DNA of 64,000 nt, from positions 32,001 through 96,000 of IMG/VR virus record IMGVR_UViG_3300021130_000224; one strand, given 5' to 3'. Shown piece after piece: positions 1 through 64,000 of the stretch (position 1 is the stretch's first letter; the number at the start of each line of letters is the position of its first letter). Below the pieces are notes generated by a model. That model worked only from the letters and a program-made list of their open reading frames with translations. It did not search any database and had not been told where the DNA came from. The position numbers and the translations under genes are program-made. This DNA comes from a virus.

Positions 1-17
1 AAAACTAATTTGCTAAT

Positions 18-1211
18 ATGGGAAGTGCATGTAATAATTCAGTAAGTAATAATTACTTTGAAAAGCTGACACCAGACACAGGAATAGTGTATACTGGCCC
101 GACTATAACTGCCTTGGGTATTTGTACAGGAGATAGGTTAAATGAAGTAGAGGCAGTGCTTCTTCAAAAGATACTTGACTATGCTACCGGTGTGGGAATA
201 TCAATACCAAGTATTGATCTTACTACATGTACAGCTTTTACAAGCTGTATTACCTGTTGCAATAATGGTTGCACAGATCTTCCTTGTTTACTTGAATGTT
301 ACAAGACAGCTATATGTACAATATGGGGAGATGTACAAACTTTGCAGTCTCAGGTAAGTGCACTGCTTGATGGTCCTTACAATACAGGTTGCTTGACTGG
401 TCTTTCAACTAACCCAACCCTCAACCAGATCATTCAGCAGTTGATACTTCAATTCTGCACACTGCAAACACAAGTCGCCACCTTGACAACACAGGTAACT
501 AATCTTACAACAGGGCTCCCGGTGCAAATAGGAAACTTCTTGTTGAATGCCCTTACTACCTGTCAAGGTACTAATACCCTTGTAACAACTGGTGCAGGTG
601 CAAGTGCACAGATAGCATTTAAAGGATTTGTACCTATAGGTGCCATCATACCATATGCCGGACCTACAACAAATAAATTTGATTCAACAGGGCTTGGTCT
701 TGCAAATACCGATGTATGTGACTTTGCCCTCTGTAATGGTAAAAATGGTACAGTAGATATGAGGGAGCAGGTACCTGTAGGTTGTGGTGCAGGGGTAATG
801 GGTGGTAGTACACTACCCTCAAATGCCAGTGGTGCCAACTATGCATTAGGTGCTTTGGTAGGACAAGCTTCAGTAACATTGCTTTCTAACCAGTCAGGCT
901 TTCCTGGTTCTGCAATTACCATAGTTGATAATGGACATGACCATGTTTTATATTTTAATCAAAGAAATGGTAATTTTACAACAAATGGTAGCAATGGTTA
1001 TATGGATGCTACTTCTGTACCTGGTTCTAATACAGGAGGCACAGCACCATTTGTACCTGCAAATAATGTAGTATCAGGTTCAACTATTCAAGCAAAAATA
1101 AGTAAATCATATAGTAATATATCAATAAGTGCAACTGCGACAAACGCTCAACAGTCACATGAAAACAGACAGCCTTCAAGGGCATTGTTATACATTCAAA
1201 GAATAGCATAA
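18..1211 (+). CDS. Tail collar/fibre protein with Cys-rich N-terminus, coiled coil and C-terminal tail-collar domain
   Basis: Tail-collar motifs VPIGAIIPYAG...FALCNGKNGTVDMREQVPVG and C-terminal HENRQPSRALLYIQRI; heptad-like LQTQVATLTTQVTNL. Confidence 0.75.
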   Translation: MGSACNNSVSNNYFEKLTPDTGIVYTGPTITALGICTGDRLNEVEAVLLQKILDYATGVGISIPSIDLTTCTAFTSCITCCNNGCTDLPCLLECYKTAICTIWGDVQTLQSQVSALLDGPYNTGCLTGLSTNPTLNQIIQQLILQFCTLQTQVATLTTQVTNLTTGLPVQIGNFLLNALTTCQGTNTLVTTGAGASAQIAFKGFVPIGAIIPYAGPTTNKFDSTGLGLANTDVCDFALCNGKNGTVDMREQVPVGCGAGVMGGSTLPSNASGANYALGALVGQASVTLLSNQSGFPGSAITIVDNGHDHVLYFNQRNGNFTTNGSNGYMDATSVPGSNTGGTAPFVPANNVVSGSTIQAKISKSYSNISISATATNAQQSHENRQPSRALLYIQRIA

Positions 1212-1720
1212 TGAGTACTATTTGTTGTCCTCCGGGTTCCGTATATGTAGATGGGTCAGGTAATTATACTGACCCTTCACCCATTATTGGTACAGGTCAT
1301 GTTAGTAATGCAACTAGTTCAGGTGTTATTAATGCATGTAATAGATTAGTTAATATTACTCCTAATGTATCTGCAGTTGCAATACCTACTGGCAGTAGTA
1401 CAGTAAATTGTTTATGTTGTCCTTCTGGATACACATATAGCTCATATACCGGTAAATGTGTAGGATTGAGTTCTCTTGACCCTGCTGTTCCAACTGTGCC
1501 TTGTATTACTTGTGTTTGTCCTCCAGCAATTATAAATACTTGCCCTACTTGCGGAACTCAAGGACACGCAATTGTTTTTAAATTTGATTTTAATAAAAAG
1601 GCATGTTATAATTGTACACCTCAAGATAACAATGGTCCAAGTTGTCTTGATTCTTTTTTACCTCCACAGTATATTGATCCGATAATTGATTTTGAACTTA
1701 GAAATAAAAACTTTATATAA
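1211..1720 (+). CDS. Small Cys-rich putative virion protein
   Basis: 169 aa with CCPP, CLCCP, CITCVCPP and CPTC clusters; TAATG-coupled to both neighbours. Confidence 0.6.
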   Translation: MSTICCPPGSVYVDGSGNYTDPSPIIGTGHVSNATSSGVINACNRLVNITPNVSAVAIPTGSSTVNCLCCPSGYTYSSYTGKCVGLSSLDPAVPTVPCITCVCPPAIINTCPTCGTQGHAIVFKFDFNKKACYNCTPQDNNGPSCLDSFLPPQYIDPIIDFELRNKNFI

Positions 1721-3540
1721 TGGCATACGATAGCACCCTGGTAGTTTATACCAATGTACCGCTTACATATATTAATGTAACTCCGGGAATGAACCTGCAA
1801 ACAATATTGCAGAACATTAATACTGCTGTAAATACAATGAACCCTGCTCCAAATTATAGCGGTTATAATCTTGGACCGTATTATGGTTACAGTATTACAC
1901 AAACAGATGGTACATCTCATCCTACTAATACTCAAAACTTTGCTGAGGGTATAAGTAAAATTGTATGTAAAACAGAAAGTGATCTTTACACTTTTATCAA
2001 TACTACTTATCCTGCAAATCAGACAACATTAAGTAATGCAATAACAGCATTGCAAATTCCTGGTTTGACATATTCTTATACTGGTGGGGGAGGTTCAATT
2101 TCTATCACAAGTGGTATGACAAGAAACCAAGTATTAACTGCTACGTATACAGGAGTAGGTAACATACTTGCACTTTTGAATGCTCCAGGTAGTACATGGA
2201 GTACATTGTCTATATCTACTCCTACTAATATAAATACCGCATTTAACTCATTGATTGCTTATTTATCTAATCTTACAACATCACTTAGTGGATATCAAAC
2301 TGCAATAGGTACATTTGACAACTCTGCAAATTGTCTTGCAGGTACAAGTACAGATAGTGTTAGGACTACAATTAGCTCTATTATAACTTACATATGTAAT
2401 ACTTTACCTTCATTTAACGCATCATCTATAACTACAAGTTGTTTAACTACTCAAACAAGTCTTCAAAATTGGGTGCAGCAATTAGCACACGCTGTAGATG
2501 GTCTTATAAATTCAACTGTAGTAGGTGTAACAGATAGTTCATTAATTGCAACAAGTACAAGTTGTGGGGGTAAAACTTTGTCTATTAATCCTTCTTCAAG
2601 TCTTGTTACTAAAGTACTTAATAGTTCATCTGATACTACCCCAGGCTATTTAAGTAATAAAGTATCTGCAGGTTCAAATATCACTATCAGTACTCTTAAT
2701 TCAGGAGCTAATGAACAGATACAGATATCTGCAACATTGCCTACTCCTAATCAAGTTGCTGTAAACTCATCTGATATTGCTCCGGCCTTTCTACAAAATA
2801 AATTACCAACTACTGCAGGTACTTGGGGGTTATCAATAAATGTTGCACCAAGTTCTGATAATACTCAATTATATTTACAACCGCAAGTAAATGATCCATA
2901 TGCATTTATTCAAAACATGTTTAAGTATATAAGTAGTGATCCAAATTTACTTGCATTATTTTGTACTTTAGTTTCTGAGTGTAATGGCAATCAATGTTAT
3001 CCACCTACTGCACTTATTGTTACAATATCTGGATCTACATTTAATTTATCTTGGACATATGGTGCAAATAATACATCACAGATTGTAGGCTACAGACAGA
3101 GAGGTAATGTTGATTTTATAACAAATGCAAATATTACATCTGCTAATCCGCAGTCTTCTACTACTAATAGTGCAAGTGTTACTGGTCTTAATAACAATAC
3201 TGTTTATCAGTTCCAAATAACTTCCATTTGTACATCAAGTAATAGTCTTAGTAATATATATGAGTCTGTAATATTCTCTCAGCAAAGTATTACAGATGGT
3301 GTAAACGCTGGAGTAATATCTGTAAATCAGGCACCAATGCCTACTGTAAATACAATAACTTATACTTTATATTCTGGACAATCTCCTGTGCAAACTGTAT
3401 ATGGTACAGGAATAAATCCTGTTGCTAAATTTGCAGCAGTTAGTTCAGGTAACTATACAGTTAAATATAGTTATACAACATTGGTAAATGGCATAAATGT
3501 AACCAGTTCAACTTATACATCAGGTACTATAACAGTATAA
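1720..3540 (+). CDS. Ser/Thr/Asn-rich tail-associated protein with a C-terminal fibronectin type III-like domain
   Basis: FNLSWT...VGYRQRG...ASVTGLNNNTVYQFQITSIC matches the FN3 pattern; lies in the tail gene cluster. Confidence 0.65.
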   Translation: MAYDSTLVVYTNVPLTYINVTPGMNLQTILQNINTAVNTMNPAPNYSGYNLGPYYGYSITQTDGTSHPTNTQNFAEGISKIVCKTESDLYTFINTTYPANQTTLSNAITALQIPGLTYSYTGGGGSISITSGMTRNQVLTATYTGVGNILALLNAPGSTWSTLSISTPTNINTAFNSLIAYLSNLTTSLSGYQTAIGTFDNSANCLAGTSTDSVRTTISSIITYICNTLPSFNASSITTSCLTTQTSLQNWVQQLAHAVDGLINSTVVGVTDSSLIATSTSCGGKTLSINPSSSLVTKVLNSSSDTTPGYLSNKVSAGSNITISTLNSGANEQIQISATLPTPNQVAVNSSDIAPAFLQNKLPTTAGTWGLSINVAPSSDNTQLYLQPQVNDPYAFIQNMFKYISSDPNLLALFCTLVSECNGNQCYPPTALIVTISGSTFNLSWTYGANNTSQIVGYRQRGNVDFITNANITSANPQSSTTNSASVTGLNNNTVYQFQITSICTSSNSLSNIYESVIFSQQSITDGVNAGVISVNQAPMPTVNTITYTLYSGQSPVQTVYGTGINPVAKFAAVSSGNYTVKYSYTTLVNGINVTSSTYTSGTITV

Positions 3541-3542
3541 CC

Positions 3543-5906
3543 ATGAGTGCAGGAATATCTAAAGGATTATGGAACGCCCAATTGAACTTACCCTTTTTAA
3601 TAGATGGAGTAGGTAACCCTGGTGATTTTTATAATGTAGATGTTGCCGGTTATCAGAATACAGGATCAGGAATGAATTTGTATTCTTATGGTGGTATTGT
3701 TGTAATGGACGCTTTAAATAAATGGATACCTGAACCCGGAGCAAATCAAAATTGTAGTATTGTTACATCTGTTGCATCAGATGGTACTATTAATGTTTCA
3801 CCAAATACAGGCGATGTAATTGTATCGTTACCTAATACTGGTGTAGCTGCAGGATCTTATACAAATACATCAATTACTGTTGATGCTCAAGGTAGAATAA
3901 CTGCAGCATCAACTGGTACAGGAGGGGGCATTTCATCTATTACTGTATCATTGCCTTTATCATCTACAGGTGGCAGTAACCCAAATATATCCATAAGTCA
4001 AGCAGGAACAAGTACAGATGGTTATTTAAGTGCTAGTGATTGGAATATTTTTACAAATAAACAAAATGCAATAACTCTTACCACAACAGGTAATTCGGGT
4101 AATGCAACTTTTGTAAGCAATACTTTAAATATTCCTAATTATACAGCATCTGGTATAGGTGCTGTTCCCACTACAAGACAGATAACTATAAACGGTACTT
4201 CTTATGATTTATCTGCTGATAGATCATGGTCAGTAGGTACAATAGCATCTTTAAATGGTCTTACAGGATCAACTCAAACATTTGTAAATGATACAAATGT
4301 AACTATTGTTTCTACTGGTACTACTCACACTTTGACATGGAGTGGTACACTATCCGATTCAAGAATATCTTCTGCATCTACTTGGAACGCTAAACAATCT
4401 GCACTTTCAGGAACAGGTATAGTTAAATCTACATCGGGAACTATTTCTTATATATCAGGTACATCATCTCAATTTGTGAAAGGAGATGGCTCATTAGATT
4501 CTACTTCATATGGCACAGTTGCATCAGTATCTGGTACAGCTAATAGAATCACATCTACTGGTGGAGCTAACCCAGTAATAGACATAGCTTCTACATATGT
4601 AGGACAAGCATCTATTACTACTCTTGGTAATATCTCAACAGGTGTATGGGGAGCCACTTCTATATCTGCTATTAAAGGTGGCACAGGCTTAAGTATCTAT
4701 ACTACTGGTGATATGATTTATGCTAATACCGCTACATCATTTACTAAAGTAGGAATAGGTTCTAATGGACAAATATGGACAGTTGTAAGTGGAGTTCCTG
4801 CATGGTTAACGCCAATAATACCCACTCTGGATCAGATACTAACATCCGGAGCTATATCTACTACTACTATTAAGATACAAGATAGTTTAATTACTCCAGT
4901 CTCAGCTACTTGGCAAACTCAAAGCTCTTTTGTTGTAAGCTATAACGGAGCAACATTATCAGGTCTATCTTATGGTGGAGGAGGTACATATGGGATAATA
5001 CAAGTAGGTGACGGTACTCATAATATAACTATTCAACCTACTACTCTTACAAATAGTTGGATACAAACCTTACCAAACAAATCAGGTACATTTGCAATGT
5101 TATCTGATATTACATCAGGTACAGTAACTTCTGTAGGTTTAACTTCATCTGATATAACTGTTACAGGTACATCTCCAATTACTACATCCGGCTCCTGGTC
5201 ATTGTCTTTACCAGTAGTCAACAGTAATGTTGGTACATACAACAATGTAACAGTTAATGCCAAAGGCCAAGTTACTGCAGCAAGCAATGTATCATATCTT
5301 ACTACGGCTATAACATCACTTAATGGTCTTACTGCAGCAACTCAAACATTATCAAGTACTGATCTTAATATAACTTCATCAACAAGTACTCACAGTTTTG
5401 CTATAGCCAATAATGCTGTTACTTATGCTAAAATGCAAGCTGTATCGGCAACATCTAAATTACTTGGTAGTTCATCAACTAGTACACCTGTACAGGAAAT
5501 AACATTAGGTACTGGTATTAGTATGTCAGGTACTACTTTATCTGCTACTGGTTCAGGAGGTTCTTTAGGTATTACATTAAGTGGCAGTGGTGGTACTATT
5601 ACAACTGGATCAAAAGGTTACGCAAGAATGCCAAGGGCCGGCACAATAACAAGCTGGACATTGGTTGGTGACCAGGCATCTGGTTCAATAGTAGTTGATG
5701 TAAAAAGATCAACGTATGCAGGATTTCCTACAACAACCTCTATTGCCGGTACTGATTTACCTACAATATCATCTGCCCAAAAAGCAACTGATTCTACTTT
5801 GACAGGATGGGGATCTACTTCACTTGCTCAAGGTGACATAATAGAGTTTGTAGTAAACTCTTGCACAGCATTTACTTTTATAACACTTTCAATATCTTAT
5901 TCATAA
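3543..5906 (+). CDS. Tail fibre protein
   Basis: Thr/Ser/Gly-rich with fibre-type repeats (ITVDAQGRITAAS / VTVNAKGQVTAAS; SLNGLTGSTQT / SLNGLTAATQT; ITINGTSYDLSADRSW). Confidence 0.75.
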   Translation: MSAGISKGLWNAQLNLPFLIDGVGNPGDFYNVDVAGYQNTGSGMNLYSYGGIVVMDALNKWIPEPGANQNCSIVTSVASDGTINVSPNTGDVIVSLPNTGVAAGSYTNTSITVDAQGRITAASTGTGGGISSITVSLPLSSTGGSNPNISISQAGTSTDGYLSASDWNIFTNKQNAITLTTTGNSGNATFVSNTLNIPNYTASGIGAVPTTRQITINGTSYDLSADRSWSVGTIASLNGLTGSTQTFVNDTNVTIVSTGTTHTLTWSGTLSDSRISSASTWNAKQSALSGTGIVKSTSGTISYISGTSSQFVKGDGSLDSTSYGTVASVSGTANRITSTGGANPVIDIASTYVGQASITTLGNISTGVWGATSISAIKGGTGLSIYTTGDMIYANTATSFTKVGIGSNGQIWTVVSGVPAWLTPIIPTLDQILTSGAISTTTIKIQDSLITPVSATWQTQSSFVVSYNGATLSGLSYGGGGTYGIIQVGDGTHNITIQPTTLTNSWIQTLPNKSGTFAMLSDITSGTVTSVGLTSSDITVTGTSPITTSGSWSLSLPVVNSNVGTYNNVTVNAKGQVTAASNVSYLTTAITSLNGLTAATQTLSSTDLNITSSTSTHSFAIANNAVTYAKMQAVSATSKLLGSSSTSTPVQEITLGTGISMSGTTLSATGSGGSLGITLSGSGGTITTGSKGYARMPRAGTITSWTLVGDQASGSIVVDVKRSTYAGFPTTTSIAGTDLPTISSAQKATDSTLTGWGSTSLAQGDIIEFVVNSCTAFTFITLSISYS

Positions 5907-6145
5907 TGACTTACAAAATACTTAGCGTATCTCAAATACAAGATACAATTACTACAACAGTAGAAATCACTTTATCAACAGGTGTAGAAACTATTGATAT
6001 TATTCATTTCAGACCAAGTTCTGTTGAAGAAATTAACCAAAATGTACAAAACAGATTATTGTCGGAACAATCAAAAATAGATGCTATTAAAACAGTATCT
6101 AATTTAATTACAACAATACCTGTAGGGGAAACAGTAACAATATAA
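5906..6145 (+). CDS. Small hypothetical protein (possible fibre assembly chaperone)
   Basis: Start reassigned to the ATG at 5906, which overlaps the upstream TAA (TAATG); sits between two fibre/spike genes. Confidence 0.55.
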   Translation: MTYKILSVSQIQDTITTTVEITLSTGVETIDIIHFRPSSVEEINQNVQNRLLSEQSKIDAIKTVSNLITTIPVGETVTI

Positions 6146-6149
6146 TTAA

Positions 6150-7745
6150 ATGGCAACTTATTACTTTAGAAACTCAGGTAACTCTGCTTGGTCAACAGCT
6201 ACAAACTGGAGCTTGACAAGTGGAGGAGGTGCAACCGGAGCAGTACCTACTTCTACAGATAATGCTATACTAGATGCCAATTCAGGTGCTTGTACTATCA
6301 GTAGTACCAGTGTATGTAAAACACTTAATACTACAGGATATACTAGTACTTTAACATTAAATGCAGGTATAAACGTATCTGGTAATATTACTATTGGAGT
6401 AAATACACTTTGGTCTGGTACAGGTACTTTAGCTTGTTATGGTGATGCATCGACACATACTGCTACTATAACATCTAATGCAAACATAATAGGTGTGCCA
6501 TTTCAATTTTATTGTAATGGTTCAAGTTCTACTTTTACATTAAGTGGTGATTTAACAGTAAACGCTCTTGTATCAACTTCAGCATCTACTGGAGCATTAA
6601 CTACTACTATAAATAGCGGTAATATATTTTGTAAAACATCCTTTTATCTTCATGTAGCTAATGGAACAACTTGTACTACAACAGGTACAGCAGTCATTCA
6701 ATTAGTAGGTACCGGAACATTAACAAGTGGAAGCGGTACATTACAGAATAATCTTATAATCAATACATCTGGTGTAATAACTTGGAGTGGATATGCAGGT
6801 ACATTAACTTATAATACAGGTACTATAACATATATAGCAGGTACTGTAACAGGTACAACTAACTCTACACTGGCTATGACTGGTGCTACTACATTAGATC
6901 TTAATAATGGTGGATTAGGGAATTATTTGAATTTAAAACTTTCTTTTGCTAGTTCATCAACTATAACATTAATAAGTAATGCATATACTTCATTAGGTGT
7001 TCAAAATGCTAATAGTGCTATTTGTGTAGTTAATGGTTATGGTATTTATATATCAGGAGGTACTCTTCAGTATTATAGTATGAGTGGTACTACTACTTTT
7101 TATATAAAAGGTACATGTACCATGAATACAAGTGCTGGTGGACTACAGAATAGTGTAGTATTTGATGCAGGTGCAAATACTATAACATTAGGTACAAATT
7201 CATATTCTACTGGAACTATAACCTATACATCAGGTGTAATAAGCTCCACAGGTACTTTTACTATAACTGGAACAACAACACTTAATACTACAGGTATGAC
7301 CTGGGGTACTATGACAATAAACTCTGGAACAATAACATTAAACTCTTTATTATCAGTAACTACTTTTAATATAGGTAACTCTAACCAGACAGTAACATTT
7401 GCAGGCTCTGCTGGGTATAATATAGGTACACTTAATATGCAAACAGGTTTTAGTATGAGTATGATACTTTCTACAGGTATTACATATACAGTAAGTACTT
7501 CTTTAAATTTACTTACATCTTCAATAGCAAACCCTAATATTATCAAATCAGGTACTCCTGGTACTAAAGCTACTTTTATTCTTTCTAGTGGGGCTACACA
7601 AAGTAGTCATTATATTACAGTAACGGATATAGATAGTTCAGCAGGACAAACTATATGGGTATGGAAACCCACACTTTCAAATACTTTAAACTGGAATACT
7701 TTAACTAATGCAGCTATGCAATTTTCATCAACTTTTGTAAATTAA
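6150..7745 (+). CDS. Beta-helix/solenoid-like tail spike or adhesin
   Basis: Starts with YYF...WSTATNWSLTSGG..GAVPTSTDNAILDANSG, followed by repetitive T/G/N-rich beta strands. Confidence 0.6.
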   Translation: MATYYFRNSGNSAWSTATNWSLTSGGGATGAVPTSTDNAILDANSGACTISSTSVCKTLNTTGYTSTLTLNAGINVSGNITIGVNTLWSGTGTLACYGDASTHTATITSNANIIGVPFQFYCNGSSSTFTLSGDLTVNALVSTSASTGALTTTINSGNIFCKTSFYLHVANGTTCTTTGTAVIQLVGTGTLTSGSGTLQNNLIINTSGVITWSGYAGTLTYNTGTITYIAGTVTGTTNSTLAMTGATTLDLNNGGLGNYLNLKLSFASSSTITLISNAYTSLGVQNANSAICVVNGYGIYISGGTLQYYSMSGTTTFYIKGTCTMNTSAGGLQNSVVFDAGANTITLGTNSYSTGTITYTSGVISSTGTFTITGTTTLNTTGMTWGTMTINSGTITLNSLLSVTTFNIGNSNQTVTFAGSAGYNIGTLNMQTGFSMSMILSTGITYTVSTSLNLLTSSIANPNIIKSGTPGTKATFILSSGATQSSHYITVTDIDSSAGQTIWVWKPTLSNTLNWNTLTNAAMQFSSTFVN

Positions 7746-7755
7746 TAATAATAAT

Positions 7756-8043
7756 ATGAATACTGAAAAAATAAAAGAGCTGTTTAAATTTTCATGGTCA
7801 CAAGCTTTTAGTGACAGTAATGGAAAATCGAGTATTTTACCTATGGCAGGTGCATATATTGTATTAGTAGGAGGACTTGGTTTTCTTTATGGTGGAGTGA
7901 CTAAAGATACTAATCTTATAACTCAATCAGTTATTATGACTGGTATAGGTGCCGGTATTTTAATGGGTCGCAAAATTGTAAATGGTAAACCCGAAGATCT
8001 TCCTTTTATGGATCAAGGTAATGACAAACCTAACCAGTCTTGA
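7756..8043 (+). CDS. Holin-like membrane protein with 2 predicted TM helices
   Basis: 95 aa; hydrophobic segments AGAYIVLVGGLGFLYGGV and LITQSVIMTGIGAGILMG; charged C-terminus. Confidence 0.5.
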   Translation: MNTEKIKELFKFSWSQAFSDSNGKSSILPMAGAYIVLVGGLGFLYGGVTKDTNLITQSVIMTGIGAGILMGRKIVNGKPEDLPFMDQGNDKPNQS

Positions 8044-8100
8044 TAGGTTATTTGTTTCTGACCTAACCTAAGTGATTAATTTGTATCTTAATTTTGTACT

Positions 8101-8859
8101 ATGCAGAAAGCATCTAATAGAGAAGCCATCAGTAAGGTCAGGGGTTTATTTAAGCTCCAGAATACGGATACGTATTCTAACATTACTGACCGGCTAATTC
8201 TTAGTGAATTACAGAGCACTGCTTTAAAGTTTATCAAACAAACTACTGATAGACGTAAACTTTGGAACTCTCCAAACATATTCAAAGTAATTCCTTGTTT
8301 ACTGCTTGAGCAAGTCCCTCTATCAGAATGTGCACCTTATGTTGGAAAATGTACAGTTGCAAGATCTGTAGTTAAACTACCAAAGATTGCTGAAGGTACT
8401 AACTTCGGAATGCTTATTCAGGGGATATACTCTGTTGACATGGTATCAAGGAGATTCATTGAAAGTACCCCTGACAGGTATGTAAACAGCTTACAGTTAG
8501 GTTTAAAGAACAGCCAGATACATTTTTGGATACAGGAAGGATACCTGTATGTAGGAGATGATAAGATTGAAAGGGTTAAGATATCAGCCTATTTTGAAGA
8601 AGATATTCCTGAGACACTGATACCTTATCCTTCTTATTGTGGAACATCATTAGGTAAAGGTTGCTGTCCTGCTTCTGATCAAATAGCAACTATCAATGAC
8701 ATGAAGTTTTGCTGTCCTCCCAATCCTTACGATGAAGAGTTTGCTTGTCCTGGTTACATGGTAGATGATGTAATTAATACAGTTGCACAAAGATTACTCA
8801 ATACATATAAACGATCAGCAGCAGATCAAGGTACAGATGGTAGAGACGAAACAAAATAA
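8101..8859 (+). CDS. crAss-like tail ring/adaptor protein
   Basis: Directly upstream of the IHF-like, tubular and muzzle genes; composition and C-terminal pattern (PYDEEFACPGYMVDDVI) resemble crAss ring proteins. Confidence 0.55.
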   Translation: MQKASNREAISKVRGLFKLQNTDTYSNITDRLILSELQSTALKFIKQTTDRRKLWNSPNIFKVIPCLLLEQVPLSECAPYVGKCTVARSVVKLPKIAEGTNFGMLIQGIYSVDMVSRRFIESTPDRYVNSLQLGLKNSQIHFWIQEGYLYVGDDKIERVKISAYFEEDIPETLIPYPSYCGTSLGKGCCPASDQIATINDMKFCCPPNPYDEEFACPGYMVDDVINTVAQRLLNTYKRSAADQGTDGRDETK

Positions 8860-9412
8860 AAGGTACGAGGGCTTGTCTGAAGCATACAGACCAAATCCTC
8901 TTTCATACGATATTGTTACAGGAAGTGTAGCAATGTTTAAGGAGTTCAAAAAACTGAACCCACAACTAAATATCGACAACAAGCAGTACAAACAAGTAAT
9001 TGAGCAAATTAACTTGTACTACATAAAACATCTTCTTGATACCGGAAATATGGTCTTTATACCAAATGGTTTAGGAAAAATGATGATTCAAAAGAATCAA
9101 CGGAAACTAAAGCCTACAAAAGACGGATCCTCTAAATATCTCAGAGCCCCAATTAATTGGCCGGAAAGTTACAAGCAAGGAAAAATTATATATTATTTGA
9201 ATGAAAGTACCGATGGTTTTACGTATCGGTACTTGTGGCTTAAAAAAGCTTCATACATTGAAAAGAGCAGCATGTGGTTATTGGTCATGACAAAAGAGGC
9301 CAAGCGATTACTGAAGGAACGAATTGAGAGTACTGAGAAAGATTACAAAAGTTTATACAAAGAGCTATTGTCGAAGAAAACAAATATATTCATTAATAAC
9401 GCAATGAAGTAA
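8837..9412 (+). CDS. IHF/HU-like protein of the crAss tail module
   Basis: LLDTGNMVFIPNGLGKMMIQK resembles the IHF/HU strand; PINW...IYYLNESTDGFTYRYLW; typical crAss order IHF-tubular-stabilisation. Start moved to the ATG at 8837. Confidence 0.6.
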   Translation: MVETKQNKRYEGLSEAYRPNPLSYDIVTGSVAMFKEFKKLNPQLNIDNKQYKQVIEQINLYYIKHLLDTGNMVFIPNGLGKMMIQKNQRKLKPTKDGSSKYLRAPINWPESYKQGKIIYYLNESTDGFTYRYLWLKKASYIEKSSMWLLVMTKEAKRLLKERIESTEKDYKSLYKELLSKKTNIFINNAMK

Positions 9413-9413
9413 A

Positions 9414-10340
9414 ATGAAAGACAAACTGATATCGCCGGCCAGAGTATATGCCAGAGTTAAAGAAGAGATGAGATCTTACTTTAACACCGGGGCTATTGAT
9501 GACTTGCTCTTCCCAATCTGGACAAAGGATTGTATAAATAAATTTGAGAATACATATCTTCCACTAAAAGAAGCTGTAATGGATATGCACCACCATAAGT
9601 GCACACTTCCTTGCGACTTCAAAGCAGTGAGAGAAGTATGGATGACTTTTACTTACGACAAAGGTCCTGTCACATCTCCTCATGTTTTCTATTACCAGAC
9701 TGACTGCCGTATCAATCCTGCACCTGCTCCAGGTGAAATTTGTGAAGATTGTGTACCAGGGTATCAGTGCATGGCTCCTTCTCAAACACCTACACCTGTA
9801 GCATTACCATCTCTTTGTGGTGTGCCGCCAGAGTATGTAGTAACACATAAGGTAATGGAGCAGATGATGTTTCGTTTCCATGTTACAGGGATGCTGAAAC
9901 CAGGTAATTTTAAAACTATTGGTAAGTGTGCAAATGACTCTCCCAACCTTGATGCATATTGCATTGATACATTTGATATTGTGGGTGACAAACTTGTTAC
10001 CTCTTTTGCTCAAGGTACTGTATACATGGCATACTTTGCTGAGAATGAAATAGTACCAGAAGATGAAGGTCCTGATGCTGGTTACTATATGATACCAGAT
10101 AATGACCCATTTGAAAAGTATCTTATTGCATATTTAAGGTACATGGTTTACCAGCAATTATTTGATCAGAGCACAGATGAAAGCTTTAATCAGATAAAAG
10201 CAAAAAGAGATGATGCAGAGGATAAGATGTGGCATGCTTATACAAATGCAAAAGCCTATGCTGTCAACCAAGATATCTACTCAGTTGAAAGAGCAATAGT
10301 AAGAAGTTATAACAAAAACAATAGGTTCAGAATCAGGTAG
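9414..10340 (+). CDS. Tail tubular/ring protein (P22 gp4-like, crAss Ttub)
   Basis: Size, position immediately before the large stabilisation protein, and motifs TLPCDF and YYMIPDNDPFEKYLIAY. Confidence 0.6.
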   Translation: MKDKLISPARVYARVKEEMRSYFNTGAIDDLLFPIWTKDCINKFENTYLPLKEAVMDMHHHKCTLPCDFKAVREVWMTFTYDKGPVTSPHVFYYQTDCRINPAPAPGEICEDCVPGYQCMAPSQTPTPVALPSLCGVPPEYVVTHKVMEQMMFRFHVTGMLKPGNFKTIGKCANDSPNLDAYCIDTFDIVGDKLVTSFAQGTVYMAYFAENEIVPEDEGPDAGYYMIPDNDPFEKYLIAYLRYMVYQQLFDQSTDESFNQIKAKRDDAEDKMWHAYTNAKAYAVNQDIYSVERAIVRSYNKNNRFRIR

Positions 10341-10342
10341 TT

Positions 10343-13300
10343 ATGGCAGGTAATCAAAATATGAATCAAAACAGGGCACTAGCCGGCTTGAATACTGACA
10401 ACATTATAAGTCAGGTTCAGGAAGGTTATGTTACAGATGCACTGAATGCTATCAATGGTTCATTTGATGGGAACCAGGTTACTTATCAGAATGAAGAAGG
10501 TAACGTACAGTGCATTACAATGCCTACTGGATATAAGTGCATTGGGCTAAAAAATATAATGGAGATATCTCAAGTATGGTATTTCATTACTAACACGACT
10601 ACCAACTATTCTATGATAGGATATGTGGCAAGTAATAATTGCACATTTGTTCCTGTCATAGATGATTCTGTATTTGGTAGCGATTTGTTGAATTTCAACA
10701 TAGCTTACCCTATCCATAAAATTGAAATAAAGACAACCAACTGTTCAACTCAATTGTATTGGACAGATAAATATAACCATCGTAGATTTCTTGATATCAA
10801 TAACCTACCATGGCAGACCGGTTCTCCAGGTGTACTGGATACAAACAAAATGGAGATACAACCCATTTTTAAAATTCCAGAAATTACACCAACTGCAATA
10901 ACAGTTGGCGGTAATCTTTTAGAGGGTACATACCAATTTGCTATACAGTACTCAAGTATTAAAGGTGAAGGAATGACATCTTGGTATTCGGTAACTAACC
11001 CTGTTAGTATCTTCCTTGAGTCAAAGGTATCTGCAAGTTATAATCTGCAGACAAACTACGCCATCCCATTGGTTATCAGTAATCTTGACATGACAAGATT
11101 ATATGAATATTTTAATCTTGCCGTAATCAAGACAATTAATGCAGTGACAACAGTAGAGTATGTTGGCACCTATTATATTCAGACTGATACATACAATCAT
11201 ACCTATACAGGTGATGAACAAAGTAGTACCAATATCCAATTGACCTTAATGGATATTATGACTCAGAACGACTACTATGATCTGGCCGGTGATCTTACTC
11301 AAGTAGATAATACTCTTGTGTGGGCAGACATGGTTAAAGAAGAGGATATTAGTTATCAAAAGATATTTAACCAAGTCAAGGTACACTGGGGAACTTCTCA
11401 GATGCCAGTAGGTCAAACTATTGGTTATCACAATGGAGTAGAGTGTGCAGAAGCAAAAGGATATTTCAGGGATGAGGTATACGCACTTGAAGGTTGCCTT
11501 TTGTTTAATAACGGTAAACAATCTACACGTTTTCATATACCAGGCAGAGAAGCTACTGCATATGATTTGGAAGCAATTTCTAATGCTGATGAGCAAGCTG
11601 TAGTAACAGCAACTTGTCCTGCACCTCTTATGCCAAGATGGAAAGTATATAATACCGGTTCAGTACTGGGATCTTTACCGGGGTCAGCAGATCTTTGTAC
11701 TGGTATCCGACCATGGCAATATGGTGAGATGTCATATTGGGAGTCGGAAGAGATATACCCAAACAATGCTTTTATCTGGGGTACACTGGCTGGTCAACCT
11801 ATTCGACACCACAAGTTTCCTGATTGTACAGTTACTCCTATACATGACAGTGCTGTTTCACCCGGGCCAGGTGTGGGCTATTCTCCTGGTTACGTATACC
11901 CTATAGGTTTCAAAATAGATATTCAGTCACTCTATACTGCAATTATTAACTCTCCTGATCTTACAGAAGCTCAAAAGCGTTCAATTACTGGCTTTAAGAT
12001 AATGAGATCTGACAGAGCCGGTGAGAGAAGCATTATAGCAAAGGGTATGTTCTATAATGTAGGACAATATGATAAAGATGGGTCAACCTATTTTTATCCA
12101 AACTACCCATTCAATGATTTGAACCCGGATGTATTTATTTCATCAAAGCCTGTAACATCTATTCCTTATACTTGGAACCACAAACTTACAGGCAATACTG
12201 ATGCAGGTACTCCTTTAAACAATTTCCAAAATAGTAGATTTACATTTCATAGTCCTGATACTCATTTCTATCAGCCTTCAGGTATCCAAGATTCATTAAT
12301 GAACCTTGAGACAGCAGAGTATGGTACTTGTAAAGCTCACTTTGTAAAAGTCAAGAACAATGCAGGTGAGAAAATCAGAACTATAAATGCACTGGAGATT
12401 GCTCTGGCTGCAGCTTTTGTGTCTACTGTTGGTATTGATATAAATATAAGTAACTCTGCAACGGTTGGAACTACTACTGATACAACTACTACTGTAGATA
12501 TCCGACCAACATTTAATCCTCAAAACTTCTTCCCGACATATAATAATATGTTGGACATACTGGATAAATTGTCTCCATACTACAATTATGGATGGCAATA
12601 TAATGCAGTAGGGTATTATACAAACTCTGTTCCTATTCCTCAAAACGTAGGTAATAAAGTTAGATTTATTAACTATGGTGGTTACATTACACCTGGTCTA
12701 CAAGGAACATTTGGAGATGTTCATCCTATCAATAATACAGGAAGAGAATCTTCTGTATATGTTTCTATAGCCGGTAGTATGTTATATCCTCATCAGCAAG
12801 TTAATACCAATGGACAGAATCTTGGTGTACCTATAGATACATCAAGGAAGATTGCATCGCAAGTTGGCATGCGTGAAAGTTCAACACCTTTCTATGAACC
12901 AATATCAGCATACTATGGTTCAATTAAAGCAATACGTCCTGGTCAATACGGTCAAGTGTTTTCATACAGGCCAATTGACACCGGTACATTTGGTGCATTC
13001 TTTGACACTCAAGGTAATCCTATAAATGACCACCCAATTGTTTATGGTGGCGATTGCTTTATTAACTTGTTTGCACTCAAGATAAAACATCCATTCTATT
13101 TAAAGTCAACAGTTGATAAGCCAGATGGTTTTGATATTGATTACAACCAAGATGCTGATCCAAACAATACTTCTCAGGCCTACACAAATACAGGCAATGT
13201 AGGTTATCCTATATGGTATTATTCTACTAGCAACCTTCCATTTGTAGCAGATCCATTGTTGCATGGAGGCTTAGTAAATCTAAATAATAGTCTGAACTGG

Positions 13301-15205
13301 TTAAATGGTTTATATAACAATATAGGAGCACCCGGCAACAATCTATTTACAAATTTCTTTGATGTATTAGGAGCAATGGTTGGAACTGTAGTAATTATAC
13401 CTGTACTTGTCTTAGAGATATTGGAAATATTTGTAGGACTGATTACAGGCCACCTGCTCACTACTGTTGGCCTCAAGGTAACTAATCTTGATTACTACCA
13501 ATATGATGACATCTATGAAAAGGGTATGGCATATTTATACGCATATGGTATCCCCTATTACTTCTGTGAGTCTCAGGTAAACGTAGATATGCGACAAGCA
13601 TATAATGACAGAGAAGGTAACTTCTATCCTAATGTGGCTACCGATATTCCAGATGAGTGGGTACAGGAAACCAATGTGCCTATTGCATTTGACAACACTT
13701 ATACATATAATAAAACTTACAGTAAACAAAATCATGAAACTGCTTTTACTGTCCTTAGACCTGATTGGGAACCTGGACAACAATGTTACATCACTTATAA
13801 TAACAGAGCTGTATGGAGTGAAGCATCTGACATGGAGGATACAAGAAATAACTGGCTCGTATATAAGCCGGCAAATACCTTTGACTTCCCGAAATCGTTT
13901 GGATCTTTAGTTGCAATGGATAGACTGGAATCCAGAGCTGTAATGGTAAGATATGTAAACCATACACAGTTATATAACGCCCAGGCTACTATTGAAACTA
14001 CGGCTATAAATGCAGCTCTTGGTACCGGTGCACTATTCTCCGGTACTCAACCAATTGACTTCAATATGTCTGATTCTGGTTATGCAGGTACTCAGCACAA
14101 GTTCTTATTGCAAACAGAGCATGGTCACATCTTTGCTGATGCAATGAGAGGTCAGATAATCTTAGTTAGAGGTACAGCAATCGAAGAGCTTTCAAATGAA
14201 AAATACCACAATGCAAAATGGTTCCAAAATAATTTACCATTTAACATTATAAAATATTTTCCAACGTATCCTATTGATAATCATTTTAATGGCTGTGGTT
14301 TACATGGTGTGTATGATGATTACTATAAGAGGTTAATGTTAACCAAAATTGACTATACTCCATATGACGGAGTTATGTACGATGGTACTAACTTTTACAT
14401 AGAGGAACTAGTTACACAAAACGTAAAATTACACTCGCAAACTACCCTACAAAAAGTAATTGTACAGCTTGGTGACCCAGAGTATTTCTGCAACAAAAGT
14501 TGGACAATGAGTTTCTCTTTCTTATCTAATAGCTGGATAAGTTGGCATTCTTACATCCCGAATTTCTATGTTCAGAACAGTGTCTCTTTTCAATCAGGTA
14601 AGAATGATGACACTTGTACTGTATGGAATCACAACCAGACATTTACATTGTTCAATAACTTTTATGGTCAGGATTATCCTTACATCATAGAGTATCCATT
14701 CAGTTATCAATACCTTGATCAGCTATTGCAATATGTAGAGGAGTACATGACTGTATTAAAATACAATGATGAGGGTATCTATATTGAGCCGAATGAAACA
14801 GTTTATTACACGCAGACAATTGTCTACAATAAACAAGCATCTACTGGGTTACTTAACCTTATACCAAAAGATATTAATAACAGGGCTCAGTATTTTAGCT
14901 ACCCTAAATACAACCCAGATTCTATAGATATTCTTGTAACAAAGGTAGATCATATGTATTCATACAATATGTTGTGGAATAATCTGAAGAGTCCTAACCT
15001 TACACAATGGACAAATAACTGTACACCAGAATTAGGTAATAAAACATTAAATCAGGTTAACTTTGATTACTCAACAAAGAGTTTTCAGAAGTATCCTCTC
15101 AGGGCCAAAGACACCTTGATCAGGCAAATGTCAAATAGAGTGTCAATGGCTTACAAAATGATTAGTAAATTTATAGTCGCTAAGACTCAAAATATGATCA
15201 GCTAA
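10343..15205 (+). CDS. Tail stabilisation/muzzle protein (crAss Tstab)
   Basis: 1620 aa beta-rich; GLNTD..ALNA..QNEEGN start, LYWTD, GYFRDEVYA..FHIPGR, IRHHKFPD, GGDCFI and WISWHSYIP motifs typical of crAss muzzle proteins. Confidence 0.75.
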   Translation: MAGNQNMNQNRALAGLNTDNIISQVQEGYVTDALNAINGSFDGNQVTYQNEEGNVQCITMPTGYKCIGLKNIMEISQVWYFITNTTTNYSMIGYVASNNCTFVPVIDDSVFGSDLLNFNIAYPIHKIEIKTTNCSTQLYWTDKYNHRRFLDINNLPWQTGSPGVLDTNKMEIQPIFKIPEITPTAITVGGNLLEGTYQFAIQYSSIKGEGMTSWYSVTNPVSIFLESKVSASYNLQTNYAIPLVISNLDMTRLYEYFNLAVIKTINAVTTVEYVGTYYIQTDTYNHTYTGDEQSSTNIQLTLMDIMTQNDYYDLAGDLTQVDNTLVWADMVKEEDISYQKIFNQVKVHWGTSQMPVGQTIGYHNGVECAEAKGYFRDEVYALEGCLLFNNGKQSTRFHIPGREATAYDLEAISNADEQAVVTATCPAPLMPRWKVYNTGSVLGSLPGSADLCTGIRPWQYGEMSYWESEEIYPNNAFIWGTLAGQPIRHHKFPDCTVTPIHDSAVSPGPGVGYSPGYVYPIGFKIDIQSLYTAIINSPDLTEAQKRSITGFKIMRSDRAGERSIIAKGMFYNVGQYDKDGSTYFYPNYPFNDLNPDVFISSKPVTSIPYTWNHKLTGNTDAGTPLNNFQNSRFTFHSPDTHFYQPSGIQDSLMNLETAEYGTCKAHFVKVKNNAGEKIRTINALEIALAAAFVSTVGIDINISNSATVGTTTDTTTTVDIRPTFNPQNFFPTYNNMLDILDKLSPYYNYGWQYNAVGYYTNSVPIPQNVGNKVRFINYGGYITPGLQGTFGDVHPINNTGRESSVYVSIAGSMLYPHQQVNTNGQNLGVPIDTSRKIASQVGMRESSTPFYEPISAYYGSIKAIRPGQYGQVFSYRPIDTGTFGAFFDTQGNPINDHPIVYGGDCFINLFALKIKHPFYLKSTVDKPDGFDIDYNQDADPNNTSQAYTNTGNVGYPIWYYSTSNLPFVADPLLHGGLVNLNNSLNWLNGLYNNIGAPGNNLFTNFFDVLGAMVGTVVIIPVLVLEILEIFVGLITGHLLTTVGLKVTNLDYYQYDDIYEKGMAYLYAYGIPYYFCESQVNVDMRQAYNDREGNFYPNVATDIPDEWVQETNVPIAFDNTYTYNKTYSKQNHETAFTVLRPDWEPGQQCYITYNNRAVWSEASDMEDTRNNWLVYKPANTFDFPKSFGSLVAMDRLESRAVMVRYVNHTQLYNAQATIETTAINAALGTGALFSGTQPIDFNMSDSGYAGTQHKFLLQTEHGHIFADAMRGQIILVRGTAIEELSNEKYHNAKWFQNNLPFNIIKYFPTYPIDNHFNGCGLHGVYDDYYKRLMLTKIDYTPYDGVMYDGTNFYIEELVTQNVKLHSQTTLQKVIVQLGDPEYFCNKSWTMSFSFLSNSWISWHSYIPNFYVQNSVSFQSGKNDDTCTVWNHNQTFTLFNNFYGQDYPYIIEYPFSYQYLDQLLQYVEEYMTVLKYNDEGIYIEPNETVYYTQTIVYNKQASTGLLNLIPKDINNRAQYFSYPKYNPDSIDILVTKVDHMYSYNMLWNNLKSPNLTQWTNNCTPELGNKTLNQVNFDYSTKSFQKYPLRAKDTLIRQMSNRVSMAYKMISKFIVAKTQNMIS

Positions 15206-17661
15206 TGAAAAAGAACTGGTTAAAGCAATATGCACAGGAGGGTAAAGTAGATTATTGGAATGAACTTGCCAAGGCTAAGTATGGTCAGAATATGCCAAAT
15301 ATGACTGATGAACAAATAGCTATAGTAAGAGATACTAATCGTGTTACCGATGACCCTTTGATGATACCTGGTTCACCAAGAGTAAAGGCTCAATCAGGAA
15401 CTAAGGTATCAAGCAAGGGTTATAAGAAGAACTCTCCAGATAAGAATGAGCCGATGCTTACTATCCCAAGCAACAGGATAACTATGCAGGATGTAGAGCA
15501 TCCTGTAATGGCATACCCTTCTGCCGGTAATCCTACTTTCATGCATCCAGGTGGTGAGTACTACTTTCCTCATGCTGATTATGTAACAGAAGTACCTGCT
15601 ATGGCTCAAGGTGGAATGATTAAAAGAGCAGATGGTCATTACTCTAAAAGAGGTTTGTGGGATAATATTAGAGCAAATGCTGGCTCTGGTAAAAAGCCTA
15701 CTAAAGAAATGCTTAAACAGGAAAAGAAAATAAAAGCTTCTGAAAAAGCACAAGATGGAAAAAAACTTAGTGCATCTGATCTTGCTAAATTAAGACAAGC
15801 AGTAGCTAACTATAATCCTTCTCCTTATCAAGATATGGACCCTGCTATGTTGCAGCAATATAGAGAGAATCAACGTGTAATGCAACTTGCTGCTACACCT
15901 CAAGGTAAAGTACAACTTAAAAAAGAAGCAGAAGATAAAAAGTATGCAAACAAGAAAAAACAAGAAGTAGCAAAAGATAAAGAAACAAGAAAAGAGCTAC
16001 AAGAACAATATGCAAGACAAAGGTTTGCAGATGACCCATCTGTTATAAACCCTGCATACTGGCAAACAGATCCTCAGACAGGTAGGACTCCTCAACAACG
16101 TCTTGATGACATGGGTACAGACTTGCAAACCCGGGTATTTCGTGGTGGCACTGATGTAATTGACAACTTGAATCCTGGTGTATGGGTTGCAGGAATGGCA
16201 GGTAACCTTGCAAAAGCACCATTAAAAGCACAACAAGAAAACTCTTACACGCCATATCTATCTGCTCTTGGTGAACCACTTGCATGGGGGATAGGTGAGG
16301 AATTAATAGCACCTTATGTAAATAAAGCAGTTGGTAAAGCATCTCAAAAAATAAAAGATGCGTACTCTAAACTAAATGATGCTGTAAAACCACCAAGGTA
16401 TAGTCTTCCAATGATGACAGATATTGTGCCTCAAGTATCACAAAATATAAAAGCAAATTATAAAGATATATTAAAAGCAAGACAAATTTTTTCACCTACA
16501 TTAACCGAAGGTTATGAGTATATAGATGAATTAGCTGATGCTTACTCAGTACAAGATAAACTTGATGTTTTTGGACAGTATAAAAATTATCCTTTTTCAG
16601 AACAACGTCTTTGGAATCCATATGATCCAAATTCTATTAAACCTTTATCAAAAAGTGAATTTGCTAAAAAGGTAAAAGGTAATTTAAAATCATTAGCATT
16701 TCAACCAGAAAAAATAGATGCTGGATATAAAAAAGGAATAGAAGAAGCAAATACTTTTGTTAGAGGAGTTTCTACCAATTGGGATGCTATTAAAAAATCT
16801 AATCCAGAAGGATTTAAAAATATAACTCAAACATTAGAAAAGGTAGGAATAGATTGGAAAAATAATCCAGATCAAGCTGCTGTATATATGGCAACACATA
16901 TTCCAGGTGATACAGGTTATGGTAGAGCAGGTTTAAATCCAAACGAACATGCATTATATACTTCTAATTCTGAAGGAACTGCAGAAGGGTATACATATGG
17001 AGATGGCTATATTGTAAAAGGAAGAAAACCTATTAATTTTAAAGGAAACAATAGAAGAGAATGGTTAAAAGAATTACCAACTGTTATTGATGAAGATATA
17101 ATAAATGCTCATGAATTAGGCGTTAAAGAAAACCCAGCTAAATTTGATTTTCGTAACATGATGGATTTCGGTAATGATAATTTTGAATTTTCTAAAACAA
17201 AAAAATTAAATAATAATTTAGTTGATAAATGGGAAAATGATTACGCAGCTTTTTTAGAAACGCAAAATTTAGAACACCCTGATCCTATTGTAGGTTACGG
17301 TTTTTACGATTTTGATGATGTTCCAGGCATTGAAGTGAAGGGATTAGAAGATCTTAAAAAAATACATAATTTTAAAGAAGATTGGTTTAATAAACACAAA
17401 GACAAAATTAAAGAATTTGATATACCTGAGTTACCAAGTTCCTATATTAAAAAAACAGACCATATTAAATTTAATGATTATGCTCATTATTTACATGTAG
17501 GAGAACCTGGGCAAAAAGTATTAGAACCAATAAATGTAAAACAAATAACTCCTGAAATTTGGAAAAAAACGAATAGGGGACATTATGGGACACCATCAAA
17601 TGGGTTATCAAAACAAAAATACGGTGGTAAATTAACAAAGAACTGGTTACAAAATTATTAA
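15205..17661 (+). CDS. Putative virion cargo protein with AxxG-delimited modules and a C-terminal ART-like domain
   Basis: Follows the muzzle gene (cargo position); repeated AQxG/AKYG motifs; FVRG...LYTSNS..AEGY. Confidence 0.6.
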   Translation: MKKNWLKQYAQEGKVDYWNELAKAKYGQNMPNMTDEQIAIVRDTNRVTDDPLMIPGSPRVKAQSGTKVSSKGYKKNSPDKNEPMLTIPSNRITMQDVEHPVMAYPSAGNPTFMHPGGEYYFPHADYVTEVPAMAQGGMIKRADGHYSKRGLWDNIRANAGSGKKPTKEMLKQEKKIKASEKAQDGKKLSASDLAKLRQAVANYNPSPYQDMDPAMLQQYRENQRVMQLAATPQGKVQLKKEAEDKKYANKKKQEVAKDKETRKELQEQYARQRFADDPSVINPAYWQTDPQTGRTPQQRLDDMGTDLQTRVFRGGTDVIDNLNPGVWVAGMAGNLAKAPLKAQQENSYTPYLSALGEPLAWGIGEELIAPYVNKAVGKASQKIKDAYSKLNDAVKPPRYSLPMMTDIVPQVSQNIKANYKDILKARQIFSPTLTEGYEYIDELADAYSVQDKLDVFGQYKNYPFSEQRLWNPYDPNSIKPLSKSEFAKKVKGNLKSLAFQPEKIDAGYKKGIEEANTFVRGVSTNWDAIKKSNPEGFKNITQTLEKVGIDWKNNPDQAAVYMATHIPGDTGYGRAGLNPNEHALYTSNSEGTAEGYTYGDGYIVKGRKPINFKGNNRREWLKELPTVIDEDIINAHELGVKENPAKFDFRNMMDFGNDNFEFSKTKKLNNNLVDKWENDYAAFLETQNLEHPDPIVGYGFYDFDDVPGIEVKGLEDLKKIHNFKEDWFNKHKDKIKEFDIPELPSSYIKKTDHIKFNDYAHYLHVGEPGQKVLEPINVKQITPEIWKKTNRGHYGTPSNGLSKQKYGGKLTKNWLQNY

Positions 17662-17662
17662 T

Positions 17663-20600
17663 ATGAAAAAGAAAGCAACATTACACCCATTTCTTAAAAT
17701 GGCAGGAGTTAAATCTGAAAAGGAACTATATGATAAGTATCCTACAGATGAGCACTTCTTTAAAGCTTATCCTCAAGCTAAATATGGAATGATGATGGCA
17801 CAAGATGGTGCAATGACATTACCCAATGCTAAACCAAATGTAGCATGGCAACCATCTGGTCAAGGATTAAGTCCTGCAGATAATGTGGCAGGTCTAAATG
17901 CTGCAGGTCCAATGCCACAACAGGGTGGATATCAAGCTGCTCAAGGTCCTGTATTTGAAGGACAAATGCCTGAACAAGAACAGCAAAAACAGGAACAACC
18001 TGAAGTCAAAGAAAATAAAAAGGGTAATAATAAAAATAAACTAAAAATAAGTGCAGGTAAAAAAACTTGGGACCCATTTGCAAAAGATAATGCATGGAAT
18101 ACAGGTAAAGGTGTTGCTACTACAGATGTAATAGCAGGTGGGCTTGCTATGACCGCAGGGGCAATACCTTTTCAGCCGGCCAAGAAAAATCAGGATATTT
18201 TACCACCAGCAATTACTACCGGCAATTATGGTTATGGTAGCCAGGCATCCTTTGAAAATGGTGGTAACATCTCTCCGACAAAAGCTCGTGAGATGCTACA
18301 CAATCCTCCTCATGGTAAACCTCTAAGCGAGAAACAACGTAAGTACTTTGGTGCAATAGCTTCTGGTTATGCAGATGATGGTGCTAAAATGGCAATAGGT
18401 CAGCTTGGTCAAATAGAGCATAAACTGAATGAACTAAAAAAAGTAGTTACTCCTGATTCAGAAATAGAACCATGGGTAGCAAGCAAAGTAACATTAGCTG
18501 CAGACTATCTAAATAATGTAGGTAACTACATGCAGTTTAACCCTGATGCACAACCTCAAGGTCAGCAACAAATGCAACAACCAGGTATGTACATGGGTGG
18601 TTATTTACGTGCAGATGGTGGCCCTATGATTACACATGTAAAACCTTCTCCGTATACTTACTACCGTCCAATGACAAAAACAAATCGTCAGAAGATGGAC
18701 ATGCCTGATTACATGCCTGGTCAAAGTACTCCTGATTTACCTTTTGCTGCTAATGGTATTAATATACCTGGAGTAGGAGGTTATCAGGCACCAGTTACAG
18801 ATCAAGAAAGGGAACAGTGGAATCAGTATCAATCTACAATGTCTCACCAACCCGGAACATATGTAAGAAACTGGCAGCACAATCAGGATTTCCAAAAACA
18901 AATGGCACAGCAAACTGGTTTTGATTACAATAGAGCCGGTGCAATACAAGCCGATATGCAAGCTCGTAGCCAACAGTATCCTGGCTCAGTAAGTGGTATA
19001 AAACCCGGTGCAACTGAAAACCAGAACTGGGGAGGTGATGCTAATTGGGTAGGTGATAGAGAAAGACAAAAGGCTTATGGTAAATATGAGTATTTGCATT
19101 ATGATCCTAAAGGTAATTTATATCCAGGAGAAGCTGGTCATAAAGAAGCAAGTTTTACTCCTATGACCAAAGAGCAAATGGGAAATTGGGAAAACTCTGC
19201 TTATACTAAAGGTCCTAATCAATGGGTAACTAATAATCAAGGTATTGGAATGAATGCTCCTCAATCTGAGATAGATAAACTTTATCAACCTGGAGCACAA
19301 GGTAGTGCTCCTTCAGCCGGAGGCTTTGGTTCAAATACTCCTGTAGCAAGTTCTACTCAACCTCGTACAAAAGCTTTTCCTACAATGGATCAAGCCAAAG
19401 CTGCTTATGCTAAAAAGAAAGAAGGTGTTGAAACAAAATGGAATGCTACTAGTGGAGAATATGAAGAAGTAGGTAAAGGAAGTAAAGCAGTTGCAAATAC
19501 CGATAATTCAGGCCCAGGTCAAGAAGCTTATTCAGTTGATGCCACAAGACGTACAGGAAAAGGTTCAGATGAAGCAAAATATGGTAAGCAAATGATACCT
19601 GGAATGTATCACCCTGACCACGATATGGAAATGCTTGATCAATATCCTCACAAGATGGGTGGTATGTACAAACCGTATTCCCATACATACACAATGGCTC
19701 AAGGTGGACCTATTCCATTTGCAAATGGTGGCAATACGGGTACAGATGTACATGTAGAAGATAGTAAATTTAAAATGCTTTCTCCGCATACAGCCGAAAT
19801 TGGAGGAGATTATCATTCTAATGGTGGTACAGATATACAAGCCAACGGACAAAAAGTAGAGGCAGAAAAAGGAGAAACCCTTCACATACAACCTGACGGA
19901 AGTACTATTGTTGGTGGTAATCTTATTTTTCCAGGTACCAATACTAAAATAAAAAATGTTTACAAAAAAATAGCTAAAAATTTGGAGGCACCTCTTGCTA
20001 AGATGCAAAAGAAAAATGATAAGATAAAAGATAAAGCTAGTTATTTTTTAAATGAATATGGTAAAGCTGGAGATGGTCCTACTAATCAATTCAGAGCCCC
20101 TGCTTTCAATTATGGTAAAGTACTTGCTGACATGAATGAGCAGAACCAAAGAAGCATAGAAGATAAACAACAAGAAATTGTAGCAATAAAAGGTAAGGTA
20201 ACTGATGTACAAAATAAAATGCTGGAACTTGGTGGGATGATTGATCCTGAACATGGTGCCAAAAAGGTATCTCAAATGTTTAAAGGTAAGGATCAATTTA
20301 CAGCAAAGTGGGGTACGAGAATGGCACAAAAAGGTATTACATTAAAACAAGGAGCAGTTGATACATTTGATCCTAATATGGACCCAGGTATTACAGGTGA
20401 GCAACCTAAGTCAACACCTTATGAATTTGACCCATCTAAATCAGGTGTTGTTCCTGAATCTGAACCTAAACATCCAGATTGGGCTTACAAGCCAGATGGA
20501 AGTAAGATGACTCCTGAAGAAATGCAGAAAAATCTTATGGATAGAAAAAAACCAGAAGGTAAAGGCAAAGGTAAAGGCATAAGAGAAAAGCATGTAATTA

Positions 20601-21415
20601 ATCCAAATGCAATTAGGGATATATTTGAACAAGCCGATCCTTATCAGTCAATGCAGGTACAACCCTACCTTGAGCCAGAGTATAACGTATCTTTCCAACA
20701 AAAGAAGAATGCTATACAATCTGCTTTTGCCCCGGCAATGAAAGCTGCTAAAACTTCTGGACAACAAGCAGCAATAGCTGCTCAGATGGCAGAACAACTT
20801 GGAGCAGTTGATAGTGAAGAGTTTAACTTTAATCAGCAGAATAGAGGTCAGATACTTGGAAGGAATCTTGGTGAGATGAGAGGTGTTCGTGATACAAACA
20901 TGAAACTTGGAATGGATGCTTATGAGAAAGGTTTAGGTGCAAAAGAAGCAGCACGTCAGATAAGAAGACATGGTGGTGAAAAAGTATTTTCTGACTGGAG
21001 AACTGTTGATGCCGAGAATAAAAGACTTGGTACATATGAAGATTTTGCAGGATGGTTCCAAGATCCTGCTACAAGAGATTATATAAGAACTCTTCCTCCT
21101 GAAAAATTAACTGAAGCTATTGCAAGTATTGTTGATCCTAATAAAAAGGAAATTGTCACTTCTACTGAAGAAGATGGACCAAAAGGTAAAAAGAAAAAGG
21201 TTCAGACAAAACAAGAAGAAGCATACTTTGGTACATATTTCCCAGGTATACAAAGAACATACTTTGGAGGTGGTGCAGTAGGTGGTGGAATGGGACATGG
21301 TGGTGGAGGTATGCATGGAATGCCAGGACATGCCGGCTCAATGGCCTCAAGGTATTCTCCGGGAGGTGATGCATCTTACTATGAAAAGAAAAAGAAGAAG
21401 AAAAAGACTACCTAA
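17663..21415 (+). CDS. Putative virion cargo protein; low-complexity and multi-module, with about 15 xxxG(G) motifs and a poly-Lys tail
   Basis: Q/G/P/M-rich; contains the GDYHSNGG..VEAEKGE motif; lies in the cargo gene block. Confidence 0.6.
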   Translation: MKKKATLHPFLKMAGVKSEKELYDKYPTDEHFFKAYPQAKYGMMMAQDGAMTLPNAKPNVAWQPSGQGLSPADNVAGLNAAGPMPQQGGYQAAQGPVFEGQMPEQEQQKQEQPEVKENKKGNNKNKLKISAGKKTWDPFAKDNAWNTGKGVATTDVIAGGLAMTAGAIPFQPAKKNQDILPPAITTGNYGYGSQASFENGGNISPTKAREMLHNPPHGKPLSEKQRKYFGAIASGYADDGAKMAIGQLGQIEHKLNELKKVVTPDSEIEPWVASKVTLAADYLNNVGNYMQFNPDAQPQGQQQMQQPGMYMGGYLRADGGPMITHVKPSPYTYYRPMTKTNRQKMDMPDYMPGQSTPDLPFAANGINIPGVGGYQAPVTDQEREQWNQYQSTMSHQPGTYVRNWQHNQDFQKQMAQQTGFDYNRAGAIQADMQARSQQYPGSVSGIKPGATENQNWGGDANWVGDRERQKAYGKYEYLHYDPKGNLYPGEAGHKEASFTPMTKEQMGNWENSAYTKGPNQWVTNNQGIGMNAPQSEIDKLYQPGAQGSAPSAGGFGSNTPVASSTQPRTKAFPTMDQAKAAYAKKKEGVETKWNATSGEYEEVGKGSKAVANTDNSGPGQEAYSVDATRRTGKGSDEAKYGKQMIPGMYHPDHDMEMLDQYPHKMGGMYKPYSHTYTMAQGGPIPFANGGNTGTDVHVEDSKFKMLSPHTAEIGGDYHSNGGTDIQANGQKVEAEKGETLHIQPDGSTIVGGNLIFPGTNTKIKNVYKKIAKNLEAPLAKMQKKNDKIKDKASYFLNEYGKAGDGPTNQFRAPAFNYGKVLADMNEQNQRSIEDKQQEIVAIKGKVTDVQNKMLELGGMIDPEHGAKKVSQMFKGKDQFTAKWGTRMAQKGITLKQGAVDTFDPNMDPGITGEQPKSTPYEFDPSKSGVVPESEPKHPDWAYKPDGSKMTPEEMQKNLMDRKKPEGKGKGKGIREKHVINPNAIRDIFEQADPYQSMQVQPYLEPEYNVSFQQKKNAIQSAFAPAMKAAKTSGQQAAIAAQMAEQLGAVDSEEFNFNQQNRGQILGRNLGEMRGVRDTNMKLGMDAYEKGLGAKEAARQIRRHGGEKVFSDWRTVDAENKRLGTYEDFAGWFQDPATRDYIRTLPPEKLTEAIASIVDPNKKEIVTSTEEDGPKGKKKKVQTKQEEAYFGTYFPGIQRTYFGGGAVGGGMGHGGGGMHGMPGHAGSMASRYSPGGDASYYEKKKKKKKTT

Positions 21416-21478
21416 CCAAATCTGATAGTATTTATCTTTTGTAAACGTAAAACTAATCAGGAACATTAATTAACTTTA

Positions 21479-21509
21479 CGGAGCTAATCAGACAGGTTAG
21501 CTCCGTTTT
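21479..21509 (+). terminator. Hairpin plus T-tract (intrinsic terminator or regulatory hairpin)
   Basis: (a)cggagctaa-N9-ttagctccgt followed by ttt, in the 108-bp gap between cargo genes. Confidence 0.5.
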
Positions 21510-21523
21510 AAAATATAAAAAAG

Positions 21524-24223
21524 ATGGCAAGTTATTTGTCAAAGCCTACTGAATATGCACCGTACCAACCTACAATTGATGCAGAGTTGTACGGAAAAAT
21601 GCTTATGAAGAAAGAAGCTGACTATCAAGAGGGAATCAAAAAAACTCAATCTGATATAAACTATCTTGGATCATTACCGGTAGGCAATGATGCAGATAGA
21701 CAATATCTGCAAGGTATTATACATGGCATTACTACTGAGATAAATAATAATGTAAATACCAACTGGTCAGATCAAAGTATCCAAAATATTACACATGATC
21801 ACATAAGCAAACTTGCCAACGATTATATTGTACAAACAGCTACAAAATCAGCTTTGCAATGGAAATCAGATAAACAAAAGGCAATAAAGAGTCAGGAAGA
21901 AAATGAAGGTAAGGATATTGCTAATCAGTACAATTTAGCTAAGACAAGTAATCCCTATTTGAATGCTGAAAAAGCAGGTACTGCTTATAAAGGTTCTTGG
22001 ATACCGTTTGTGGATATTAGTGAAGCTCGTACTAAAGTTGCAAAAGATGTACCAGTTGAAGAATGGACACAAAGCGATACAAAAGGTTTAGGTACTATGC
22101 AATATGCTGATATTGTAAACCAAAATTTTAAAGCAAGAAAACCTGATAAAATAAGAGATTCGCTTATTGGTTACATTGATACAAATCCTGGTGCTAAAAC
22201 ACAACTTGTTTTAGAGGCAGACTATGCATATAAAGATTACGATAAAGCAGCTACAGTAAATGAATTATATAATGCCAAGTTAAAAAACTTATCGCATTAT
22301 CAATTACAGTTAAATCAAAATAATAAAGATTTGACTTCTTTAGGTGATTTGAGCAATCCGGCTGTTGTTAAGAAAAGAGCTCAGTTAGAAAAAGAGCGTA
22401 AAATATTAGAAGGTAATTATAAAAAAGAGGCTTTAGATATTTACCAAAATGTAAATAATGAGGTTGAGTCAATTTGGGAAGATGAAAATAAACGAAGTGG
22501 TTTGTTCAATAATCTCTATAAAGAAAAATGGATACAGCAAGCTATAGATAATTATAGTTTCAATGATTCTCAAGGTATAACTATACAAGGACAAACAGCT
22601 TTCCAAAAACAAACGGCCTTTGCTCAAGGTAGCAGAGATCAACAAAAACTTGATTTAGAATTAAAAAAAGCTTTAGCTGAAAAAACAGCAAGCAAGGAAA
22701 ATGAATACGGTATAATAGTTCCTCAAGGTATTGCTTCAGATAAAGCAAACAGTTCATACGCAAAAGCAACTGATATAGTTCAGAAAAAAGATGAGCAGAT
22801 AAGTAGAAACTCGTTGAATTTATTATACAATGTATTTAGTGTAAATGGTGGTTTTGAAGGTTTAGAAAAAGATTATGATGGTAAAACTATTAAAATAACT
22901 AGACCGTATACTGCAGTCAATGTACCTGGAGTAGGTATACAAAATTTACCAACTCAGGTTTTTCTTGTAGGAGGTGAATACACTGACTCAAAAGGTAAAA
23001 AACGTACCTATGATGGTATGTTAAATCAGTTTATAAACTCTTACAGAAACGGCGAATACAAAAACACAAATAAATTAAGTGCTCAAGGTGGGGCTTTTAC
23101 AATAGGAGATGCTAACATAAAAGATATCCAAAAAATATCAGAAGATTTATACAACCAAGCAGATAAAAAACATCTTATTGCCACTACAGAAAAAGAAGTT
23201 TATAAAAAATTAAATATTCCAAATTTAGTCGATAACTTAAATAGTAATCCTATAAATGGAGTAAGTGGCAAGGATCTCATAAAGTATAATAGTTTACCCC
23301 AAAGTATTTTAGATGACTATCACGAGGCTTATGAAAAAGGCGTATATGACCCTAAAGATAGAAGTGAATATGAACTTAAAAATAAACTAAAAGAACAGGT
23401 TTCAAAATCATTAATAGAATATGGTTTAGATCCAAGCAAAATTTACAATATTAAGTATGCAAAAAGTGGTATTATAAAAGAAATAAAAGATAAAACAAAA
23501 GATGCAGCAGTTGAATTAAATAGAGCTTTTGAACAAAAAAATCTTATAACTACTCCCTTGATTAGAGAATGGACTGGCGATAAAGATGAGTTACATAAAT
23601 TAAGTAGGGAAGATGTACAAAATTCAAGAGCAAGAGCTATAAAAACTTTTGCACAAACTTTTGTAAGTCAACCTGGAGCAGATGCCAAATTAATAGGAGA
23701 TGCCCAAAAAATTGTTAGTTTTTATGAAGATAAACAAAAAGGTAAAGTAGATGATTATCCTACTTTACATTATACTCAAGATCCTGATACCAAAGAATAT
23801 ATTTTGACTGTAGAAAAAGGTGGTGAACAGGTTAACTTACCTGTAAAACAAGATCAGGCAAAACTATGGAAATGGGATCCTACTATAGGTGAAGTCAGTG
23901 ATCTTGAACAAACAATAAGATGGAATAGATATGGCTCAACTATTCCTACAAATCCTTCAAGTGGTAAACCGGAAGTAATGAGTTTTGAGAATGCAAGACA
24001 CATCGGTACATTAGGAAATAAGGAATTAAGATACCATGTTGTTCCAAGAAATAGTTATAGTGGTGAAACAGAATATACTGTTTATTTTTATGACAAGGAA
24101 GTAGATAGTTCAAAAGAACCTGAAGTAAAAGTACAACCTGTACCAGATAATGATTTGAACAGATTGGGACAATCTATTGAATTACACAAAGAACAAATTC
24201 AACAACAAAACAAAAGAAAATAA
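21524..24223 (+). CDS. Putative virion cargo/ejection protein upstream of the RNAP gene
   Basis: 899 aa, helical and Lys/Glu-rich; N-terminal YAPYQPTID..LYGKMLMKKEADY typical of the crAss gene preceding the vRNAP. Confidence 0.6.
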   Translation: MASYLSKPTEYAPYQPTIDAELYGKMLMKKEADYQEGIKKTQSDINYLGSLPVGNDADRQYLQGIIHGITTEINNNVNTNWSDQSIQNITHDHISKLANDYIVQTATKSALQWKSDKQKAIKSQEENEGKDIANQYNLAKTSNPYLNAEKAGTAYKGSWIPFVDISEARTKVAKDVPVEEWTQSDTKGLGTMQYADIVNQNFKARKPDKIRDSLIGYIDTNPGAKTQLVLEADYAYKDYDKAATVNELYNAKLKNLSHYQLQLNQNNKDLTSLGDLSNPAVVKKRAQLEKERKILEGNYKKEALDIYQNVNNEVESIWEDENKRSGLFNNLYKEKWIQQAIDNYSFNDSQGITIQGQTAFQKQTAFAQGSRDQQKLDLELKKALAEKTASKENEYGIIVPQGIASDKANSSYAKATDIVQKKDEQISRNSLNLLYNVFSVNGGFEGLEKDYDGKTIKITRPYTAVNVPGVGIQNLPTQVFLVGGEYTDSKGKKRTYDGMLNQFINSYRNGEYKNTNKLSAQGGAFTIGDANIKDIQKISEDLYNQADKKHLIATTEKEVYKKLNIPNLVDNLNSNPINGVSGKDLIKYNSLPQSILDDYHEAYEKGVYDPKDRSEYELKNKLKEQVSKSLIEYGLDPSKIYNIKYAKSGIIKEIKDKTKDAAVELNRAFEQKNLITTPLIREWTGDKDELHKLSREDVQNSRARAIKTFAQTFVSQPGADAKLIGDAQKIVSFYEDKQKGKVDDYPTLHYTQDPDTKEYILTVEKGGEQVNLPVKQDQAKLWKWDPTIGEVSDLEQTIRWNRYGSTIPTNPSSGKPEVMSFENARHIGTLGNKELRYHVVPRNSYSGETEYTVYFYDKEVDSSKEPEVKVQPVPDNDLNRLGQSIELHKEQIQQQNKRK

Positions 24224-24225
24224 TT

Positions 24226-27200
24226 ATGCCAGGTACAGATCAGTTTGGATTTCCAACTTTGCCTAATATGGATAATTCTCAGAAAGATGCAAATCAAACA
24301 CTTTCTGAAAACCAAAATAATGTAGTAAACCCTGCGTTTGTCTTACCTTCTCTTACAAGGGAGTCAAAAAACTTGATACCGAATAAAAGTTCTGCAAGTG
24401 GGGTTTTTGATGACATAATGAAAACTGCAGAAACCCTTACAAGTAAAGGGCCTTCATTAACTGAGCTTACTACTAAAACTGCACAGGATGTTCCAAAAGA
24501 ATACCGTACAGGTAAATTTCCTATGTATTATGGTCCAGAAACTGAAGATTTTTATGGTAAGTCTCAGGGTACCGGAGAAAAGTTATTGTATGGTGTAGGC
24601 AGAGGTATATCTTCAGGTTCACGAGCATTTCTTCAATCTACAGTAGGACTGGTAAATGACATAGCATCTGTATCTACTGGTGGAAGCTTTACTGACAATA
24701 ACTTAAACAAATGGTTTGATACATGGCAAAAAGCAGATGATCTTGATATGCCTCTGTATCAAACAAAAGAAGAAAGAGATAGATCAGGTTGGGATCCAAG
24801 AGGTTGGGTAACTGGTAATAATGTTGCTCACTTTATAGAAAGTTTGGGCTTTATGGCAGGTATGGCAGGTGGTGCATATGTTACTGCCGGTGCTGGAGAA
24901 TTTGCCATAGGGGCAAGAGTAACTGGATCCATAATGGCAGCATATGATGAAGCTATTGCTAGTTTCTCAGAATTAGCTGCTAAACAAGCTATATTAGTAG
25001 GAGTAGAGGATGGCGAAGTTGTAGCAAAGGCTTTGTCTCAACAGTTAATGAATGATGTAAAAGCTATTCAAGCAGAAGCTACAAGCGGTGCAGTAAAGCT
25101 TGATAAAGTAAATAAACTACTCAATGCAAGTAAAGCTGACCTTGATGCAAAATATGCAGCAAAGTTATTAGGTGCAGAAAAAATAAAGCAAACTATTTAT
25201 GGTGGTATAGGTAATTTAGGTATAGCATCTTCAGCAGGTTTTGAGGCAAAAGAACAGTTCAAACAGAACTACATTGACTCAATGCGTGAAAGAGGTTTTG
25301 AACTAACACCTGAAGAACTTCAAAAGCTTGAAGGTGTTTCTACAAGTGTTGCAAGATGGACAGCTACTGTTACAGGTGCACTGGGAGCTATTTCTTTTGG
25401 TCATGCATTTAAAGGAATTGTTGCAAAAGGAGAAGCCGAAACAGCAGTAAGAGAAGAAATAAATAATCTTGTAAACAAAGAAATACTTACTTCTGAAGAA
25501 ATAGCTGCAAATAAAATAGCTAAAACTGCTACAGGGCCTCATATAGAAGGTAAAACAGAATACGTTGATCCTACACAAGCAACAAAGAAAGCAGATAACT
25601 TTATAGGAAAGGTTACTCAGAGTGCACGTAGAGTAGGTAAAGTTGCTGGACAAAATATTGGAAAAATATATGATCCATTTGGTGCTATTACAATGGCTGA
25701 GTTTTCAATGGTGTCACCTGCTATAGAAAACTATTTTTCAAAGCAATACCAAACAGGTGATGCTGACGTATGGGCAGATGCAATAGGTCCTAATCTTGAA
25801 AGAGTATTTGGTACAAAAGAAGGCATAGGAGAACTTATATCAGGTGGCCTTGCAAGTGGATTTTTCCAGGTGGGTGAAAACATAAAAACATCTGGAAAAA
25901 GGAAGAGTGCAACGGAAGCTGCAGCAAATGGAATGAATAAAACTTACATGGGCACTTACCTTAAAGATCTTACTCAGTCCATCAAGGTAGGTAGAGCATT
26001 TGATGAAGAAGAAAAAGATGCTATAATGTCCGGTGACAAAAAGAAACAGTATGACTCAAGAATGTCAAAACTGTTTGCATACATGTTACCAAGAGTAAAG
26101 CATGGTAAGTTAGAATACATTAAATCCGATATAAGAGGTTATCGTGAGCTTCTTGCTACTGATGAGGGCCGTAAACAATTACGTGCAAGTGGAGAATTGC
26201 CGGCAGAAGGTGATCTGGTAAAACAAGCAGAAGAGCTTAATCAACATCTTAATAAGATAGAAGCTTATGCTGAGAATGCAGATAAGACTTATAAAGCTCT
26301 TCGTTTAAACCATGGTTCCGACCCAAGATTTAAAGATGAAGTTTTTGAAAAGTTGTTATATGCTTCTTCAATGATTGATAACGCATCCGAAAGAATCGTT
26401 AATATTTCAAAAGAACTTGATACCAATAAAGATATTACTCCTCAGATAAGAACTCAACTTGTTGAACTTCAAAAGTTAATGAGCAGACCTCTTACTGCAG
26501 AAGAATCATTTGAACTTCTTAAAAATCTTGGTGAATCAAGAGAAGAAATTATTAATAAACTTTCAGGTAGAAAGAATATTAGTGATCTTAGAAATAAGAT
26601 AGTTTCTAACATAAAAGGTTTAAGTATTAATGAGACTAAGCAACAAGAGCTTATTGGTAAGATGGGTGATATGCTTAAATTAACCAATAGTAAAACTGGT
26701 TATTTAAAAGATTATCAGACAATGATACTTAACCCTGAAATGGCTCATGATTTTAGTAGGAACAGCTTACCTGGTTTCCATGAAGAAATGCCCATGGGTA
26801 AAGGAGAAGGAGAAGAAGGTGGTCCGGAGAAACTTACAAAGACCATAAAAGTAAAACATGCAGGTAGTCCTTTTATACTAGGATCAGATGGTAAAAAGAT
26901 ATTTACCCCTTCTGACCTTGAGGTAGGTGAGGAGTATATAGGTGGTGTAAGAGAACTTTATGATGAATATAAAGGTGAGCCTACCAAAATGAAAAACTTC
27001 CCTAAATTCAGATTAGAAGGGGAGGTTGAAAAAGAAAGACAGACAAGTAAAGGTATTCTTAAAGAAAAGAAGATATTAATAAGTGTACCAGTAGGAGAGA
27101 ATGGTGATAGAAGATACATGGAAATTGATCCCAAAGTATTTGAAAAGTATAAACTTACAAAACTTAAAGATCTTCAAAAAAATGAAGAGGCAATGTTCTA

Positions 27201-30200
27201 TGTAAATCATGCAAATGATGTATTTACATATGAATTTCAGAAAGGTAACTCTGATGCAATAAAAGATGGCATTATAACTTTTGATAAGGATAAAAATGTT
27301 TTAGCCTTCCGTTACAGAAGCAATGATGGCAAGGTAAGAGATCATGTTATTGATTTACAAAGAGCACTTGAAGAAGACAGACTAAAGTTTAAAGACAGTA
27401 AAAAAGAAATAAGTAAAGAAGAATATGATAGAATTAAAAACTATCGTGATCCTAACTATACAATGAAAGCTGCTCGTCAAATAGAAATAATTGATGAAGC
27501 TACTAAAGAGTACAGAACAGAACTGGAAGAAGTTAAAGGTAGAATAAAAGAACGTGAAGATTTGCTTGGTCAACTTCAGGATACCATTGCTGGTATTCAG
27601 GAGAAAATGAAAAAACAAGGTACTACTAAAAAATCTTTAACTCAGTACACAAAAGAACTTGTGTACATGCAGGAATTACATGATTCTTTACATGATGACC
27701 TTGAGCCATTGCTTGCAAGAAGGGAAGAACTGCAATCTCATTCTGACATAGTAGAAGGTTTAAAAAGTAATATACTTAACCATCCTAACGGTGTTGAGTT
27801 TATTGAATACTTGAAAAAATCTCAAGAGAACATAAAAGCTGAGAAAGAGAAAAACGATACTGCAATTGAGCATCTGAAAGGTCTTATTTCAAAAGCAAAA
27901 GATTTTATTGTCACTCTGAAAGATTCATTACTCAAGAGAATAGCAAAGTTTGAAGCAAGGTATCCGAGTGAAACACCAGGACGTATAGGAGAAATGTCTC
28001 AAAGTGAAGCTAATACTTTGTTGACAATACTAAGAGCTAATGAGTATGATTTCCCTAAAAAACAAGGTATTACCTATGACGATAGTTCTCTTTGGAAAGA
28101 AGAACAAATAGGTACTCAGAATCCATCAAGGTTGACAGAGCAAACAAGAGCACTTAAAGAGTTCTTAGAAACAAACAGAGACTTCTTTAAAGATCGAGAT
28201 GAAATACTAAAGGATACTAATATACTTGATGTTAAAGAAAATGAAATAGAAGCTAATGAAAAAGCTATTGCTGAATTATTAGCTGATAATAAGGAACTTG
28301 AAAAAGTCTTTAATATTCTCGACAAGATAACTAAACAGTTTGAAGAAGAGTATAAGAGATGGAAAGAAGATGTTGTACTTACTCAAGCATACCGGGAATC
28401 ACCAAGTGCACAAAGGGTTCTTAGAGAAATGCAAGCAGCAATGAATGCAAACTCTTTACCTATTGTCCCTACATCTTTACTTGATAAAGCTGTAAGGGCC
28501 GTGTTAAGAAAAATACCGTTTTTTAAAATGAAGGGTTTACAACGAAATCCTTTTGCTGATAGTATTATAGTTGATAGTACAAATAAAAATACTTCTTTTT
28601 ATCAGCAACACAATAACTGGCCTGATAGAGAAAGAGATTTTACAGCTAATCTTACTAAATGGTCATTTAAGTTAAATGGCAGTAAGTTTGGTTTAGGTAG
28701 TGCTATAGAGCCTGATAATGTAAAGGTAATGGTAGTTAATACCGGCAACCAATCTGCTTTTGGTTTTGAAGGTTTTGTACCTGAGAGTTATCAGAGTTAT
28801 GATAAATCAGAAACTATTTTCAACAAAGGAGAAAATAGAGATAACTCAAGAGCACAGGTAGCACTTGTTTATACATATCAAGATGAATCAGGTAGGACAT
28901 TTACTATAGATAAAGATGGTAATCTTTTATCTGAAATAAAACCGGGTGCAGAACAACATGATTTTGACAACATGGTGTTTACCTACCTTGATCACTCAAA
29001 CCTTAAAAGAACAGGTGCATATAGAGCAGGAGAGAGTAAATTTTATGATGCTGAAAGTTTTAGTCAAGATGAACTAAATGCTATTCAAGCAAGTGCTACA
29101 TCAATGCGTAAAAAGCTTCTTGATCTAAATGGTCAATTGTTGCTTGATTTTGATGTAATGGGAGGTTTTATTAATAAACCTAAAGAACTGGATGAGGAAA
29201 TTTCTGATGGTACGGAAGGTGATGAAGAACCAAAGAAGAAGCCGGTAATTAACAGAAGTGTTACAGAAGTAGGTTTAATGTCTGATTCAGATCTAAGTAA
29301 GCCAAATATTCTTGCTGTAGCAACTGACGTAGATCCTGAAAACAATAAAGTAGCCAGAGTAGATGGAGAACTTATACCTACTGCTTTACCATTTTTAAGA
29401 TTGAAATCTGGTAAACCGGTAATACTTACAACTAATAGGTTTACAAAAGAGCAGGCTGAGAACATTTATAATGTTCTGAAAAAGATTGCTAATTCAATGT
29501 TCAGAGCATATGGTAAATCAGAAGGTTCTGCTGAAGAAGGTGCAGTTGATAGATTGAGAAATGTTTCTACTGGTAAAGAAATAAGTGCTATGTGGAGATA
29601 CCTTTCTACAATATCTTATTTCCGTAGACCAGAAGAAGGAGAGACTCTTGACAGAAATCAATTCTACCTTGATGGAAAAGGTAATATTGTAATGGGTAAA
29701 ACGTCATGGAAATTTGATCCTAAGACACTTAATGATCCCGAAGTAAAAGAAAAGATAATTACAATTATTGCCGGCTCTGACAAAATACCAGGCCTATTCC
29801 ATAATGTGGATAGTCTTTCTTTACGTGAAAGAGGTACTGAACCTTTTGAAGAATACATTGTTGATGATAATGGTAATGTAAAAGAGGTTAGAACCTGGGA
29901 AACTTTAAATCATTGGTATCTATCAGATAAATATCCTGATGGTACGGCAAGAAATAAATCAGAGAATGATAATAACATTCCTGTGACTATCAATGCAAAT
30001 GTACCTTCTTCTACCGGTGATGTTGCCATAGAAGGTCGTTACATTAAGGTAAGAGGTATTGGTGAAGAATACAAGCCTAAGATAAAGGAAAAGAAAACAG
30101 AACAGACTCACCCGAGTGCTGCACCCAAGCCAAAGGCTCCTGAACCTCAATCTGCTCAAGGTAAAACTGAACCAATAGAAGAGTTTTCTTTTGAACTAAA

Positions 30201-33200
30201 TGGTAATAAATATCCAATAACAGATGGTAAAATTGAAATAGTTCAAGATTATACTACTTATACTATTATCCCTAAAATAGAAGGCAATAATATAAAAATT
30301 GAAAATGCTCAATGGTCAATTAAAGATCCTAAAACAGGAGAAGTTAAAACAGCAGAAGCTAAAACAGCTTTAAAAGACGTATTTGAACAAAAACTTAAAG
30401 AGCAATATGCTGATCATTTAGCTAAACAAGCTGAAGCAAATAAACCTGCAGAACCTGTAGTTACTACTGATGTACCTGTATCGGATATAGAAGCTAGAAG
30501 AGCTGAGATAGAAATAAAAATACAGGAAAAATTAAAACAACTTGATGAAAGTGATAAAAGGTCATTAGAGGCAATAATGCCTAATAATCCTAATCATCCT
30601 ACATTTAAAGTAGGCATGAGATATAATGATGGCATGAGAGTAATTATTCAAAATGCTAAACCTTCAGATAATTTTGATGGTAGAGAAGATAGTTATATTG
30701 CAATTACTAAAATAATTGAACCTGCTGAATATAGAGCTGATGGTAAAATGACTAAAGCTGCTAAAATTGAAACTACAATATTCAATACTAAAGAAGAAGC
30801 TGATAAAGCTATTGCAGATACCTATGCCAAAATTCAAGCACAGGTAAAAGAAGGTAAACGTCAAAAAGATGCAAATGCTAAATTTGATACAGAACTTGCT
30901 GCTTTAGATAAAGAAGGTACAAGTACTACAGAAGAACCTCAAGTAATACCTGCTGAACCTCAAATAGAAACTAAATCAGGTAAGCCTGAAACTACAAGTA
31001 ATGTTGTAGAAAGTGTTAGAGAAAAAGCACAAAGACTAAAAGACCAACTTAATGGCAATCCTCCTAATACAAGGATTGTACAACCTGGAGAAGTAGCTGT
31101 TAGTGATCACAAAGGACACGAAGAATTTATTACTTGGTTGAAAGATAAATTACCGGGTGTTAAGTATAATGAACTGCACGATGTTGTAAGAATAACAGGT
31201 GCTAAATCTGCATGGGGTATAGCGAAAGATCACATTATTAGTGTATTTAAAGATGCACCACTTAGTGCAAAATATCACGAAGCATTTCACCCTGTATTTG
31301 ATGTGTTTCTTACTGACAGAGAAAAAGCTAATGTGATCAGAGAGTTTAAGAATAGACAAGGTAAGTTCTTTGATTTAGGTTCAGGTAAGTATATAAACTT
31401 TGCAGATGCTACTGTATATCAAATTGCAGATAGACTTGCTGAAGAGTTTGGTATATATAAGACTACCGGTAAAATGCCGGAATATACCCCTAAACAGCAG
31501 AATTTCTTTAAAAGATTGTGGGCAGCATTAACGAACATCTTCCGTACACCAACAACTATAGATAGTATCTTTAAAAAAGTAGATGAAGGTGGTTTTAGAA
31601 ATACAGAACCATTACGTGAAATAGGTATTAATAACTACAGTACTGTACAAGGATTAAGAAATAGATTTACTGAGCAGGAAATATCTGCCAATGTAAAAGG
31701 TATAGCACTTGAGATATACAGAAATCTTAGATTAGATACTGGTAAAATGCTTAAAACTCTTGAAGGTAAAACTACATTCAAGGAGTTAATTGATCCCATA
31801 AAAGAACTATTTAACTGGAGATTTCATCTTGAAGATTCTGAAGCTAAATTTATGGAGAACGGTGTATTTACAATACATGCACCTGATTCTCCATTTGGTG
31901 ATGTACAGAAAGATAGTTTAACTCAAAATTGGCAAAATGTTCTTGATAACTGGGATGATTACATGTCAGAAGTAAAGTCTTTCCTTAAAACAAAGGGTAT
32001 TGATTTTGTCAAGAAAGAAATATCAGGTGACCTTGAGGAAGGTGAATCTATTAAGGAATCTGCAGGTGAAGAAAGTAATAATAGAGATTATGCAGGTGAC
32101 ATATTTCAATCAGATGCAAAGAATAATTCTCCAAAAGAAATAAAGCTGATATTTGGTTTTGTTACTGAGGATGATTACGATAATGACCTTATAGCAAAAA
32201 GTAATTTCCGCTTACAGGAAAATCCAAAACCTAAAATGAATGCTATTTCAGGTATGGATCAAATGTCAACCGATACTGATTACTTCTATGTTGTAATGAA
32301 GGAAATGGCAAATGTATCCGGCCTTGATGAGATGAAAAATAAATTCTTATCTCTTGCACAAAAAATACCTTCATTAGTAAGGCCTTACAAAGCTATATTT
32401 GGTGAACCTACTGCAAATAATCAACCTACGGCAGAAATGCTTAGACTGCAGCACTTATTTGAAAAAACATTTAATAAGCAGGTTGTTACACCTTTCATGC
32501 AGAAGATCTCAGGCAAAGAAAGTAGTGCTACTATAAATTCAGATAGTGAACGTGATACACGTCAGATAGTAAATGATTTCTTGTCAAACATGACAGGTCT
32601 TCATATGAATACCGATATAGTATCTATGGATCAACATGGTAACTATACCTTTAATACCAAAGTATTAAAAGATCCTACTCATAAAGATTTTATTCCTAAT
32701 CCAAGAAATGGTCAGTTCCCTGAACAGAAAGAACAAATGTCTCTTGAGTTTTTGAATAAGATAGGTTTTAATTTTCCTAAAGAAGTATTTAATAAACTAA
32801 GTAAACAAGATAAAGAAAAGCTTACTAAAGAATCAATGAGACTTTATGATGAGCTTTATAGAGTAACTGCAAAAGGTTCAGGTGCACTTATATCAAGGTC
32901 AGGTATAACTACACCAGCAGTAGATAAAATAGCAGACATTTATCTTAAAGCTGAACGTGGTTTTAGATCAACTCAAAGATTTACAATAGATGGAGAACCT
33001 GCTCAAAGGTATGTTCTGCATAATAATTTATCCCAAAATTTATCTGAGATCAATCAAGTTGAATCAAGGGAAAAACTTCTACAGGTTAAACCTTATTATG
33101 GTACAGATCCTTTCTGCCAAGAATCACTTCTTTTGAAAGAGAATGGTATGTGGTTTGCTGAAACTGAAACCAAAGGTGATACAAGGTATACACCATGGAA

Positions 33201-36200
33201 AGATAACTCTAAAATGCAGGTTACTGTAACAGAAGGTATTGATTCAAATGGTAAAAAGGTTGCAAATAAAAAAATGAATGCAGTTACCAGGTTCATGCAA
33301 GCAATGAATATGAACCTTTCAGGTAATTTCTACTTTGTAACATCTGCAGATAGTTCACAAGATTGGGGGGCAAGAACAGGTGAGACTGGTAAGTTTTATA
33401 TTCCACCTTCTGTCTACAACAACACTAAATACGTTGGTGATATTTTTGCCGGCTATTTAAGAGCTGAGATAGAAACAATCAAGGATTTTAATGTAAATCC
33501 TGAAAAGCAAAAGTGGGAGCAGCTTAATAAAAAAGTAGGTGGTAGTAAAATAGGAGAGCAACTTCGTTTCTTCAAAGGTCTTCTTTCTAAAGATGCTGTA
33601 AAAAAGGTAGAAGAATATGCAAATGGCAAAGGTCCAGATGCAGAGTTAAGTACTTCTGAATTTGTTAAAAAGATTCAGTCTGATGTAAATGAAGGCTTGA
33701 ATAAATACATAAGTCAGCAAGTTGAAGATGCTAAAAAGATGTTGCAAAAAGCATCTATAATAGAGAAAGGTACTCAAGGTTATAGATGGTATGGTTTAAG
33801 CGAGAGAGTAAGAGATTTACTTAGTGCTGACCTTGAAAATAAGCTTGGTAGAAAAGAAAGACCCACCGGTGATTACAAGAAGGATAGAGATCTTCGTATT
33901 GTTTATAATGAGAAAGAAATAAACGATATTATTAAGTTTAGAACACTTAATCATCTTGCTCATGGTATTGAGATGAACAAAGTATTCTTTGGAGATCCTG
34001 CTATGTATAAAGATCCTTTTAAAAGAATGAAGCTGTTTATGTCAGGTAAAGACTTTACTCATACCGATAAAGGTATAGGTGTAAGTAATCTTGTGTTAGC
34101 TGATAAGTACAATAAAGTAGGTGCTCATACTTTAAAGAAAGGACAAGTAGGTTATCATGATTTTACTGATACTCTGAAAATATTTACTTATGACTTTGGT
34201 GATAGCCCAAGTACTAAAATTGCATCTGCAAACTGGAAAGAATTACCTGAAGCATATCAAAGTAATAATTCTATTGATGGTCAGTCTCATATAATGTTAC
34301 CTTTCTACCGTGAACACAAGTTAAAGGAGGGTACATGGCCGGATGATAGAGAAGCTCAGTATCAGTATGATCTTGCTTTATTTAGAAGAGAGGCAACCAA
34401 GAGGTTTAATGCAGGGGAGAAGAAATTTGAGAAGTTTGCTTACAAAAATAATGAAGATGACAAAGCCCTAAAAGCTGAGGATGATAAACTGCTTGCTCAA
34501 GGTAATCCTAAGGTAGCAAATGCATTTTATATTGATAAGCCACTTGCTGTAGGTATGTACCAATCACAATCAAGAATGGTACCATATGCACTTAAAACAT
34601 CAACTCTTCCACTTTCTTGGGAACTTGTAAGAGGTAAGGCACTTGAAGATAAATACTTGATGATGCTGGAATCAGGTACTGCTTATAGTGGTCCTAAATC
34701 TCAGCAAAAATTTGGTATACCAGAAGGTGCACCTGAATTGTATAGTAAAGTAACAGGAAAGCTTGCTCTTACTGGTGAAATAATAAAAGCAAAACAATTA
34801 CCTGTTAGTTGGTCAGACTGGGGTAAAATATTAGAAACATCAGGTGAGAAAGAAAAGATTACTCTTGGTTCTCAGGGTACTAAACTTGATCATCTCCATT
34901 TGTTTACAAGAGGTATACCTAATGACTTTATGACAAATCTTTCTTATAAAGAAAGAAATGATCAATGGTCTAAACTTTCTCCAAAGGCCAAAATTGAAAA
35001 GAGCGAGTTTTATAAACTTTATGACAATAAGAATAAAGCGTTAAGTGCACTTGCTTCTCATGGTCTTGAAGTAATAAAGGATGAAATAGGTATAAGTAAA
35101 AATGATGCCGGTGAATATGAATTGATGGATGCTTCTAAACTTGTACATTTTCTTAACCAGGAAATTACCAGAAGAGAGTTACCTCAGAATATGAAGGATG
35201 CTTTAGGTGTATATTTAAACCCTAAGTCTGGTAAAATTGAGTTGACAAATGCTCTTGAAACACTTGCTAATTTCAATCAGATACGTTCTATCATAAACTC
35301 TCTTATCGACAAACATATTAACTCACCTAAAGTGAATGGTAAAGCATTAATACTTGCTTCATCTGCAATGTTTGAAGATGCTTCAAAAGGACTAAGAGTT
35401 GAAAAAATAAATGGTAAAGATGTACTTGTATCAGATCATCTTGAATTTTACCGTATAGGTAAAGATGGTAAACCTACTAGGAGAATGCAAGTAATGATGA
35501 CCAACTTTATGTATAATGAGTTAAAGAAGAAATCTAAGCTTTCTGATGCTGAATTGATGAAATATCTGATGACAGAAGAAGGTAAAGAACTTTTGTATGG
35601 TATAGGTTTCCGTATTCCTACTCAAGGTCTAAACTCTATAGATTCATTTGAAATAGTACCTTTTGATTTAAGGTATGATAAAGATGGACAAATAGATTAC
35701 GAGAACAGTAAAATGTTTGTTCCTAATACATATGGTGACATGATGGTTGTTCCTGCAGAACTTACTACAAAAGCAGGTTCCGACTTTGACGTGGATAAAT
35801 TGTTTAGTTATCTGAAGAACTTCTATATTGATGGTAAGGGTTACCCAAGACTTGTAAAGTTCTTAGATGAAAATAACTCTACTCCAGAAGAAAGATATGT
35901 TCGTTACGTTAAAGATAGTGCTGATAAGAAAACAAAAATTGCTATTAGTGCAGAACGTACTGAAGAAGATGACTATGAAAAAGAACAGTTCTTTGGTAAG
36001 TTAAAAGATGAAGTAAAACAAGCAAGAGAACTTGGTGTAAAGGATATTAAAGCTAATATCAAAGAACAAATCAATGACATTAGAAAACAGGCAATAGAGC
36101 AATCAGATAGTGTATTTGCAGAGCTTAGAGAGGTAGGTAAAAAACTGTATAGCAATTTAAGTGAGGAAGTACTTACTGAGTTTAAAGCTCTTGCTGCAGA

Positions 36201-39200
36201 AAACAAAACTAATAGTGTAAAAGGCCCGGCAGAGATAACTTCTTATTTTACTCTATCTTCTGTTCTACTTGAAAGAAGTGACCTTGATGAGAATGATAGA
36301 AATAGTCTTTTAAACATGAACCATCTCTATCAGAAAGAACTTGAGCAATTAGGTTACAATCAGGAATGGATAGATGAAAGAAAGAAAGAGGTTATTGAAA
36401 AATATAAAGCAAGCAAAGAGCTTATTAATGCTAAAATAGGTGAGATCAGACAAGGTGAAGTTTCAGCATTCTTTGAAGCATTAAATAAGCTAAACAAAGA
36501 AGGTGAGTTTGACTTACATAAAAAGATAGCAGAAGCATCAGGTATTATGTCTTTTGAAGAATTTAATACAAAAAATATCTTTGAACAGAATACCAAAGAA
36601 GCTATTGAGAATAAGTATCAGCAAAACATACATGATATTGTAAGCCATCCTTATAATTTTGATAAGCTTGTTGAGCCCAATAGTGCAGAAGAGCTTAAAT
36701 CTTTTGAAGCTAAACTTGAAGAAACTCGTAATTCTAAAAAGTCACAGAAAGAAAAAGATCTACTTGCTGAGGAAAAAGCACGTAAGAAATCAGGTAACGT
36801 AGATTACCTGGATACTATTGACCCTATCAAGGTGTCAGAACAAAGGCAGGTAATGCTTACTGCAAAAAATCAAATAGGTATTGCTGCTCAGGCAAATACA
36901 GGTAACTCACTTGCACATAGTGCACCAGAGCCAATTGTTATTGATTCAAATGTACCATTGTCTTCACAGGATCTTAAAGAAATACCTGTAGATGCAAATG
37001 GTAATAAAGATTATTCAATAAAGCTTGCACACAATAGTGTAGAAAAAGATGGTAGAAAATTACCTACTATATCTGGAGGAGAAGTTAATCTTGGTAAGAT
37101 ATCCGGATTGATTTCACAAATAATAGATGGTTCAGTGGATGCTGCAAATGATCCTTATTTGATGAGAGTATTCCCATCAAAGGATGCTGTATCAACTGCT
37201 GTTATGTTGACAAGGCTTGGTTGTGATATAGGTGATATAGTAATGTTCTTGAACCAACCTATTCTTAAAGAATTGTATTCTAAACAAGAAGCACTTGCAG
37301 CAAGAAGATTATTTGATCCTACTTATAGGAAATCAAATGATACAATGCTTCAGAATGTTAAAGCACAATTTGGCAAAGGTAAACCTGTGTTTGTAGATAA
37401 AGTATTGTCTTTTGATATGTTATCTGATATGATTGCTGAGTATGAAGTAAATCCTACCTTGAGAGGTAAAGATGAGTATTCTGCATATCAACGACTGATA
37501 CTTGATGAATACAAGAAGTATAAGCTTTACTCAGACCATCTGTTCCAATTCCAAATGGGTACTACCTGGGACGGTTTGGATAATCCTTCTCCTGCTTCTG
37601 TTTATTTAAAAAACAGAATATTGGAGCAAACTAAATGGGGTAATGTATTTGGTGACGGTAATCAAATACTTAAAGATAGCTTTGTAAAGACCAGAAAAGA
37701 GACTGTGGAAGAAGGTGCTAAAGCACTTGAAAAAGTATACAAAAATACTTTTCCTTACATAAAGTCTATATGGGATGCATTTAGTAAACGTACCATTCGC
37801 ATAGGCAATGATGCTAAGAGAGCAGCAATGGATAAAGCCAATATTTCATTTATTGATTACCTTACTCAGATAACTACATTACCAGGTGGTAAAACAATGA
37901 ATGCATATATTGGTGAATTGTTCTTTAAAGATGATGTGTTTGCACAAGAGTTTAATAAAGCAAAAAGAGAAAATGCTAAAAAGAAAGGAACTCCTGAGTA
38001 CAACATGGCTTTGAACATGCTAAGGTTAGATAGACAGATCTTCTCAAGGGATAGCAGAACACTTTCATTGAGAGAGAAATCTAAAGATGCTTCTATACAA
38101 AATATTCTTACTGACAGTTTCAGAGAACTGAAGCAAAGTAACCCCGCACTTTATGAGAAAATAGTTTTATTTGGCCATCTGCAGTCAGGTGTTACTGATA
38201 CTAAACTGTCTTTCAATAAATTTATACCTCACGAAGATTATAGTAAAGCTTTGATAAGAGGTATTGAACAACTTGATGGAGGTGATAAAACTATTCTTGA
38301 ACAGTTTACTAAAACTAACCAGTTTTATAAAAACAACTGGATAAATGATGAGATAGTACCTTCTGTAGGTAGTTATCTTGAAGGTGAATATAGAGCAGAT
38401 AATGTTTCTAATTCAGTAATTGTACTTCAGAAAGGTAAGTATGGATCTGAAAATCCTGCTGTCAAGGTAATGAGTAGACTGAACCCTACAACCGGCAAGT
38501 ACTATACAGAAGCTGAAGAAGCTGATCTTGAAGGAAAAGGTTTTAGATTTAAACAAACACCTAAGCTATTCCGTAGAATAGAAACAGACAATGAACCATA
38601 TACAGTTACTGATTCTAAAGGTAATGAGTACTATGTATTCAAACAGATAAATGCTTTAGGTGATGGTAATAATGTTCAGGAATACTATACCACAAATGAA
38701 CCGTCAAAAAGAGATCTTCATTTTAAAATAACAGAAGACTCAGATGATACGGTAATAGATGCTGTTGATAAGAGATACTCTGGTGGCAAGGTAACTAATG
38801 AGGAAGAAGATATGGATGATACATTTGAATCAACATCTACTGTTGCAACACCTATAAATAGAGAGTTGTCAAACATAAAATTTGAAGAACATCCATCTAC
38901 AAACTATGCAGACAGAACAAAAATAAATGCTTCTTCTGATGCAACTATAGCACTTGCTACAGACTTTACTTCTGCTGGAGAAAAAGCTACTAAAAATTCA
39001 GTAGAACAGCAAGGTAAAAAATACATACCAATTGATTTGAATAAAGGTTTAGACGTTACTCAAGAAAGAGTTAACAAATTAGTACAGATGCTTAATGAGT
39101 CTGCAGGGAAAGATTTATTTGCTAAAAAAGAAATATCTCTAAACATTGCAGGTAATGGTATATATACTATGAAAGGTAGATATACACAAGAGCAAGTAGA

Positions 39201-39981
39201 TGATTTTACATATCAATTACTCAAAAAAGCTATTGAATCCCCTGATCTTAAAGTTAAAATATCAAGTATTAATACAGGTGGTCAAACAGGTTTAGATGAA
39301 GCTGGTGCAAAAGCCGGATTAAAATTAGGAATACCAACAAAAATACTTGCACCAAAAGGTTGGAAATTCAGAGATATAAATGGTAATGATATTTCTGATG
39401 AAAAAAGATTTAAGGATAGATTTAAAATGAGTATACCTGTATCTACAGAACGTACTACAGTAAAACCAAATACAAAAGGTGAGTATAATATTTATGCAGG
39501 TACCGGAGAAAATGTAGTTTTATCAAATATGACACCAAGAAAGTTTATTTATAATGGTGGAGAATTTAATTCAGTAGAACAAGCATTTCAGGAAGCTAAA
39601 CTTCAGTTTACAAAAGGTACTGAAAAAGATATTGCCACTCATAAAAAAATCAGTGAAGCAAAATCAGCTTTTGAGGCTAAAAAATATGGCAGAGAATACA
39701 GTACATTAGATGCAAAAGCTTGGGATGAAAATAGTAGTAAATTTATGAAGATGTTTATTAAATCATCTTTTGAACAAAATCCACAAGCACTTAAAGAATT
39801 GCTTGCTACTGGTGATGCTAAACTTACACATAATCAAGATGCTGGTAAATGGGGTACTGAATTTCCAAAAATCCTTATGGAAGTAAGAGATGAATTTAAA
39901 GGTAAAACAACTGCAGAACCAGCAGTAGATGCAAGAGCAAAAAATAATGAAGAAGGTAATAAACCAAATCCAGCATGTTAG
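24226..39981 (+). CDS. Giant virion-packaged DNA-dependent RNA polymerase (phi14:2 gp66-like), polyvalent, with zincin, SLOG and NADAR domains
   Basis: GFRIPTQ (about 35605-35625) and catalytic AGSDFDVDK (DFDVD at 35782-35796); HEAFH at 31276-31290; GGQTGLDEAG SLOG motif; C-terminal NADAR motifs. Confidence 0.85.
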   Translation: MPGTDQFGFPTLPNMDNSQKDANQTLSENQNNVVNPAFVLPSLTRESKNLIPNKSSASGVFDDIMKTAETLTSKGPSLTELTTKTAQDVPKEYRTGKFPMYYGPETEDFYGKSQGTGEKLLYGVGRGISSGSRAFLQSTVGLVNDIASVSTGGSFTDNNLNKWFDTWQKADDLDMPLYQTKEERDRSGWDPRGWVTGNNVAHFIESLGFMAGMAGGAYVTAGAGEFAIGARVTGSIMAAYDEAIASFSELAAKQAILVGVEDGEVVAKALSQQLMNDVKAIQAEATSGAVKLDKVNKLLNASKADLDAKYAAKLLGAEKIKQTIYGGIGNLGIASSAGFEAKEQFKQNYIDSMRERGFELTPEELQKLEGVSTSVARWTATVTGALGAISFGHAFKGIVAKGEAETAVREEINNLVNKEILTSEEIAANKIAKTATGPHIEGKTEYVDPTQATKKADNFIGKVTQSARRVGKVAGQNIGKIYDPFGAITMAEFSMVSPAIENYFSKQYQTGDADVWADAIGPNLERVFGTKEGIGELISGGLASGFFQVGENIKTSGKRKSATEAAANGMNKTYMGTYLKDLTQSIKVGRAFDEEEKDAIMSGDKKKQYDSRMSKLFAYMLPRVKHGKLEYIKSDIRGYRELLATDEGRKQLRASGELPAEGDLVKQAEELNQHLNKIEAYAENADKTYKALRLNHGSDPRFKDEVFEKLLYASSMIDNASERIVNISKELDTNKDITPQIRTQLVELQKLMSRPLTAEESFELLKNLGESREEIINKLSGRKNISDLRNKIVSNIKGLSINETKQQELIGKMGDMLKLTNSKTGYLKDYQTMILNPEMAHDFSRNSLPGFHEEMPMGKGEGEEGGPEKLTKTIKVKHAGSPFILGSDGKKIFTPSDLEVGEEYIGGVRELYDEYKGEPTKMKNFPKFRLEGEVEKERQTSKGILKEKKILISVPVGENGDRRYMEIDPKVFEKYKLTKLKDLQKNEEAMFYVNHANDVFTYEFQKGNSDAIKDGIITFDKDKNVLAFRYRSNDGKVRDHVIDLQRALEEDRLKFKDSKKEISKEEYDRIKNYRDPNYTMKAARQIEIIDEATKEYRTELEEVKGRIKEREDLLGQLQDTIAGIQEKMKKQGTTKKSLTQYTKELVYMQELHDSLHDDLEPLLARREELQSHSDIVEGLKSNILNHPNGVEFIEYLKKSQENIKAEKEKNDTAIEHLKGLISKAKDFIVTLKDSLLKRIAKFEARYPSETPGRIGEMSQSEANTLLTILRANEYDFPKKQGITYDDSSLWKEEQIGTQNPSRLTEQTRALKEFLETNRDFFKDRDEILKDTNILDVKENEIEANEKAIAELLADNKELEKVFNILDKITKQFEEEYKRWKEDVVLTQAYRESPSAQRVLREMQAAMNANSLPIVPTSLLDKAVRAVLRKIPFFKMKGLQRNPFADSIIVDSTNKNTSFYQQHNNWPDRERDFTANLTKWSFKLNGSKFGLGSAIEPDNVKVMVVNTGNQSAFGFEGFVPESYQSYDKSETIFNKGENRDNSRAQVALVYTYQDESGRTFTIDKDGNLLSEIKPGAEQHDFDNMVFTYLDHSNLKRTGAYRAGESKFYDAESFSQDELNAIQASATSMRKKLLDLNGQLLLDFDVMGGFINKPKELDEEISDGTEGDEEPKKKPVINRSVTEVGLMSDSDLSKPNILAVATDVDPENNKVARVDGELIPTALPFLRLKSGKPVILTTNRFTKEQAENIYNVLKKIANSMFRAYGKSEGSAEEGAVDRLRNVSTGKEISAMWRYLSTISYFRRPEEGETLDRNQFYLDGKGNIVMGKTSWKFDPKTLNDPEVKEKIITIIAGSDKIPGLFHNVDSLSLRERGTEPFEEYIVDDNGNVKEVRTWETLNHWYLSDKYPDGTARNKSENDNNIPVTINANVPSSTGDVAIEGRYIKVRGIGEEYKPKIKEKKTEQTHPSAAPKPKAPEPQSAQGKTEPIEEFSFELNGNKYPITDGKIEIVQDYTTYTIIPKIEGNNIKIENAQWSIKDPKTGEVKTAEAKTALKDVFEQKLKEQYADHLAKQAEANKPAEPVVTTDVPVSDIEARRAEIEIKIQEKLKQLDESDKRSLEAIMPNNPNHPTFKVGMRYNDGMRVIIQNAKPSDNFDGREDSYIAITKIIEPAEYRADGKMTKAAKIETTIFNTKEEADKAIADTYAKIQAQVKEGKRQKDANAKFDTELAALDKEGTSTTEEPQVIPAEPQIETKSGKPETTSNVVESVREKAQRLKDQLNGNPPNTRIVQPGEVAVSDHKGHEEFITWLKDKLPGVKYNELHDVVRITGAKSAWGIAKDHIISVFKDAPLSAKYHEAFHPVFDVFLTDREKANVIREFKNRQGKFFDLGSGKYINFADATVYQIADRLAEEFGIYKTTGKMPEYTPKQQNFFKRLWAALTNIFRTPTTIDSIFKKVDEGGFRNTEPLREIGINNYSTVQGLRNRFTEQEISANVKGIALEIYRNLRLDTGKMLKTLEGKTTFKELIDPIKELFNWRFHLEDSEAKFMENGVFTIHAPDSPFGDVQKDSLTQNWQNVLDNWDDYMSEVKSFLKTKGIDFVKKEISGDLEEGESIKESAGEESNNRDYAGDIFQSDAKNNSPKEIKLIFGFVTEDDYDNDLIAKSNFRLQENPKPKMNAISGMDQMSTDTDYFYVVMKEMANVSGLDEMKNKFLSLAQKIPSLVRPYKAIFGEPTANNQPTAEMLRLQHLFEKTFNKQVVTPFMQKISGKESSATINSDSERDTRQIVNDFLSNMTGLHMNTDIVSMDQHGNYTFNTKVLKDPTHKDFIPNPRNGQFPEQKEQMSLEFLNKIGFNFPKEVFNKLSKQDKEKLTKESMRLYDELYRVTAKGSGALISRSGITTPAVDKIADIYLKAERGFRSTQRFTIDGEPAQRYVLHNNLSQNLSEINQVESREKLLQVKPYYGTDPFCQESLLLKENGMWFAETETKGDTRYTPWKDNSKMQVTVTEGIDSNGKKVANKKMNAVTRFMQAMNMNLSGNFYFVTSADSSQDWGARTGETGKFYIPPSVYNNTKYVGDIFAGYLRAEIETIKDFNVNPEKQKWEQLNKKVGGSKIGEQLRFFKGLLSKDAVKKVEEYANGKGPDAELSTSEFVKKIQSDVNEGLNKYISQQVEDAKKMLQKASIIEKGTQGYRWYGLSERVRDLLSADLENKLGRKERPTGDYKKDRDLRIVYNEKEINDIIKFRTLNHLAHGIEMNKVFFGDPAMYKDPFKRMKLFMSGKDFTHTDKGIGVSNLVLADKYNKVGAHTLKKGQVGYHDFTDTLKIFTYDFGDSPSTKIASANWKELPEAYQSNNSIDGQSHIMLPFYREHKLKEGTWPDDREAQYQYDLALFRREATKRFNAGEKKFEKFAYKNNEDDKALKAEDDKLLAQGNPKVANAFYIDKPLAVGMYQSQSRMVPYALKTSTLPLSWELVRGKALEDKYLMMLESGTAYSGPKSQQKFGIPEGAPELYSKVTGKLALTGEIIKAKQLPVSWSDWGKILETSGEKEKITLGSQGTKLDHLHLFTRGIPNDFMTNLSYKERNDQWSKLSPKAKIEKSEFYKLYDNKNKALSALASHGLEVIKDEIGISKNDAGEYELMDASKLVHFLNQEITRRELPQNMKDALGVYLNPKSGKIELTNALETLANFNQIRSIINSLIDKHINSPKVNGKALILASSAMFEDASKGLRVEKINGKDVLVSDHLEFYRIGKDGKPTRRMQVMMTNFMYNELKKKSKLSDAELMKYLMTEEGKELLYGIGFRIPTQGLNSIDSFEIVPFDLRYDKDGQIDYENSKMFVPNTYGDMMVVPAELTTKAGSDFDVDKLFSYLKNFYIDGKGYPRLVKFLDENNSTPEERYVRYVKDSADKKTKIAISAERTEEDDYEKEQFFGKLKDEVKQARELGVKDIKANIKEQINDIRKQAIEQSDSVFAELREVGKKLYSNLSEEVLTEFKALAAENKTNSVKGPAEITSYFTLSSVLLERSDLDENDRNSLLNMNHLYQKELEQLGYNQEWIDERKKEVIEKYKASKELINAKIGEIRQGEVSAFFEALNKLNKEGEFDLHKKIAEASGIMSFEEFNTKNIFEQNTKEAIENKYQQNIHDIVSHPYNFDKLVEPNSAEELKSFEAKLEETRNSKKSQKEKDLLAEEKARKKSGNVDYLDTIDPIKVSEQRQVMLTAKNQIGIAAQANTGNSLAHSAPEPIVIDSNVPLSSQDLKEIPVDANGNKDYSIKLAHNSVEKDGRKLPTISGGEVNLGKISGLISQIIDGSVDAANDPYLMRVFPSKDAVSTAVMLTRLGCDIGDIVMFLNQPILKELYSKQEALAARRLFDPTYRKSNDTMLQNVKAQFGKGKPVFVDKVLSFDMLSDMIAEYEVNPTLRGKDEYSAYQRLILDEYKKYKLYSDHLFQFQMGTTWDGLDNPSPASVYLKNRILEQTKWGNVFGDGNQILKDSFVKTRKETVEEGAKALEKVYKNTFPYIKSIWDAFSKRTIRIGNDAKRAAMDKANISFIDYLTQITTLPGGKTMNAYIGELFFKDDVFAQEFNKAKRENAKKKGTPEYNMALNMLRLDRQIFSRDSRTLSLREKSKDASIQNILTDSFRELKQSNPALYEKIVLFGHLQSGVTDTKLSFNKFIPHEDYSKALIRGIEQLDGGDKTILEQFTKTNQFYKNNWINDEIVPSVGSYLEGEYRADNVSNSVIVLQKGKYGSENPAVKVMSRLNPTTGKYYTEAEEADLEGKGFRFKQTPKLFRRIETDNEPYTVTDSKGNEYYVFKQINALGDGNNVQEYYTTNEPSKRDLHFKITEDSDDTVIDAVDKRYSGGKVTNEEEDMDDTFESTSTVATPINRELSNIKFEEHPSTNYADRTKINASSDATIALATDFTSAGEKATKNSVEQQGKKYIPIDLNKGLDVTQERVNKLVQMLNESAGKDLFAKKEISLNIAGNGIYTMKGRYTQEQVDDFTYQLLKKAIESPDLKVKISSINTGGQTGLDEAGAKAGLKLGIPTKILAPKGWKFRDINGNDISDEKRFKDRFKMSIPVSTERTTVKPNTKGEYNIYAGTGENVVLSNMTPRKFIYNGGEFNSVEQAFQEAKLQFTKGTEKDIATHKKISEAKSAFEAKKYGREYSTLDAKAWDENSSKFMKMFIKSSFEQNPQALKELLATGDAKLTHNQDAGKWGTEFPKILMEVRDEFKGKTTAEPAVDARAKNNEEGNKPNPAC

Positions 39982-40538
39982 TATTATCAGCTCACACGGA
40001 TGTTGTAAGACATGACATCCCACTTACAAATGACAAAGGCACTATGGTCGGGTTACTTGATAACCTGGCCGGTGTCATTTGTATGTACAATGCTATTTAC
40101 TCTAATCCTTCGATTCAACATGCTCTTGCTCAAGGTGATATTAAAATTTTTCACAACAGACATGAGGAGTTTGCGTATGCTGTAAACTTTCCCGACCTTG
40201 ATCCAGAGAAAGATTTTGTTATCAATATTGATGTGTGTGCCGGCGAAAGATATCAGGGTATGGATGCCGGCATTGAGAACTTGTATGGCAAGAAAATAGC
40301 TGAAGTATTAAACGCTCTTGAATGGGAAGGATTTAAGTTCTACTTTTGTGAGTACACTGGAGACCCGGAAGAAGCTGACGAAATGGATCAGTGGGTTGAA
40401 AAGAAAATACCAGGTCTTTCTTTTATTATTCCTATTGATTGCCCGAATGATAACTGGCATGGTGAGGCCCAGCTTCCAATGGAAAGAATGACCAAAGCAA
40501 TACTTATGTTACAAAGATTAATCTGTTATTTATTATAA
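39975..40538 (+). CDS. Minimal M28/M20-clan zinc peptidase/amidohydrolase
   Basis: Metal-ligand motifs in canonical order: SAHTD, GLLDNLAGV, HEE, INIDV, NWHG. Confidence 0.7.
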   Translation: MLVLSAHTDVVRHDIPLTNDKGTMVGLLDNLAGVICMYNAIYSNPSIQHALAQGDIKIFHNRHEEFAYAVNFPDLDPEKDFVINIDVCAGERYQGMDAGIENLYGKKIAEVLNALEWEGFKFYFCEYTGDPEEADEMDQWVEKKIPGLSFIIPIDCPNDNWHGEAQLPMERMTKAILMLQRLICYLL

Positions 40539-40539
40539 A

Positions 40540-41820
40540 ATGGCAAATACAAAGAACAAAACGATACTGGTCCACGATAGTGGTGCATTTTTTGAAATCG
40601 CCCTGGCACTTGCAGATCACTATAAGCAAGTGCTTTATTATGTTCCATGGGAAAGTGGATTCCCAAGTCCTGATAAGGCCCGGGTGGGCACAGAATGGGT
40701 CAATGGTAAACAACTTGATACATTTGATGGAAAAACATTCAAACGTGTGCCAGAGTTTTTTGAGGCATTAAAAGAAGCAGATATTGTATTCTTTACCGAT
40801 TGTTATAATGGTGACCTGATGGAACATCTCAGAGAGATGGGTTATCCTGTCTGTGGTTCTGGCCGGGGCCAAATCCTGGAACTTGACCGTTGGCTATGCA
40901 AGCAGACTTTCAAAGCTGCCGGCATGGATGTAAATCCAATGAAGCGAGTTACAGGAATGACAGCATTGCGTGAGTTGTTGAAGAAAGAGGAAGATCGTTA
41001 TATTAAAATATCTCGATATAGGAAACTGGTTGAAACATTCCACCATGAGACCTACCAGCTCTCTGAGGCAATCCTTGACAAAATGCAGCACGAATTGGGC
41101 CCAATGGCAGAAACCATTGAGTTCATTATTGAAGAGCCAATTGAGGCCATTGTAGAGGAAGGAATCGACTGTTATACAGTTGATGGTAAATACCCAAAGA
41201 ATACTTTGGCCGGCACTGAGGTAAAAGACAGGGCTTATTATGGTGAGATAATGGATTACGATAAATTATCTCCCGGGGTACAGAGGACTACTAACCAGAT
41301 ATCACCAATGCTGAAGAAGTATGGATATAAAGGCTTTTTCAGTACAGAAGTAAGAACAACTAAACATGATGAAAATTTTTTATCTGATTTCACGGCAAGG
41401 CAACCTATGCCGCCTAGTCCTCTGTACACAATTATGTTCGAGAACCTGGGTGAAATCATTTGGGGTATAGCTAATGGTGAGATTGTTGATATCAAACCAA
41501 AGTACAAATGCGGTTTGTATGTTACACTGTATAGTGACTTCTTCGATAGTGACCACCAGCCGGTATGGTTTCCGAAAGAGTACCGGGATAACGTCAAGAT
41601 ATCTTACCCTATCAAGGTAGATGGTAAATATACCGCTATTAATATCAATGGTTTTCCTGAAGTAGGTAGCGTAGTTGTGGGTGGTAACTCTTTTGAGGAA
41701 TGTTACAAGCTGATGGAAAAGATTGCTCCGGAAGTAAAAGGCTATGGACTCAAGATTGAAGTCAAAGATTGTGAAGTAGCTAAGGGTGAGTTTGATAAAA
41801 TGATGGGTAAAAAATCATAA
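40540..41820 (+). CDS. ATP-grasp amide ligase, PurD (GAR synthetase)-like
   Basis: GYPVCGSG...LELDRWLCKQTFKAAGM, YIKISRY, FIIEEPI, GYKGFFSTEV...DFTAR fit the ATP-grasp/PurD architecture; the PurD GxGGRE PRA-binding loop is not present. Confidence 0.7.
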   Translation: MANTKNKTILVHDSGAFFEIALALADHYKQVLYYVPWESGFPSPDKARVGTEWVNGKQLDTFDGKTFKRVPEFFEALKEADIVFFTDCYNGDLMEHLREMGYPVCGSGRGQILELDRWLCKQTFKAAGMDVNPMKRVTGMTALRELLKKEEDRYIKISRYRKLVETFHHETYQLSEAILDKMQHELGPMAETIEFIIEEPIEAIVEEGIDCYTVDGKYPKNTLAGTEVKDRAYYGEIMDYDKLSPGVQRTTNQISPMLKKYGYKGFFSTEVRTTKHDENFLSDFTARQPMPPSPLYTIMFENLGEIIWGIANGEIVDIKPKYKCGLYVTLYSDFFDSDHQPVWFPKEYRDNVKISYPIKVDGKYTAININGFPEVGSVVVGGNSFEECYKLMEKIAPEVKGYGLKIEVKDCEVAKGEFDKMMGKKS

Positions 41821-41821
41821 T

Positions 41822-42211
41822 ATGGCAAAATTAGCAACTGCTGCAGAAAATGCTTCTAGGTTTGTACCCACCTCGATGGAGAGTGAAGGTATGGGAAAGA
41901 AGTGGTTATTAAAGGAAATGATGCATACAGAGTATCTCTGTGTTGAACATCCACATGTAGCACTCAAGTTTCTGCCTGGGGGAATCCTTCAGGTATTTGG
42001 TGAGCAGAAACAACCAATCATTCACCGATATTCTATTTCTCACCAGGTTGATGAGGATGAATACTATATGGAGGTAATACCTAACCTGACTGATGAGCCA
42101 GGTAAACTGAAAATGGACATAATGAAGAATCATCTAACTTTGACTAATAAAAATGGTGAGGTCCTTCATCTGAATAAACTTAATTTAAGAGCTTACGACA
42201 ACGCTAAATAA
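41822..42211 (+). CDS. Hypothetical beta-rich protein
   Basis: 129-aa ORF tightly packed between the ATP-grasp gene and the 1835-aa gene. Confidence 0.55.
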   Translation: MAKLATAAENASRFVPTSMESEGMGKKWLLKEMMHTEYLCVEHPHVALKFLPGGILQVFGEQKQPIIHRYSISHQVDEDEYYMEVIPNLTDEPGKLKMDIMKNHLTLTNKNGEVLHLNKLNLRAYDNAK

Positions 42212-42212
42212 T

Positions 42213-45200
42213 ATGGCAATCTGGGGTACTGACTGTGGCCGGGTAAAACTTTCCGGTAAAATGATCAAATCTGTTTCTGCTAAAAACGGAAATGAATCAA
42301 AATTGTATAAAGATATATTAGAACAGCTTGATACTTTACCAAAAGAAGAAGTTGATCAGCTCAGAAAATCTTTTAAAGATTGGGAAGGGGATATTGTAGG
42401 AGATGTTGATAACAAGCGACATCTGGCTTTAGCATTATATGCTAAAACAAATAGTCCAAATTTTAAAAATGAGTTCAAAGGACAATTTGATAACAACAAT
42501 GAACCTGTGTCAAAAGATGCATTAGATATTCTTTTAAAGAAAAATGAAGAACTACAAGAACAAAAAGTAGAATCAGAGGATATATATAAACAACTGCCTA
42601 CAGAAAAGGAGGAAACAAAACCATCAAAAGCATCTGAAGTAACAGTTGATGAGTTTAAAGAATTTTTGAAACGTGCAGGTATACCATTGAATGAAATGGT
42701 TAAAGGTAGGGTTGATGAAAATGGTAATCCTATTACTCCTGAAAATGCTGCTTATATTTCGGAAAGACTTGTAAATGTTATTGATGGTGAACAAGCAACA
42801 GCATTACCAGAAGAGGCATCTCACCATGCTGTTCAGTATATAAAAATACATGACCCTAAGTTATTCAAAGCAATGATGAATAAGGTGGGTAATTATAATT
42901 TATATGGAGAGATTGCTGAACAGTACAAAAATGATTCTGCTTATAAATTAGAAGATGGTAAACCAAATATTCCAAAAATCAAGGAAGAAACCTTAACAAG
43001 GTTATTTGTTGAGAATGTTATTAAAATTAAAGAAGGTAGTACTGAAAAACCGGAACTTGTTGCACAAACTCAAACTTGGTGGAAACAAGTAATTGAATCA
43101 TTACGTAGCTTCTTTAATACCGGTTCTTTTGATCCGTTCAGAAAAGCAGCAAAACAATTTGTTGAAAAAGAAGGTGCTTTTTCAGATGAGAATGTAAAAA
43201 ACAAAGTTGATCAATTAAAAGATTGGAAATCAAGTGAAAACTTTAAAGACTTTTCTACAAACACAATAGAAAACTTTAAGGGTGTTGTTGAACAAGTACC
43301 TGATCATACTGCTATTGTTACTCATGGTACTGTAATATCATTACTTAAAACCTGGAAGGATAATAAATACCAGGATGGAGAAGTATCAATGGATGTTTTC
43401 CAAAAACAAGAAATTAACAATGGTCACATTGAAGAGATAGATTATAACGGTAAAAAGATATTTCTTGTTCGTCATGGTGAATCAGAAGCAAATGTTGATG
43501 ATGTAGAATCAACTGATAATACCCCTCTTACCCAAAAAGGTAAAGAAGATGCAATGAAGGTTGCTCAAGAGCTTCGTGATAAAGGTATTGTCAAAATTGT
43601 ATCTACTGAAACAGACAGGACAAAAGGAACTGCAGAAATTATCAGAAAAGAATTAGGACTCTCTGACAAGTTTGCTCAGGTAGATAAACAGAAAGCTACT
43701 TTTGATGCTATTGTTGCAACTCTTAATAAGATCAAAAAAGAAGTTACTGCTGATGAGAACTACTACTTAAATGTAGAAAAGAATAAAAAGGTTCAGAATA
43801 GAATAACCGATAGAGCACAACGTATAGTAGATGCTGCTTTTGGCGACAGAGAAATAAGTGAAGAACAGCGTAAAGAATGGGATCAAAAAGCTGCTACAGG
43901 TAGTGCAGGTCATGATGATATTGCTAATATCTTCTCAAGGTATATTGATAAAACAACCGGTTTTGTAAGAAAGAAAAATGGTCAGTTTGCACCATTAGAT
44001 ATGGAGGGTTACGTTTCTAAAATAAACCCAGATAACGATGATTATTATAGCATGCTTGAAAAGATGATGCGAGATGTCATTAGTGAATACCCTGAAAATA
44101 CCAGGTTTATATGGGAAACACCTATTTATAATGAACTTACTGATGAAGCAGGTACTCCTGACTTTCTTGCTATTCTTCCTGATGGTACTGTAGACAATCT
44201 TGACTGGAAGTTTCTTGATATTAAGGATAATGTAAAGGATATAGCCAAATATAAAAAGAAAGCATTCAATGTTCAAATGAAAGGCTATGCCGAAATACTT
44301 CGTAATTCTTATGGTGTAGAAAAAATAGGTAGAAGCAGAATCATGCCTATACAAGCAAAGTACAAATTTGATGACATTACAGGTCAAAAAATATTTGCCG
44401 GCATAGAGATTGCCAATAGTGAAGACAACTATAAAGGGGAAAAAAGAGACTATCTTATTCCTCTCCCATCTGAAGTAGAAACAGTAAGAGAAAACTCAGA
44501 AATACAAGATCAAGTTGAGAAAATGAATAAACTTCTTGATCAGCTTTCTAAACAGAAAAAAGAAGAAATTAGCGAAGACAAAAAAAGAACTTATGAGCAA
44601 AGAATTGCAGAGGTTATGAAAGCAATTCGTTATGCTCAGGTAAAAAAAGATGCAACATCTGCAGTAGAATCTATTAGTGGTTACCTAAATGAAATAGGCC
44701 CTAAGTTTAAAGAATACATGAAGATATTTGAAGAAGGTAAGGAGTCTCAATATACACTTAGTGACTTAAATAGAATGGCAGATGAAGTGTACCGTTCTTA
44801 TGAATATCTTGCTCCTTTTTACAACCTTGAGCACGTATATAAAGATCCGGAAACAAAAGCAATGCTTTATGATCTATCTTACAGAATAAGTGAGGCAGGT
44901 AAATATATGGATAAACTAAGTGCTTTACTTATAGAAAAAGGTGTAGCAAATAGATTTAATCTTTTTGGTGTAGCAGGTACTGATCCTATGACAGGTAAAC
45001 CATTTGCTGACCAATTAGTAAGTTGGGGTAAAAAGCTTTGGACTACAAGTGCTAATGCAAAAACAAGAGCCGGTCAATTATTTCATCATGTAAGAGATTT
45101 GGTTTATCAAAAATCAACTTTTAAAAATATGGAAGTGCAAGATGGATACGATAAAATTGCACAACCTGTTTTAGAATGGGTAAAGAAAAGGTCCAGAAAA

Positions 45201-47720
45201 GAACTTGACAAATTACTATTAAAGCAAGGTAAAGATCAATGGGGGCTTCATGATAAATACTCAAAAGAGTTTGATACTAAACTTCAGAAAGCCCAGAAAG
45301 ATGGAGACCTTAATTGGATAGTTGACAACATAAAGTTAAAAGACTACATGATTGATTATGAAGAAAGGTTTAATAAATACATGAAATGGGCTACTGAGTA
45401 TTTTTCTAACTATACTGATAATACCAGTAGAAATGAACAACTTCTTGAAGAAGCTAAAACAGACTTTCAAAAGAAGTATGATATCAAAGCTTATCCTAAA
45501 ACTGCTATTGCTATATCCAATGATAGATTAAAGCGATTTCCTACAGATACTTGGTTTTCAAATGAGTACAAGGAACTAAATAAATCTGAAAATGCACCTC
45601 TTCTTGAAATGTATAATTACATGCAAAAAAGGTTTAAAGAAGCTCATGATATAGGTATATTGGATCATAACTATATGCATTTTATACCAATGGCACCAAA
45701 TTCATTTGTTGAAACTGTAACATGGGGAGATAATAAATTTAAGAATATTATTAGAAACATAGGCTCATCTGTTACATTGCGACCATTTGATGCCGGTTAT
45801 ACTAATCCTATTACAAAAGAACCTGAAGACAAGCTGCTTGCAAGATATGTATCTGATTTGTCATCAAGAGATGCTGAAGGCAAAAAAGACTATTCTAATT
45901 TATCAAGAGATGTACTTTCCTTAATGCCATTATTTAACCTTGAGATGGTAAAGTATGAGTATGCTAAAGACATAGAAGGCATCGTTAAACTTCTGCTCAA
46001 GGTAGAAAAGAATAAACCTGTTCTACGTACTAACTCTTGGGGAGAACCTGTAGTAAAAGAAGGAAGAGTGCAAATGATGGATAGTCCTGAAAATTATGAG
46101 CACCTAAGAAAAATGATAGACTCTCATTTTTATGGAAAATCAGGTTCAGATGATCAGAAAGGATGGGGCTTTAAGTTTGATTATAACGGTATGGCTAATA
46201 AAGTAAATAAATTTATGGGTTCTGATGTAATGCCTTTATCTGAAGATGAAAAGGTATTTGTTTCTTTTCCAAAACTTATTGAAACAGTAAATAGAAATCT
46301 TACAATTAAAGCACTGGGCGTTAATCCATTTAGTGCATTATCTAACTATTTTGGTGGTAATTTCCAGGCATGGATAAATACAGGAGAAGTAGAAAGAGAT
46401 GATTTTGATTTTGCAAAAGTTCTAATTGGAAAAAATAACTTTTTAGCTACTGAAGAAACTAAAGTCATAGGTGGTCTCATGCAGTATTTTTCCCCTTTTA
46501 CTGCTGAAGAAACAAATGAAAATGCAAGAAAATATAGCCTTAATGATTGGAATAAATGGTTATCTACTCATACATTAATGACCATGATGAGAGGCAGTGA
46601 TCATTCGGTTGAAATGGTGACATCTTTGGCACTTATGAAAAACCTTATGGTTGTAGATGGTAAGTTAGTTAATATATGGTCTCATTTAAAAGAGAAATAT
46701 AACTACTCATCTATTTACAGCATGGAGTCACCACAAGCAAGAAAAGCTATTATTGATAAAATGAAAGCAGAGTATAAAGATCTAAAAGAAAAAAATTCCA
46801 TTGTAAAAACTTCTAAAATAGTAGATGGTAAAATAGAAATACCCGGTCTTATCAAAAACGATACATCTATATTCACTGCAAGAGCCAAAATGCAGAAAAT
46901 GGTAATGGATGCATTAGGTAATAGAACTCCTTATCAGAAAATGCAAATTGATCAAAACATTTTTGGTGCATCACTTATGGTATTTCATCACTGGATACCA
47001 CCATTAGTAAACACCAGGTTTGATAATTTACAATATGTTGCAAGTGCTCAAACTTACAAGTGGGGGAGATGGAAAATGTTAGGTGCAGCATTGCATGAAA
47101 AAGGCATAGGTGCATTTGGTCATCTTATTTCACATCTTAGTAATAGTGATGAAGATATTATCGCAACTGCAAAAGCTTTGTATCAAAAGAAAAGGCAAGA
47201 ATTTTTACAAACCGGTGAAATAAGCAATTTTGATAAAAACATGACAGAAGCTGATTTTATAGACATGTATAAGAAAAACATGGAAGCCAATTTTATTGAT
47301 GCATTGTCTACACTTTCTCTTATATCAGCATATTATGCAGCAACTGCAATGGCACCTGATAAAGATAAAAAAGGAAGAGGTTGGTACAAAGCATCTTTAA
47401 AAATGTTAGACAAGTTTTCAGATGAGCTTGCATTCTTCTATTCACCTGCTTCGTTTTATAGACTTGTAGGTAATGCAAAGTTACCAATAGTAAATACTGC
47501 TCTTAATACTTATAAGTTTTTAAAAGCTGCAGGTAAAGAACTTTATTATGATGCAAAAGGTGATAAAGAAGCTGCTGAGAAAAATAAAGTTTTAAACCGT
47601 GTAATAAACGAAGTACCTCTTATAAATCAAGTAGTTAACTTTTGGACAATGTTTGATGACGATCTGTCAGTAGAAATAAAAGGTAAAGTTACTCCTGATG
47701 ATCCTAACAAACCATTATAA
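42213..47720 (+). CDS. Large polyvalent virion protein: zincin-like, permuted histidine phosphatase and PD-(D/E)XK domains, plus a helical C-terminal region
   Basis: PEEASHH (42807-42827); VTHG then LVRHGESEAN; AGTPDFL..DNLDWKF..QMKGY. Confidence 0.7.
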   Translation: MAIWGTDCGRVKLSGKMIKSVSAKNGNESKLYKDILEQLDTLPKEEVDQLRKSFKDWEGDIVGDVDNKRHLALALYAKTNSPNFKNEFKGQFDNNNEPVSKDALDILLKKNEELQEQKVESEDIYKQLPTEKEETKPSKASEVTVDEFKEFLKRAGIPLNEMVKGRVDENGNPITPENAAYISERLVNVIDGEQATALPEEASHHAVQYIKIHDPKLFKAMMNKVGNYNLYGEIAEQYKNDSAYKLEDGKPNIPKIKEETLTRLFVENVIKIKEGSTEKPELVAQTQTWWKQVIESLRSFFNTGSFDPFRKAAKQFVEKEGAFSDENVKNKVDQLKDWKSSENFKDFSTNTIENFKGVVEQVPDHTAIVTHGTVISLLKTWKDNKYQDGEVSMDVFQKQEINNGHIEEIDYNGKKIFLVRHGESEANVDDVESTDNTPLTQKGKEDAMKVAQELRDKGIVKIVSTETDRTKGTAEIIRKELGLSDKFAQVDKQKATFDAIVATLNKIKKEVTADENYYLNVEKNKKVQNRITDRAQRIVDAAFGDREISEEQRKEWDQKAATGSAGHDDIANIFSRYIDKTTGFVRKKNGQFAPLDMEGYVSKINPDNDDYYSMLEKMMRDVISEYPENTRFIWETPIYNELTDEAGTPDFLAILPDGTVDNLDWKFLDIKDNVKDIAKYKKKAFNVQMKGYAEILRNSYGVEKIGRSRIMPIQAKYKFDDITGQKIFAGIEIANSEDNYKGEKRDYLIPLPSEVETVRENSEIQDQVEKMNKLLDQLSKQKKEEISEDKKRTYEQRIAEVMKAIRYAQVKKDATSAVESISGYLNEIGPKFKEYMKIFEEGKESQYTLSDLNRMADEVYRSYEYLAPFYNLEHVYKDPETKAMLYDLSYRISEAGKYMDKLSALLIEKGVANRFNLFGVAGTDPMTGKPFADQLVSWGKKLWTTSANAKTRAGQLFHHVRDLVYQKSTFKNMEVQDGYDKIAQPVLEWVKKRSRKELDKLLLKQGKDQWGLHDKYSKEFDTKLQKAQKDGDLNWIVDNIKLKDYMIDYEERFNKYMKWATEYFSNYTDNTSRNEQLLEEAKTDFQKKYDIKAYPKTAIAISNDRLKRFPTDTWFSNEYKELNKSENAPLLEMYNYMQKRFKEAHDIGILDHNYMHFIPMAPNSFVETVTWGDNKFKNIIRNIGSSVTLRPFDAGYTNPITKEPEDKLLARYVSDLSSRDAEGKKDYSNLSRDVLSLMPLFNLEMVKYEYAKDIEGIVKLLLKVEKNKPVLRTNSWGEPVVKEGRVQMMDSPENYEHLRKMIDSHFYGKSGSDDQKGWGFKFDYNGMANKVNKFMGSDVMPLSEDEKVFVSFPKLIETVNRNLTIKALGVNPFSALSNYFGGNFQAWINTGEVERDDFDFAKVLIGKNNFLATEETKVIGGLMQYFSPFTAEETNENARKYSLNDWNKWLSTHTLMTMMRGSDHSVEMVTSLALMKNLMVVDGKLVNIWSHLKEKYNYSSIYSMESPQARKAIIDKMKAEYKDLKEKNSIVKTSKIVDGKIEIPGLIKNDTSIFTARAKMQKMVMDALGNRTPYQKMQIDQNIFGASLMVFHHWIPPLVNTRFDNLQYVASAQTYKWGRWKMLGAALHEKGIGAFGHLISHLSNSDEDIIATAKALYQKKRQEFLQTGEISNFDKNMTEADFIDMYKKNMEANFIDALSTLSLISAYYAATAMAPDKDKKGRGWYKASLKMLDKFSDELAFFYSPASFYRLVGNAKLPIVNTALNTYKFLKAAGKELYYDAKGDKEAAEKNKVLNRVINEVPLINQVVNFWTMFDDDLSVEIKGKVTPDDPNKPL

Positions 47721-47832
47721 ACGGCATATAGAAATCGAATTATTTTAAATTACCTATTGTTTGCATCAAGGTAGCCATTACTTTTACACTGCGGTTACCT
47801 ATTGAAGACGATAGTTTTCTTTACCTCTTAAA

Positions 47833-48219
47833 ATGTTAAATTGTATGGACTACGGACCAATACAACCAGGAACCAAATCTACCCTTAATGGGATGAGACC
47901 AACTCTCAGATCCTCTGAAGAGTCAAAGTTCCTCTGGTTACTTATCGAAGAAGTTAAAAGGCTCAATGGGGCTCTACATAACGTATTCACATCTGCTCCG
48001 GCAGCGTTTACAGTAGGTACAACCACAGGTGCTCCAACAAACGGTGTATCGTCTTGGACAATTACTACAATTAATGTGATTGGAAAGAATCCTGTATTCT
48101 TACTTAATGGTACTCCGAAAGCAGCAGGTGTAGATTATACTTTTAATAATGCAACAGGAATCATGACCTTGAGCAGTGGTACATTTGCTACGGCCCAGGT
48201 ATGGACAGTAATATATTAA
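47833..48219 (+). CDS. Small putative structural/decoration protein
   Basis: Short helix, then a Thr-rich Ig-like beta region (VFLLNG...GVDYTF..ATG). Confidence 0.5.
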   Translation: MLNCMDYGPIQPGTKSTLNGMRPTLRSSEESKFLWLLIEEVKRLNGALHNVFTSAPAAFTVGTTTGAPTNGVSSWTITTINVIGKNPVFLLNGTPKAAGVDYTFNNATGIMTLSSGTFATAQVWTVIY

Positions 48220-48240
48220 TAACTTTTAAAAAATAAAGCA

Positions 48241-48642
48241 ATGACAAACCAATTTAGTAACAATGATCTTTACCTGAAGTCAACAGGTCCGATTACGTCA
48301 AATAATCCTGTAGCAGGTGTAGGTTATGCAACAGGTGCAGGTGCTGCAAACGCAGGGGTAGCAAGAACAGGTACAACTGCAATTTCAAATACCTTAACGG
48401 GTTCAATTACTTTAGCAGCCGGTGCAGGAAGTGCGACTCCTGCAACTATTACACTGACCAATACTGCAATTGCAGCTACTGATGTGATAGTAGTTAACCA
48501 AAAGTCAGGCTCAAATCTGTATGAAACATTTGTAACAGCAGTAGGTACAGGTACATTTAACCTTACTTTCTTTACTACAGGTGGTACAACTTCAGATAGC
48601 CCTGTATTTAACTTTGCTGTAATTAAGGGTGTTACTTCATAG
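48241..48642 (+). CDS. Thr/Ala/Gly-rich putative head fibre/decoration protein
   Basis: GVGYATGAG, GSITL..ITLTNTAIAATDVIVVN..FNFAVIKG beta-sandwich pattern seen in phage fibre tips. Confidence 0.55.
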   Translation: MTNQFSNNDLYLKSTGPITSNNPVAGVGYATGAGAANAGVARTGTTAISNTLTGSITLAAGAGSATPATITLTNTAIAATDVIVVNQKSGSNLYETFVTAVGTGTFNLTFFTTGGTTSDSPVFNFAVIKGVTS

Positions 48643-48677
48643 TAACTTCAGCAATTCGATTTTAAAACAACTACATA

Positions 48678-49706
48678 TTGAAAAAGGTAACGATACTTAT
48701 CTCAGTACCCTTTGACCTGTATTTTGCCTCGGAAATAGAAGTACAGTGTCACAACTTTAGAAAGTTTGGGTACAGTTCAGCTCTCCAGGTCATTGTTTAT
48801 GAAACCGGTGAGAATACATACAGGGAATACTGGGATAGATTGGCAGAAAGGTATAAGGAGGTTAAGTTCTTCTTCTACAGCGATGATAGCATTCAACATA
48901 TAGTGAAAGCATATCCTCCTTATATCCGGCCATTCTGCTTTCAAAAGCATTGGATGGCACATCCGGAACTTAAAGATTATACCATAATCTACCTTGATGG
49001 TGATGTAATATTTAGCAAGCACTTGGATTTTTCAAAGTATATTAACGATGACATTTGTTATATGTCAAGGACAAAATATATTGATGCTAATTATTTTGCC
49101 GATAAGCGAAAAGATGTACTACCATTCAGACTTGCTGATTACGATAAAGTTGATGTGCTTGGAAACATGGCAGCAATTGCAGGTATAAGTAAACAAACTG
49201 TAATTGACAATATCGAGAACACAGGAGGCTGTCAGTATATTCTAAAAGATATAACTGCTGATTTCTGGGCCGAGCTTGGTGATATGTGCATACAAATAAG
49301 TATGTACGCAAAAGACATCAACAGACAGTTTTTTTCGAGCGAAGATAAAGGCTTTCAATCCTGGGCTCTTGGTGATATGTGTGGACTACTGTGGCTTCTT
49401 TGGAAGCAAGGTAAAGAAACACGATGTCCGGAAGAACTTGGTTTTAGTTGGTCAAGCAATCCAATAGCAGAGTATGACAAGTATGCATTCTTTCACAACG
49501 CCGGTGTAATTAAAAACTACATGGAGTTACATGGTGAAAAACGAAAGTTGTTTAACAAGAATGATTTACGTTTTAGATCAAATACTCTTACCTTTTTCGA
49601 TTTGGAATATGAGGGTATATCCGAAGATTACTGTAGCATCATGTATGTAAAAGCAATCAAGGAAGTTAAAAACCCAATTTGCAAAACAAACAAATTATTA
49701 TACTAA
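48678..49706 (+). CDS. GT-A fold glycosyltransferase (resembles protein O-glycosyltransferases of the GT95/GT96 type)
   Basis: RPFCFQKHW...IIYLDGDVIF DxD motif, GGCQYIL, SWALGDM and FFHNAG; TTG start. Confidence 0.6.
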   Translation: MKKVTILISVPFDLYFASEIEVQCHNFRKFGYSSALQVIVYETGENTYREYWDRLAERYKEVKFFFYSDDSIQHIVKAYPPYIRPFCFQKHWMAHPELKDYTIIYLDGDVIFSKHLDFSKYINDDICYMSRTKYIDANYFADKRKDVLPFRLADYDKVDVLGNMAAIAGISKQTVIDNIENTGGCQYILKDITADFWAELGDMCIQISMYAKDINRQFFSSEDKGFQSWALGDMCGLLWLLWKQGKETRCPEELGFSWSSNPIAEYDKYAFFHNAGVIKNYMELHGEKRKLFNKNDLRFRSNTLTFFDLEYEGISEDYCSIMYVKAIKEVKNPICKTNKLLY

Positions 49707-49721
49707 CAAAATTTTAATATC

Positions 49722-50204
49722 ATGAACTATTCAGATAGAACCAAACTGAGACTTTGGGTCAGATTGGATGCCAATGGAGATGTAATTCCGGGCAGTGAAC
49801 AATACCGTCCTATTGGAGTAACTCCTAAGAATGGTAAATGGAGAATGGTGAAAGGTAGTTATTGTTGCGGAGCAGGTGATGCTATCATAATATTTACCAA
49901 TACTACTGCAAGTGCAAATATTACAGCTATCTCTACTGCAGATAATGTAATTAACTGGACTGGTACATTGGCAAATAATGGAATGATTGCTTTTGTTATA
50001 CCTAATGGATATGATGAAACATTTACTGTTACAACAAGTGCTTATTCAGGTAGAACATTTACTACTTCTGTTTCACAACAGAATGTAGAAGGAACTGCTA
50101 CAATATCTCCACCAACTGCTTCTCCGTATTCACTAATAGGATTAACAACTGTAATTACTACAAACGTAGCACCTGGTGCACAATTCTCAGTTATACTTTC
50201 ATAA
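49722..50204 (+). CDS. Putative structural/decoration protein
   Basis: Basic N-terminal domain (LWVRLDANG.VIPGS...GKWRMV...YCC) followed by a Thr-rich beta domain. Confidence 0.5.
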   Translation: MNYSDRTKLRLWVRLDANGDVIPGSEQYRPIGVTPKNGKWRMVKGSYCCGAGDAIIIFTNTTASANITAISTADNVINWTGTLANNGMIAFVIPNGYDETFTVTTSAYSGRTFTTSVSQQNVEGTATISPPTASPYSLIGLTTVITTNVAPGAQFSVILS

Positions 50205-50215
50205 TTATTCAAACG

Positions 50216-50524
50216 ATGCCTACACTTAAAACAAGTATTGACTACAGTAAGGCGTTTACATGGTTATTGGGTATTACCCTTGCTTTCTTTTCATGGTTTG
50301 GAAAAGTTGCCTATGAGAAACTCAATTCTATAGATGCCAAAGTTGAAACACTATTGGTTCAGAATGGAATCCAGAAGACCGAAATAGATAACTTGAAAGA
50401 ACAGATCAAAGAAATAAATCCTTACAAGAATAACAATGACAAAACCGTTGCTGTTATTCATCAAGAAGCAATATTACCAGATCAAACAGAGCTAAAGAAA
50501 AAGTATTCTTTAGTATCTAAATAA
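50216..50524 (+). CDS. Single-TM plus coiled-coil protein (holin/lysis accessory candidate)
   Basis: AFTWLLGITLAFFSWFG TM segment followed by heptads. Confidence 0.5.
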   Translation: MPTLKTSIDYSKAFTWLLGITLAFFSWFGKVAYEKLNSIDAKVETLLVQNGIQKTEIDNLKEQIKEINPYKNNNDKTVAVIHQEAILPDQTELKKKYSLVSK

Positions 50525-50536
50525 AATAAATTACAT

Positions 50537-51241
50537 ATGGTAGCATTACAATGGTTGAAAAAATACCTTAAAGACTTTACATGGAAAGACTTTGGATATG
50601 TTGCAATTATTGTAGTGCTATTTATTTGTAGTATAAGAAGCTGTCATTCTGACCCCGGGCCAATCCCGGTAGTCCCACCGGCTTACAAGCCAACTAAGCA
50701 GAAAACAGACAAAAAGGGAACAGAGTACACTCAAGTAACTGGGACTCTTTACACACCTGAGCAAATGAAACACATGGTGGATTCTATTGCAAAGGCCCTA
50801 GGGGTTAAACCTGGGGGTGTCACTGGGGTTACAGGTACAACAACTATTATTGATACACATGCCCACACTACGAAAACTGTCTACGTTGATACGTTCACTC
50901 ACACAATTGCTGACAGTATCTCTACGAAAGATTACTTTTTATCTTACCACGGGAATTATGCAACACGAGTTGGTGATTTCCATATGCAGCTTTCTCCTGA
51001 TACTGCTACTTATGTTAGTGTTGTTACTAAGCAATTGCTCCGGCCCGACAAATACGAAGTCAAGATCTACCATACCAACAAACTATTTGAGCCACAACAA
51101 GGATACAGTTATACCAGTACCGCACCGAAGACGATTGCAGTCATCGGTCCCCTTTTAGGAATGGGATATAATGGTAAAATTTTACCGGTAATTGGTATAG
51201 GTATCACATTTAATTTAGTAGGAATCAAGAAAAAGAAATAA
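50537..51241 (+). CDS. Membrane-anchored protein, spanin-like candidate
   Basis: N-terminal TM ending FICSIRSC, Pro-rich linker, C-terminal amphipathic beta hairpin (IGPLLGMGY..PVIGIGITFNL). Confidence 0.45.
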   Translation: MVALQWLKKYLKDFTWKDFGYVAIIVVLFICSIRSCHSDPGPIPVVPPAYKPTKQKTDKKGTEYTQVTGTLYTPEQMKHMVDSIAKALGVKPGGVTGVTGTTTIIDTHAHTTKTVYVDTFTHTIADSISTKDYFLSYHGNYATRVGDFHMQLSPDTATYVSVVTKQLLRPDKYEVKIYHTNKLFEPQQGYSYTSTAPKTIAVIGPLLGMGYNGKILPVIGIGITFNLVGIKKKK

Positions 51242-51555
51242 TGTCGGCAGTCGAATACATAGGGGAGCACATGCTCACTGATAACGAGCTTGAGATATTT
51301 AATCTTATGTTCTCGATCCTCTATTATTCTGATCCTGCATATAAGGCAACTATTTTTAAGAAAGATGACGAGATTATTGGGCACATCACTCCATCAAGGT
51401 CGGAAAATAAACAGGCTATTATAGACAATCTGTTATTCTTTAATAGAGTAATTAAATTAAGAGTTAGATATAGTTCATCATTAGCAATTAGTAAAAAAGT
51501 TTCTTTTAGGATACCTTTGGAAAAATCCAAATCTTCAGTACCTTTACACTCTTAA
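51241..51555 (+). CDS. Hypothetical protein
   Basis: TAATG-coupled 104-aa ORF. Confidence 0.55.
   Translation: MSAVEYIGEHMLTDNELEIFNLMFSILYYSDPAYKATIFKKDDEIIGHITPSRSENKQAIIDNLLFFNRVIKLRVRYSSSLAISKKVSFRIPLEKSKSSVPLHS
51516..51546 (+). promoter_or_regulatory. Bacteroidota-type promoter-like element (TTTG-N19-TAccTTTA)
   Basis: Matches the -33 TTTG / -7 TAnnTTTG consensus with one change; 18 nt upstream of the ATG at 51565. Confidence 0.45.
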
Positions 51556-51564
51556 AAACTACAT

Positions 51565-51837
51565 ATGTTGAAAAACGGAGCACAGTACAAATGGCCATCA
51601 GATGCCACATTTACTTTAACCAACGAACAGTTTGGTCTTTTGTATAGCAGTCTGAGCACAATGGTAAACACACCACAGTTCCAGTCTAAAATTGTTGAGG
51701 CACAGCAAACACTGGGCATTGCACAATTGCAGCAGACAATGAACGATGTTCTTGAAAAAGCTGTTACAGATGGTGTTGCCACTGAAATTATGCCTGAAGA
51801 CGGTACATCTAGTGAGAGTGCACCGGAAGAGCAGTAA
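51565..51837 (+). CDS. Hypothetical acidic protein; last gene of the + strand block
   Basis: 90-aa ORF with an A-rich leader; its 3' end overlaps the convergent nuclease gene. Confidence 0.6.
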   Translation: MLKNGAQYKWPSDATFTLTNEQFGLLYSSLSTMVNTPQFQSKIVEAQQTLGIAQLQQTMNDVLEKAVTDGVATEIMPEDGTSSESAPEEQ

Positions 51838-52573
51838 GGATAGAAATTACTTCCTTCTCAAGGTAAGGAACAACAATGGGGGTTATGGATTCATGTTCAT
51901 AATCCCCATTTTTATCTTTAGCAATAATAGGGTATCCATTACTATCCTGGCCGGTTACCTTAAACTTGATATGATAAATGGTCATAACACCTGGAGACAA
52001 CAAAGGGTTATGCTGCAAGATCATCCACATGTAAATGCTCATTTGCAGGGCATAGTGACTTAAATGGCAGTCATCCAGGTGTTGTATAGGAGCTAACATC
52101 TTCTTCCCCCGGAAACCGGCTGTTTCCAGCTTCTTATTTGTTTTGTAGTCACCTATGTTCACGGTATCTTGAGGTGTGCATTCTACTCTATCCGCTTGTC
52201 CACAAATACTGTATTTAGCATTATAGATAAAATGCTCTGGGTATACTCCTGGTTCTAATATTTGGTTACCTGCATATTTCCAGCCTTCTTTAATATGATA
52301 AGTAGATTTAGGGTTTACTTCAGCATCTTCCATTTTCTTATGAAAATGTGAACCTACTGTAGTACTTCTATTTTTTTCATTTTCCCAAATACGCAAAACC
52401 TCAATAGGGTTCATTCCGTACCATTTTGAGGTAGGATTTGCTACATTTTTGTAGACAATAGATGAATCAAATGGTACTTTATAATGAGAAATTAGAGTAG
52501 TCACACCCAACCACTTTCGTCCATCGGGTGTGACTGACTCATATTTGTGACCTGTTTCAAGAAATTTTAACAT
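51809..52573 (-). CDS. PD-(D/E)XK exonuclease-family protein
   Basis: GVTTLI, GSHFH, ICGQADRV..IGDYKTN, HYALQMSIY. Confidence 0.8.
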   Translation of the reverse strand: MLKFLETGHKYESVTPDGRKWLGVTTLISHYKVPFDSSIVYKNVANPTSKWYGMNPIEVLRIWENEKNRSTTVGSHFHKKMEDAEVNPKSTYHIKEGWKYAGNQILEPGVYPEHFIYNAKYSICGQADRVECTPQDTVNIGDYKTNKKLETAGFRGKKMLAPIQHLDDCHLSHYALQMSIYMWMILQHNPLLSPGVMTIYHIKFKVTGQDSNGYPIIAKDKNGDYEHESITPIVVPYLEKEVISILTALPVHSH

Positions 52574-52606
52574 GTATCAAAGATACAAATTAAATACTTA
52601 TGTGTT

Positions 52607-52831
52607 TTATTCTTTTGTAACTAAGTCTTTTAAAGTTACATATCCTTCTTTCTCAAGGTCGTAAACATCAAAAGTAAATACAGGACCATCGTCACAAGTT
52701 TTTACTTTAATACCAGTAACAATATCTCCTTTTTCTGTTGGAACATTTGCTTGAAATACTTTACCTTTTGGAAAAGTGAAATGTTCATCTACTACTTGGT
52801 CTTTTATCCAAGTTACTTCTACTTTTTTCAT
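52607..52831 (-). CDS. Hypothetical protein
   Basis: 74-aa ORF in the co-oriented gene run. Confidence 0.55.
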   Translation of the reverse strand: MKKVEVTWIKDQVVDEHFTFPKGKVFQANVPTEKGDIVTGIKVKTCDDGPVFTFDVYDLEKEGYVTLKDLVTKE

Positions 52832-52837
52832 ATGTTT

Positions 52838-53170
52838 TTATTTCTTTTCTAACCTATTAAATGCTTCAGTAAATGCTATTATTTCTGCCTCTTTTCTACT
52901 TGCTGTAGAACTTTCTATAGGAAAACCATCCGCAACTCTGTACTTCCAACCTTGGCCGGGATTCCATACTGAAACTACAATACCTTGAGCATCAAAGAAG
53001 TCATACAAATCTCGTGACCAGTTGGCTAACGACAGAGTTATCATATTGTCATTAACAATATTATCCATTAATTCACCAGGTATCTGTTTTGAGCTTACTA
53101 TTGCAGCTTTTGTTTTTACATATGCTTTGAAAAGTTCAAAGCTTTTTGGGTGTGACGTTTTTGTTATCAT
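52838..53170 (-). CDS. Hypothetical protein
   Basis: 110 aa; DFFDAQGIVV...SRKEAE..AFTEAF..LE pattern; ATGA overlap with the upstream gene. Confidence 0.6.
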   Translation of the reverse strand: MITKTSHPKSFELFKAYVKTKAAIVSSKQIPGELMDNIVNDNMITLSLANWSRDLYDFFDAQGIVVSVWNPGQGWKYRVADGFPIESSTASRKEAEIIAFTEAFNRLEKK

Positions 53171-53535
53171 GTTAGAAATTTTGCTTTTGCAATATTAATC
53201 AATTCTTGGTGTTTCGGTTTAGGAAATTTATTTGTCTTACAACCATGGTCATCCATGCAAACAATTGCAATGTTTTCTTCTTCGTACCTGAGCTCTGGGT
53301 AAATTGCTTTATCGAGCAAATGGTCCATATAAGCTGTTCGCATCTCACTACCAAGACTGACATTGCAAACCACACATCTGTGTGGTCTGCTCTGCCAAAT
53401 CTTATTGTAGAACTCTCTGTCTTTTTCACTTTGCTTCCTATCAGCTTCCAACTTTTCTGCAGTTGGTGGTTTTCTTTTTATTTTATTTGGTTTACCTATT
53501 GGTCCCGGCTTACGTTTTAAAGGTGTTCGTTTCAT
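53167..53535 (-). CDS. HNH endonuclease (NinG/Ref-like)
   Basis: Basic N-terminus MKRTPLKRK, CVVC, DHLL.K..YPELRY...NIAIVC..DH. Confidence 0.7.
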   Translation of the reverse strand: MKRTPLKRKPGPIGKPNKIKRKPPTAEKLEADRKQSEKDREFYNKIWQSRPHRCVVCNVSLGSEMRTAYMDHLLDKAIYPELRYEEENIAIVCMDDHGCKTNKFPKPKHQELINIAKAKFLT

Positions 53536-54032
53536 TTGTGTAGTTTACTAAACATGTCATAATATTTATTAATTTCTTGCATTTTTTCATGACTACCACC
53601 TGGTACATCAGGATGATGTTTTTTACACAATTCTCTATAAATTCTTTTACCTGCTTCTTTAGAGGTAAATAATGGAAAGTAAGGATTTTTTAAACTGGCA
53701 TTTTTTGCGTTTGCTTTACTTCTCCAATTATTTGAATTGTTATTGCTACTATTGTTATTGCTATTAGAATTATTTGTTATTTTCTCAACTTTAATAGGAT
53801 AACAATTTGTAACCCATGATCCAGAAAACTCTAATGATTTTACATTAAATGTTACTTTTACTTGATCTCCTATTTCCAGAGGTTTAAGAATTGTGTAAAT
53901 TGAATCATCAAATAGAACAAATGCAATTTTCTTAGTACCGTCTTCAACAATAAATGTGCACTTTTCTTTAAACTTACCTGTAACATTTACAATAGGTGTT
54001 ACTTTGATTATTTTTCCGGTAAACTCATACAT
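53532..54032 (-). CDS. DUF3127-like OB-fold (SSB-like) protein fused to a C-terminal J-domain fragment
   Basis: YEFTGKIIKV...IAFVLF...IGDQVKVTFNVKS.EF.G.W.TN; Asn-rich linker; YRELCKKHHPD.GGS.EKMQEIN. Confidence 0.7.
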   Translation of the reverse strand: MYEFTGKIIKVTPIVNVTGKFKEKCTFIVEDGTKKIAFVLFDDSIYTILKPLEIGDQVKVTFNVKSLEFSGSWVTNCYPIKVEKITNNSNSNNNSSNNNSNNWRSKANAKNASLKNPYFPLFTSKEAGKRIYRELCKKHHPDVPGGSHEKMQEINKYYDMFSKLHK

Positions 54033-54050
54033 ATTTTGATTTATTAATGT

Positions 54051-54494
54051 CTACCATTTCTTGATTTTTTTCATATTGACTCTAGTACGTTGTGTTTTAT
54101 TTTCTTTTGTCTCATTTCGATAAATTGTAATCAATTTATTATCCTCAACTCTTACCATAAATTCCTCTACCGGATACGTGCCATTACCCAGTGTACGGAT
54201 CATATTCAAAAGCTGTGGGGTCAAAATACGCTCTCTCATTTCATCTTCAGTCGCCGGTCCTATTCGTTGTGTATACCTGGCAATAAAGTGAGTTGTCAAC
54301 AAAATCTCTCTTCCCTCAAGGTATTCTATGCCCTTGTTAACTCCTACAAGCTTTTCATTTGTATTCTTAATCTCAGACTCGATTTTATCTTTGTCCTTAC
54401 CCAACTTCACAAGTCTTTCATTCAATTTATGTCGTTGAGCATAGAGACCACTGAGTCTTGACTCCTTCTTTTTCTTCTCATGCTCTTCTGCCAT
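54051..54494 (-). CDS. Coiled-coil protein with a possible RelE/BECR-like C-terminal domain
   Basis: N-terminal heptads; TTHFIARYTQRI ... VRVEDNKLITIY. Confidence 0.45.
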   Translation of the reverse strand: MAEEHEKKKKESRLSGLYAQRHKLNERLVKLGKDKDKIESEIKNTNEKLVGVNKGIEYLEGREILLTTHFIARYTQRIGPATEDEMRERILTPQLLNMIRTLGNGTYPVEEFMVRVEDNKLITIYRNETKENKTQRTRVNMKKIKKW

Positions 54495-55483
54495 TACTTG
54501 CCTCCTTTTATTTTTTCCATTACTTGTGTTTCAAGATCTGTAGCATAATCAGGATTATCTATTAAGAACTGTTTTACTTTATCCATACCTTGGAATTTAG
54601 TTTCACCTACAGTAAACCATGAACCACCTACCTTTATAAGATCAAATTCACATGCAAAGTCAATTAGTTCTTTTTGACGATCTACACCGGTACCCCAGTT
54701 GATATTGAACTCAGCCTTACCAAATGGGCAAGAACATTTATTTTTTATAACATCTACTGTAGTTTTATTCATTTCTTTTTCTATGTCATTACTTTTCCAT
54801 ACCTTATAACGAATATCACTATAGAATTTCCATGCATTTCCACCTGATGGCTTATCTCCACCATGTTGACTACCAATAGCAGATCTGAGTTGTGATACAC
54901 CTACCATTGTACAACGGTTTGGTTTTAGTAATGGTTTAATTTTACCAAGTGCAACACTATTAATACGAGCTTGTGCAGCAACTGTTGCATCTCCTACTTC
55001 ACCTGCAATAACTACTTTTGGTAAACCTGCAGTATGCGAATCAATAATTACAAATCTTACCTTACCTGTTCTAATCAAAGTCTCAATGATATTATAACCA
55101 TCTTCCATACAATCTGGCTGTATAATGGTAAGTCTATCTACATCTACACCAAGTGCCGTAGCATATGTTTTATCATATGAATGTTCATAATCTACTAATA
55201 AACACTCACCATCTAATTTTTGAAAACCTGAAGTCATGTGCAAACATAAAGTTGATTTTCCCGAACTCTCTGGACCAAATATCTCAATTAATTTACCAAC
55301 TGGATTACCACCAAGACCTGTAGCAATATCAAGACTTATTGAACCAGTTGTTACTACTTCAAGATCTTCTTTTACATCTTTACCATGAATGATAGTCCCA
55401 ATTCCATATCGAGCTTCTAATTTTTTAATTGTTTCTGCATACTTATCCTGTTCAGGATTTTCTTGCTTAGTTGCTTTTGCCAT
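54494..55483 (-). CDS. recA: RecA recombinase
   Basis: TGSISLDIATGLGG, Walker A GPESSGKS, IIDS, QAR, QLR, GGNAWKFYSDIR, KNK. Confidence 0.95.
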   Translation of the reverse strand: MAKATKQENPEQDKYAETIKKLEARYGIGTIIHGKDVKEDLEVVTTGSISLDIATGLGGNPVGKLIEIFGPESSGKSTLCLHMTSGFQKLDGECLLVDYEHSYDKTYATALGVDVDRLTIIQPDCMEDGYNIIETLIRTGKVRFVIIDSHTAGLPKVVIAGEVGDATVAAQARINSVALGKIKPLLKPNRCTMVGVSQLRSAIGSQHGGDKPSGGNAWKFYSDIRYKVWKSNDIEKEMNKTTVDVIKNKCSCPFGKAEFNINWGTGVDRQKELIDFACEFDLIKVGGSWFTVGETKFQGMDKVKQFLIDNPDYATDLETQVMEKIKGGK

Positions 55484-55497
55484 TGTTTTTAAAATTT

Positions 55498-55534
55498 AAA
55501 AGGGACATCTAAGTTACCTTAAAATGTCCCTTTT
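55498..55534 (-). terminator. Hairpin between the exonuclease gene and recA; its loop contains a promoter-like TAACTTAG
   Basis: aaaagggacat-N15-atgtccctttt inverted repeat. Confidence 0.45.
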
Positions 55535-55551
55535 TCCAAGTTATTTAATAT

Positions 55552-56637
55552 CTATTTCTCTTCGTAATTTAATGCTAATTGTATATAACCTTTAGCATCA
55601 TAAATTGTCTTTGAAGTTGCCCAATTGCCCGTATCAACGTGCCAGGCAATGTCACTCATCAACTCTTTCAAACCTCTGTATTCATAGCCCCTAAGTTTGA
55701 AACCATTCCAGCCGGCAATCAGATCATCTTGAGATAATCCAAGAACTACAGGATCAGCAAAACCTGATGTATCACAGAAAATGTACTTCATTGGTACAAT
55801 TGTGTAATTTTCCAGGCCATGTTCTTTTGCCCATTGACTTAATGCATAGTCATACAATGGAGCTTGCAGATAATATCCAAATTTCAGATATGCTCTTTGT
55901 GGCTCCTCATTGTCCCATGATGTCTTCCAGTCAAGTAATTCAATAGTTTTTGCATCATGGTTAACAATTACCTTGTCAAGCATTGACTTGTACGGTACAC
56001 TATCTATCTCGAAAAGAATAGTTAGTTCATTAAATACATCAATACCTTGAGCACTACGAGCATTTGCATACTGGTACGTATAGGAATGTCCCTGTAGCTT
56101 TTGTACTATCTGCTCTGCTTTTGTAACAAGGTTTACAGTTACTACTGATTTACCTATAGTCTGCAGTAACTCTTTATAATAAATCTCAGCATCACCCTCA
56201 AACATACCTACTATCTTATCAAGGTCTTTGCCTTTAAATGCTACTTCTTTACCGGTAACATCATACTTTACTTCTTGCACTGCATCTGTAAACAATATCT
56301 CAAACTTCTCAGTAACTACACCATCAACCATACTTTTAAGAGTACGTCTAAACAATGCATCAACCAACTCTTTTAGTTGACCTTTAGGTTCGACCACGCT
56401 GATCATATGAAATTTTTCATCAAATGGTTGCCCTGCCAATAAACAATGCACCAGACTACCCATCAAGGTAGATGCTGATTCTGTTTCTTTTCTTGGTTCT
56501 CCAAGAATAGCTTCGTGAAAAAATCTTTTTCTATCATTATCAAATAGCTTTATAGAACTATATGACAATCTATCTTTTAAACCACGATATTGTTTCTCAG
56601 ATAACTGTGTACTCTCTACTCTTGCTTGTAGTTCCAT
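55552..56637 (-). CDS. RecE/exonuclease VIII-like PD-(D/E)XK nuclease (DUF3799-like)
   Basis: LSYSSIK, GSLVHCLL, KSMLDKV..LLDWKTS, GYYLQAPLY; adjacent to recA. Confidence 0.75.
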   Translation of the reverse strand: MELQARVESTQLSEKQYRGLKDRLSYSSIKLFDNDRKRFFHEAILGEPRKETESASTLMGSLVHCLLAGQPFDEKFHMISVVEPKGQLKELVDALFRRTLKSMVDGVVTEKFEILFTDAVQEVKYDVTGKEVAFKGKDLDKIVGMFEGDAEIYYKELLQTIGKSVVTVNLVTKAEQIVQKLQGHSYTYQYANARSAQGIDVFNELTILFEIDSVPYKSMLDKVIVNHDAKTIELLDWKTSWDNEEPQRAYLKFGYYLQAPLYDYALSQWAKEHGLENYTIVPMKYIFCDTSGFADPVVLGLSQDDLIAGWNGFKLRGYEYRGLKELMSDIAWHVDTGNWATSKTIYDAKGYIQLALNYEEK

Positions 56638-57176
56638 TATTTACTTTTTTGTTGGTTTTTGTAATGTTCAGATGCTCTTTCTATGTCATCTAATATTTCT
56701 TGTTCTCTATCTGGAAGATCTTGGTATTGCATTAGTTCCAATACAAATTTTAATTTACCATCTCTTACAGCTTTATCTCCATACCATATATAAGATGGGT
56801 TTACATGATACCTTGCACATCTTTTGCAGTTGTGCTTAACTAAAAACCCTTTTGCTGTTAAAGAACTAATTGATTTTTCAACTGCTGAATAGCTAAATCC
56901 TACATACTCTGCTGCTTTCTGTTTATAGTACTTATCTAGCATTATGATACTGTCATTGTAATTCATATTGTCAGATATCCAATTCATTAGTTTAACATCA
57001 ACAAGACTATCTAAACCATTCATGAATGCTGATATATGGTGAAACATCAGTAAAAATTTAGCATTGTCTTCCTCTACTATTTGAAACTTTTTTTGTGCTG
57101 TATAATGTTCACCATGTTTAGTTATTGCATCTACATTATCCACTCTTATTTGTTTTAAAAACGGTTTCCTGTCCAT
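56637..57176 (-). CDS. RepL-like winged-HTH DNA-binding/replication protein 1
   Basis: KAAEYVGFSYSAVEKSISSLTAKGFL...YHVNPSYIWYG, the RepL-type Y-x-x-NP signature. Confidence 0.65.
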   Translation of the reverse strand: MDRKPFLKQIRVDNVDAITKHGEHYTAQKKFQIVEEDNAKFLLMFHHISAFMNGLDSLVDVKLMNWISDNMNYNDSIIMLDKYYKQKAAEYVGFSYSAVEKSISSLTAKGFLVKHNCKRCARYHVNPSYIWYGDKAVRDGKLKFVLELMQYQDLPDREQEILDDIERASEHYKNQQKSK

Positions 57177-57262
57177 TAGTGTATATATTTTACGCTAAGG
57201 TACTAATTTATATTCTTATTAGCACATTTTATTTACGGTACTACACTATTATTTTTATGTTT

Positions 57263-57368
57263 GTACTATTTTGAGAGATGGTAAAAATAAAATAACTATC
57301 CCTGAAAATAGTTAAGAATGTACCTAACTATTCTGTAGACACCCTTTAACTATTTTGAGAGATAGTTA
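57263..57368. repeat. Array of 22-bp palindromic boxes TAACTAT-N8-ATAGTTA
   Basis: Perfect boxes at 57293-57314 and 57347-57368; degenerate copy at 57263-57284; half-site at 57325. Confidence 0.75.
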
Positions 57369-57431
57369 TTTAGTACTCAAAGCCTTACCAGTGGCTTATT
57401 CCACTATATCTATTCTATAACTTTACCACCT

Positions 57432-57812
57432 TTATAAGAAAAGAGGTTTAAGATCTACCTTTACATAAGTAGGAGGCTTTATTATTTTACCGTCCTCCCT
57501 ACGAATAGGTCTTCCATTCTCGTCCAGTTTACTCATGTTAGATGCGTGTACCAGATCCCACATCTCTTCCATTTTGTCTATAAGACCGTATTCACATGCC
57601 GTACCTAACAGTACATACATGATATCAATCAAAGCATCTGCTACTTCTACAATATCACCATCAATATTTGCTACTTTTAATTCATCAAGCTCTTCTTGTA
57701 GTAGTCTTTCACGAAGATGTTGAATTGGTTTTGCCGGCATTGTTGGTACCGGGAGCACATTGCATTCAAATGCTGTTTGAAATGCTTTGATGTCTGCTAT
57801 CTGTTTTTTCAT
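57432..57812 (-). CDS. MazG-like NTP pyrophosphohydrolase (DR2231-like dUTPase)
   Basis: LQEELDEL...EVADALIDIMYV...VHASNMSK..R.DGKI.KP; start reassigned to the TAATG-coupled ATG at 57812. Confidence 0.8.
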   Translation of the reverse strand: MKKQIADIKAFQTAFECNVLPVPTMPAKPIQHLRERLLQEELDELKVANIDGDIVEVADALIDIMYVLLGTACEYGLIDKMEEMWDLVHASNMSKLDENGRPIRREDGKIIKPPTYVKVDLKPLFL

Positions 57813-58420
57813 TATTGATTTGTTAAAGTGTCTAAATATTCTTCTAATGTTCTCACCTTCCAATGAATTACTCTTTGCTTACCGGTAGCAGTTTTTAAAT
57901 AAGCAGTTGGAGTGAATGTTTCCTCAAAAAGTTTATGAGGTTGTACCAGATTTACAAATTTACTGTGCTCTTGATACATCCACTTTTGGTTAATCTTAAA
58001 CAACCTTGTCATATTGTGATGATCAAAGTTTGGTTTTACTTCTATGTAAGAGGTTAAATTATCTAAATCAGAATAGTTTCCCATAAAAGGCTGGGTAATT
58101 TTTGTATTGTATTGTCCCATGTTAGTCATAAGAATATACAATGCTTTTTCTGTCCAATTAACTTTAAACTCAGGAGTATAAACATGTTCTTCAAGAAGTA
58201 CCTGATTCTTTTCAACTTGTTTGATTTTTGTTTTCATTTCTACTAACTGAGTGTATTTATTTTGCACTTTTTCAGATAATAAAAATGTCTCAGCTCTTTC
58301 TATACTTTTTACATATCCAGCTTCTATAAGCTCCTCAAAGTACATAACAGCCATTTGTTCCTCAATACTATCAATTTGTATTCCGTTATAATACTGCTGT
58401 TCTTTTTTAGCTTTGCTCAC
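57812..58420 (-). CDS. DUF1064-like PD-(D/E)XK endonuclease/resolvase
   Basis: GIQIDSIEE...YTPEF...YIEVKP...FKINQKW. Confidence 0.6.
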   Translation of the reverse strand: MSKAKKEQQYYNGIQIDSIEEQMAVMYFEELIEAGYVKSIERAETFLLSEKVQNKYTQLVEMKTKIKQVEKNQVLLEEHVYTPEFKVNWTEKALYILMTNMGQYNTKITQPFMGNYSDLDNLTSYIEVKPNFDHHNMTRLFKINQKWMYQEHSKFVNLVQPHKLFEETFTPTAYLKTATGKQRVIHWKVRTLEEYLDTLTNQ

Positions 58421-58658
58421 TCTCTGTTGTTTTTTCTGCTGTTAACAATTTAAGAAAGTTATCTGCTCCTGTGTTTGCAATTTGTATTATATCGTAGTGA
58501 GATACTTCTTCTAAAGATTTTGGTATCTCTTTTACATATTGATCATAAATACACATTGCAATATTTGCTTTCCATGATTCCCAATATCCCGGGTCTTCTT
58601 TCAGAGCTTTTGATAGATACTCTACAGCAATAGCTGTTGTTATTTTGTTCTGTTGCAT
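58407..58658 (-). CDS. Hypothetical protein
   Basis: 83 aa; LKEDPGYWESWKANIAM...A.NFL.LL. Confidence 0.6.
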   Translation of the reverse strand: MQQNKITTAIAVEYLSKALKEDPGYWESWKANIAMCIYDQYVKEIPKSLEEVSHYDIIQIANTGADNFLKLLTAEKTTESEQS

Positions 58659-58691
58659 TTTAATTAAGTCTATTTATCATTTGTAAATTCT

Positions 58692-58958
58692 TTACCATCC
58701 TTTATATTTTTCATAATCAGGGTGTGATTTTATTTCCTCTATGCTATCCTCAAGATCAATTTGCTTAGGATTACTTTGTACTATAGGTTGATACTGTCTC
58801 TTTAAAGAGACCATTATAGCTTCTGCCATATTTGCCAGGTGTATCTCATCAACTTCTTCACCTCTTGCTTCTCCTACAAAAGTAACTAAAGCATCAAATA
58901 GAACTCCCTTTGTTTCAGGGAGTTCTAATAATGCTAACTTCTTTTTATTGCTTATCAT
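58692..58958 (-). CDS. Hypothetical protein
   Basis: 88-aa ORF in the co-oriented run. Confidence 0.55.
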   Translation of the reverse strand: MISNKKKLALLELPETKGVLFDALVTFVGEARGEEVDEIHLANMAEAIMVSLKRQYQPIVQSNPKQIDLEDSIEEIKSHPDYEKYKGW

Positions 58959-58963
58959 TAGCT

Positions 58964-59509
58964 TTAATCTTTTATGTTTTTAACTTTTACTTTAGTAGGA
59001 TACTTTTTTATTCTACTGCCGGCAAACATTAGTATTGGATTTACCCAATAAGTATACTTGTAAATAGTGGGAGTAATGTAACCCTGTGTTATCAACTCAT
59101 CAATAGCTCTTTTGTACGTATTTCTACTACCCTTCTCTGACTTCTTTTGGTATGTCTCTGGTGTTACCCTTAACCAGTCTTTAGATCCCTCCATTGTGTA
59201 TGCCATGTATACAAGCATTCTAAGTGCACCAGATGACAACTCCATTGCTTTTTCCTTGCTTCCTGGATAGTGGTATAACTTTGTAGCTTTTTGTCTTTCT
59301 ACAAAATGGTGAGCAGGTAGCATTACACCATCCTCATCTTTTATTAGGATCCCTTCATCCATTACTTTAGTAGCTTCTACTATCAGTTCTTGTGCAAAAG
59401 GATTGGTAACTAACTTACTCTCATCTATTGGTGGTAATTTCCTACTCATTTCTGTCAGATTTTGTACAAATTTACCACATTCTTCTATATTAACCAACTT
59501 TTCATCCAT
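58964..59509 (-). CDS. RepL-like winged-HTH DNA-binding/replication protein 2
   Basis: ELSSGALRMLVYM...SRNTYKRAIDELITQGYI...YWVNPILMFAGSR. Confidence 0.65.
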   Translation of the reverse strand: MDEKLVNIEECGKFVQNLTEMSRKLPPIDESKLVTNPFAQELIVEATKVMDEGILIKDEDGVMLPAHHFVERQKATKLYHYPGSKEKAMELSSGALRMLVYMAYTMEGSKDWLRVTPETYQKKSEKGSRNTYKRAIDELITQGYITPTIYKYTYWVNPILMFAGSRIKKYPTKVKVKNIKD

Positions 59510-59558
59510 TTTTGTACATATTTATGTTCTGTATTTTTGTACATTTTCTGACATACTA

Positions 59559-59700
59559 TAAATCCTTTGAAACCCTTGTCTGTATTGGTTTTCAGGCTAT
59601 TGGTGTACTAAACACTCTTGCGGTAGGTAGTGCTACCAATATAGTGTAGTATACGTTTTTAGTCTGAAACCCTTTGTGGGTATAGGTTTCAAAGAATTTA
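59559..59700. repeat. 142-bp imperfect inverted repeat with two 41-bp arms, each containing a TGAAACC-N13-GGTTTCA-type dyad
   Basis: Arm L 59559-59599 and the reverse complement of arm R 59660-59700 align without gaps and match at both ends. Confidence 0.7.
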
Positions 59701-59723
59701 TAAGCAGTCAGTTTTTGAACAGA

Positions 59724-60728
59724 TTACCAGTTAATCCACTCAAGACTTCTAGCCATGTTATGTACCTCATCCATCTTAATGGTGTGACAACCCACTTTGA
59801 TATGTTCCTCAGTTATCTCTGTTACATTGTACGTATCAAGCAGTTTATAGTTACAGCATTCTTCTGAGTTACATCCACCTTTAGCAAGAATTACCTGTAT
59901 GTATCTGTAGAATTTCTTAGCTGCTTCTACCGGTATCTCAACTCTTTGTGATGTTTGCACCCTTTCTTTCATAGGGTCGTATCTAAGAAGATCTGGTAGG
60001 TTTCTGTATGTACTGCTCCATCTCATTCTTTTACTTACTTCCAGGTAAGGGGAATTAACTTCAAAGTTTCTCCACTTTACTATTTGTTCTGCATTTTTCT
60101 TGAGTTCAGCTTTTTCCCTTGCTAACCTTGCTTTTTCCCTTTTCTCTTCTATAAAAGGATCAGCTTCTTTCTCTGCTTTCTTCTTGTTGTACTCCTCTAT
60201 TTCTCTCTGCCATTTATCATCTAAAGCATCAGCTACAACTTTCTTTATTTCTTTATCTGCTTTAAGTTTAAAGAACTCCATGTACTTCTGTAACTTTTGT
60301 ACATGACCATGTGCTTCAGATATTATCCAACTTTTATTTTCTCTTGCTTTAGATGCTTTTTGTAGACACTCTTTTATCTTACCTATCCAATAGCTAATGT
60401 TATTACCATGATTAGTTTCATCATATCTAGGTACATTATACATATACAGTCTATCAAGCTGTATAGTAGCAGCACTTACATTTCTAATATGCTTTGCAGT
60501 TGTGTTACTATAAGTATCTAATGTAAAGAAGATAGTTACCTTACCTTTCTTATCTATATATCTTTTAGCTATAGGAAAGTGATAATTATAACTATATATA
60601 ACATCATTTTCTACAAACCCATTACCAAACTTACAATCTCTACCTGGTTCATTAGCAAAGATGTGTGCAATATCATACATGTTGCTAAATACCTTCTTTA
60701 CTCTTTTTGTTTTTGTTTCTGTGCCCAT
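59724..60728 (-). CDS. Hypothetical phage protein
   Basis: 334 aa; IYSYNYHFPIA..YSNTTAKH, central coiled coil, TSQRVEIP, IKVGCHTI. Confidence 0.65.
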   Translation of the reverse strand: MGTETKTKRVKKVFSNMYDIAHIFANEPGRDCKFGNGFVENDVIYSYNYHFPIAKRYIDKKGKVTIFFTLDTYSNTTAKHIRNVSAATIQLDRLYMYNVPRYDETNHGNNISYWIGKIKECLQKASKARENKSWIISEAHGHVQKLQKYMEFFKLKADKEIKKVVADALDDKWQREIEEYNKKKAEKEADPFIEEKREKARLAREKAELKKNAEQIVKWRNFEVNSPYLEVSKRMRWSSTYRNLPDLLRYDPMKERVQTSQRVEIPVEAAKKFYRYIQVILAKGGCNSEECCNYKLLDTYNVTEITEEHIKVGCHTIKMDEVHNMARSLEWINW

Positions 60729-61411
60729 AATGCTAATTCTATTTGAATGCCTAACAATAAATCTCTCTTATGTTTCTTTTCTGCTTGATGATCAATTATG
60801 CTTTTACACTCTTTGATCATGTCTTCTTTTCCATCATCCCCATACCAACCAGAGCAAGATTCTATTTCATTGCCATCTGAATCTTCAATTTCAAATCTAT
60901 ACACTTCACCTGTAAGATAGTTGTCATAAACTTCTACCTCACCTTCCATGTATTTCATTGCTTGTTCAGGTGTCCATCCTTCTTTCTCGATACTTTCTTT
61001 GGTCATGTATATATAACCAATCTGGCCAGAATCCCACGGACAACCAAAAGAACCCATAGAGATAGTAATACCACTATGATCATAGAGATAGAGGGAACTT
61101 ATAATTGTTCCCTTTTCTTCTATTAATTTAAAAAGCTGATCTCTAGTCATATCATCCCATGTACCAGTTTTCTCATGCTCCTGCTCTTGGTATTCATTTC
61201 TATCAACACCTGCCAACTCATATAACAAATCAATTGACTCTTCGTACTTATTGCTTATGGGACGGCTATTTTGCAAATCACCAAGATTATACCTTCTATG
61301 CCAACATACCATTACAGCAGCATTATCGCAATCAATACGTGGATTCATTGGATCTTCATCATAATCTATGTTGATTGTATATCCTTTGTACTCTTCTGTA
61401 TCCTGGCTCAT
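60698..61411 (-). CDS. Acidic hypothetical protein of a family common in phage/MGE early regions
   Basis: LYLYDHSGITIS..WDSGQIGYI...YLTGEVY..ESCSGWYG. Confidence 0.65.
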   Translation of the reverse strand: MSQDTEEYKGYTINIDYDEDPMNPRIDCDNAAVMVCWHRRYNLGDLQNSRPISNKYEESIDLLYELAGVDRNEYQEQEHEKTGTWDDMTRDQLFKLIEEKGTIISSLYLYDHSGITISMGSFGCPWDSGQIGYIYMTKESIEKEGWTPEQAMKYMEGEVEVYDNYLTGEVYRFEIEDSDGNEIESCSGWYGDDGKEDMIKECKSIIDHQAEKKHKRDLLLGIQIELALWAQKQKQKE

Positions 61412-61413
61412 AA

Positions 61414-61575
61414 CTATTTTATTAATGTTAAGATCTCTTCGTAAACTGCTAATCTTTCTTGTATCTTGATTACCTGATCTCTGGTAGATCTTTTGTTATC
61501 TTGTATAAACAACTTCATAAACTTTCTTTCTTGTGCTGTCCAATACTTGATCTTCTTTTCGATTTCTTGTTTCAT
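61414..61575 (-). CDS. Small hypothetical protein (53 aa) missing from the ORF track
   Basis: MKQEIEKKIKYWTAQERKFMKLFIQDNKRSTRDQVIKIQERLAVYEEILTLIK*; ATG overlaps the upstream TAA and the ORF fills the gap. Confidence 0.6.
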   Translation of the reverse strand: MKQEIEKKIKYWTAQERKFMKLFIQDNKRSTRDQVIKIQERLAVYEEILTLIK

Positions 61576-62033
61576 TATTTATCGGTTTTAAATTTTTCCA
61601 TAATTTCTTCTTTCTCATCAACACAGTTGTCATGCCATGCATCTTCAAGCTGATCCTCAAGGTCTTTGCAATCATCTATTTTTAAATCAGGAAACAAACT
61701 TTTCTGCTCTTCTACACTAAGATCAAAAAACCAATCATTTACTGGTCCTTCATTAGATATAACATATTCTTCACTATCATCCATCCAACTTTCTTCGGTA
61801 ATTAAATATCCTAAACGATTTACCCAGTGATAACCTGCTGTTATACCATACCAACCACTACAATCAATAACTGTCCATACTTTATTTCCTTTTACTTGTT
61901 CAAGTACATACTCAAGTTCTTCACCATGTGTCTCAAACATACACCCATCAAAAGATGCATGCTTATCAAGGTGGTTTTTTACCAGTGTATACTTCTTTTC
62001 AAAGTCATCAATGATCATTTTTTTCTGTTCCAT
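61575..62033 (-). CDS. Acidic hypothetical protein
   Basis: MFETHGEELEYV..VWTVID..AGYHWVNRLGYLITE. Confidence 0.65.
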   Translation of the reverse strand: MEQKKMIIDDFEKKYTLVKNHLDKHASFDGCMFETHGEELEYVLEQVKGNKVWTVIDCSGWYGITAGYHWVNRLGYLITEESWMDDSEEYVISNEGPVNDWFFDLSVEEQKSLFPDLKIDDCKDLEDQLEDAWHDNCVDEKEEIMEKFKTDK

Positions 62034-62248
62034 TATGGATAAATTGTTTCTTCAATAAATATTCTCTCTGTTTCGTAGTTTTCAGAAAGTTTTTCTTCCA
62101 GCATATCTGCATAAGAACTATCGTCTGGTTCATCTTGAGAATAAATTTCTTCCCATGTAGATTTTACAACATCTTCATCTGCTGTTGTATAAATTAATCC
62201 CATTGGTTCACCATCTGGATCTACAATTTGATACAATTTTTTACTCAT
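62033..62248 (-). CDS. Small acidic hypothetical protein
   Basis: 71 aa, very D/E-rich, TAATG-coupled. Confidence 0.55.
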   Translation of the reverse strand: MSKKLYQIVDPDGEPMGLIYTTADEDVVKSTWEEIYSQDEPDDSSYADMLEEKLSENYETERIFIEETIYP

Positions 62249-62444
62249 TTTCTGTTGATTTTTTAATGTTATTAAGTTCTAATAGAAAAACCCTATAATC
62301 CTTGATAGTCATATAGGGTTCTTCTTTTATTAGTTTATCTAACTGTTTCTCCGGAAGATGTTCTAATCCTTCCAAGGTAATTGCAACTCCTCTGCACTTT
62401 TCAGTGGTTCCTTGTTTGTGTTCAATAATTTTGGTTTTTCGCAT
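62241..62444 (-). CDS. Small hypothetical protein
   Basis: 67 aa; overlaps the end of ung and the start of the next gene. Confidence 0.45.
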   Translation of the reverse strand: MRKTKIIEHKQGTTEKCRGVAITLEGLEHLPEKQLDKLIKEEPYMTIKDYRVFLLELNNIKKSTENE

Positions 62445-63208
62445 TGTGTTTTACATTCTTCTACAGTTCTGTACCAACGGATAACATAATCTGCACCATT
62501 ATTGGCTGATAAAATATTGTTAATCCATTTAAATACACTTTGATGATCCCATACTCTATTGCTGTAACTGGCAGCTACCGGGTGCTCAATCTTTTTTACA
62601 TAGTGTAACATTGGATTGATAAACTTTTCCAGCTTCTGTGCTTGTGCACCACACAATACTATAGGTAAACCTTTATAGTAATTACTCACTATTTCCTCAA
62701 TAAAGAATTTCATAAAAGGTGTCCATAATTCGACATGTGAGCCAGGTTTATTTAACTCACAAGTTAAACAACTGTTTAATAATAGTACACCTTCTTCAGT
62801 AAGCAGGAAATCAATATCACCGCTTCTATCCATATCTGGGATAAAACCTATAACTGATTCACCTGTACCGCCACAATCTTCTTCTATGCCACCATACCAC
62901 TGTTCCAGTGTTGGTTGTAATCTGCTCTTACCTTTACAAGACATTGGTACACCATCTGCTATAATTTCTCCTTCTTTTGTAGTAGAAGGATACGGATCCA
63001 TGAGTATGATTACAGCTTTCACTTTATGTCTATCACATAACTCAAAAGACTTAAACACGTCCGATGACTTTGGGATAACTATCCTCTTGTTCATGCTCAA
63101 GGTCTTCAACGTAGTAAAGATTTTATCCCATTGTTCTGATTGAATAAATGGTGTAAAAAGTTCAACCCAAGAACCCATTTGTGACCGAATCTTATCTGTT
63201 ACTTGCAT
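62363..63208 (-). CDS. ung: Uracil-DNA glycosylase family 1, divergent
   Basis: VKAVIILMDPYP, GVLLLNSCLT...PGSH..LW..F and EHP in canonical order. Confidence 0.75.
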   Translation of the reverse strand: MQVTDKIRSQMGSWVELFTPFIQSEQWDKIFTTLKTLSMNKRIVIPKSSDVFKSFELCDRHKVKAVIILMDPYPSTTKEGEIIADGVPMSCKGKSRLQPTLEQWYGGIEEDCGGTGESVIGFIPDMDRSGDIDFLLTEEGVLLLNSCLTCELNKPGSHVELWTPFMKFFIEEIVSNYYKGLPIVLCGAQAQKLEKFINPMLHYVKKIEHPVAASYSNRVWDHQSVFKWINNILSANNGADYVIRWYRTVEECKTQCEKPKLLNTNKEPLKSAEELQLPWKD

Positions 63209-63323
63209 AATATTTATAATTTATCTACACATTTGTTTTCATTAGTAATCAGACAATTTACCTTATCTACTATAGGTTGTATCTGAACTACGAGCTCCCG
63301 GGTATTCTGCTTTGTTTTAAATA

Positions 63324-63352
63324 AAATAGGGGAACAATTAATTCCCCTATTT
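63324..63352 (-). terminator. Intrinsic terminator downstream of the DUF932-like gene
   Basis: aaataggggaa-N7-ttcccctattt with A/T tracts on both sides. Confidence 0.6.
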
Positions 63353-63367
63353 ATAAGTTAATAATAA

Positions 63368-63788
63368 TTATACTGTTTCTGCTATACCATATTCCTGTGT
63401 AAAGAATTGGTGGTTATCAATTTGCTGCTGTAACCAAAATGTAGGATTTGCACTCTTAAGCGAGAAAGTTGTATAATTATACAACTCCCACAAACTATCA
63501 GGATGACCATAATTAAAAGTAGGAGTTTTTAACTCATTCTTAATTATATTCAACTGTGTACTGGTAATGATACCTTCTTCAATATACATCCTTCCCAATA
63601 GCTCTGCAGTAGTCTTCTTGCTTACTTCTATCTCCATCATCCTCTTCTTCTCTATAACCATCTTCTCAAAAGTCTCTCCTGCATTGCAGATATACTCAGT
63701 AAGGATTTTAGGTGTTACAACCTGTATATCTCCCTGATGTTTGCTTTTAAATGCACCAATATCCCCTTTCACCATTCCATTTTCGCAA
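63368..63788 (-). CDS. DUF932/DUF945-like protein, 3' exon
   Basis: Frame extends upstream of the track's Met to (I)CENGMVKGD; C-terminal SLWELYNYTT..LK; 5' part lies beyond the intron. Confidence 0.65.
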
Positions 63789-64000
63789 CTTTAGTTTCCT
63801 TATGTTCGTTATTCATAAGGCATTGTGGTTTACACAATAGCTTAATATTTCTATTAAGATCGGACTATATCACGATCCATTTCTGGATCCCCTGCATTTC
63901 CACTTCACTTGAAGCGTACTCTACTCCTTTCCAACATATTTCAGTTGTAGTTTCGATAGTCTCTGAACCTTCCTTGTTATTGTACAAGGCTTGGATGCTG
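63789..64000 (-). ncRNA. Group I self-splicing intron, 3' portion (truncated by the window edge)
   Basis: Minus strand carries Q-like CAGCATCCAAG (64000-63990), R GGTTCAGAGACTA (63969-63957), S GATATAGTCC (63871-63862), P8/P9 hairpins and terminal G at 63789. Confidence 0.85.

Follow-up and report, generated by a model that had tools for sequence, protein, structure and literature searches.

Among the described systems, gp45 of Bacteroides phage crAss001 (PDB 7QOG and others; Pfam crAss_CARG1, PF25725), whose gene lies in the order gp44, gp45, gp46, stands closest to the proteins analysed here. In the mature virion, residues 425-552 of gp45 were modelled by its authors as a single folded domain, and they proposed one chain spanning the portal, with a continuity between tail and capsid that was inferred by them, not observed. 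High-molecular-weight bands were seen in crAss001 virions, and proteolysis, cleavage and protease are all unmentioned by Bayfield et al.

Polyvalent proteins of phages and conjugative elements (Iyer et al. 2017, PMC5512222) are likewise large, codelivered with DNA and composed of many unrelated domains in variable order; they were proposed to be processed into units, and the words "linker" and "glycine" are not used in that paper. The ejection proteins of podoviruses (T7 gp14, gp15 and gp16; P22 gp7, gp16 and gp20) are a third system of packaged proteins, which exit before the DNA. T7 gp16 has a lytic transglycosylase, and we know of no podovirus ejection protein described as a mosaic of mini-modules with a fixed connector. 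Finally, processing directed by Gly-Gly is carried out by the adenovirus protease, ASFV pS273R, coronavirus PLpro and the C39 peptidases that act on double-glycine leaders.

Results

Two mosaic proteins downstream of a muzzle-like gene

The window, a stretch of 64,000 nucleotides (positions 32,001 to 96,000 of IMG/VR record IMGVR_UViG_3300021130_000224), comes from a divergent crAss-like phage, and the genome that was searched is 93% complete. Context markers in the same genome are a muzzle-like protein, a Pfam CrAss_Ring_1 match in the gene just 5' of the muzzle-like gene (9414-10340), a Crass_capsid major capsid protein and a P22-like portal. The genes of P0001 and then P0002 lie in the virion block directly 3' of the muzzle-like gene, the cargo position that a preliminary description had claimed for them, and each is translationally coupled to its neighbours; the stop codon of the muzzle-like gene overlaps the P0001 start (TAATG).

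10343..15205, + strand: muzzle-like virion protein, 1620 aa (phrog_37948, E 2e-109)
15205..17661, + strand: P0001, 818-aa cargo-type mosaic protein (open reading frame and translation)
17663..21415, + strand: P0002, 1250-aa putative cargo protein, architecture like that of crAss001 C1 (gp45) (translation, relatives, alignment A1, gp45 comparison)

P0002 shares with gp45 the position after the muzzle gene, a hydrophobic N-terminal segment (Gly-rich, residues 150-172, against a predicted transmembrane helix at 136-158 in gp45), small modules set apart by aromatic-x-x-G-G motifs, among them a G-G-W-L element, and a Lys-rich C-terminal tail, which in gp45 holds two GG. A further link is P0037, a relative of P0001 that carries a CARG1 domain. 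Unlike the situation in gp45, cargo material is here spread over two genes, and the modules M1 and M2 of P0001 were not noticed on reading the gp45 sequence. By HMMER, the P0002 family and gp45 do not match significantly in sequence, so that the transfer of gp45 evidence rests on shared architecture; PF25725 was not detected by Pfam in P0001, P0002 and 13 relatives or by a six-frame search of the genome.

As in polyvalent proteins, several unrelated domains occur in variable combinations, with modules at any position in the mosaic relatives, and cell-wall enzymes and ART-PolyVal are found among the relatives of the window proteins; the window modules are, however, far smaller. The polyvalent hallmark domains (MPTase, ART-PolyVal, LPD families and others) gave no Pfam match in P0001 or P0002, PF18818 and PF18760 are absent from the genome, and ART-PolyVal (in P0124) and a weak LPD23 match were seen in relatives only. 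Podovirus ejection proteins have no homology to P0001 or P0002, but the lytic transglycosylase of T7 gp16 is paralleled by domains inserted in P0002 relatives (SLT, lysozyme, YkuD).

P0001 is a mosaic whose parts recur in different proteins

P0001 has 389 relatives, each sharing only parts of it. Starts of BLAST alignments pile up at residues 59, 68-69 and 128-136, and ends at 137-139, 180-185 and 802; these clusters coincide with AQSG, AQGG, AQDG and QKYGG. All six motifs first reported for this protein were recovered (AQEG at 15232, AKYG at 15274, AQSG at 15388, AQGG at 15604, AQDG at 15748 and QKYGG at 17614).

15214..15243, + strand: N-terminal NWLKQY, then AQEG, a degenerate copy of the W-L-x-x-Y-x-x-G-G start of relatives
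15388..15399, + strand: AQSG junction preceding M1 (alignment starts at residues 59 and 68-69)
15400..15603, + strand: module M1, residues 66-133, predicted small beta domain (AlphaFold2 pLDDT 85-91)
15604..15615, + strand: AQGG junction between M1 and M2 (junction matrix score 13.6; alignment ends at 137-139, starts at 128-136)
15616..15747, + strand: module M2, residues 138-181, 44 aa, basic (homologues, codon comparison)
15748..15759, + strand: AQDG junction 3' of M2 (alignment ends at residues 180 and 185)
16654..17610, + strand: C-terminal domain of P0001, residues 484-802 (common to about 40 relatives)
17614..17658, + strand: QKYGG, then NWLQNY and the stop codon (C-terminal end common to many relatives)

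M1 occurs at varied positions in about 80 of the first-found relatives. The AlphaFold2 confidence is high over M1 and falls at the GG, and a fold search with M1 gave no match (best VIA Z 4.9; Foldseek E above 0.04). The AQGG between M1 and M2 is the sole canonical GG connector in P0001; at the AQSG site relatives have x-S-G-G or Q-Q-G-G, and at the AQDG site K-E-Y-G-G-W-L. The C-terminal domain, with an invariant Arg and Y-T-S-N-S in alignment A4, possibly has an ADP-ribosyltransferase fold, a candidate lead for which ESM Atlas leads all score below 0.9 and hhalign gives E 0.11; Pfam PF18760 was not found in a search of the whole genome.

Both termini of P0001 carry a W-L-x-x-Y/Gly element. 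Among relatives, W-L-x-x-Y stands at the N-terminus in 17 of 127 non-redundant proteins, and W-L-x-x-Y-x-x-G-G in 21 of the 138 first found; a C-terminus with G-G followed within a few residues by W-L-x-x-Y is present in 29/138 relatives (27/127 non-redundant). The two ends of the gene share a 13-nt direct repeat, AAAGAACTGGTTA (15210-15222 and 17637-17649).

P0002 relatives gain and lose segments at the motifs

Twenty relatives of P0002 were found, some with SLT, YkuD or lysozyme domains, and all 15 motifs listed for this protein are present in it.

18110..18178, + strand: Gly-rich hydrophobic segment, residues 150-172 (Kyte-Doolittle maximum of P0002, 1.31)
18251..18265, + strand: FENGG junction, almost invariant among relatives
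18266..18370, + strand: small module starting NISPTKAREMLH, residues 202-236 (12 short relatives)
18368..18622, + strand: YADDG, optional MAIGQL module (243-309), YMGG and RADGG (alignment A1)
19574..19732, + strand: junction-motif cluster AKYG, KMGG, MAQGG, FANGG (conserved in alignment A1)
19733..19987, + strand: beta-rich domain, then start of a long helix (hhalign, AlphaFold2)
20303..20335, + strand: AKWG and MAQKG junction (insertion site in relatives)
21221..21412, + strand: conserved Gly-rich, aromatic C-terminal tail with a Lys run at its end (alignment A1)

At the FENGG site P0011 has 198 additional residues. Three of the 14 aligned proteins have the MAIGQL module, and in ten relatives without residues 238-316 YA is joined straight to ADGG. 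In ten relatives 31-181 extra residues follow residue 894, and in P0009 these include an SLT domain; at this AKWG/MAQKG joint cell-wall hydrolase domains were inserted in relatives, and none in P0002. Overall, 8 of 26 indel clusters lie 6 residues or fewer from a listed motif (3.7 expected, P 0.012), and 5 of the 6 positions in the family with indels of at least 50 aa are at a motif.

In the junction cluster, G681 is invariant and G682 is conserved in at least 90% of alignment A1, and the junction matrix matches at residues 677 and 685. The beta-rich domain that follows may be the counterpart of the portal-bound CARG1 domain of gp45; its hhalign alignment with the CARG1-bearing P0037 covers 25 residues only (E 0.059), and its AlphaFold2 model (pLDDT 48) is too poor for a fold search.

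Alignments of relatives thus bear out, for both proteins, the proposal of strings of small modules that are gained, lost or swapped beside Gly motifs. The proposal that the motifs sit at module boundaries holds for most of the large events (the P0001 breaks and the P0002 indels) and fails at the P0001 boundary at residue 484, which has no motif.

The joint-specific signal is a Gly-Gly connector

The motif as first defined, [A/F/Y]-x-x-G, was expected to be enriched; it is at chance level, with 12 observed against 8.7 expected in P0001 (z 1.2) and 31 against 23.7 in P0002 (z 1.7). The higher density in P0002 follows from its richness in Gly (11.4%) and Ala (9.0%). AQxG is found 4 times in P0001 against 0.2 expected (z 8.2), for a pattern picked post hoc with the data already seen. 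A narrower signal, hydrophobic-x-x-G-G, often with W-L-x-x-Y, is real. A 6-residue scoring matrix for joints, trained on junctions from unrelated proteins, gave 4 matches in P0001 and P0002 together (2068 aa) and 1 in twelve further proteins of the window, which add up to about 15,700 aa. In non-redundant relatives [YFMW]xxGG was observed 875 times against 136 expected. W-L-x-x-Y-x-x-G-G was observed 50 times against 0.2 expected; the copies in P0001 and P0002 are mostly degenerate (xG; A-Q-x-G).

With M1 plus M2 as the query, 2696 cluster representatives were matched at an E value of 1e-3 or below. Among internal copies of M2 (representatives below 50% identity), 109/111 have GG 0-1 residue before the module and 86/111 have GG 7-11 residues after it. 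Free-standing M2 genes, of 42-53 aa, start at the residue that follows GG in the fusions and have no GG; the motif therefore belongs to the fusion joints and not to the modules. The module starting NISPTKAREMLH, unrelated to M2, obeys the same GG rule: in its 12 short relatives it follows a MAKK leader if N-terminal and x-G-G if internal, and G-G-W-L-x-K-Y often comes next. This way of joining small modules by GG extends to thousands of related phage proteins.

M2 has an amino-acid identity of 87% and a nucleotide identity of 75%, with the same codon at only 50% of conserved residues, and is under strong purifying selection. At 17 distinct GG joints nine different codon pairs are used, in line with general Gly codon use, and this variation indicates that selection acts on the protein at these joints. 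GGAGG was not favoured at the GG joints.

Discussion

Our preferred reading, to which we give about even chances, is that P0001 and P0002 are packaged and ejected cargo of the bead-on-a-string type, with uncut connectors acting as hinges between separately docking modules. Modules of 35-70 aa, folding or docking independently, would be concatenated by a short conserved connector made of a hydrophobic or aromatic residue, two variable residues and Gly-Gly, often extended by W-L-x-x-Y and a second G-G. The uncut connector would be a flexible hinge, and each bead would bind a different inner surface of the virion; the model for this docking is crAss001 gp45 in the tail barrel and on the portal. 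At ejection, the chain would be threaded through portal and tail module by module. As a by-product of the hinges, modules could be added, lost or exchanged at the joints with their neighbours unharmed.

In gp45, a GG lies four residues ahead of the start of the tail-barrel helix 214-245, and the portal-bound domain 425-552, a stretch modelled as one chain, opens with G-G-W-L-N-T-Q-G-G and holds three GG motifs. Two points count against a hinge. Gly-Gly in 98% of joints, together with a preferred hydrophobic residue upstream, is not expected of one, and such conservation is typical of recognition sites. Moreover, the free-standing M2 gene shows that the module is able to function on its own as a peptide, as would be expected if it were released from the fusions.

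Rather unlikely, in our judgement, is that the connectors are protease sites and the cargo consists of polyproteins that are cleaved behind Gly-Gly, either within the capsid or once ejected into the host, freeing enzyme domains and small peptides, M2 among them. The near-invariant G-G with its upstream hydrophobic residue at the borders of functional units resembles the points at which viral proteases of papain-like and adenain type cut and at which double-glycine leaders are cleaved, the free-standing M2 gene corresponds to the segment between two G-G joints, and processing into units is what was proposed for polyvalent phage proteins. The conserved G-G at unit borders is indeed a trait of virion polyproteins cut at Gly-Gly, but no cognate virus-encoded protease was found in the frames and families searched. 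Cutting into many peptides by a head protease had been suggested, together with a search for the enzyme. No protease was found with Pfam and PHROG in the main structural and cargo-block open frames, a set that in the window comprises the larger plus-strand frames and that starts beyond the first 14 kb of the genome; targeted whole-genome searches found no MPTase-PolyVal, C39, C48 or S78 peptidase; and module-bearing relatives have cell-wall enzymes and no processing protease. The three G-G sites within the continuously modelled gp45 domain are intact in the solved crAss001 virion, natural C-termini are G-G...W-L-x-x-Y and not G-G, and the hydrophobic residue of the connector is at P5, one position further upstream than the P4 of the adenovirus-protease or L-X-G-G consensus. 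The GG connector as a cutting site is thus unsupported. That a phage or host protease recognizes the connector and dismantles the ejected cargo into small effectors, including the 44-aa M2, which is under extreme purifying selection and which other phages encode on its own, we consider unlikely; if true, tailed phages would have a polyprotein-processing system of a new sort, with combinatorial delivery of mini-effectors.

It is improbable, to a greater degree, that the motif, above all the G-G-flanked W-L-x-x-Y, is a docking or packaging signal for capsid, portal, scaffold or itself, repeated for the retention of modules. The excess of W-L-x-x-Y-x-x-G-G, its place at the start or end of many relatives and at both ends of P0001, and the G-G-W-L element that opens the ordered portal-bound domain of gp45 speak for such a signal, whereas P0002 and most joints have no W-L-x-x-Y and many joints are merely x-G-G. 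Free-standing module genes lack any motif, an absence that says nothing about packaging.

We see very little room for the reading that there is no special motif, only a by-product of low-complexity linkers rich in Gly, Ala and Tyr or a G-G that is the conserved edge of the neighbouring module. Chance-level [A/F/Y]-x-x-G, the Gly content of P0002 and the residues before the M1-M2 joint, which are the conserved end of M1, agree with it. It is largely refuted by a G-G that precedes M2 regardless of the upstream module and is missing in stand-alone M2, and by an excess of more than six-fold over shuffled sequences. Least probable of all is a motif kept for its DNA or RNA, either as a joint at which cassettes recombine or as an in-frame ribosome-binding site from which translation starts internally at the Met after G-G: it is favoured by the 13-nt repeat at the P0001 ends and by the Met that M2 retains after G-G, but the G-G codons vary freely, GGAGG is not favoured, and the synonymous sites of M2, half diverged, argue against recent exchange via DNA homology.

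Whether the connector is a hinge or a cleavage site can be directly tested by mass spectrometry in cultured crassviruses. These phages are among the most abundant of the human gut and also occur commonly in environmental settings. M1, M2 and the module beginning KAREMLH are new and very widespread mini-domains, undetected by Pfam in the window protein. The connector grammar, which at least 2696 protein clusters have in common and which also occurs in crAss001 gp45, a protein of solved structure, delimits functional units of otherwise unannotatable cargo proteins; if fixed, it would give a sequence-level handle on the packing, ordering and ejection of the large protein cargo of crassviruses.

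Position of P0001 and P0002 in the genome

The virus record containing the window is 108 kb long and 93% complete, and encodes a Crass_capsid major capsid protein and a P22-like portal. Within the window, a CrAss_Ring_1 tail ring protein (9414-10340) and a muzzle-like protein of 1620 aa (10343-15205) are followed by the two cargo-type proteins analyzed here, with stop/start coupling at P0001 and P0002 (TAATG, TAATATG):

15205-17661: P0001, 818 aa, directly after the muzzle-like gene
17663-21415: P0002, 1250 aa, next after P0001

Downstream of P0002 come an 899-aa protein and then a giant cargo protein of 5251 aa, whose C-terminus (window 38875-39900) carries cpYpsA (SLOG) and NADAR domains (Pfam E 1.5e-8 and 8e-14) and which gave no polymerase domain. 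In phage crAss001, the cargo proteins gp45 and gp46 occupy the same position, ahead of RNA-polymerase-related proteins. The protein class of P0001 and P0002 is already known.

Two further genes of this record were observed to carry recognizable domains. An 1835-aa protein of the cargo block (window 42213-47720) has a His_Phos_1 histidine phosphatase domain at residues 416-483, and a 1050-aa gene that lies directly before the portal gene (L001:4042-7191 on its genome piece; genome 18042-21194, upstream of the window) is interrupted by an intein bearing a LAGLIDADG homing endonuclease (Pfam Intein_splicing, LAGLIDADG_3). This gene, for which no terminase domain was returned, is read as that of the terminase large subunit.

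Modules and borders of P0001

A 90%-identity protein collection yielded 389 relatives of P0001, most of which have only 6-17% of its length in common, at 60-87% identity. BLAST alignment starts pile up at residues 59, 68-69, 128-136 and 484, and ends at 137-139, 180-185, 228 and 802; this clustering delimits the small modules M1 (66-133) and M2 (138-181) and a C-terminal domain (484-802). The preliminary description had placed its motifs at module boundaries, which holds for four borders of P0001 (AQSG, AQGG, AQDG and QKYGG) but not for those at 228 and 484, where there is no motif. Degenerate copies of W-L-x-x-Y-x-x-G-G lie at both ends of the protein. A 13-nt direct repeat, AAAGAACTGGTTA (window 15210-15222 and 17637-17649), encodes K-N-W-L at both ends; as the amino acids are identical, the repeat may have arisen by chance.

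The only match of P0001 and P0002 in Pfam and PHROG scans was the PHROG "virion structural protein", over M1. Among annotated phage genomes P0002 had no match, and P0001 had only one of 134 residues, shared by two records of crAssphages and a contig of an unclassified bacteriophage. With 46 sequences as input, AlphaFold2 modelled M1 confidently as a small beta domain (pLDDT 85-91), while in the M1-M2 model confidence drops at the G-G and M2 appears as weakly predicted helices; fold searches with this model gave no convincing match (Foldseek E > 0.04, best VIA Z 4.9).

The C-terminal domain (window 16654-17610) has an invariant Arg (F-V-R-G) and a Y-T-S-N-S motif; among named clusters of the ESM Atlas, the closest to it are ART-PolyVal, RES, DUF3990 and Arr. 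An invariant Glu was not seen, Pfam ART-PolyVal was not detected and hhalign gave E 0.11. An injected domain of ADP-ribosyltransferase fold is possible from these likenesses, as a lead only. P0037, a relative of P0001, combines this type of C-terminal domain with a CARG1 domain (PF25725), the portal-bound domain of gp45, and with a C-terminus that bears a weak resemblance to the P0002 one.

A G-G connector marks fusion joints

An exhaustive search with M1 and M2 (cut-off E 1e-3) matched 2696 cluster representatives of 61-2409 aa, in which the modules stand at any position. Joints were counted in those 127 of the best 150 representatives that were new, which share less than 50% identity with each other. 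In these proteins, G-G stands within 0-1 residue before 109 of the 111 internal M2 copies, with M/F/Y preferred at -6 and K/Q/N at -4, and a second G-G follows 7-11 residues past M2 in 86 of the 111; [YFMW]xxGG was counted 875 times, with 136 expected. The longer form, W-L-x-x-Y-x-x-G-G, was observed 50 times (0.2 expected) and makes up the N-terminal start of 21 of 138 relatives; 29 of the 138 have at their C-terminal end G-G, then W-L-x-x-Y within a few residues. Most joint copies in the window have lost one Gly, which explains why the motif was first seen as A-x-x-G. As a separate observation, a 234-aa ORF (window 50537-51241) begins with Q-W-L-K-K-Y, resembling cargo N-termini but not followed by G-G; its C-terminus is hydrophobic.

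M2 also occurs as free-standing genes of 42-53 aa in 80 viral contigs, which start at the residue that follows G-G in the fusions and contain no G-G whatsoever. M2-only genes from five contigs (L013, L021, L022, L041 and L073) encode a very conserved phage mini-protein, 88-97% identical in protein sequence to the copy in the window despite diverged codons. A P0002 module beginning KAREMLH, unrelated to M2, has a MAKK leader if N-terminal and x-G-G if internal, with G-G-W-L-x-K-Y afterwards. Since lone M2 is without G-G and this module behaves alike, the motif is a property of the fusion joints rather than of the modules.

Contigs with fused M2-bearing proteins encode Crass_capsid in nine of ten tested cases, the tenth being a 44%-complete fragment. 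DUF5754, YkuD, peptidase M15, PG_binding_1, lysozyme, SLT, DUF6321 and ART-PolyVal domains co-occur in the same proteins, and crAss_CARG1 in one of them. The searchable literature gave no description of the connector grammar or of the mini-modules, and nothing relevant on crAss cargo processing or on the DUF families of the co-occurring modules.

Module gain and loss in P0002

The expectation that modules are gained or lost at the motifs was borne out for most large events by an alignment of 14 P0002-type proteins, in which these are located at motifs:

198-residue insertion after the F-E-D-G-G site
optional 79-residue module between Y-A-D-D-G and R-A-D-G-G
157-residue insertion at the R-A-D-G-G site
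inserted cell-wall hydrolase domains after A-K-W-G...M-A-x-D-G

Of 26 indel clusters, eight lie at most 6 residues from one of the listed motifs, where 3.7 would be expected (P 0.012). For residues 620-810 of P0002, AlphaFold2 gave no usable model (pLDDT 48).

Readings of the connector

The observation in the preliminary description was partly right, while its reading of P0001 and P0002 as polyproteins cut by a head protease found no support, all protease searches being negative. Pfam or PHROG scans, which covered the main open frames in the head, tail and cargo blocks, detected no protease, and genome-wide searches detected no MPTase-PolyVal, C39, C48 or S78 peptidase; natural C-termini are not G-G. 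Two points count against a hinge: G-G conservation is far beyond a hinge's need, and M2 is able to exist as a free peptide. We consider it rather unlikely, if still worth weighing, that the connectors are cleavage sites. A separate reading of window 39975-42211 as M28 peptidase (39975-40538) and ATP-grasp was without family support, the three genes there matching nothing in Pfam or PHROG at E 0.01.

Read by the connector rule, crAss001 gp45 has the same grammar: S-A-Y-G-G lies four residues ahead of the tail-barrel-binding helix 214-245, A-K-D-G-G lies ahead of a small module also present in P0002 relatives, and N-A-F-G-G-W-L-N-T-Q-G-G forms the opening of the portal-bound domain 425-552, modelled as one compact domain (Bayfield et al.). 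The P0002 family showed no significant similarity to gp45 or PF25725 by HMMER; hhalign aligned no more than 25 residues, at the expected place, and a local HMM search against gp45 gave only collinear, non-significant scraps; sequence searches of solved structures with its profile and with P0001 returned nothing. What gp45 suggests would carry over to P0002 by architecture only. A repeated capsid-docking signal, also offered in the preliminary description, seems improbable to us.

All motifs first listed for P0001 and P0002 were found in place. An enrichment of [AFY]xxG did not survive shuffling (P0001, 12 observed and 8.7 expected, z 1.2; P0002, 31 and 23.7, z 1.7), which rules out this loose form as an enriched signal; the raw density in P0002 exceeds that of its neighbours because its Gly and Ala contents are high (11.4% and 9.0%). 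AQxG occurs four times in P0001 against 0.2 expected, and a scoring matrix built from joints of unrelated proteins gave four matches in P0001 and P0002 and one in twelve other tested proteins of the window, which total about 15,700 residues. That the motif is a by-product of composition or module edges is very doubtful.

A nucleic-acid-level role is the least credible. M2 copies share 87% protein but 75% DNA identity, and where a residue is conserved, its codon is the same in only half of the cases. Among 17 distinct G-G joints there are nine different codon pairs, matching general codon use, and the window shows no preference for GGAGG. Selection thus acts on the peptide and not on a recombination or ribosome-binding site. 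GGT is the predominant Gly codon at the motifs, which ruled out a Shine-Dalgarno role, and the idea of a DNA recombination joint loses weight because codons at G-G are chosen freely and synonymous sites have diverged.

Bayfield et al., in whose paper the words "proteolysis", "cleavage" and "protease" are absent, proposed that a single gp45 chain bridges tail and capsid. The reading that we favour, and to which we would give an even chance, is that the motif is an uncut hinge connector joining separately docking modules of ejected proteins.

Follow-up and report, generated by a model that had tools for sequence, protein, structure and literature searches.

A freshwater phage with a 108-kb genome carries, between two giant genes, adjacent genes for a predicted two-metal hydrolase and a PurD-fold ATP-grasp ligase, and the best reading of the pair, which we hold tentatively, is that it constitutes a two-enzyme pathway for a small-molecule amide. 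The observations concern folds, conserved residues, gene coupling, distribution, and domain fusions, and we found no published description of a ligase-hydrolase module. The window (the whole 64,000-nucleotide stretch of DNA that was analyzed) includes the pair, a third small gene, and the two flanking giant genes, as follows:

24226 to 39981, plus strand: 5,251-aa ORF (context), giant protein immediately upstream whose C-terminal region contains cpYpsA-SLOG and NADAR domains
39975 to 40538, plus strand: 187-aa ORF, predicted minimal MH-clan (M42-like) dinuclear-metal hydrolase
40540 to 41820, plus strand: 426-aa ORF, predicted PurD-fold ATP-grasp carboxylate-amine ligase
41822 to 42211, plus strand: 129-aa ORF, accessory cassette gene, fold unknown, close relatives only
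42213 to 47720, plus strand: 1,835-aa ORF (context) directly downstream, polyvalent-type protein with a histidine-phosphatase domain

The 187-, 426-, and 129-aa ORFs are translationally coupled. The start of the hydrolase gene overlaps the stop of the upstream giant ORF by 7 nt (ATGTTAG), and at the three junctions that follow (187/426, 426/129, and 129/1,835-aa ORFs) the stop codon is separated from the next ATG by a single nucleotide. The sizes of the three ORFs are as described in the first-pass annotation, which had noted their position between two giant ORFs, the overlap of the peptidase start with the upstream stop, and the ATP-grasp ORF 1 nt further on. It had also judged the block to be GC-rich by eye, and the GC content is indeed 0.39 to 0.43 across the three genes versus about 0.32 in the flanks; the excess sits at third codon positions, with GC3 at 0.35 to 0.39 in all three cassette genes versus 0.10 to 0.22 in both giant ORFs, forming a GC3-rich island. 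The last 370 residues of the 5,251-aa protein match Pfam PF12694 (33.8 bits) and PF08719 (51.9 bits), and related loci also keep a giant ORF directly upstream. The 1,835-aa protein has a Pfam His_Phos_1 match (60.9 bits, residues 416 to 483), and its positional counterpart in the related locus L098 contains both His_Phos_1 and ART-PolyVal.

As modeled, the 426-aa protein is confidently a PurD-fold ATP-grasp ligase with a four-domain (N, B, A, C) architecture. The AF2 model (pLDDT 95.1) retrieves PurD at Foldseek ranks 1 to 13 (E = 5e-21 to 5e-17, TM 0.63 to 0.74), a profile search of the PDB matches PurD (E = 2e-8), and hhalign aligns residues 67 to 396 to E. coli PurD (E = 3.6e-6), in agreement with the ATP-grasp/PurD likeness recognized earlier; searches of Pfam, PHROG, and NCBIfam returned zero matches. 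Residues E114, R117, K156, E206, E227, K229, E270, D283, and R287 are invariant among 49 ligase-family sequences, and alignment pairs E114, R117, K156, and E198/E199 with PurD Glu100, Lys103, Lys143, and Glu185, and pairs E206, E227, K229, and the catalytic arginine R287 with Glu192, Asp212, Lys214, and Arg287 (PurD residues as listed in PMC8880213). By this alignment the ATP, Mg, and acyl-phosphate residues of PurD are retained, and E270 and D283 add two more invariant acidic residues to the catalytic core. The family is mostly phage-borne, with 998 clusters at E ≤ 1e-30 (counted at 50% identity), and its carriers extend from podovirus-sized genomes of 33 kb up to phages of 100 kb that have giant virion-protein genes; in these very different phages the ligase gene lies steadily among virion, portal, and giant-protein genes. 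A family of about 1,000 clusters, confidently folded and encoded by many unrelated phages within their virion-gene blocks, has yet to receive a name or a family model, including one in Pfam. Inteins occur at three sites, one of which splits the catalytic motif D-x-T/x-R at the slash, and this suggests a conserved enzyme under selection.

PurD is the closest relative of the ligase by both fold and sequence profile, and one JGI homolog is auto-annotated as a phosphoribosylamine-glycine ligase; on these grounds the gene might encode a true PurD (GAR synthetase) and assist purine synthesis as an auxiliary gene. The four-domain architecture is shared near full length with PurD (EC 6.3.4.13; PDB 1VKZ, 2YW2, 2QK4, and 1GSO; TM 0.69 to 0.74) and the profile alignment is colinear, but identity is only 11 to 15%, and the ligase differs from PurD in its phage origin, its setting inside a virion-gene block, and its non-purine partner enzymes. 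The N-terminal GGREHA motif (GNGGREHA in E. coli PurD), in which Arg13 and Glu14 of human GARS are the proposed phosphate and ribose site (PMC2978367), is absent, and the family has D-S/N-G-x-F-x-E there. In the hhalign alignment to E. coli PurD, S-R-Y-R-K-L-V-E faces the G-L-A-A-G-K B-loop, and R287-Q-P-M-P-P (family consensus R-x-G-x-P-P) faces R-F-G-D-P-E, replacing the glycine-binding Asp295 and Glu297 of the PurD R-x-G-D-P-E motif (PMC2978367). Because these substrate-binding residues are replaced, the substrates are predicted to be other than glycine and phosphoribosylamine. None of GARS_N, GARS_A, and GARS_C gave an above-threshold match in the 426-aa protein (Pfam, NCBIfam), and Pfam GARS_A matched nothing in the 108-kb genome, whereas 14 of 14 control genomes were matched; PurN-type and PurM-type Pfam domains were also not found in the phage genome. 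With these residues replaced and no other searched purine gene in the genome, we rejected PurD as the identity of the ligase and regard this explanation as extremely improbable, and the earlier view that purine synthesis is unlikely stands. Labels such as 'PurD', 'PurK', or 'purine AMG' on genes of this family look misleading.

The model and motifs place the 187-aa protein in the MH clan as a minimal dinuclear hydrolase whose nearest family is M42, not M28. The AF2 model (pLDDT 95.3) aligns with the M42 entry 3cpx over 170 of its 187 residues (VIA-align Z 16.0, rmsd 2.7 Å), with lower scores for TET peptidases (Z 14.7 to 15.7), M18 and M20 enzymes (Z about 13 to 13.7), and M28 (Z 11.1), and the best Foldseek matches are M42, M18, and DapE (probability 1.0). 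The first-pass label of an M28-like peptidase was therefore right as to the two-metal peptidase fold, but M42 is the nearer family. The catalytic-domain fold is common to M42 (TET, FrvX, TmPep1050) and the wider MH clan (M18; M20, including ArgE, DapE, and CPG2; M28), and the clan order of predicted metal ligands, HxD, D(N), EE, D, and H, matches that of the 187-aa protein. The full ligand set noted earlier is present, and H7, D9, D29, E64, E65, D86, and H162 (H7-T-D9, D29-N, E64-E65) are invariant across 24 homologs; hhalign places D29, E64-E65, and D86 on the FrvX LDNR, EE, and LD segments, at a low probability of 12.6%. No Pfam match exceeded its cut-off (the best was Peptidase_M20, E = 0.2, 12 bits versus a cut-off of 24.6), and one homolog has a precomputed PF04389 match. 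There are 20 residues between D9 and D29, and the inserted PDZ-like dimerization domain of M42 and M20 enzymes is absent; the model aligns across chain ranges of about 59 to 302 or more, yet only about 170 residues are matched. The 187-aa hydrolase also differs from M42 and other MH-clan enzymes in that its gene is translationally coupled to that of an ATP-grasp ligase.

The pairing of hydrolase and ligase is real but one-sided, and the ligase usually occurs without this hydrolase. The hydrolase gene lies directly upstream of the ligase gene at 14 of 19 informative loci and on two Chitinophagaceae chromosomes, an adjacency kept at 34 to 93% hydrolase identity and in two separate ligase clades. 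In the Chitinophagaceae MAGs, housekeeping genes surround the isolated pair, and it lies away from giant virion genes. However, the hydrolase is present in only one of 78 other ligase-bearing viral records (one of the 22 near-complete ones), and a complete 38-kb phage genome has the hydrolase without the ligase. Co-occurrence of the two genes, a question raised by the first-pass annotation, is evident in the adjacency but rare among the other ligase records. Such a distribution, with the ligase alone in most phages, the hydrolase alone in the 38-kb genome, and the 129-aa ORF clade-specific, could mean that the three cassette genes are unrelated adjacent passengers with no common function, but we consider this very unlikely given the persistence of the adjacency across divergent hydrolases, both ligase clades, and bacterial chromosomes, the overlapping or 1-nt gene spacing, and the raised GC3 common to all three genes.

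Homologs of the 129-aa protein form 15 clusters at 49% identity or higher, and L089-L092, L098, and L104 are the only loci where its gene follows that of the ligase; this confinement to close relatives counts against its earlier casting as the third part of a tagging system. It has no family match in Pfam, PHROG, or NCBIfam, a structure search gave only a weak lipocalin-like Atlas lead, and it is not related to the small ligase neighbors c2, c10, and c23. Its C-terminus (D-N-A-K) is variable and without an acidic tail.

Elsewhere, the ligase has other partners. The commonest is c2, a small metal-binding protein present at 26 distinct loci and in one ligase fusion, some forms of which carry a fused Erv1/ALR sulfhydryl oxidase, an enzyme that acts on proteins. 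At eight distinct loci the coupled partner is an AdoMetDC-like protein with a self-cleavage motif, whose gene overlaps or touches the ligase start in six; this protein was not found in the window or its genome. Phage homologs of this class have proven AdoMetDC, ADC, or ODC activity (PMC9992855), and the class 1b homologs (AdoMetDC, arginine or ornithine decarboxylases) are small pyruvoyl enzymes of the kind encoded beside the ligase, although PMC9992855 does not connect them with an ATP-grasp ligase (the word 'ligase' occurs 0 times). Other ligases are fused to HAD hydrolases, one with a weak PNKP-type match, or, in one family member, to an acylphosphatase (52.5 bits), which is no more than suggestive of acyl-phosphate formation by the ligase. 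Helper type tracks the ligase clades in a tree, with no recognized helper at 27 of its 84 loci.

For the proposed amide pathway, we infer what chemistry is carried out, that the product is a small molecule, and what the hydrolase does. The ligase would convert a carboxylate to an acyl-phosphate and then join it to an amine, and the hydrolase, as an M42-like two-metal amidohydrolase, would free or recycle the ligase's amine or acid substrate; in other phages, the AdoMetDC-like decarboxylase would supply the amine in its stead. Fused HAD phosphatase or acylphosphatase domains may handle a phosphorylated substrate or the acyl-phosphate, and the product would be a small amide, for example a conjugate of an amino acid or polyamine, and would be made at a late stage of infection, with the 129-aa protein a probable clade-specific accessory. 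The decarboxylase, HAD phosphatases, and acylphosphatase are small-molecule enzymes, and this speaks for the pathway, as do the solitary pair in the Chitinophagaceae MAGs, the hydrolase-ligase adjacency, and the match between helper type and ligase clade. Speaking against it are the metal-binding, sometimes Erv1/ALR-fused c2 partner, the constant virion/portal/giant-gene position, which would also fit protein modification, the loci without a helper, and the hydrolase without a ligase. A bolder extension, and an unlikely one, is a widespread phage pathway in which interchangeable helpers (M42-like hydrolase, pyruvoyl decarboxylase, phosphatases) supply a building block from the host for an amino-acid or polyamine amide that is made late as a virion component, co-packaged with or attached to DNA or ejected proteins.

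It is possible, though doubtful, that the cassette instead tags proteins or peptides, as the first-pass annotation proposed, with the ligase as a writer that modifies virion, ejected, or host proteins by attaching an amino acid or amine at carboxylates or termini, and the M42-like peptidase trimming or removing the tag, or exposing the acceptor. The consistent placement of the ligase in morphogenesis and giant-protein modules would fit, as would the aminopeptidase-type fold of its partner and the protein-acting Erv1/ALR fusions of c2, and there is precedent for ATP-grasp protein ligases in RimK, TTL, and LysX. The nearest known writer/eraser logic is the LysX/ArgX-LysW-LysK amino-group carrier system, composed of an ATP-grasp ligase, a small carrier protein, and an M20 hydrolase, a trio similar in make-up to the cassette with its ATP-grasp ligase, MH-clan hydrolase, and small protein. 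However, the cassette ligase is PurD-type and not of the RimK/LysX or TTL type, the clade-restricted 129-aa protein lacks the acidic C-terminal acceptor of the carrier, the cassette has no intervening modifying enzymes, and most ligase-family members are without the hydrolase. An obligatory writer/eraser pair is unlikely because the hydrolase is so rare among other ligase records. For tagging in general, the small-molecule partners would not be expected, and the bacterial-chromosome pairs are without giant virion genes. A functional link between hydrolase and ligase, as seen in the 14 loci, is what survives of that proposal, and we consider tagging possible but less favored than the small-molecule amide pathway. 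The suggestion of conjugation at AxxG or C-terminal Gly ends found no support: the glycine-binding residues of PurD are lost in the ligase, and two other phages with both genes yielded no detectable homolog of the AxxG cargo protein, although this is a weak test.

Quite unlikely, in our view, is modification of nucleotides or DNA, with the ligase acting on a phospho-sugar amine or amine-bearing nucleotide, or decorating a modified base with an amino acid or polyamine, and phosphatase partners trimming phosphate. The nearest folds, PurD, PurK, and PurT, all have ribonucleotide substrates, and the HAD-phosphatase fusions (including that with the PNKP-type match), the histidine-phosphatase, NADAR, and SLOG domains of flanking proteins, and the amine-producing decarboxylase are all compatible with such a role, but the PurD N-terminal motif tied to phosphate/ribose binding (PMC2978367) is not conserved in the ligase.

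The product of the ligase, once found, would reveal a reaction new to phage biology, whether it proves to be a virion-associated metabolite or a new modification, and would explain the recurrent recruitment of small decarboxylases, phosphatases, and a miniature peptidase. Few MH-clan enzymes with a full ligand set are as small as the hydrolase itself, which could serve as a minimal scaffold.

Three ORFs lie between the genes for two giant proteins of 5,251 aa (24226-39981, upstream) and 1,835 aa (42213-47720, downstream), at exactly the coordinates given in the first-pass annotation:

39975-40538, + strand, 187-aa ORF (hydrolase)
40540-41820, + strand, 426-aa ORF (ATP-grasp ligase)
41822-42211, + strand, 129-aa ORF

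The junctions consist of one 7-nt overlap (ATGTTAG) followed by three in which a single nucleotide separates the stop codon from the next ATG, and on this layout all five appear to form a single translationally coupled unit. Inside it, promoter-like and terminator-like sites occur at chance level only. The higher GC content of the cassette, noted earlier by eye, is confirmed by measurement (~0.40 versus 0.32 in the flanks). It resides at synonymous positions, with GC3 values of 0.35 to 0.39 in all three cassette genes versus 0.10 to 0.22 in both giants, and this GC3 island fits with arrival of the cassette as a unit. Raised GC3 is also seen in late-block genes at 48678-49706 (0.36) and 10343-15205 (0.30), with neighbors at 0.12 to 0.21, and by composition the late operon may contain several foreign inserts. 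The virus record as a whole is 108 kb and an estimated 93% complete.

None of the Pfam, PHROG, or NCBIfam models matches the 426-aa protein, and a PDB sequence search with it as a single sequence returned no match. A 49-sequence profile of its family, however, matches PurD structures at E=2e-8, and with a confident AlphaFold model (pLDDT 95.1, pTM 0.93) the first 13 Foldseek entries are PurD (E 5e-21 to 5e-17, TM 0.63-0.74), with biotin carboxylase, PurK, and PurT ranking behind. With hhalign, residues 67-396 align colinearly to Escherichia coli PurD (E=3.6e-6), and these three comparisons bear out the initial PurD-like ATP-grasp assignment. Relative to published PurD residue lists (PMC8880213 and PMC2978367), the ATP, Mg, and acyl-phosphate positions are kept (E114, R117, K156, E198/E199, E206, E227, K229, and R287), all of them invariant across the ligase family, and E270 and D283 are further conserved acidic residues of the catalytic core. 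In contrast, the GGREHA motif of PurD is D-S/N-G-x-F-x-E in the ligase family, the GLAAGK B-loop is replaced, and the glycine-binding Asp and Glu of R-x-G-D-P-E have given way to x-P-P. The virus genome has no GARS_A, PurN-type, or PurM-type domain, in searches that match 12 to 14 of 14 control genomes. Retention of the ATP-grasp residues, loss of the PurD substrate determinants, and lack of purine domains together point to a predicted ATP-grasp amide ligase of PurD architecture that is not PurD; a true PurD is very unlikely, and the earlier view that purine synthesis is improbable holds. A Thermocrinis virus homolog (BK013347.1, 5995-7185) is labeled 'phosphoribosylaminoimidazole carboxylase' (PurK) in GenBank, which probably reflects similarity of the ATP-grasp fold, not function.

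The 187-aa hydrolase has no match in PHROGs or NCBIfam, nor in a PDB search with its profile; MRCK kinase matches in a PDB sequence search (E=0.03) look like chance. Its model (pLDDT 95.3) aligns in VIA-align with an M42 aminopeptidase at Z 16.0 (rmsd 2.7 Å, 170 of 187 residues), with TET peptidases at Z 14.7-15.7, with M18 peptidases and M20 deacylases at Z 13-13.7, and with the M28 Aeromonas aminopeptidase at Z 11.1, a placement with which Foldseek agrees. Residues H7, D9, D29, E64, E65, D86, and H162 are invariant among 24 homologs, and a weak hhalign alignment to E. coli FrvX places D29, E64-E65, and D86 over LDNR, EE, and LD segments. Whereas M42 and M20 enzymes have an inserted domain, the 187-aa protein is the catalytic domain alone, and the modeled fold identifies it as a minimal, M42-like member of the MH clan. 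The first-pass annotation of an M28-like peptidase was therefore correct as to the MH-clan fold and the metal-ligand residues, but not as to M28, because M42 is closer.

The hydrolase gene lies directly upstream of the ligase gene, touching or overlapping it, in 14 of 19 informative unique loci (34-93% hydrolase identity), and its ligase partners belong to two distinct regions of the ligase tree. The converse does not hold: of 78 other viral records with the ligase, just one has the hydrolase anywhere (1 of the 22 that are at least 90% complete), with the two genes 15 kb apart in that record. One complete phage genome of 38 kb encodes the hydrolase and no ligase. The two genes are a pair from the hydrolase's side but not from the ligase's, and an obligatory writer/eraser system is therefore unlikely. 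That the cassette genes stand together by mere coincidence is, in our judgment, unlikely. The same hydrolase-then-ligase adjacency is present in two Chitinophagaceae metagenome-assembled chromosomes, on contigs of ~1 Mb:

L110, 9312-11269, hydrolase-ligase pair
L111, 9295-11275, hydrolase-ligase pair

Both copies have housekeeping neighbors (lipoyl synthase, PriA, a histidine kinase, and a protein with a DnaJ domain), which shows that giant virion genes need not accompany the pair. Of 301 Chitinophagaceae genomes sampled, only 2 carry the ligase, with 14 weak matches in other genomes looking like their own PurD. In bacteria the pair is sporadic and was probably acquired by transfer, perhaps as the remnant of a phage or as a cassette since domesticated, and it provides a host lead, to the Bacteroidota.

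The ligase family is large: an exhaustive profile search with a limit of E<=1e-30 yields 998 clusters, defined at 50% identity. Our literature searches found no published description of it. In the sampled context (80 IMG/VR loci, records of ~4 to 112 kb), the ligase gene shares its strand with terminase, tail-fibre, muzzle-like, and very large (2,400-3,200 aa) genes, and in an Aquificae virus a portal gene is shortly upstream. Its helpers differ in type, and the type tracks ligase clades. One group of small neighbors (c23) is an AdoMetDC-like pyruvoyl enzyme (Pfam 28.3 bits versus a cut-off of 25) with the self-cleavage motif present; of its 8 distinct loci, 6 have it abutting or overlapping the start of the ligase. 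Experiments have shown phage members of this class to be AdoMetDC, arginine, or ornithine decarboxylases, each of which yields an amine (PMC9992855). A structural-protein-like group (c10) follows the ligase in one clade. A third group (c2; ~125 aa, with invariant H, E, D, Y, H, and E) adjoins the ligase on either side in 26 distinct loci, is fused to it in one family representative, and in some phages is fused to an Erv1/ALR domain (FAD sulfhydryl oxidase; Pfam E=4.4e-8, PDB 3gwl E=8e-5) that has C-P-C where CxxC is usual:

L021, 2787-3494, c2-Erv1/ALR fusion
L029, 11262-11960, c2-Erv1/ALR fusion
L034, 5399-6112, c2-Erv1/ALR fusion
L041, 11266-11964, c2-Erv1/ALR fusion

To our knowledge, tailed phages seldom carry thiol oxidases. 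A zincin metallopeptidase reading of c2 gained no support, with weak DtxR-type metal-site matches and single stray peptidase matches only. In one 336-aa form of c2 (L063, 8983-9990), the N-terminal domain resembles an HNH endonuclease (Pfam HNH_2, E=7.5e-5). The ligase itself is fused to an N-terminal acylphosphatase in one representative (52.5 bits) and to N-terminal HAD hydrolases in others (with the c2 fusion, these are representatives P0239, P0165, P0259, and P0208). N-terminal extensions of P0153, P0203, and P0238 have no Pfam-level match, with HAD-like motifs seen by eye in both of those inspected.

The decarboxylase, the phosphatases, the acylphosphatase, and the deacylase/aminopeptidase-type hydrolase all belong to small-molecule metabolism, and we therefore tentatively favor a short small-molecule pathway. 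The helper enzyme would provide or recycle an amine or an acid, and the ligase would condense these into an amide late in infection; it is notable that an acylphosphatase is fused to an enzyme predicted to form an acyl-phosphate intermediate. Protein tagging by the ligase, the role first proposed for the writer/eraser pair, is possible if rather doubtful, with the constant virion-module position of the ligase gene and the Erv1 fusion of c2 in its favor. Its more speculative form, conjugation through C-terminal Gly at AxxG(G) motifs, finds no support: the glycine-binding residues of PurD are lost in the ligase, and the 818-aa AxxG cargo protein has no homolog in two other phages with both genes, in a search without a positive control. 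Modification of nucleotides or DNA by the ligase seems improbable.

The 5,251-aa protein has cpYpsA-SLOG and NADAR domains in its C-terminal ~370 residues and, by Pfam, no RNA polymerase domain. A histidine-phosphatase domain is present in the 1,835-aa protein (residues 416-483), and also, together with ART-PolyVal, in the downstream giant at the same position in a related locus (L098). Their domains mark all three giants as predicted polyvalent-type proteins with NAD/ADP-ribose-related enzymes.

The 129-aa ORF is present only in close relatives, and PHROGs, NCBIfam, and further family searches returned nothing for its product, whose C-terminus is unlike that of LysW-type carriers. Neither a lipocalin-like reading (Atlas matches under trust level) nor kinship with c2, c10, or c23 (hhalign probabilities all <1%) gained support.

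Ligase ORFs are interrupted at three profile positions (~196, 220, and 275) by inserts of ~330-380 aa with LAGLIDADG domains and weaker Hint and intein-splicing signals. One insert class splits D283-x-T285-x-R287 after T285, with intein-type C...N/C junction residues:

L083, 10575-12914, intein-bearing ligase gene, site after D-x-T
L089, 10566-12917, intein-bearing ligase gene, site after D-x-T
L104, 10575-12950, intein-bearing ligase gene, site after D-x-T
L096, 10564-12843, other intein-bearing ligase gene
L102, 2045-4450, other intein-bearing ligase gene

The window's ligase allele is intein-free, whereas its relative in L089 (hydrolase 93% identical) has an intein. Four lake metatranscriptome studies contribute short contigs, 95-100% identical, that fall inside the cassette, without flanks; since the RNA runs were picked via the cassette and may contain carried-over DNA, these contigs show neither transcription nor differential expression and give only a weak hint of expression. 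One lake RNA-library contig has an intein C-terminal junction (WSGN/C) before its ligase-matching part, at ~41407 in the window. Each of 20 freshwater DNA runs (~19 studies) contains half or more of the words sampled from the cassette.
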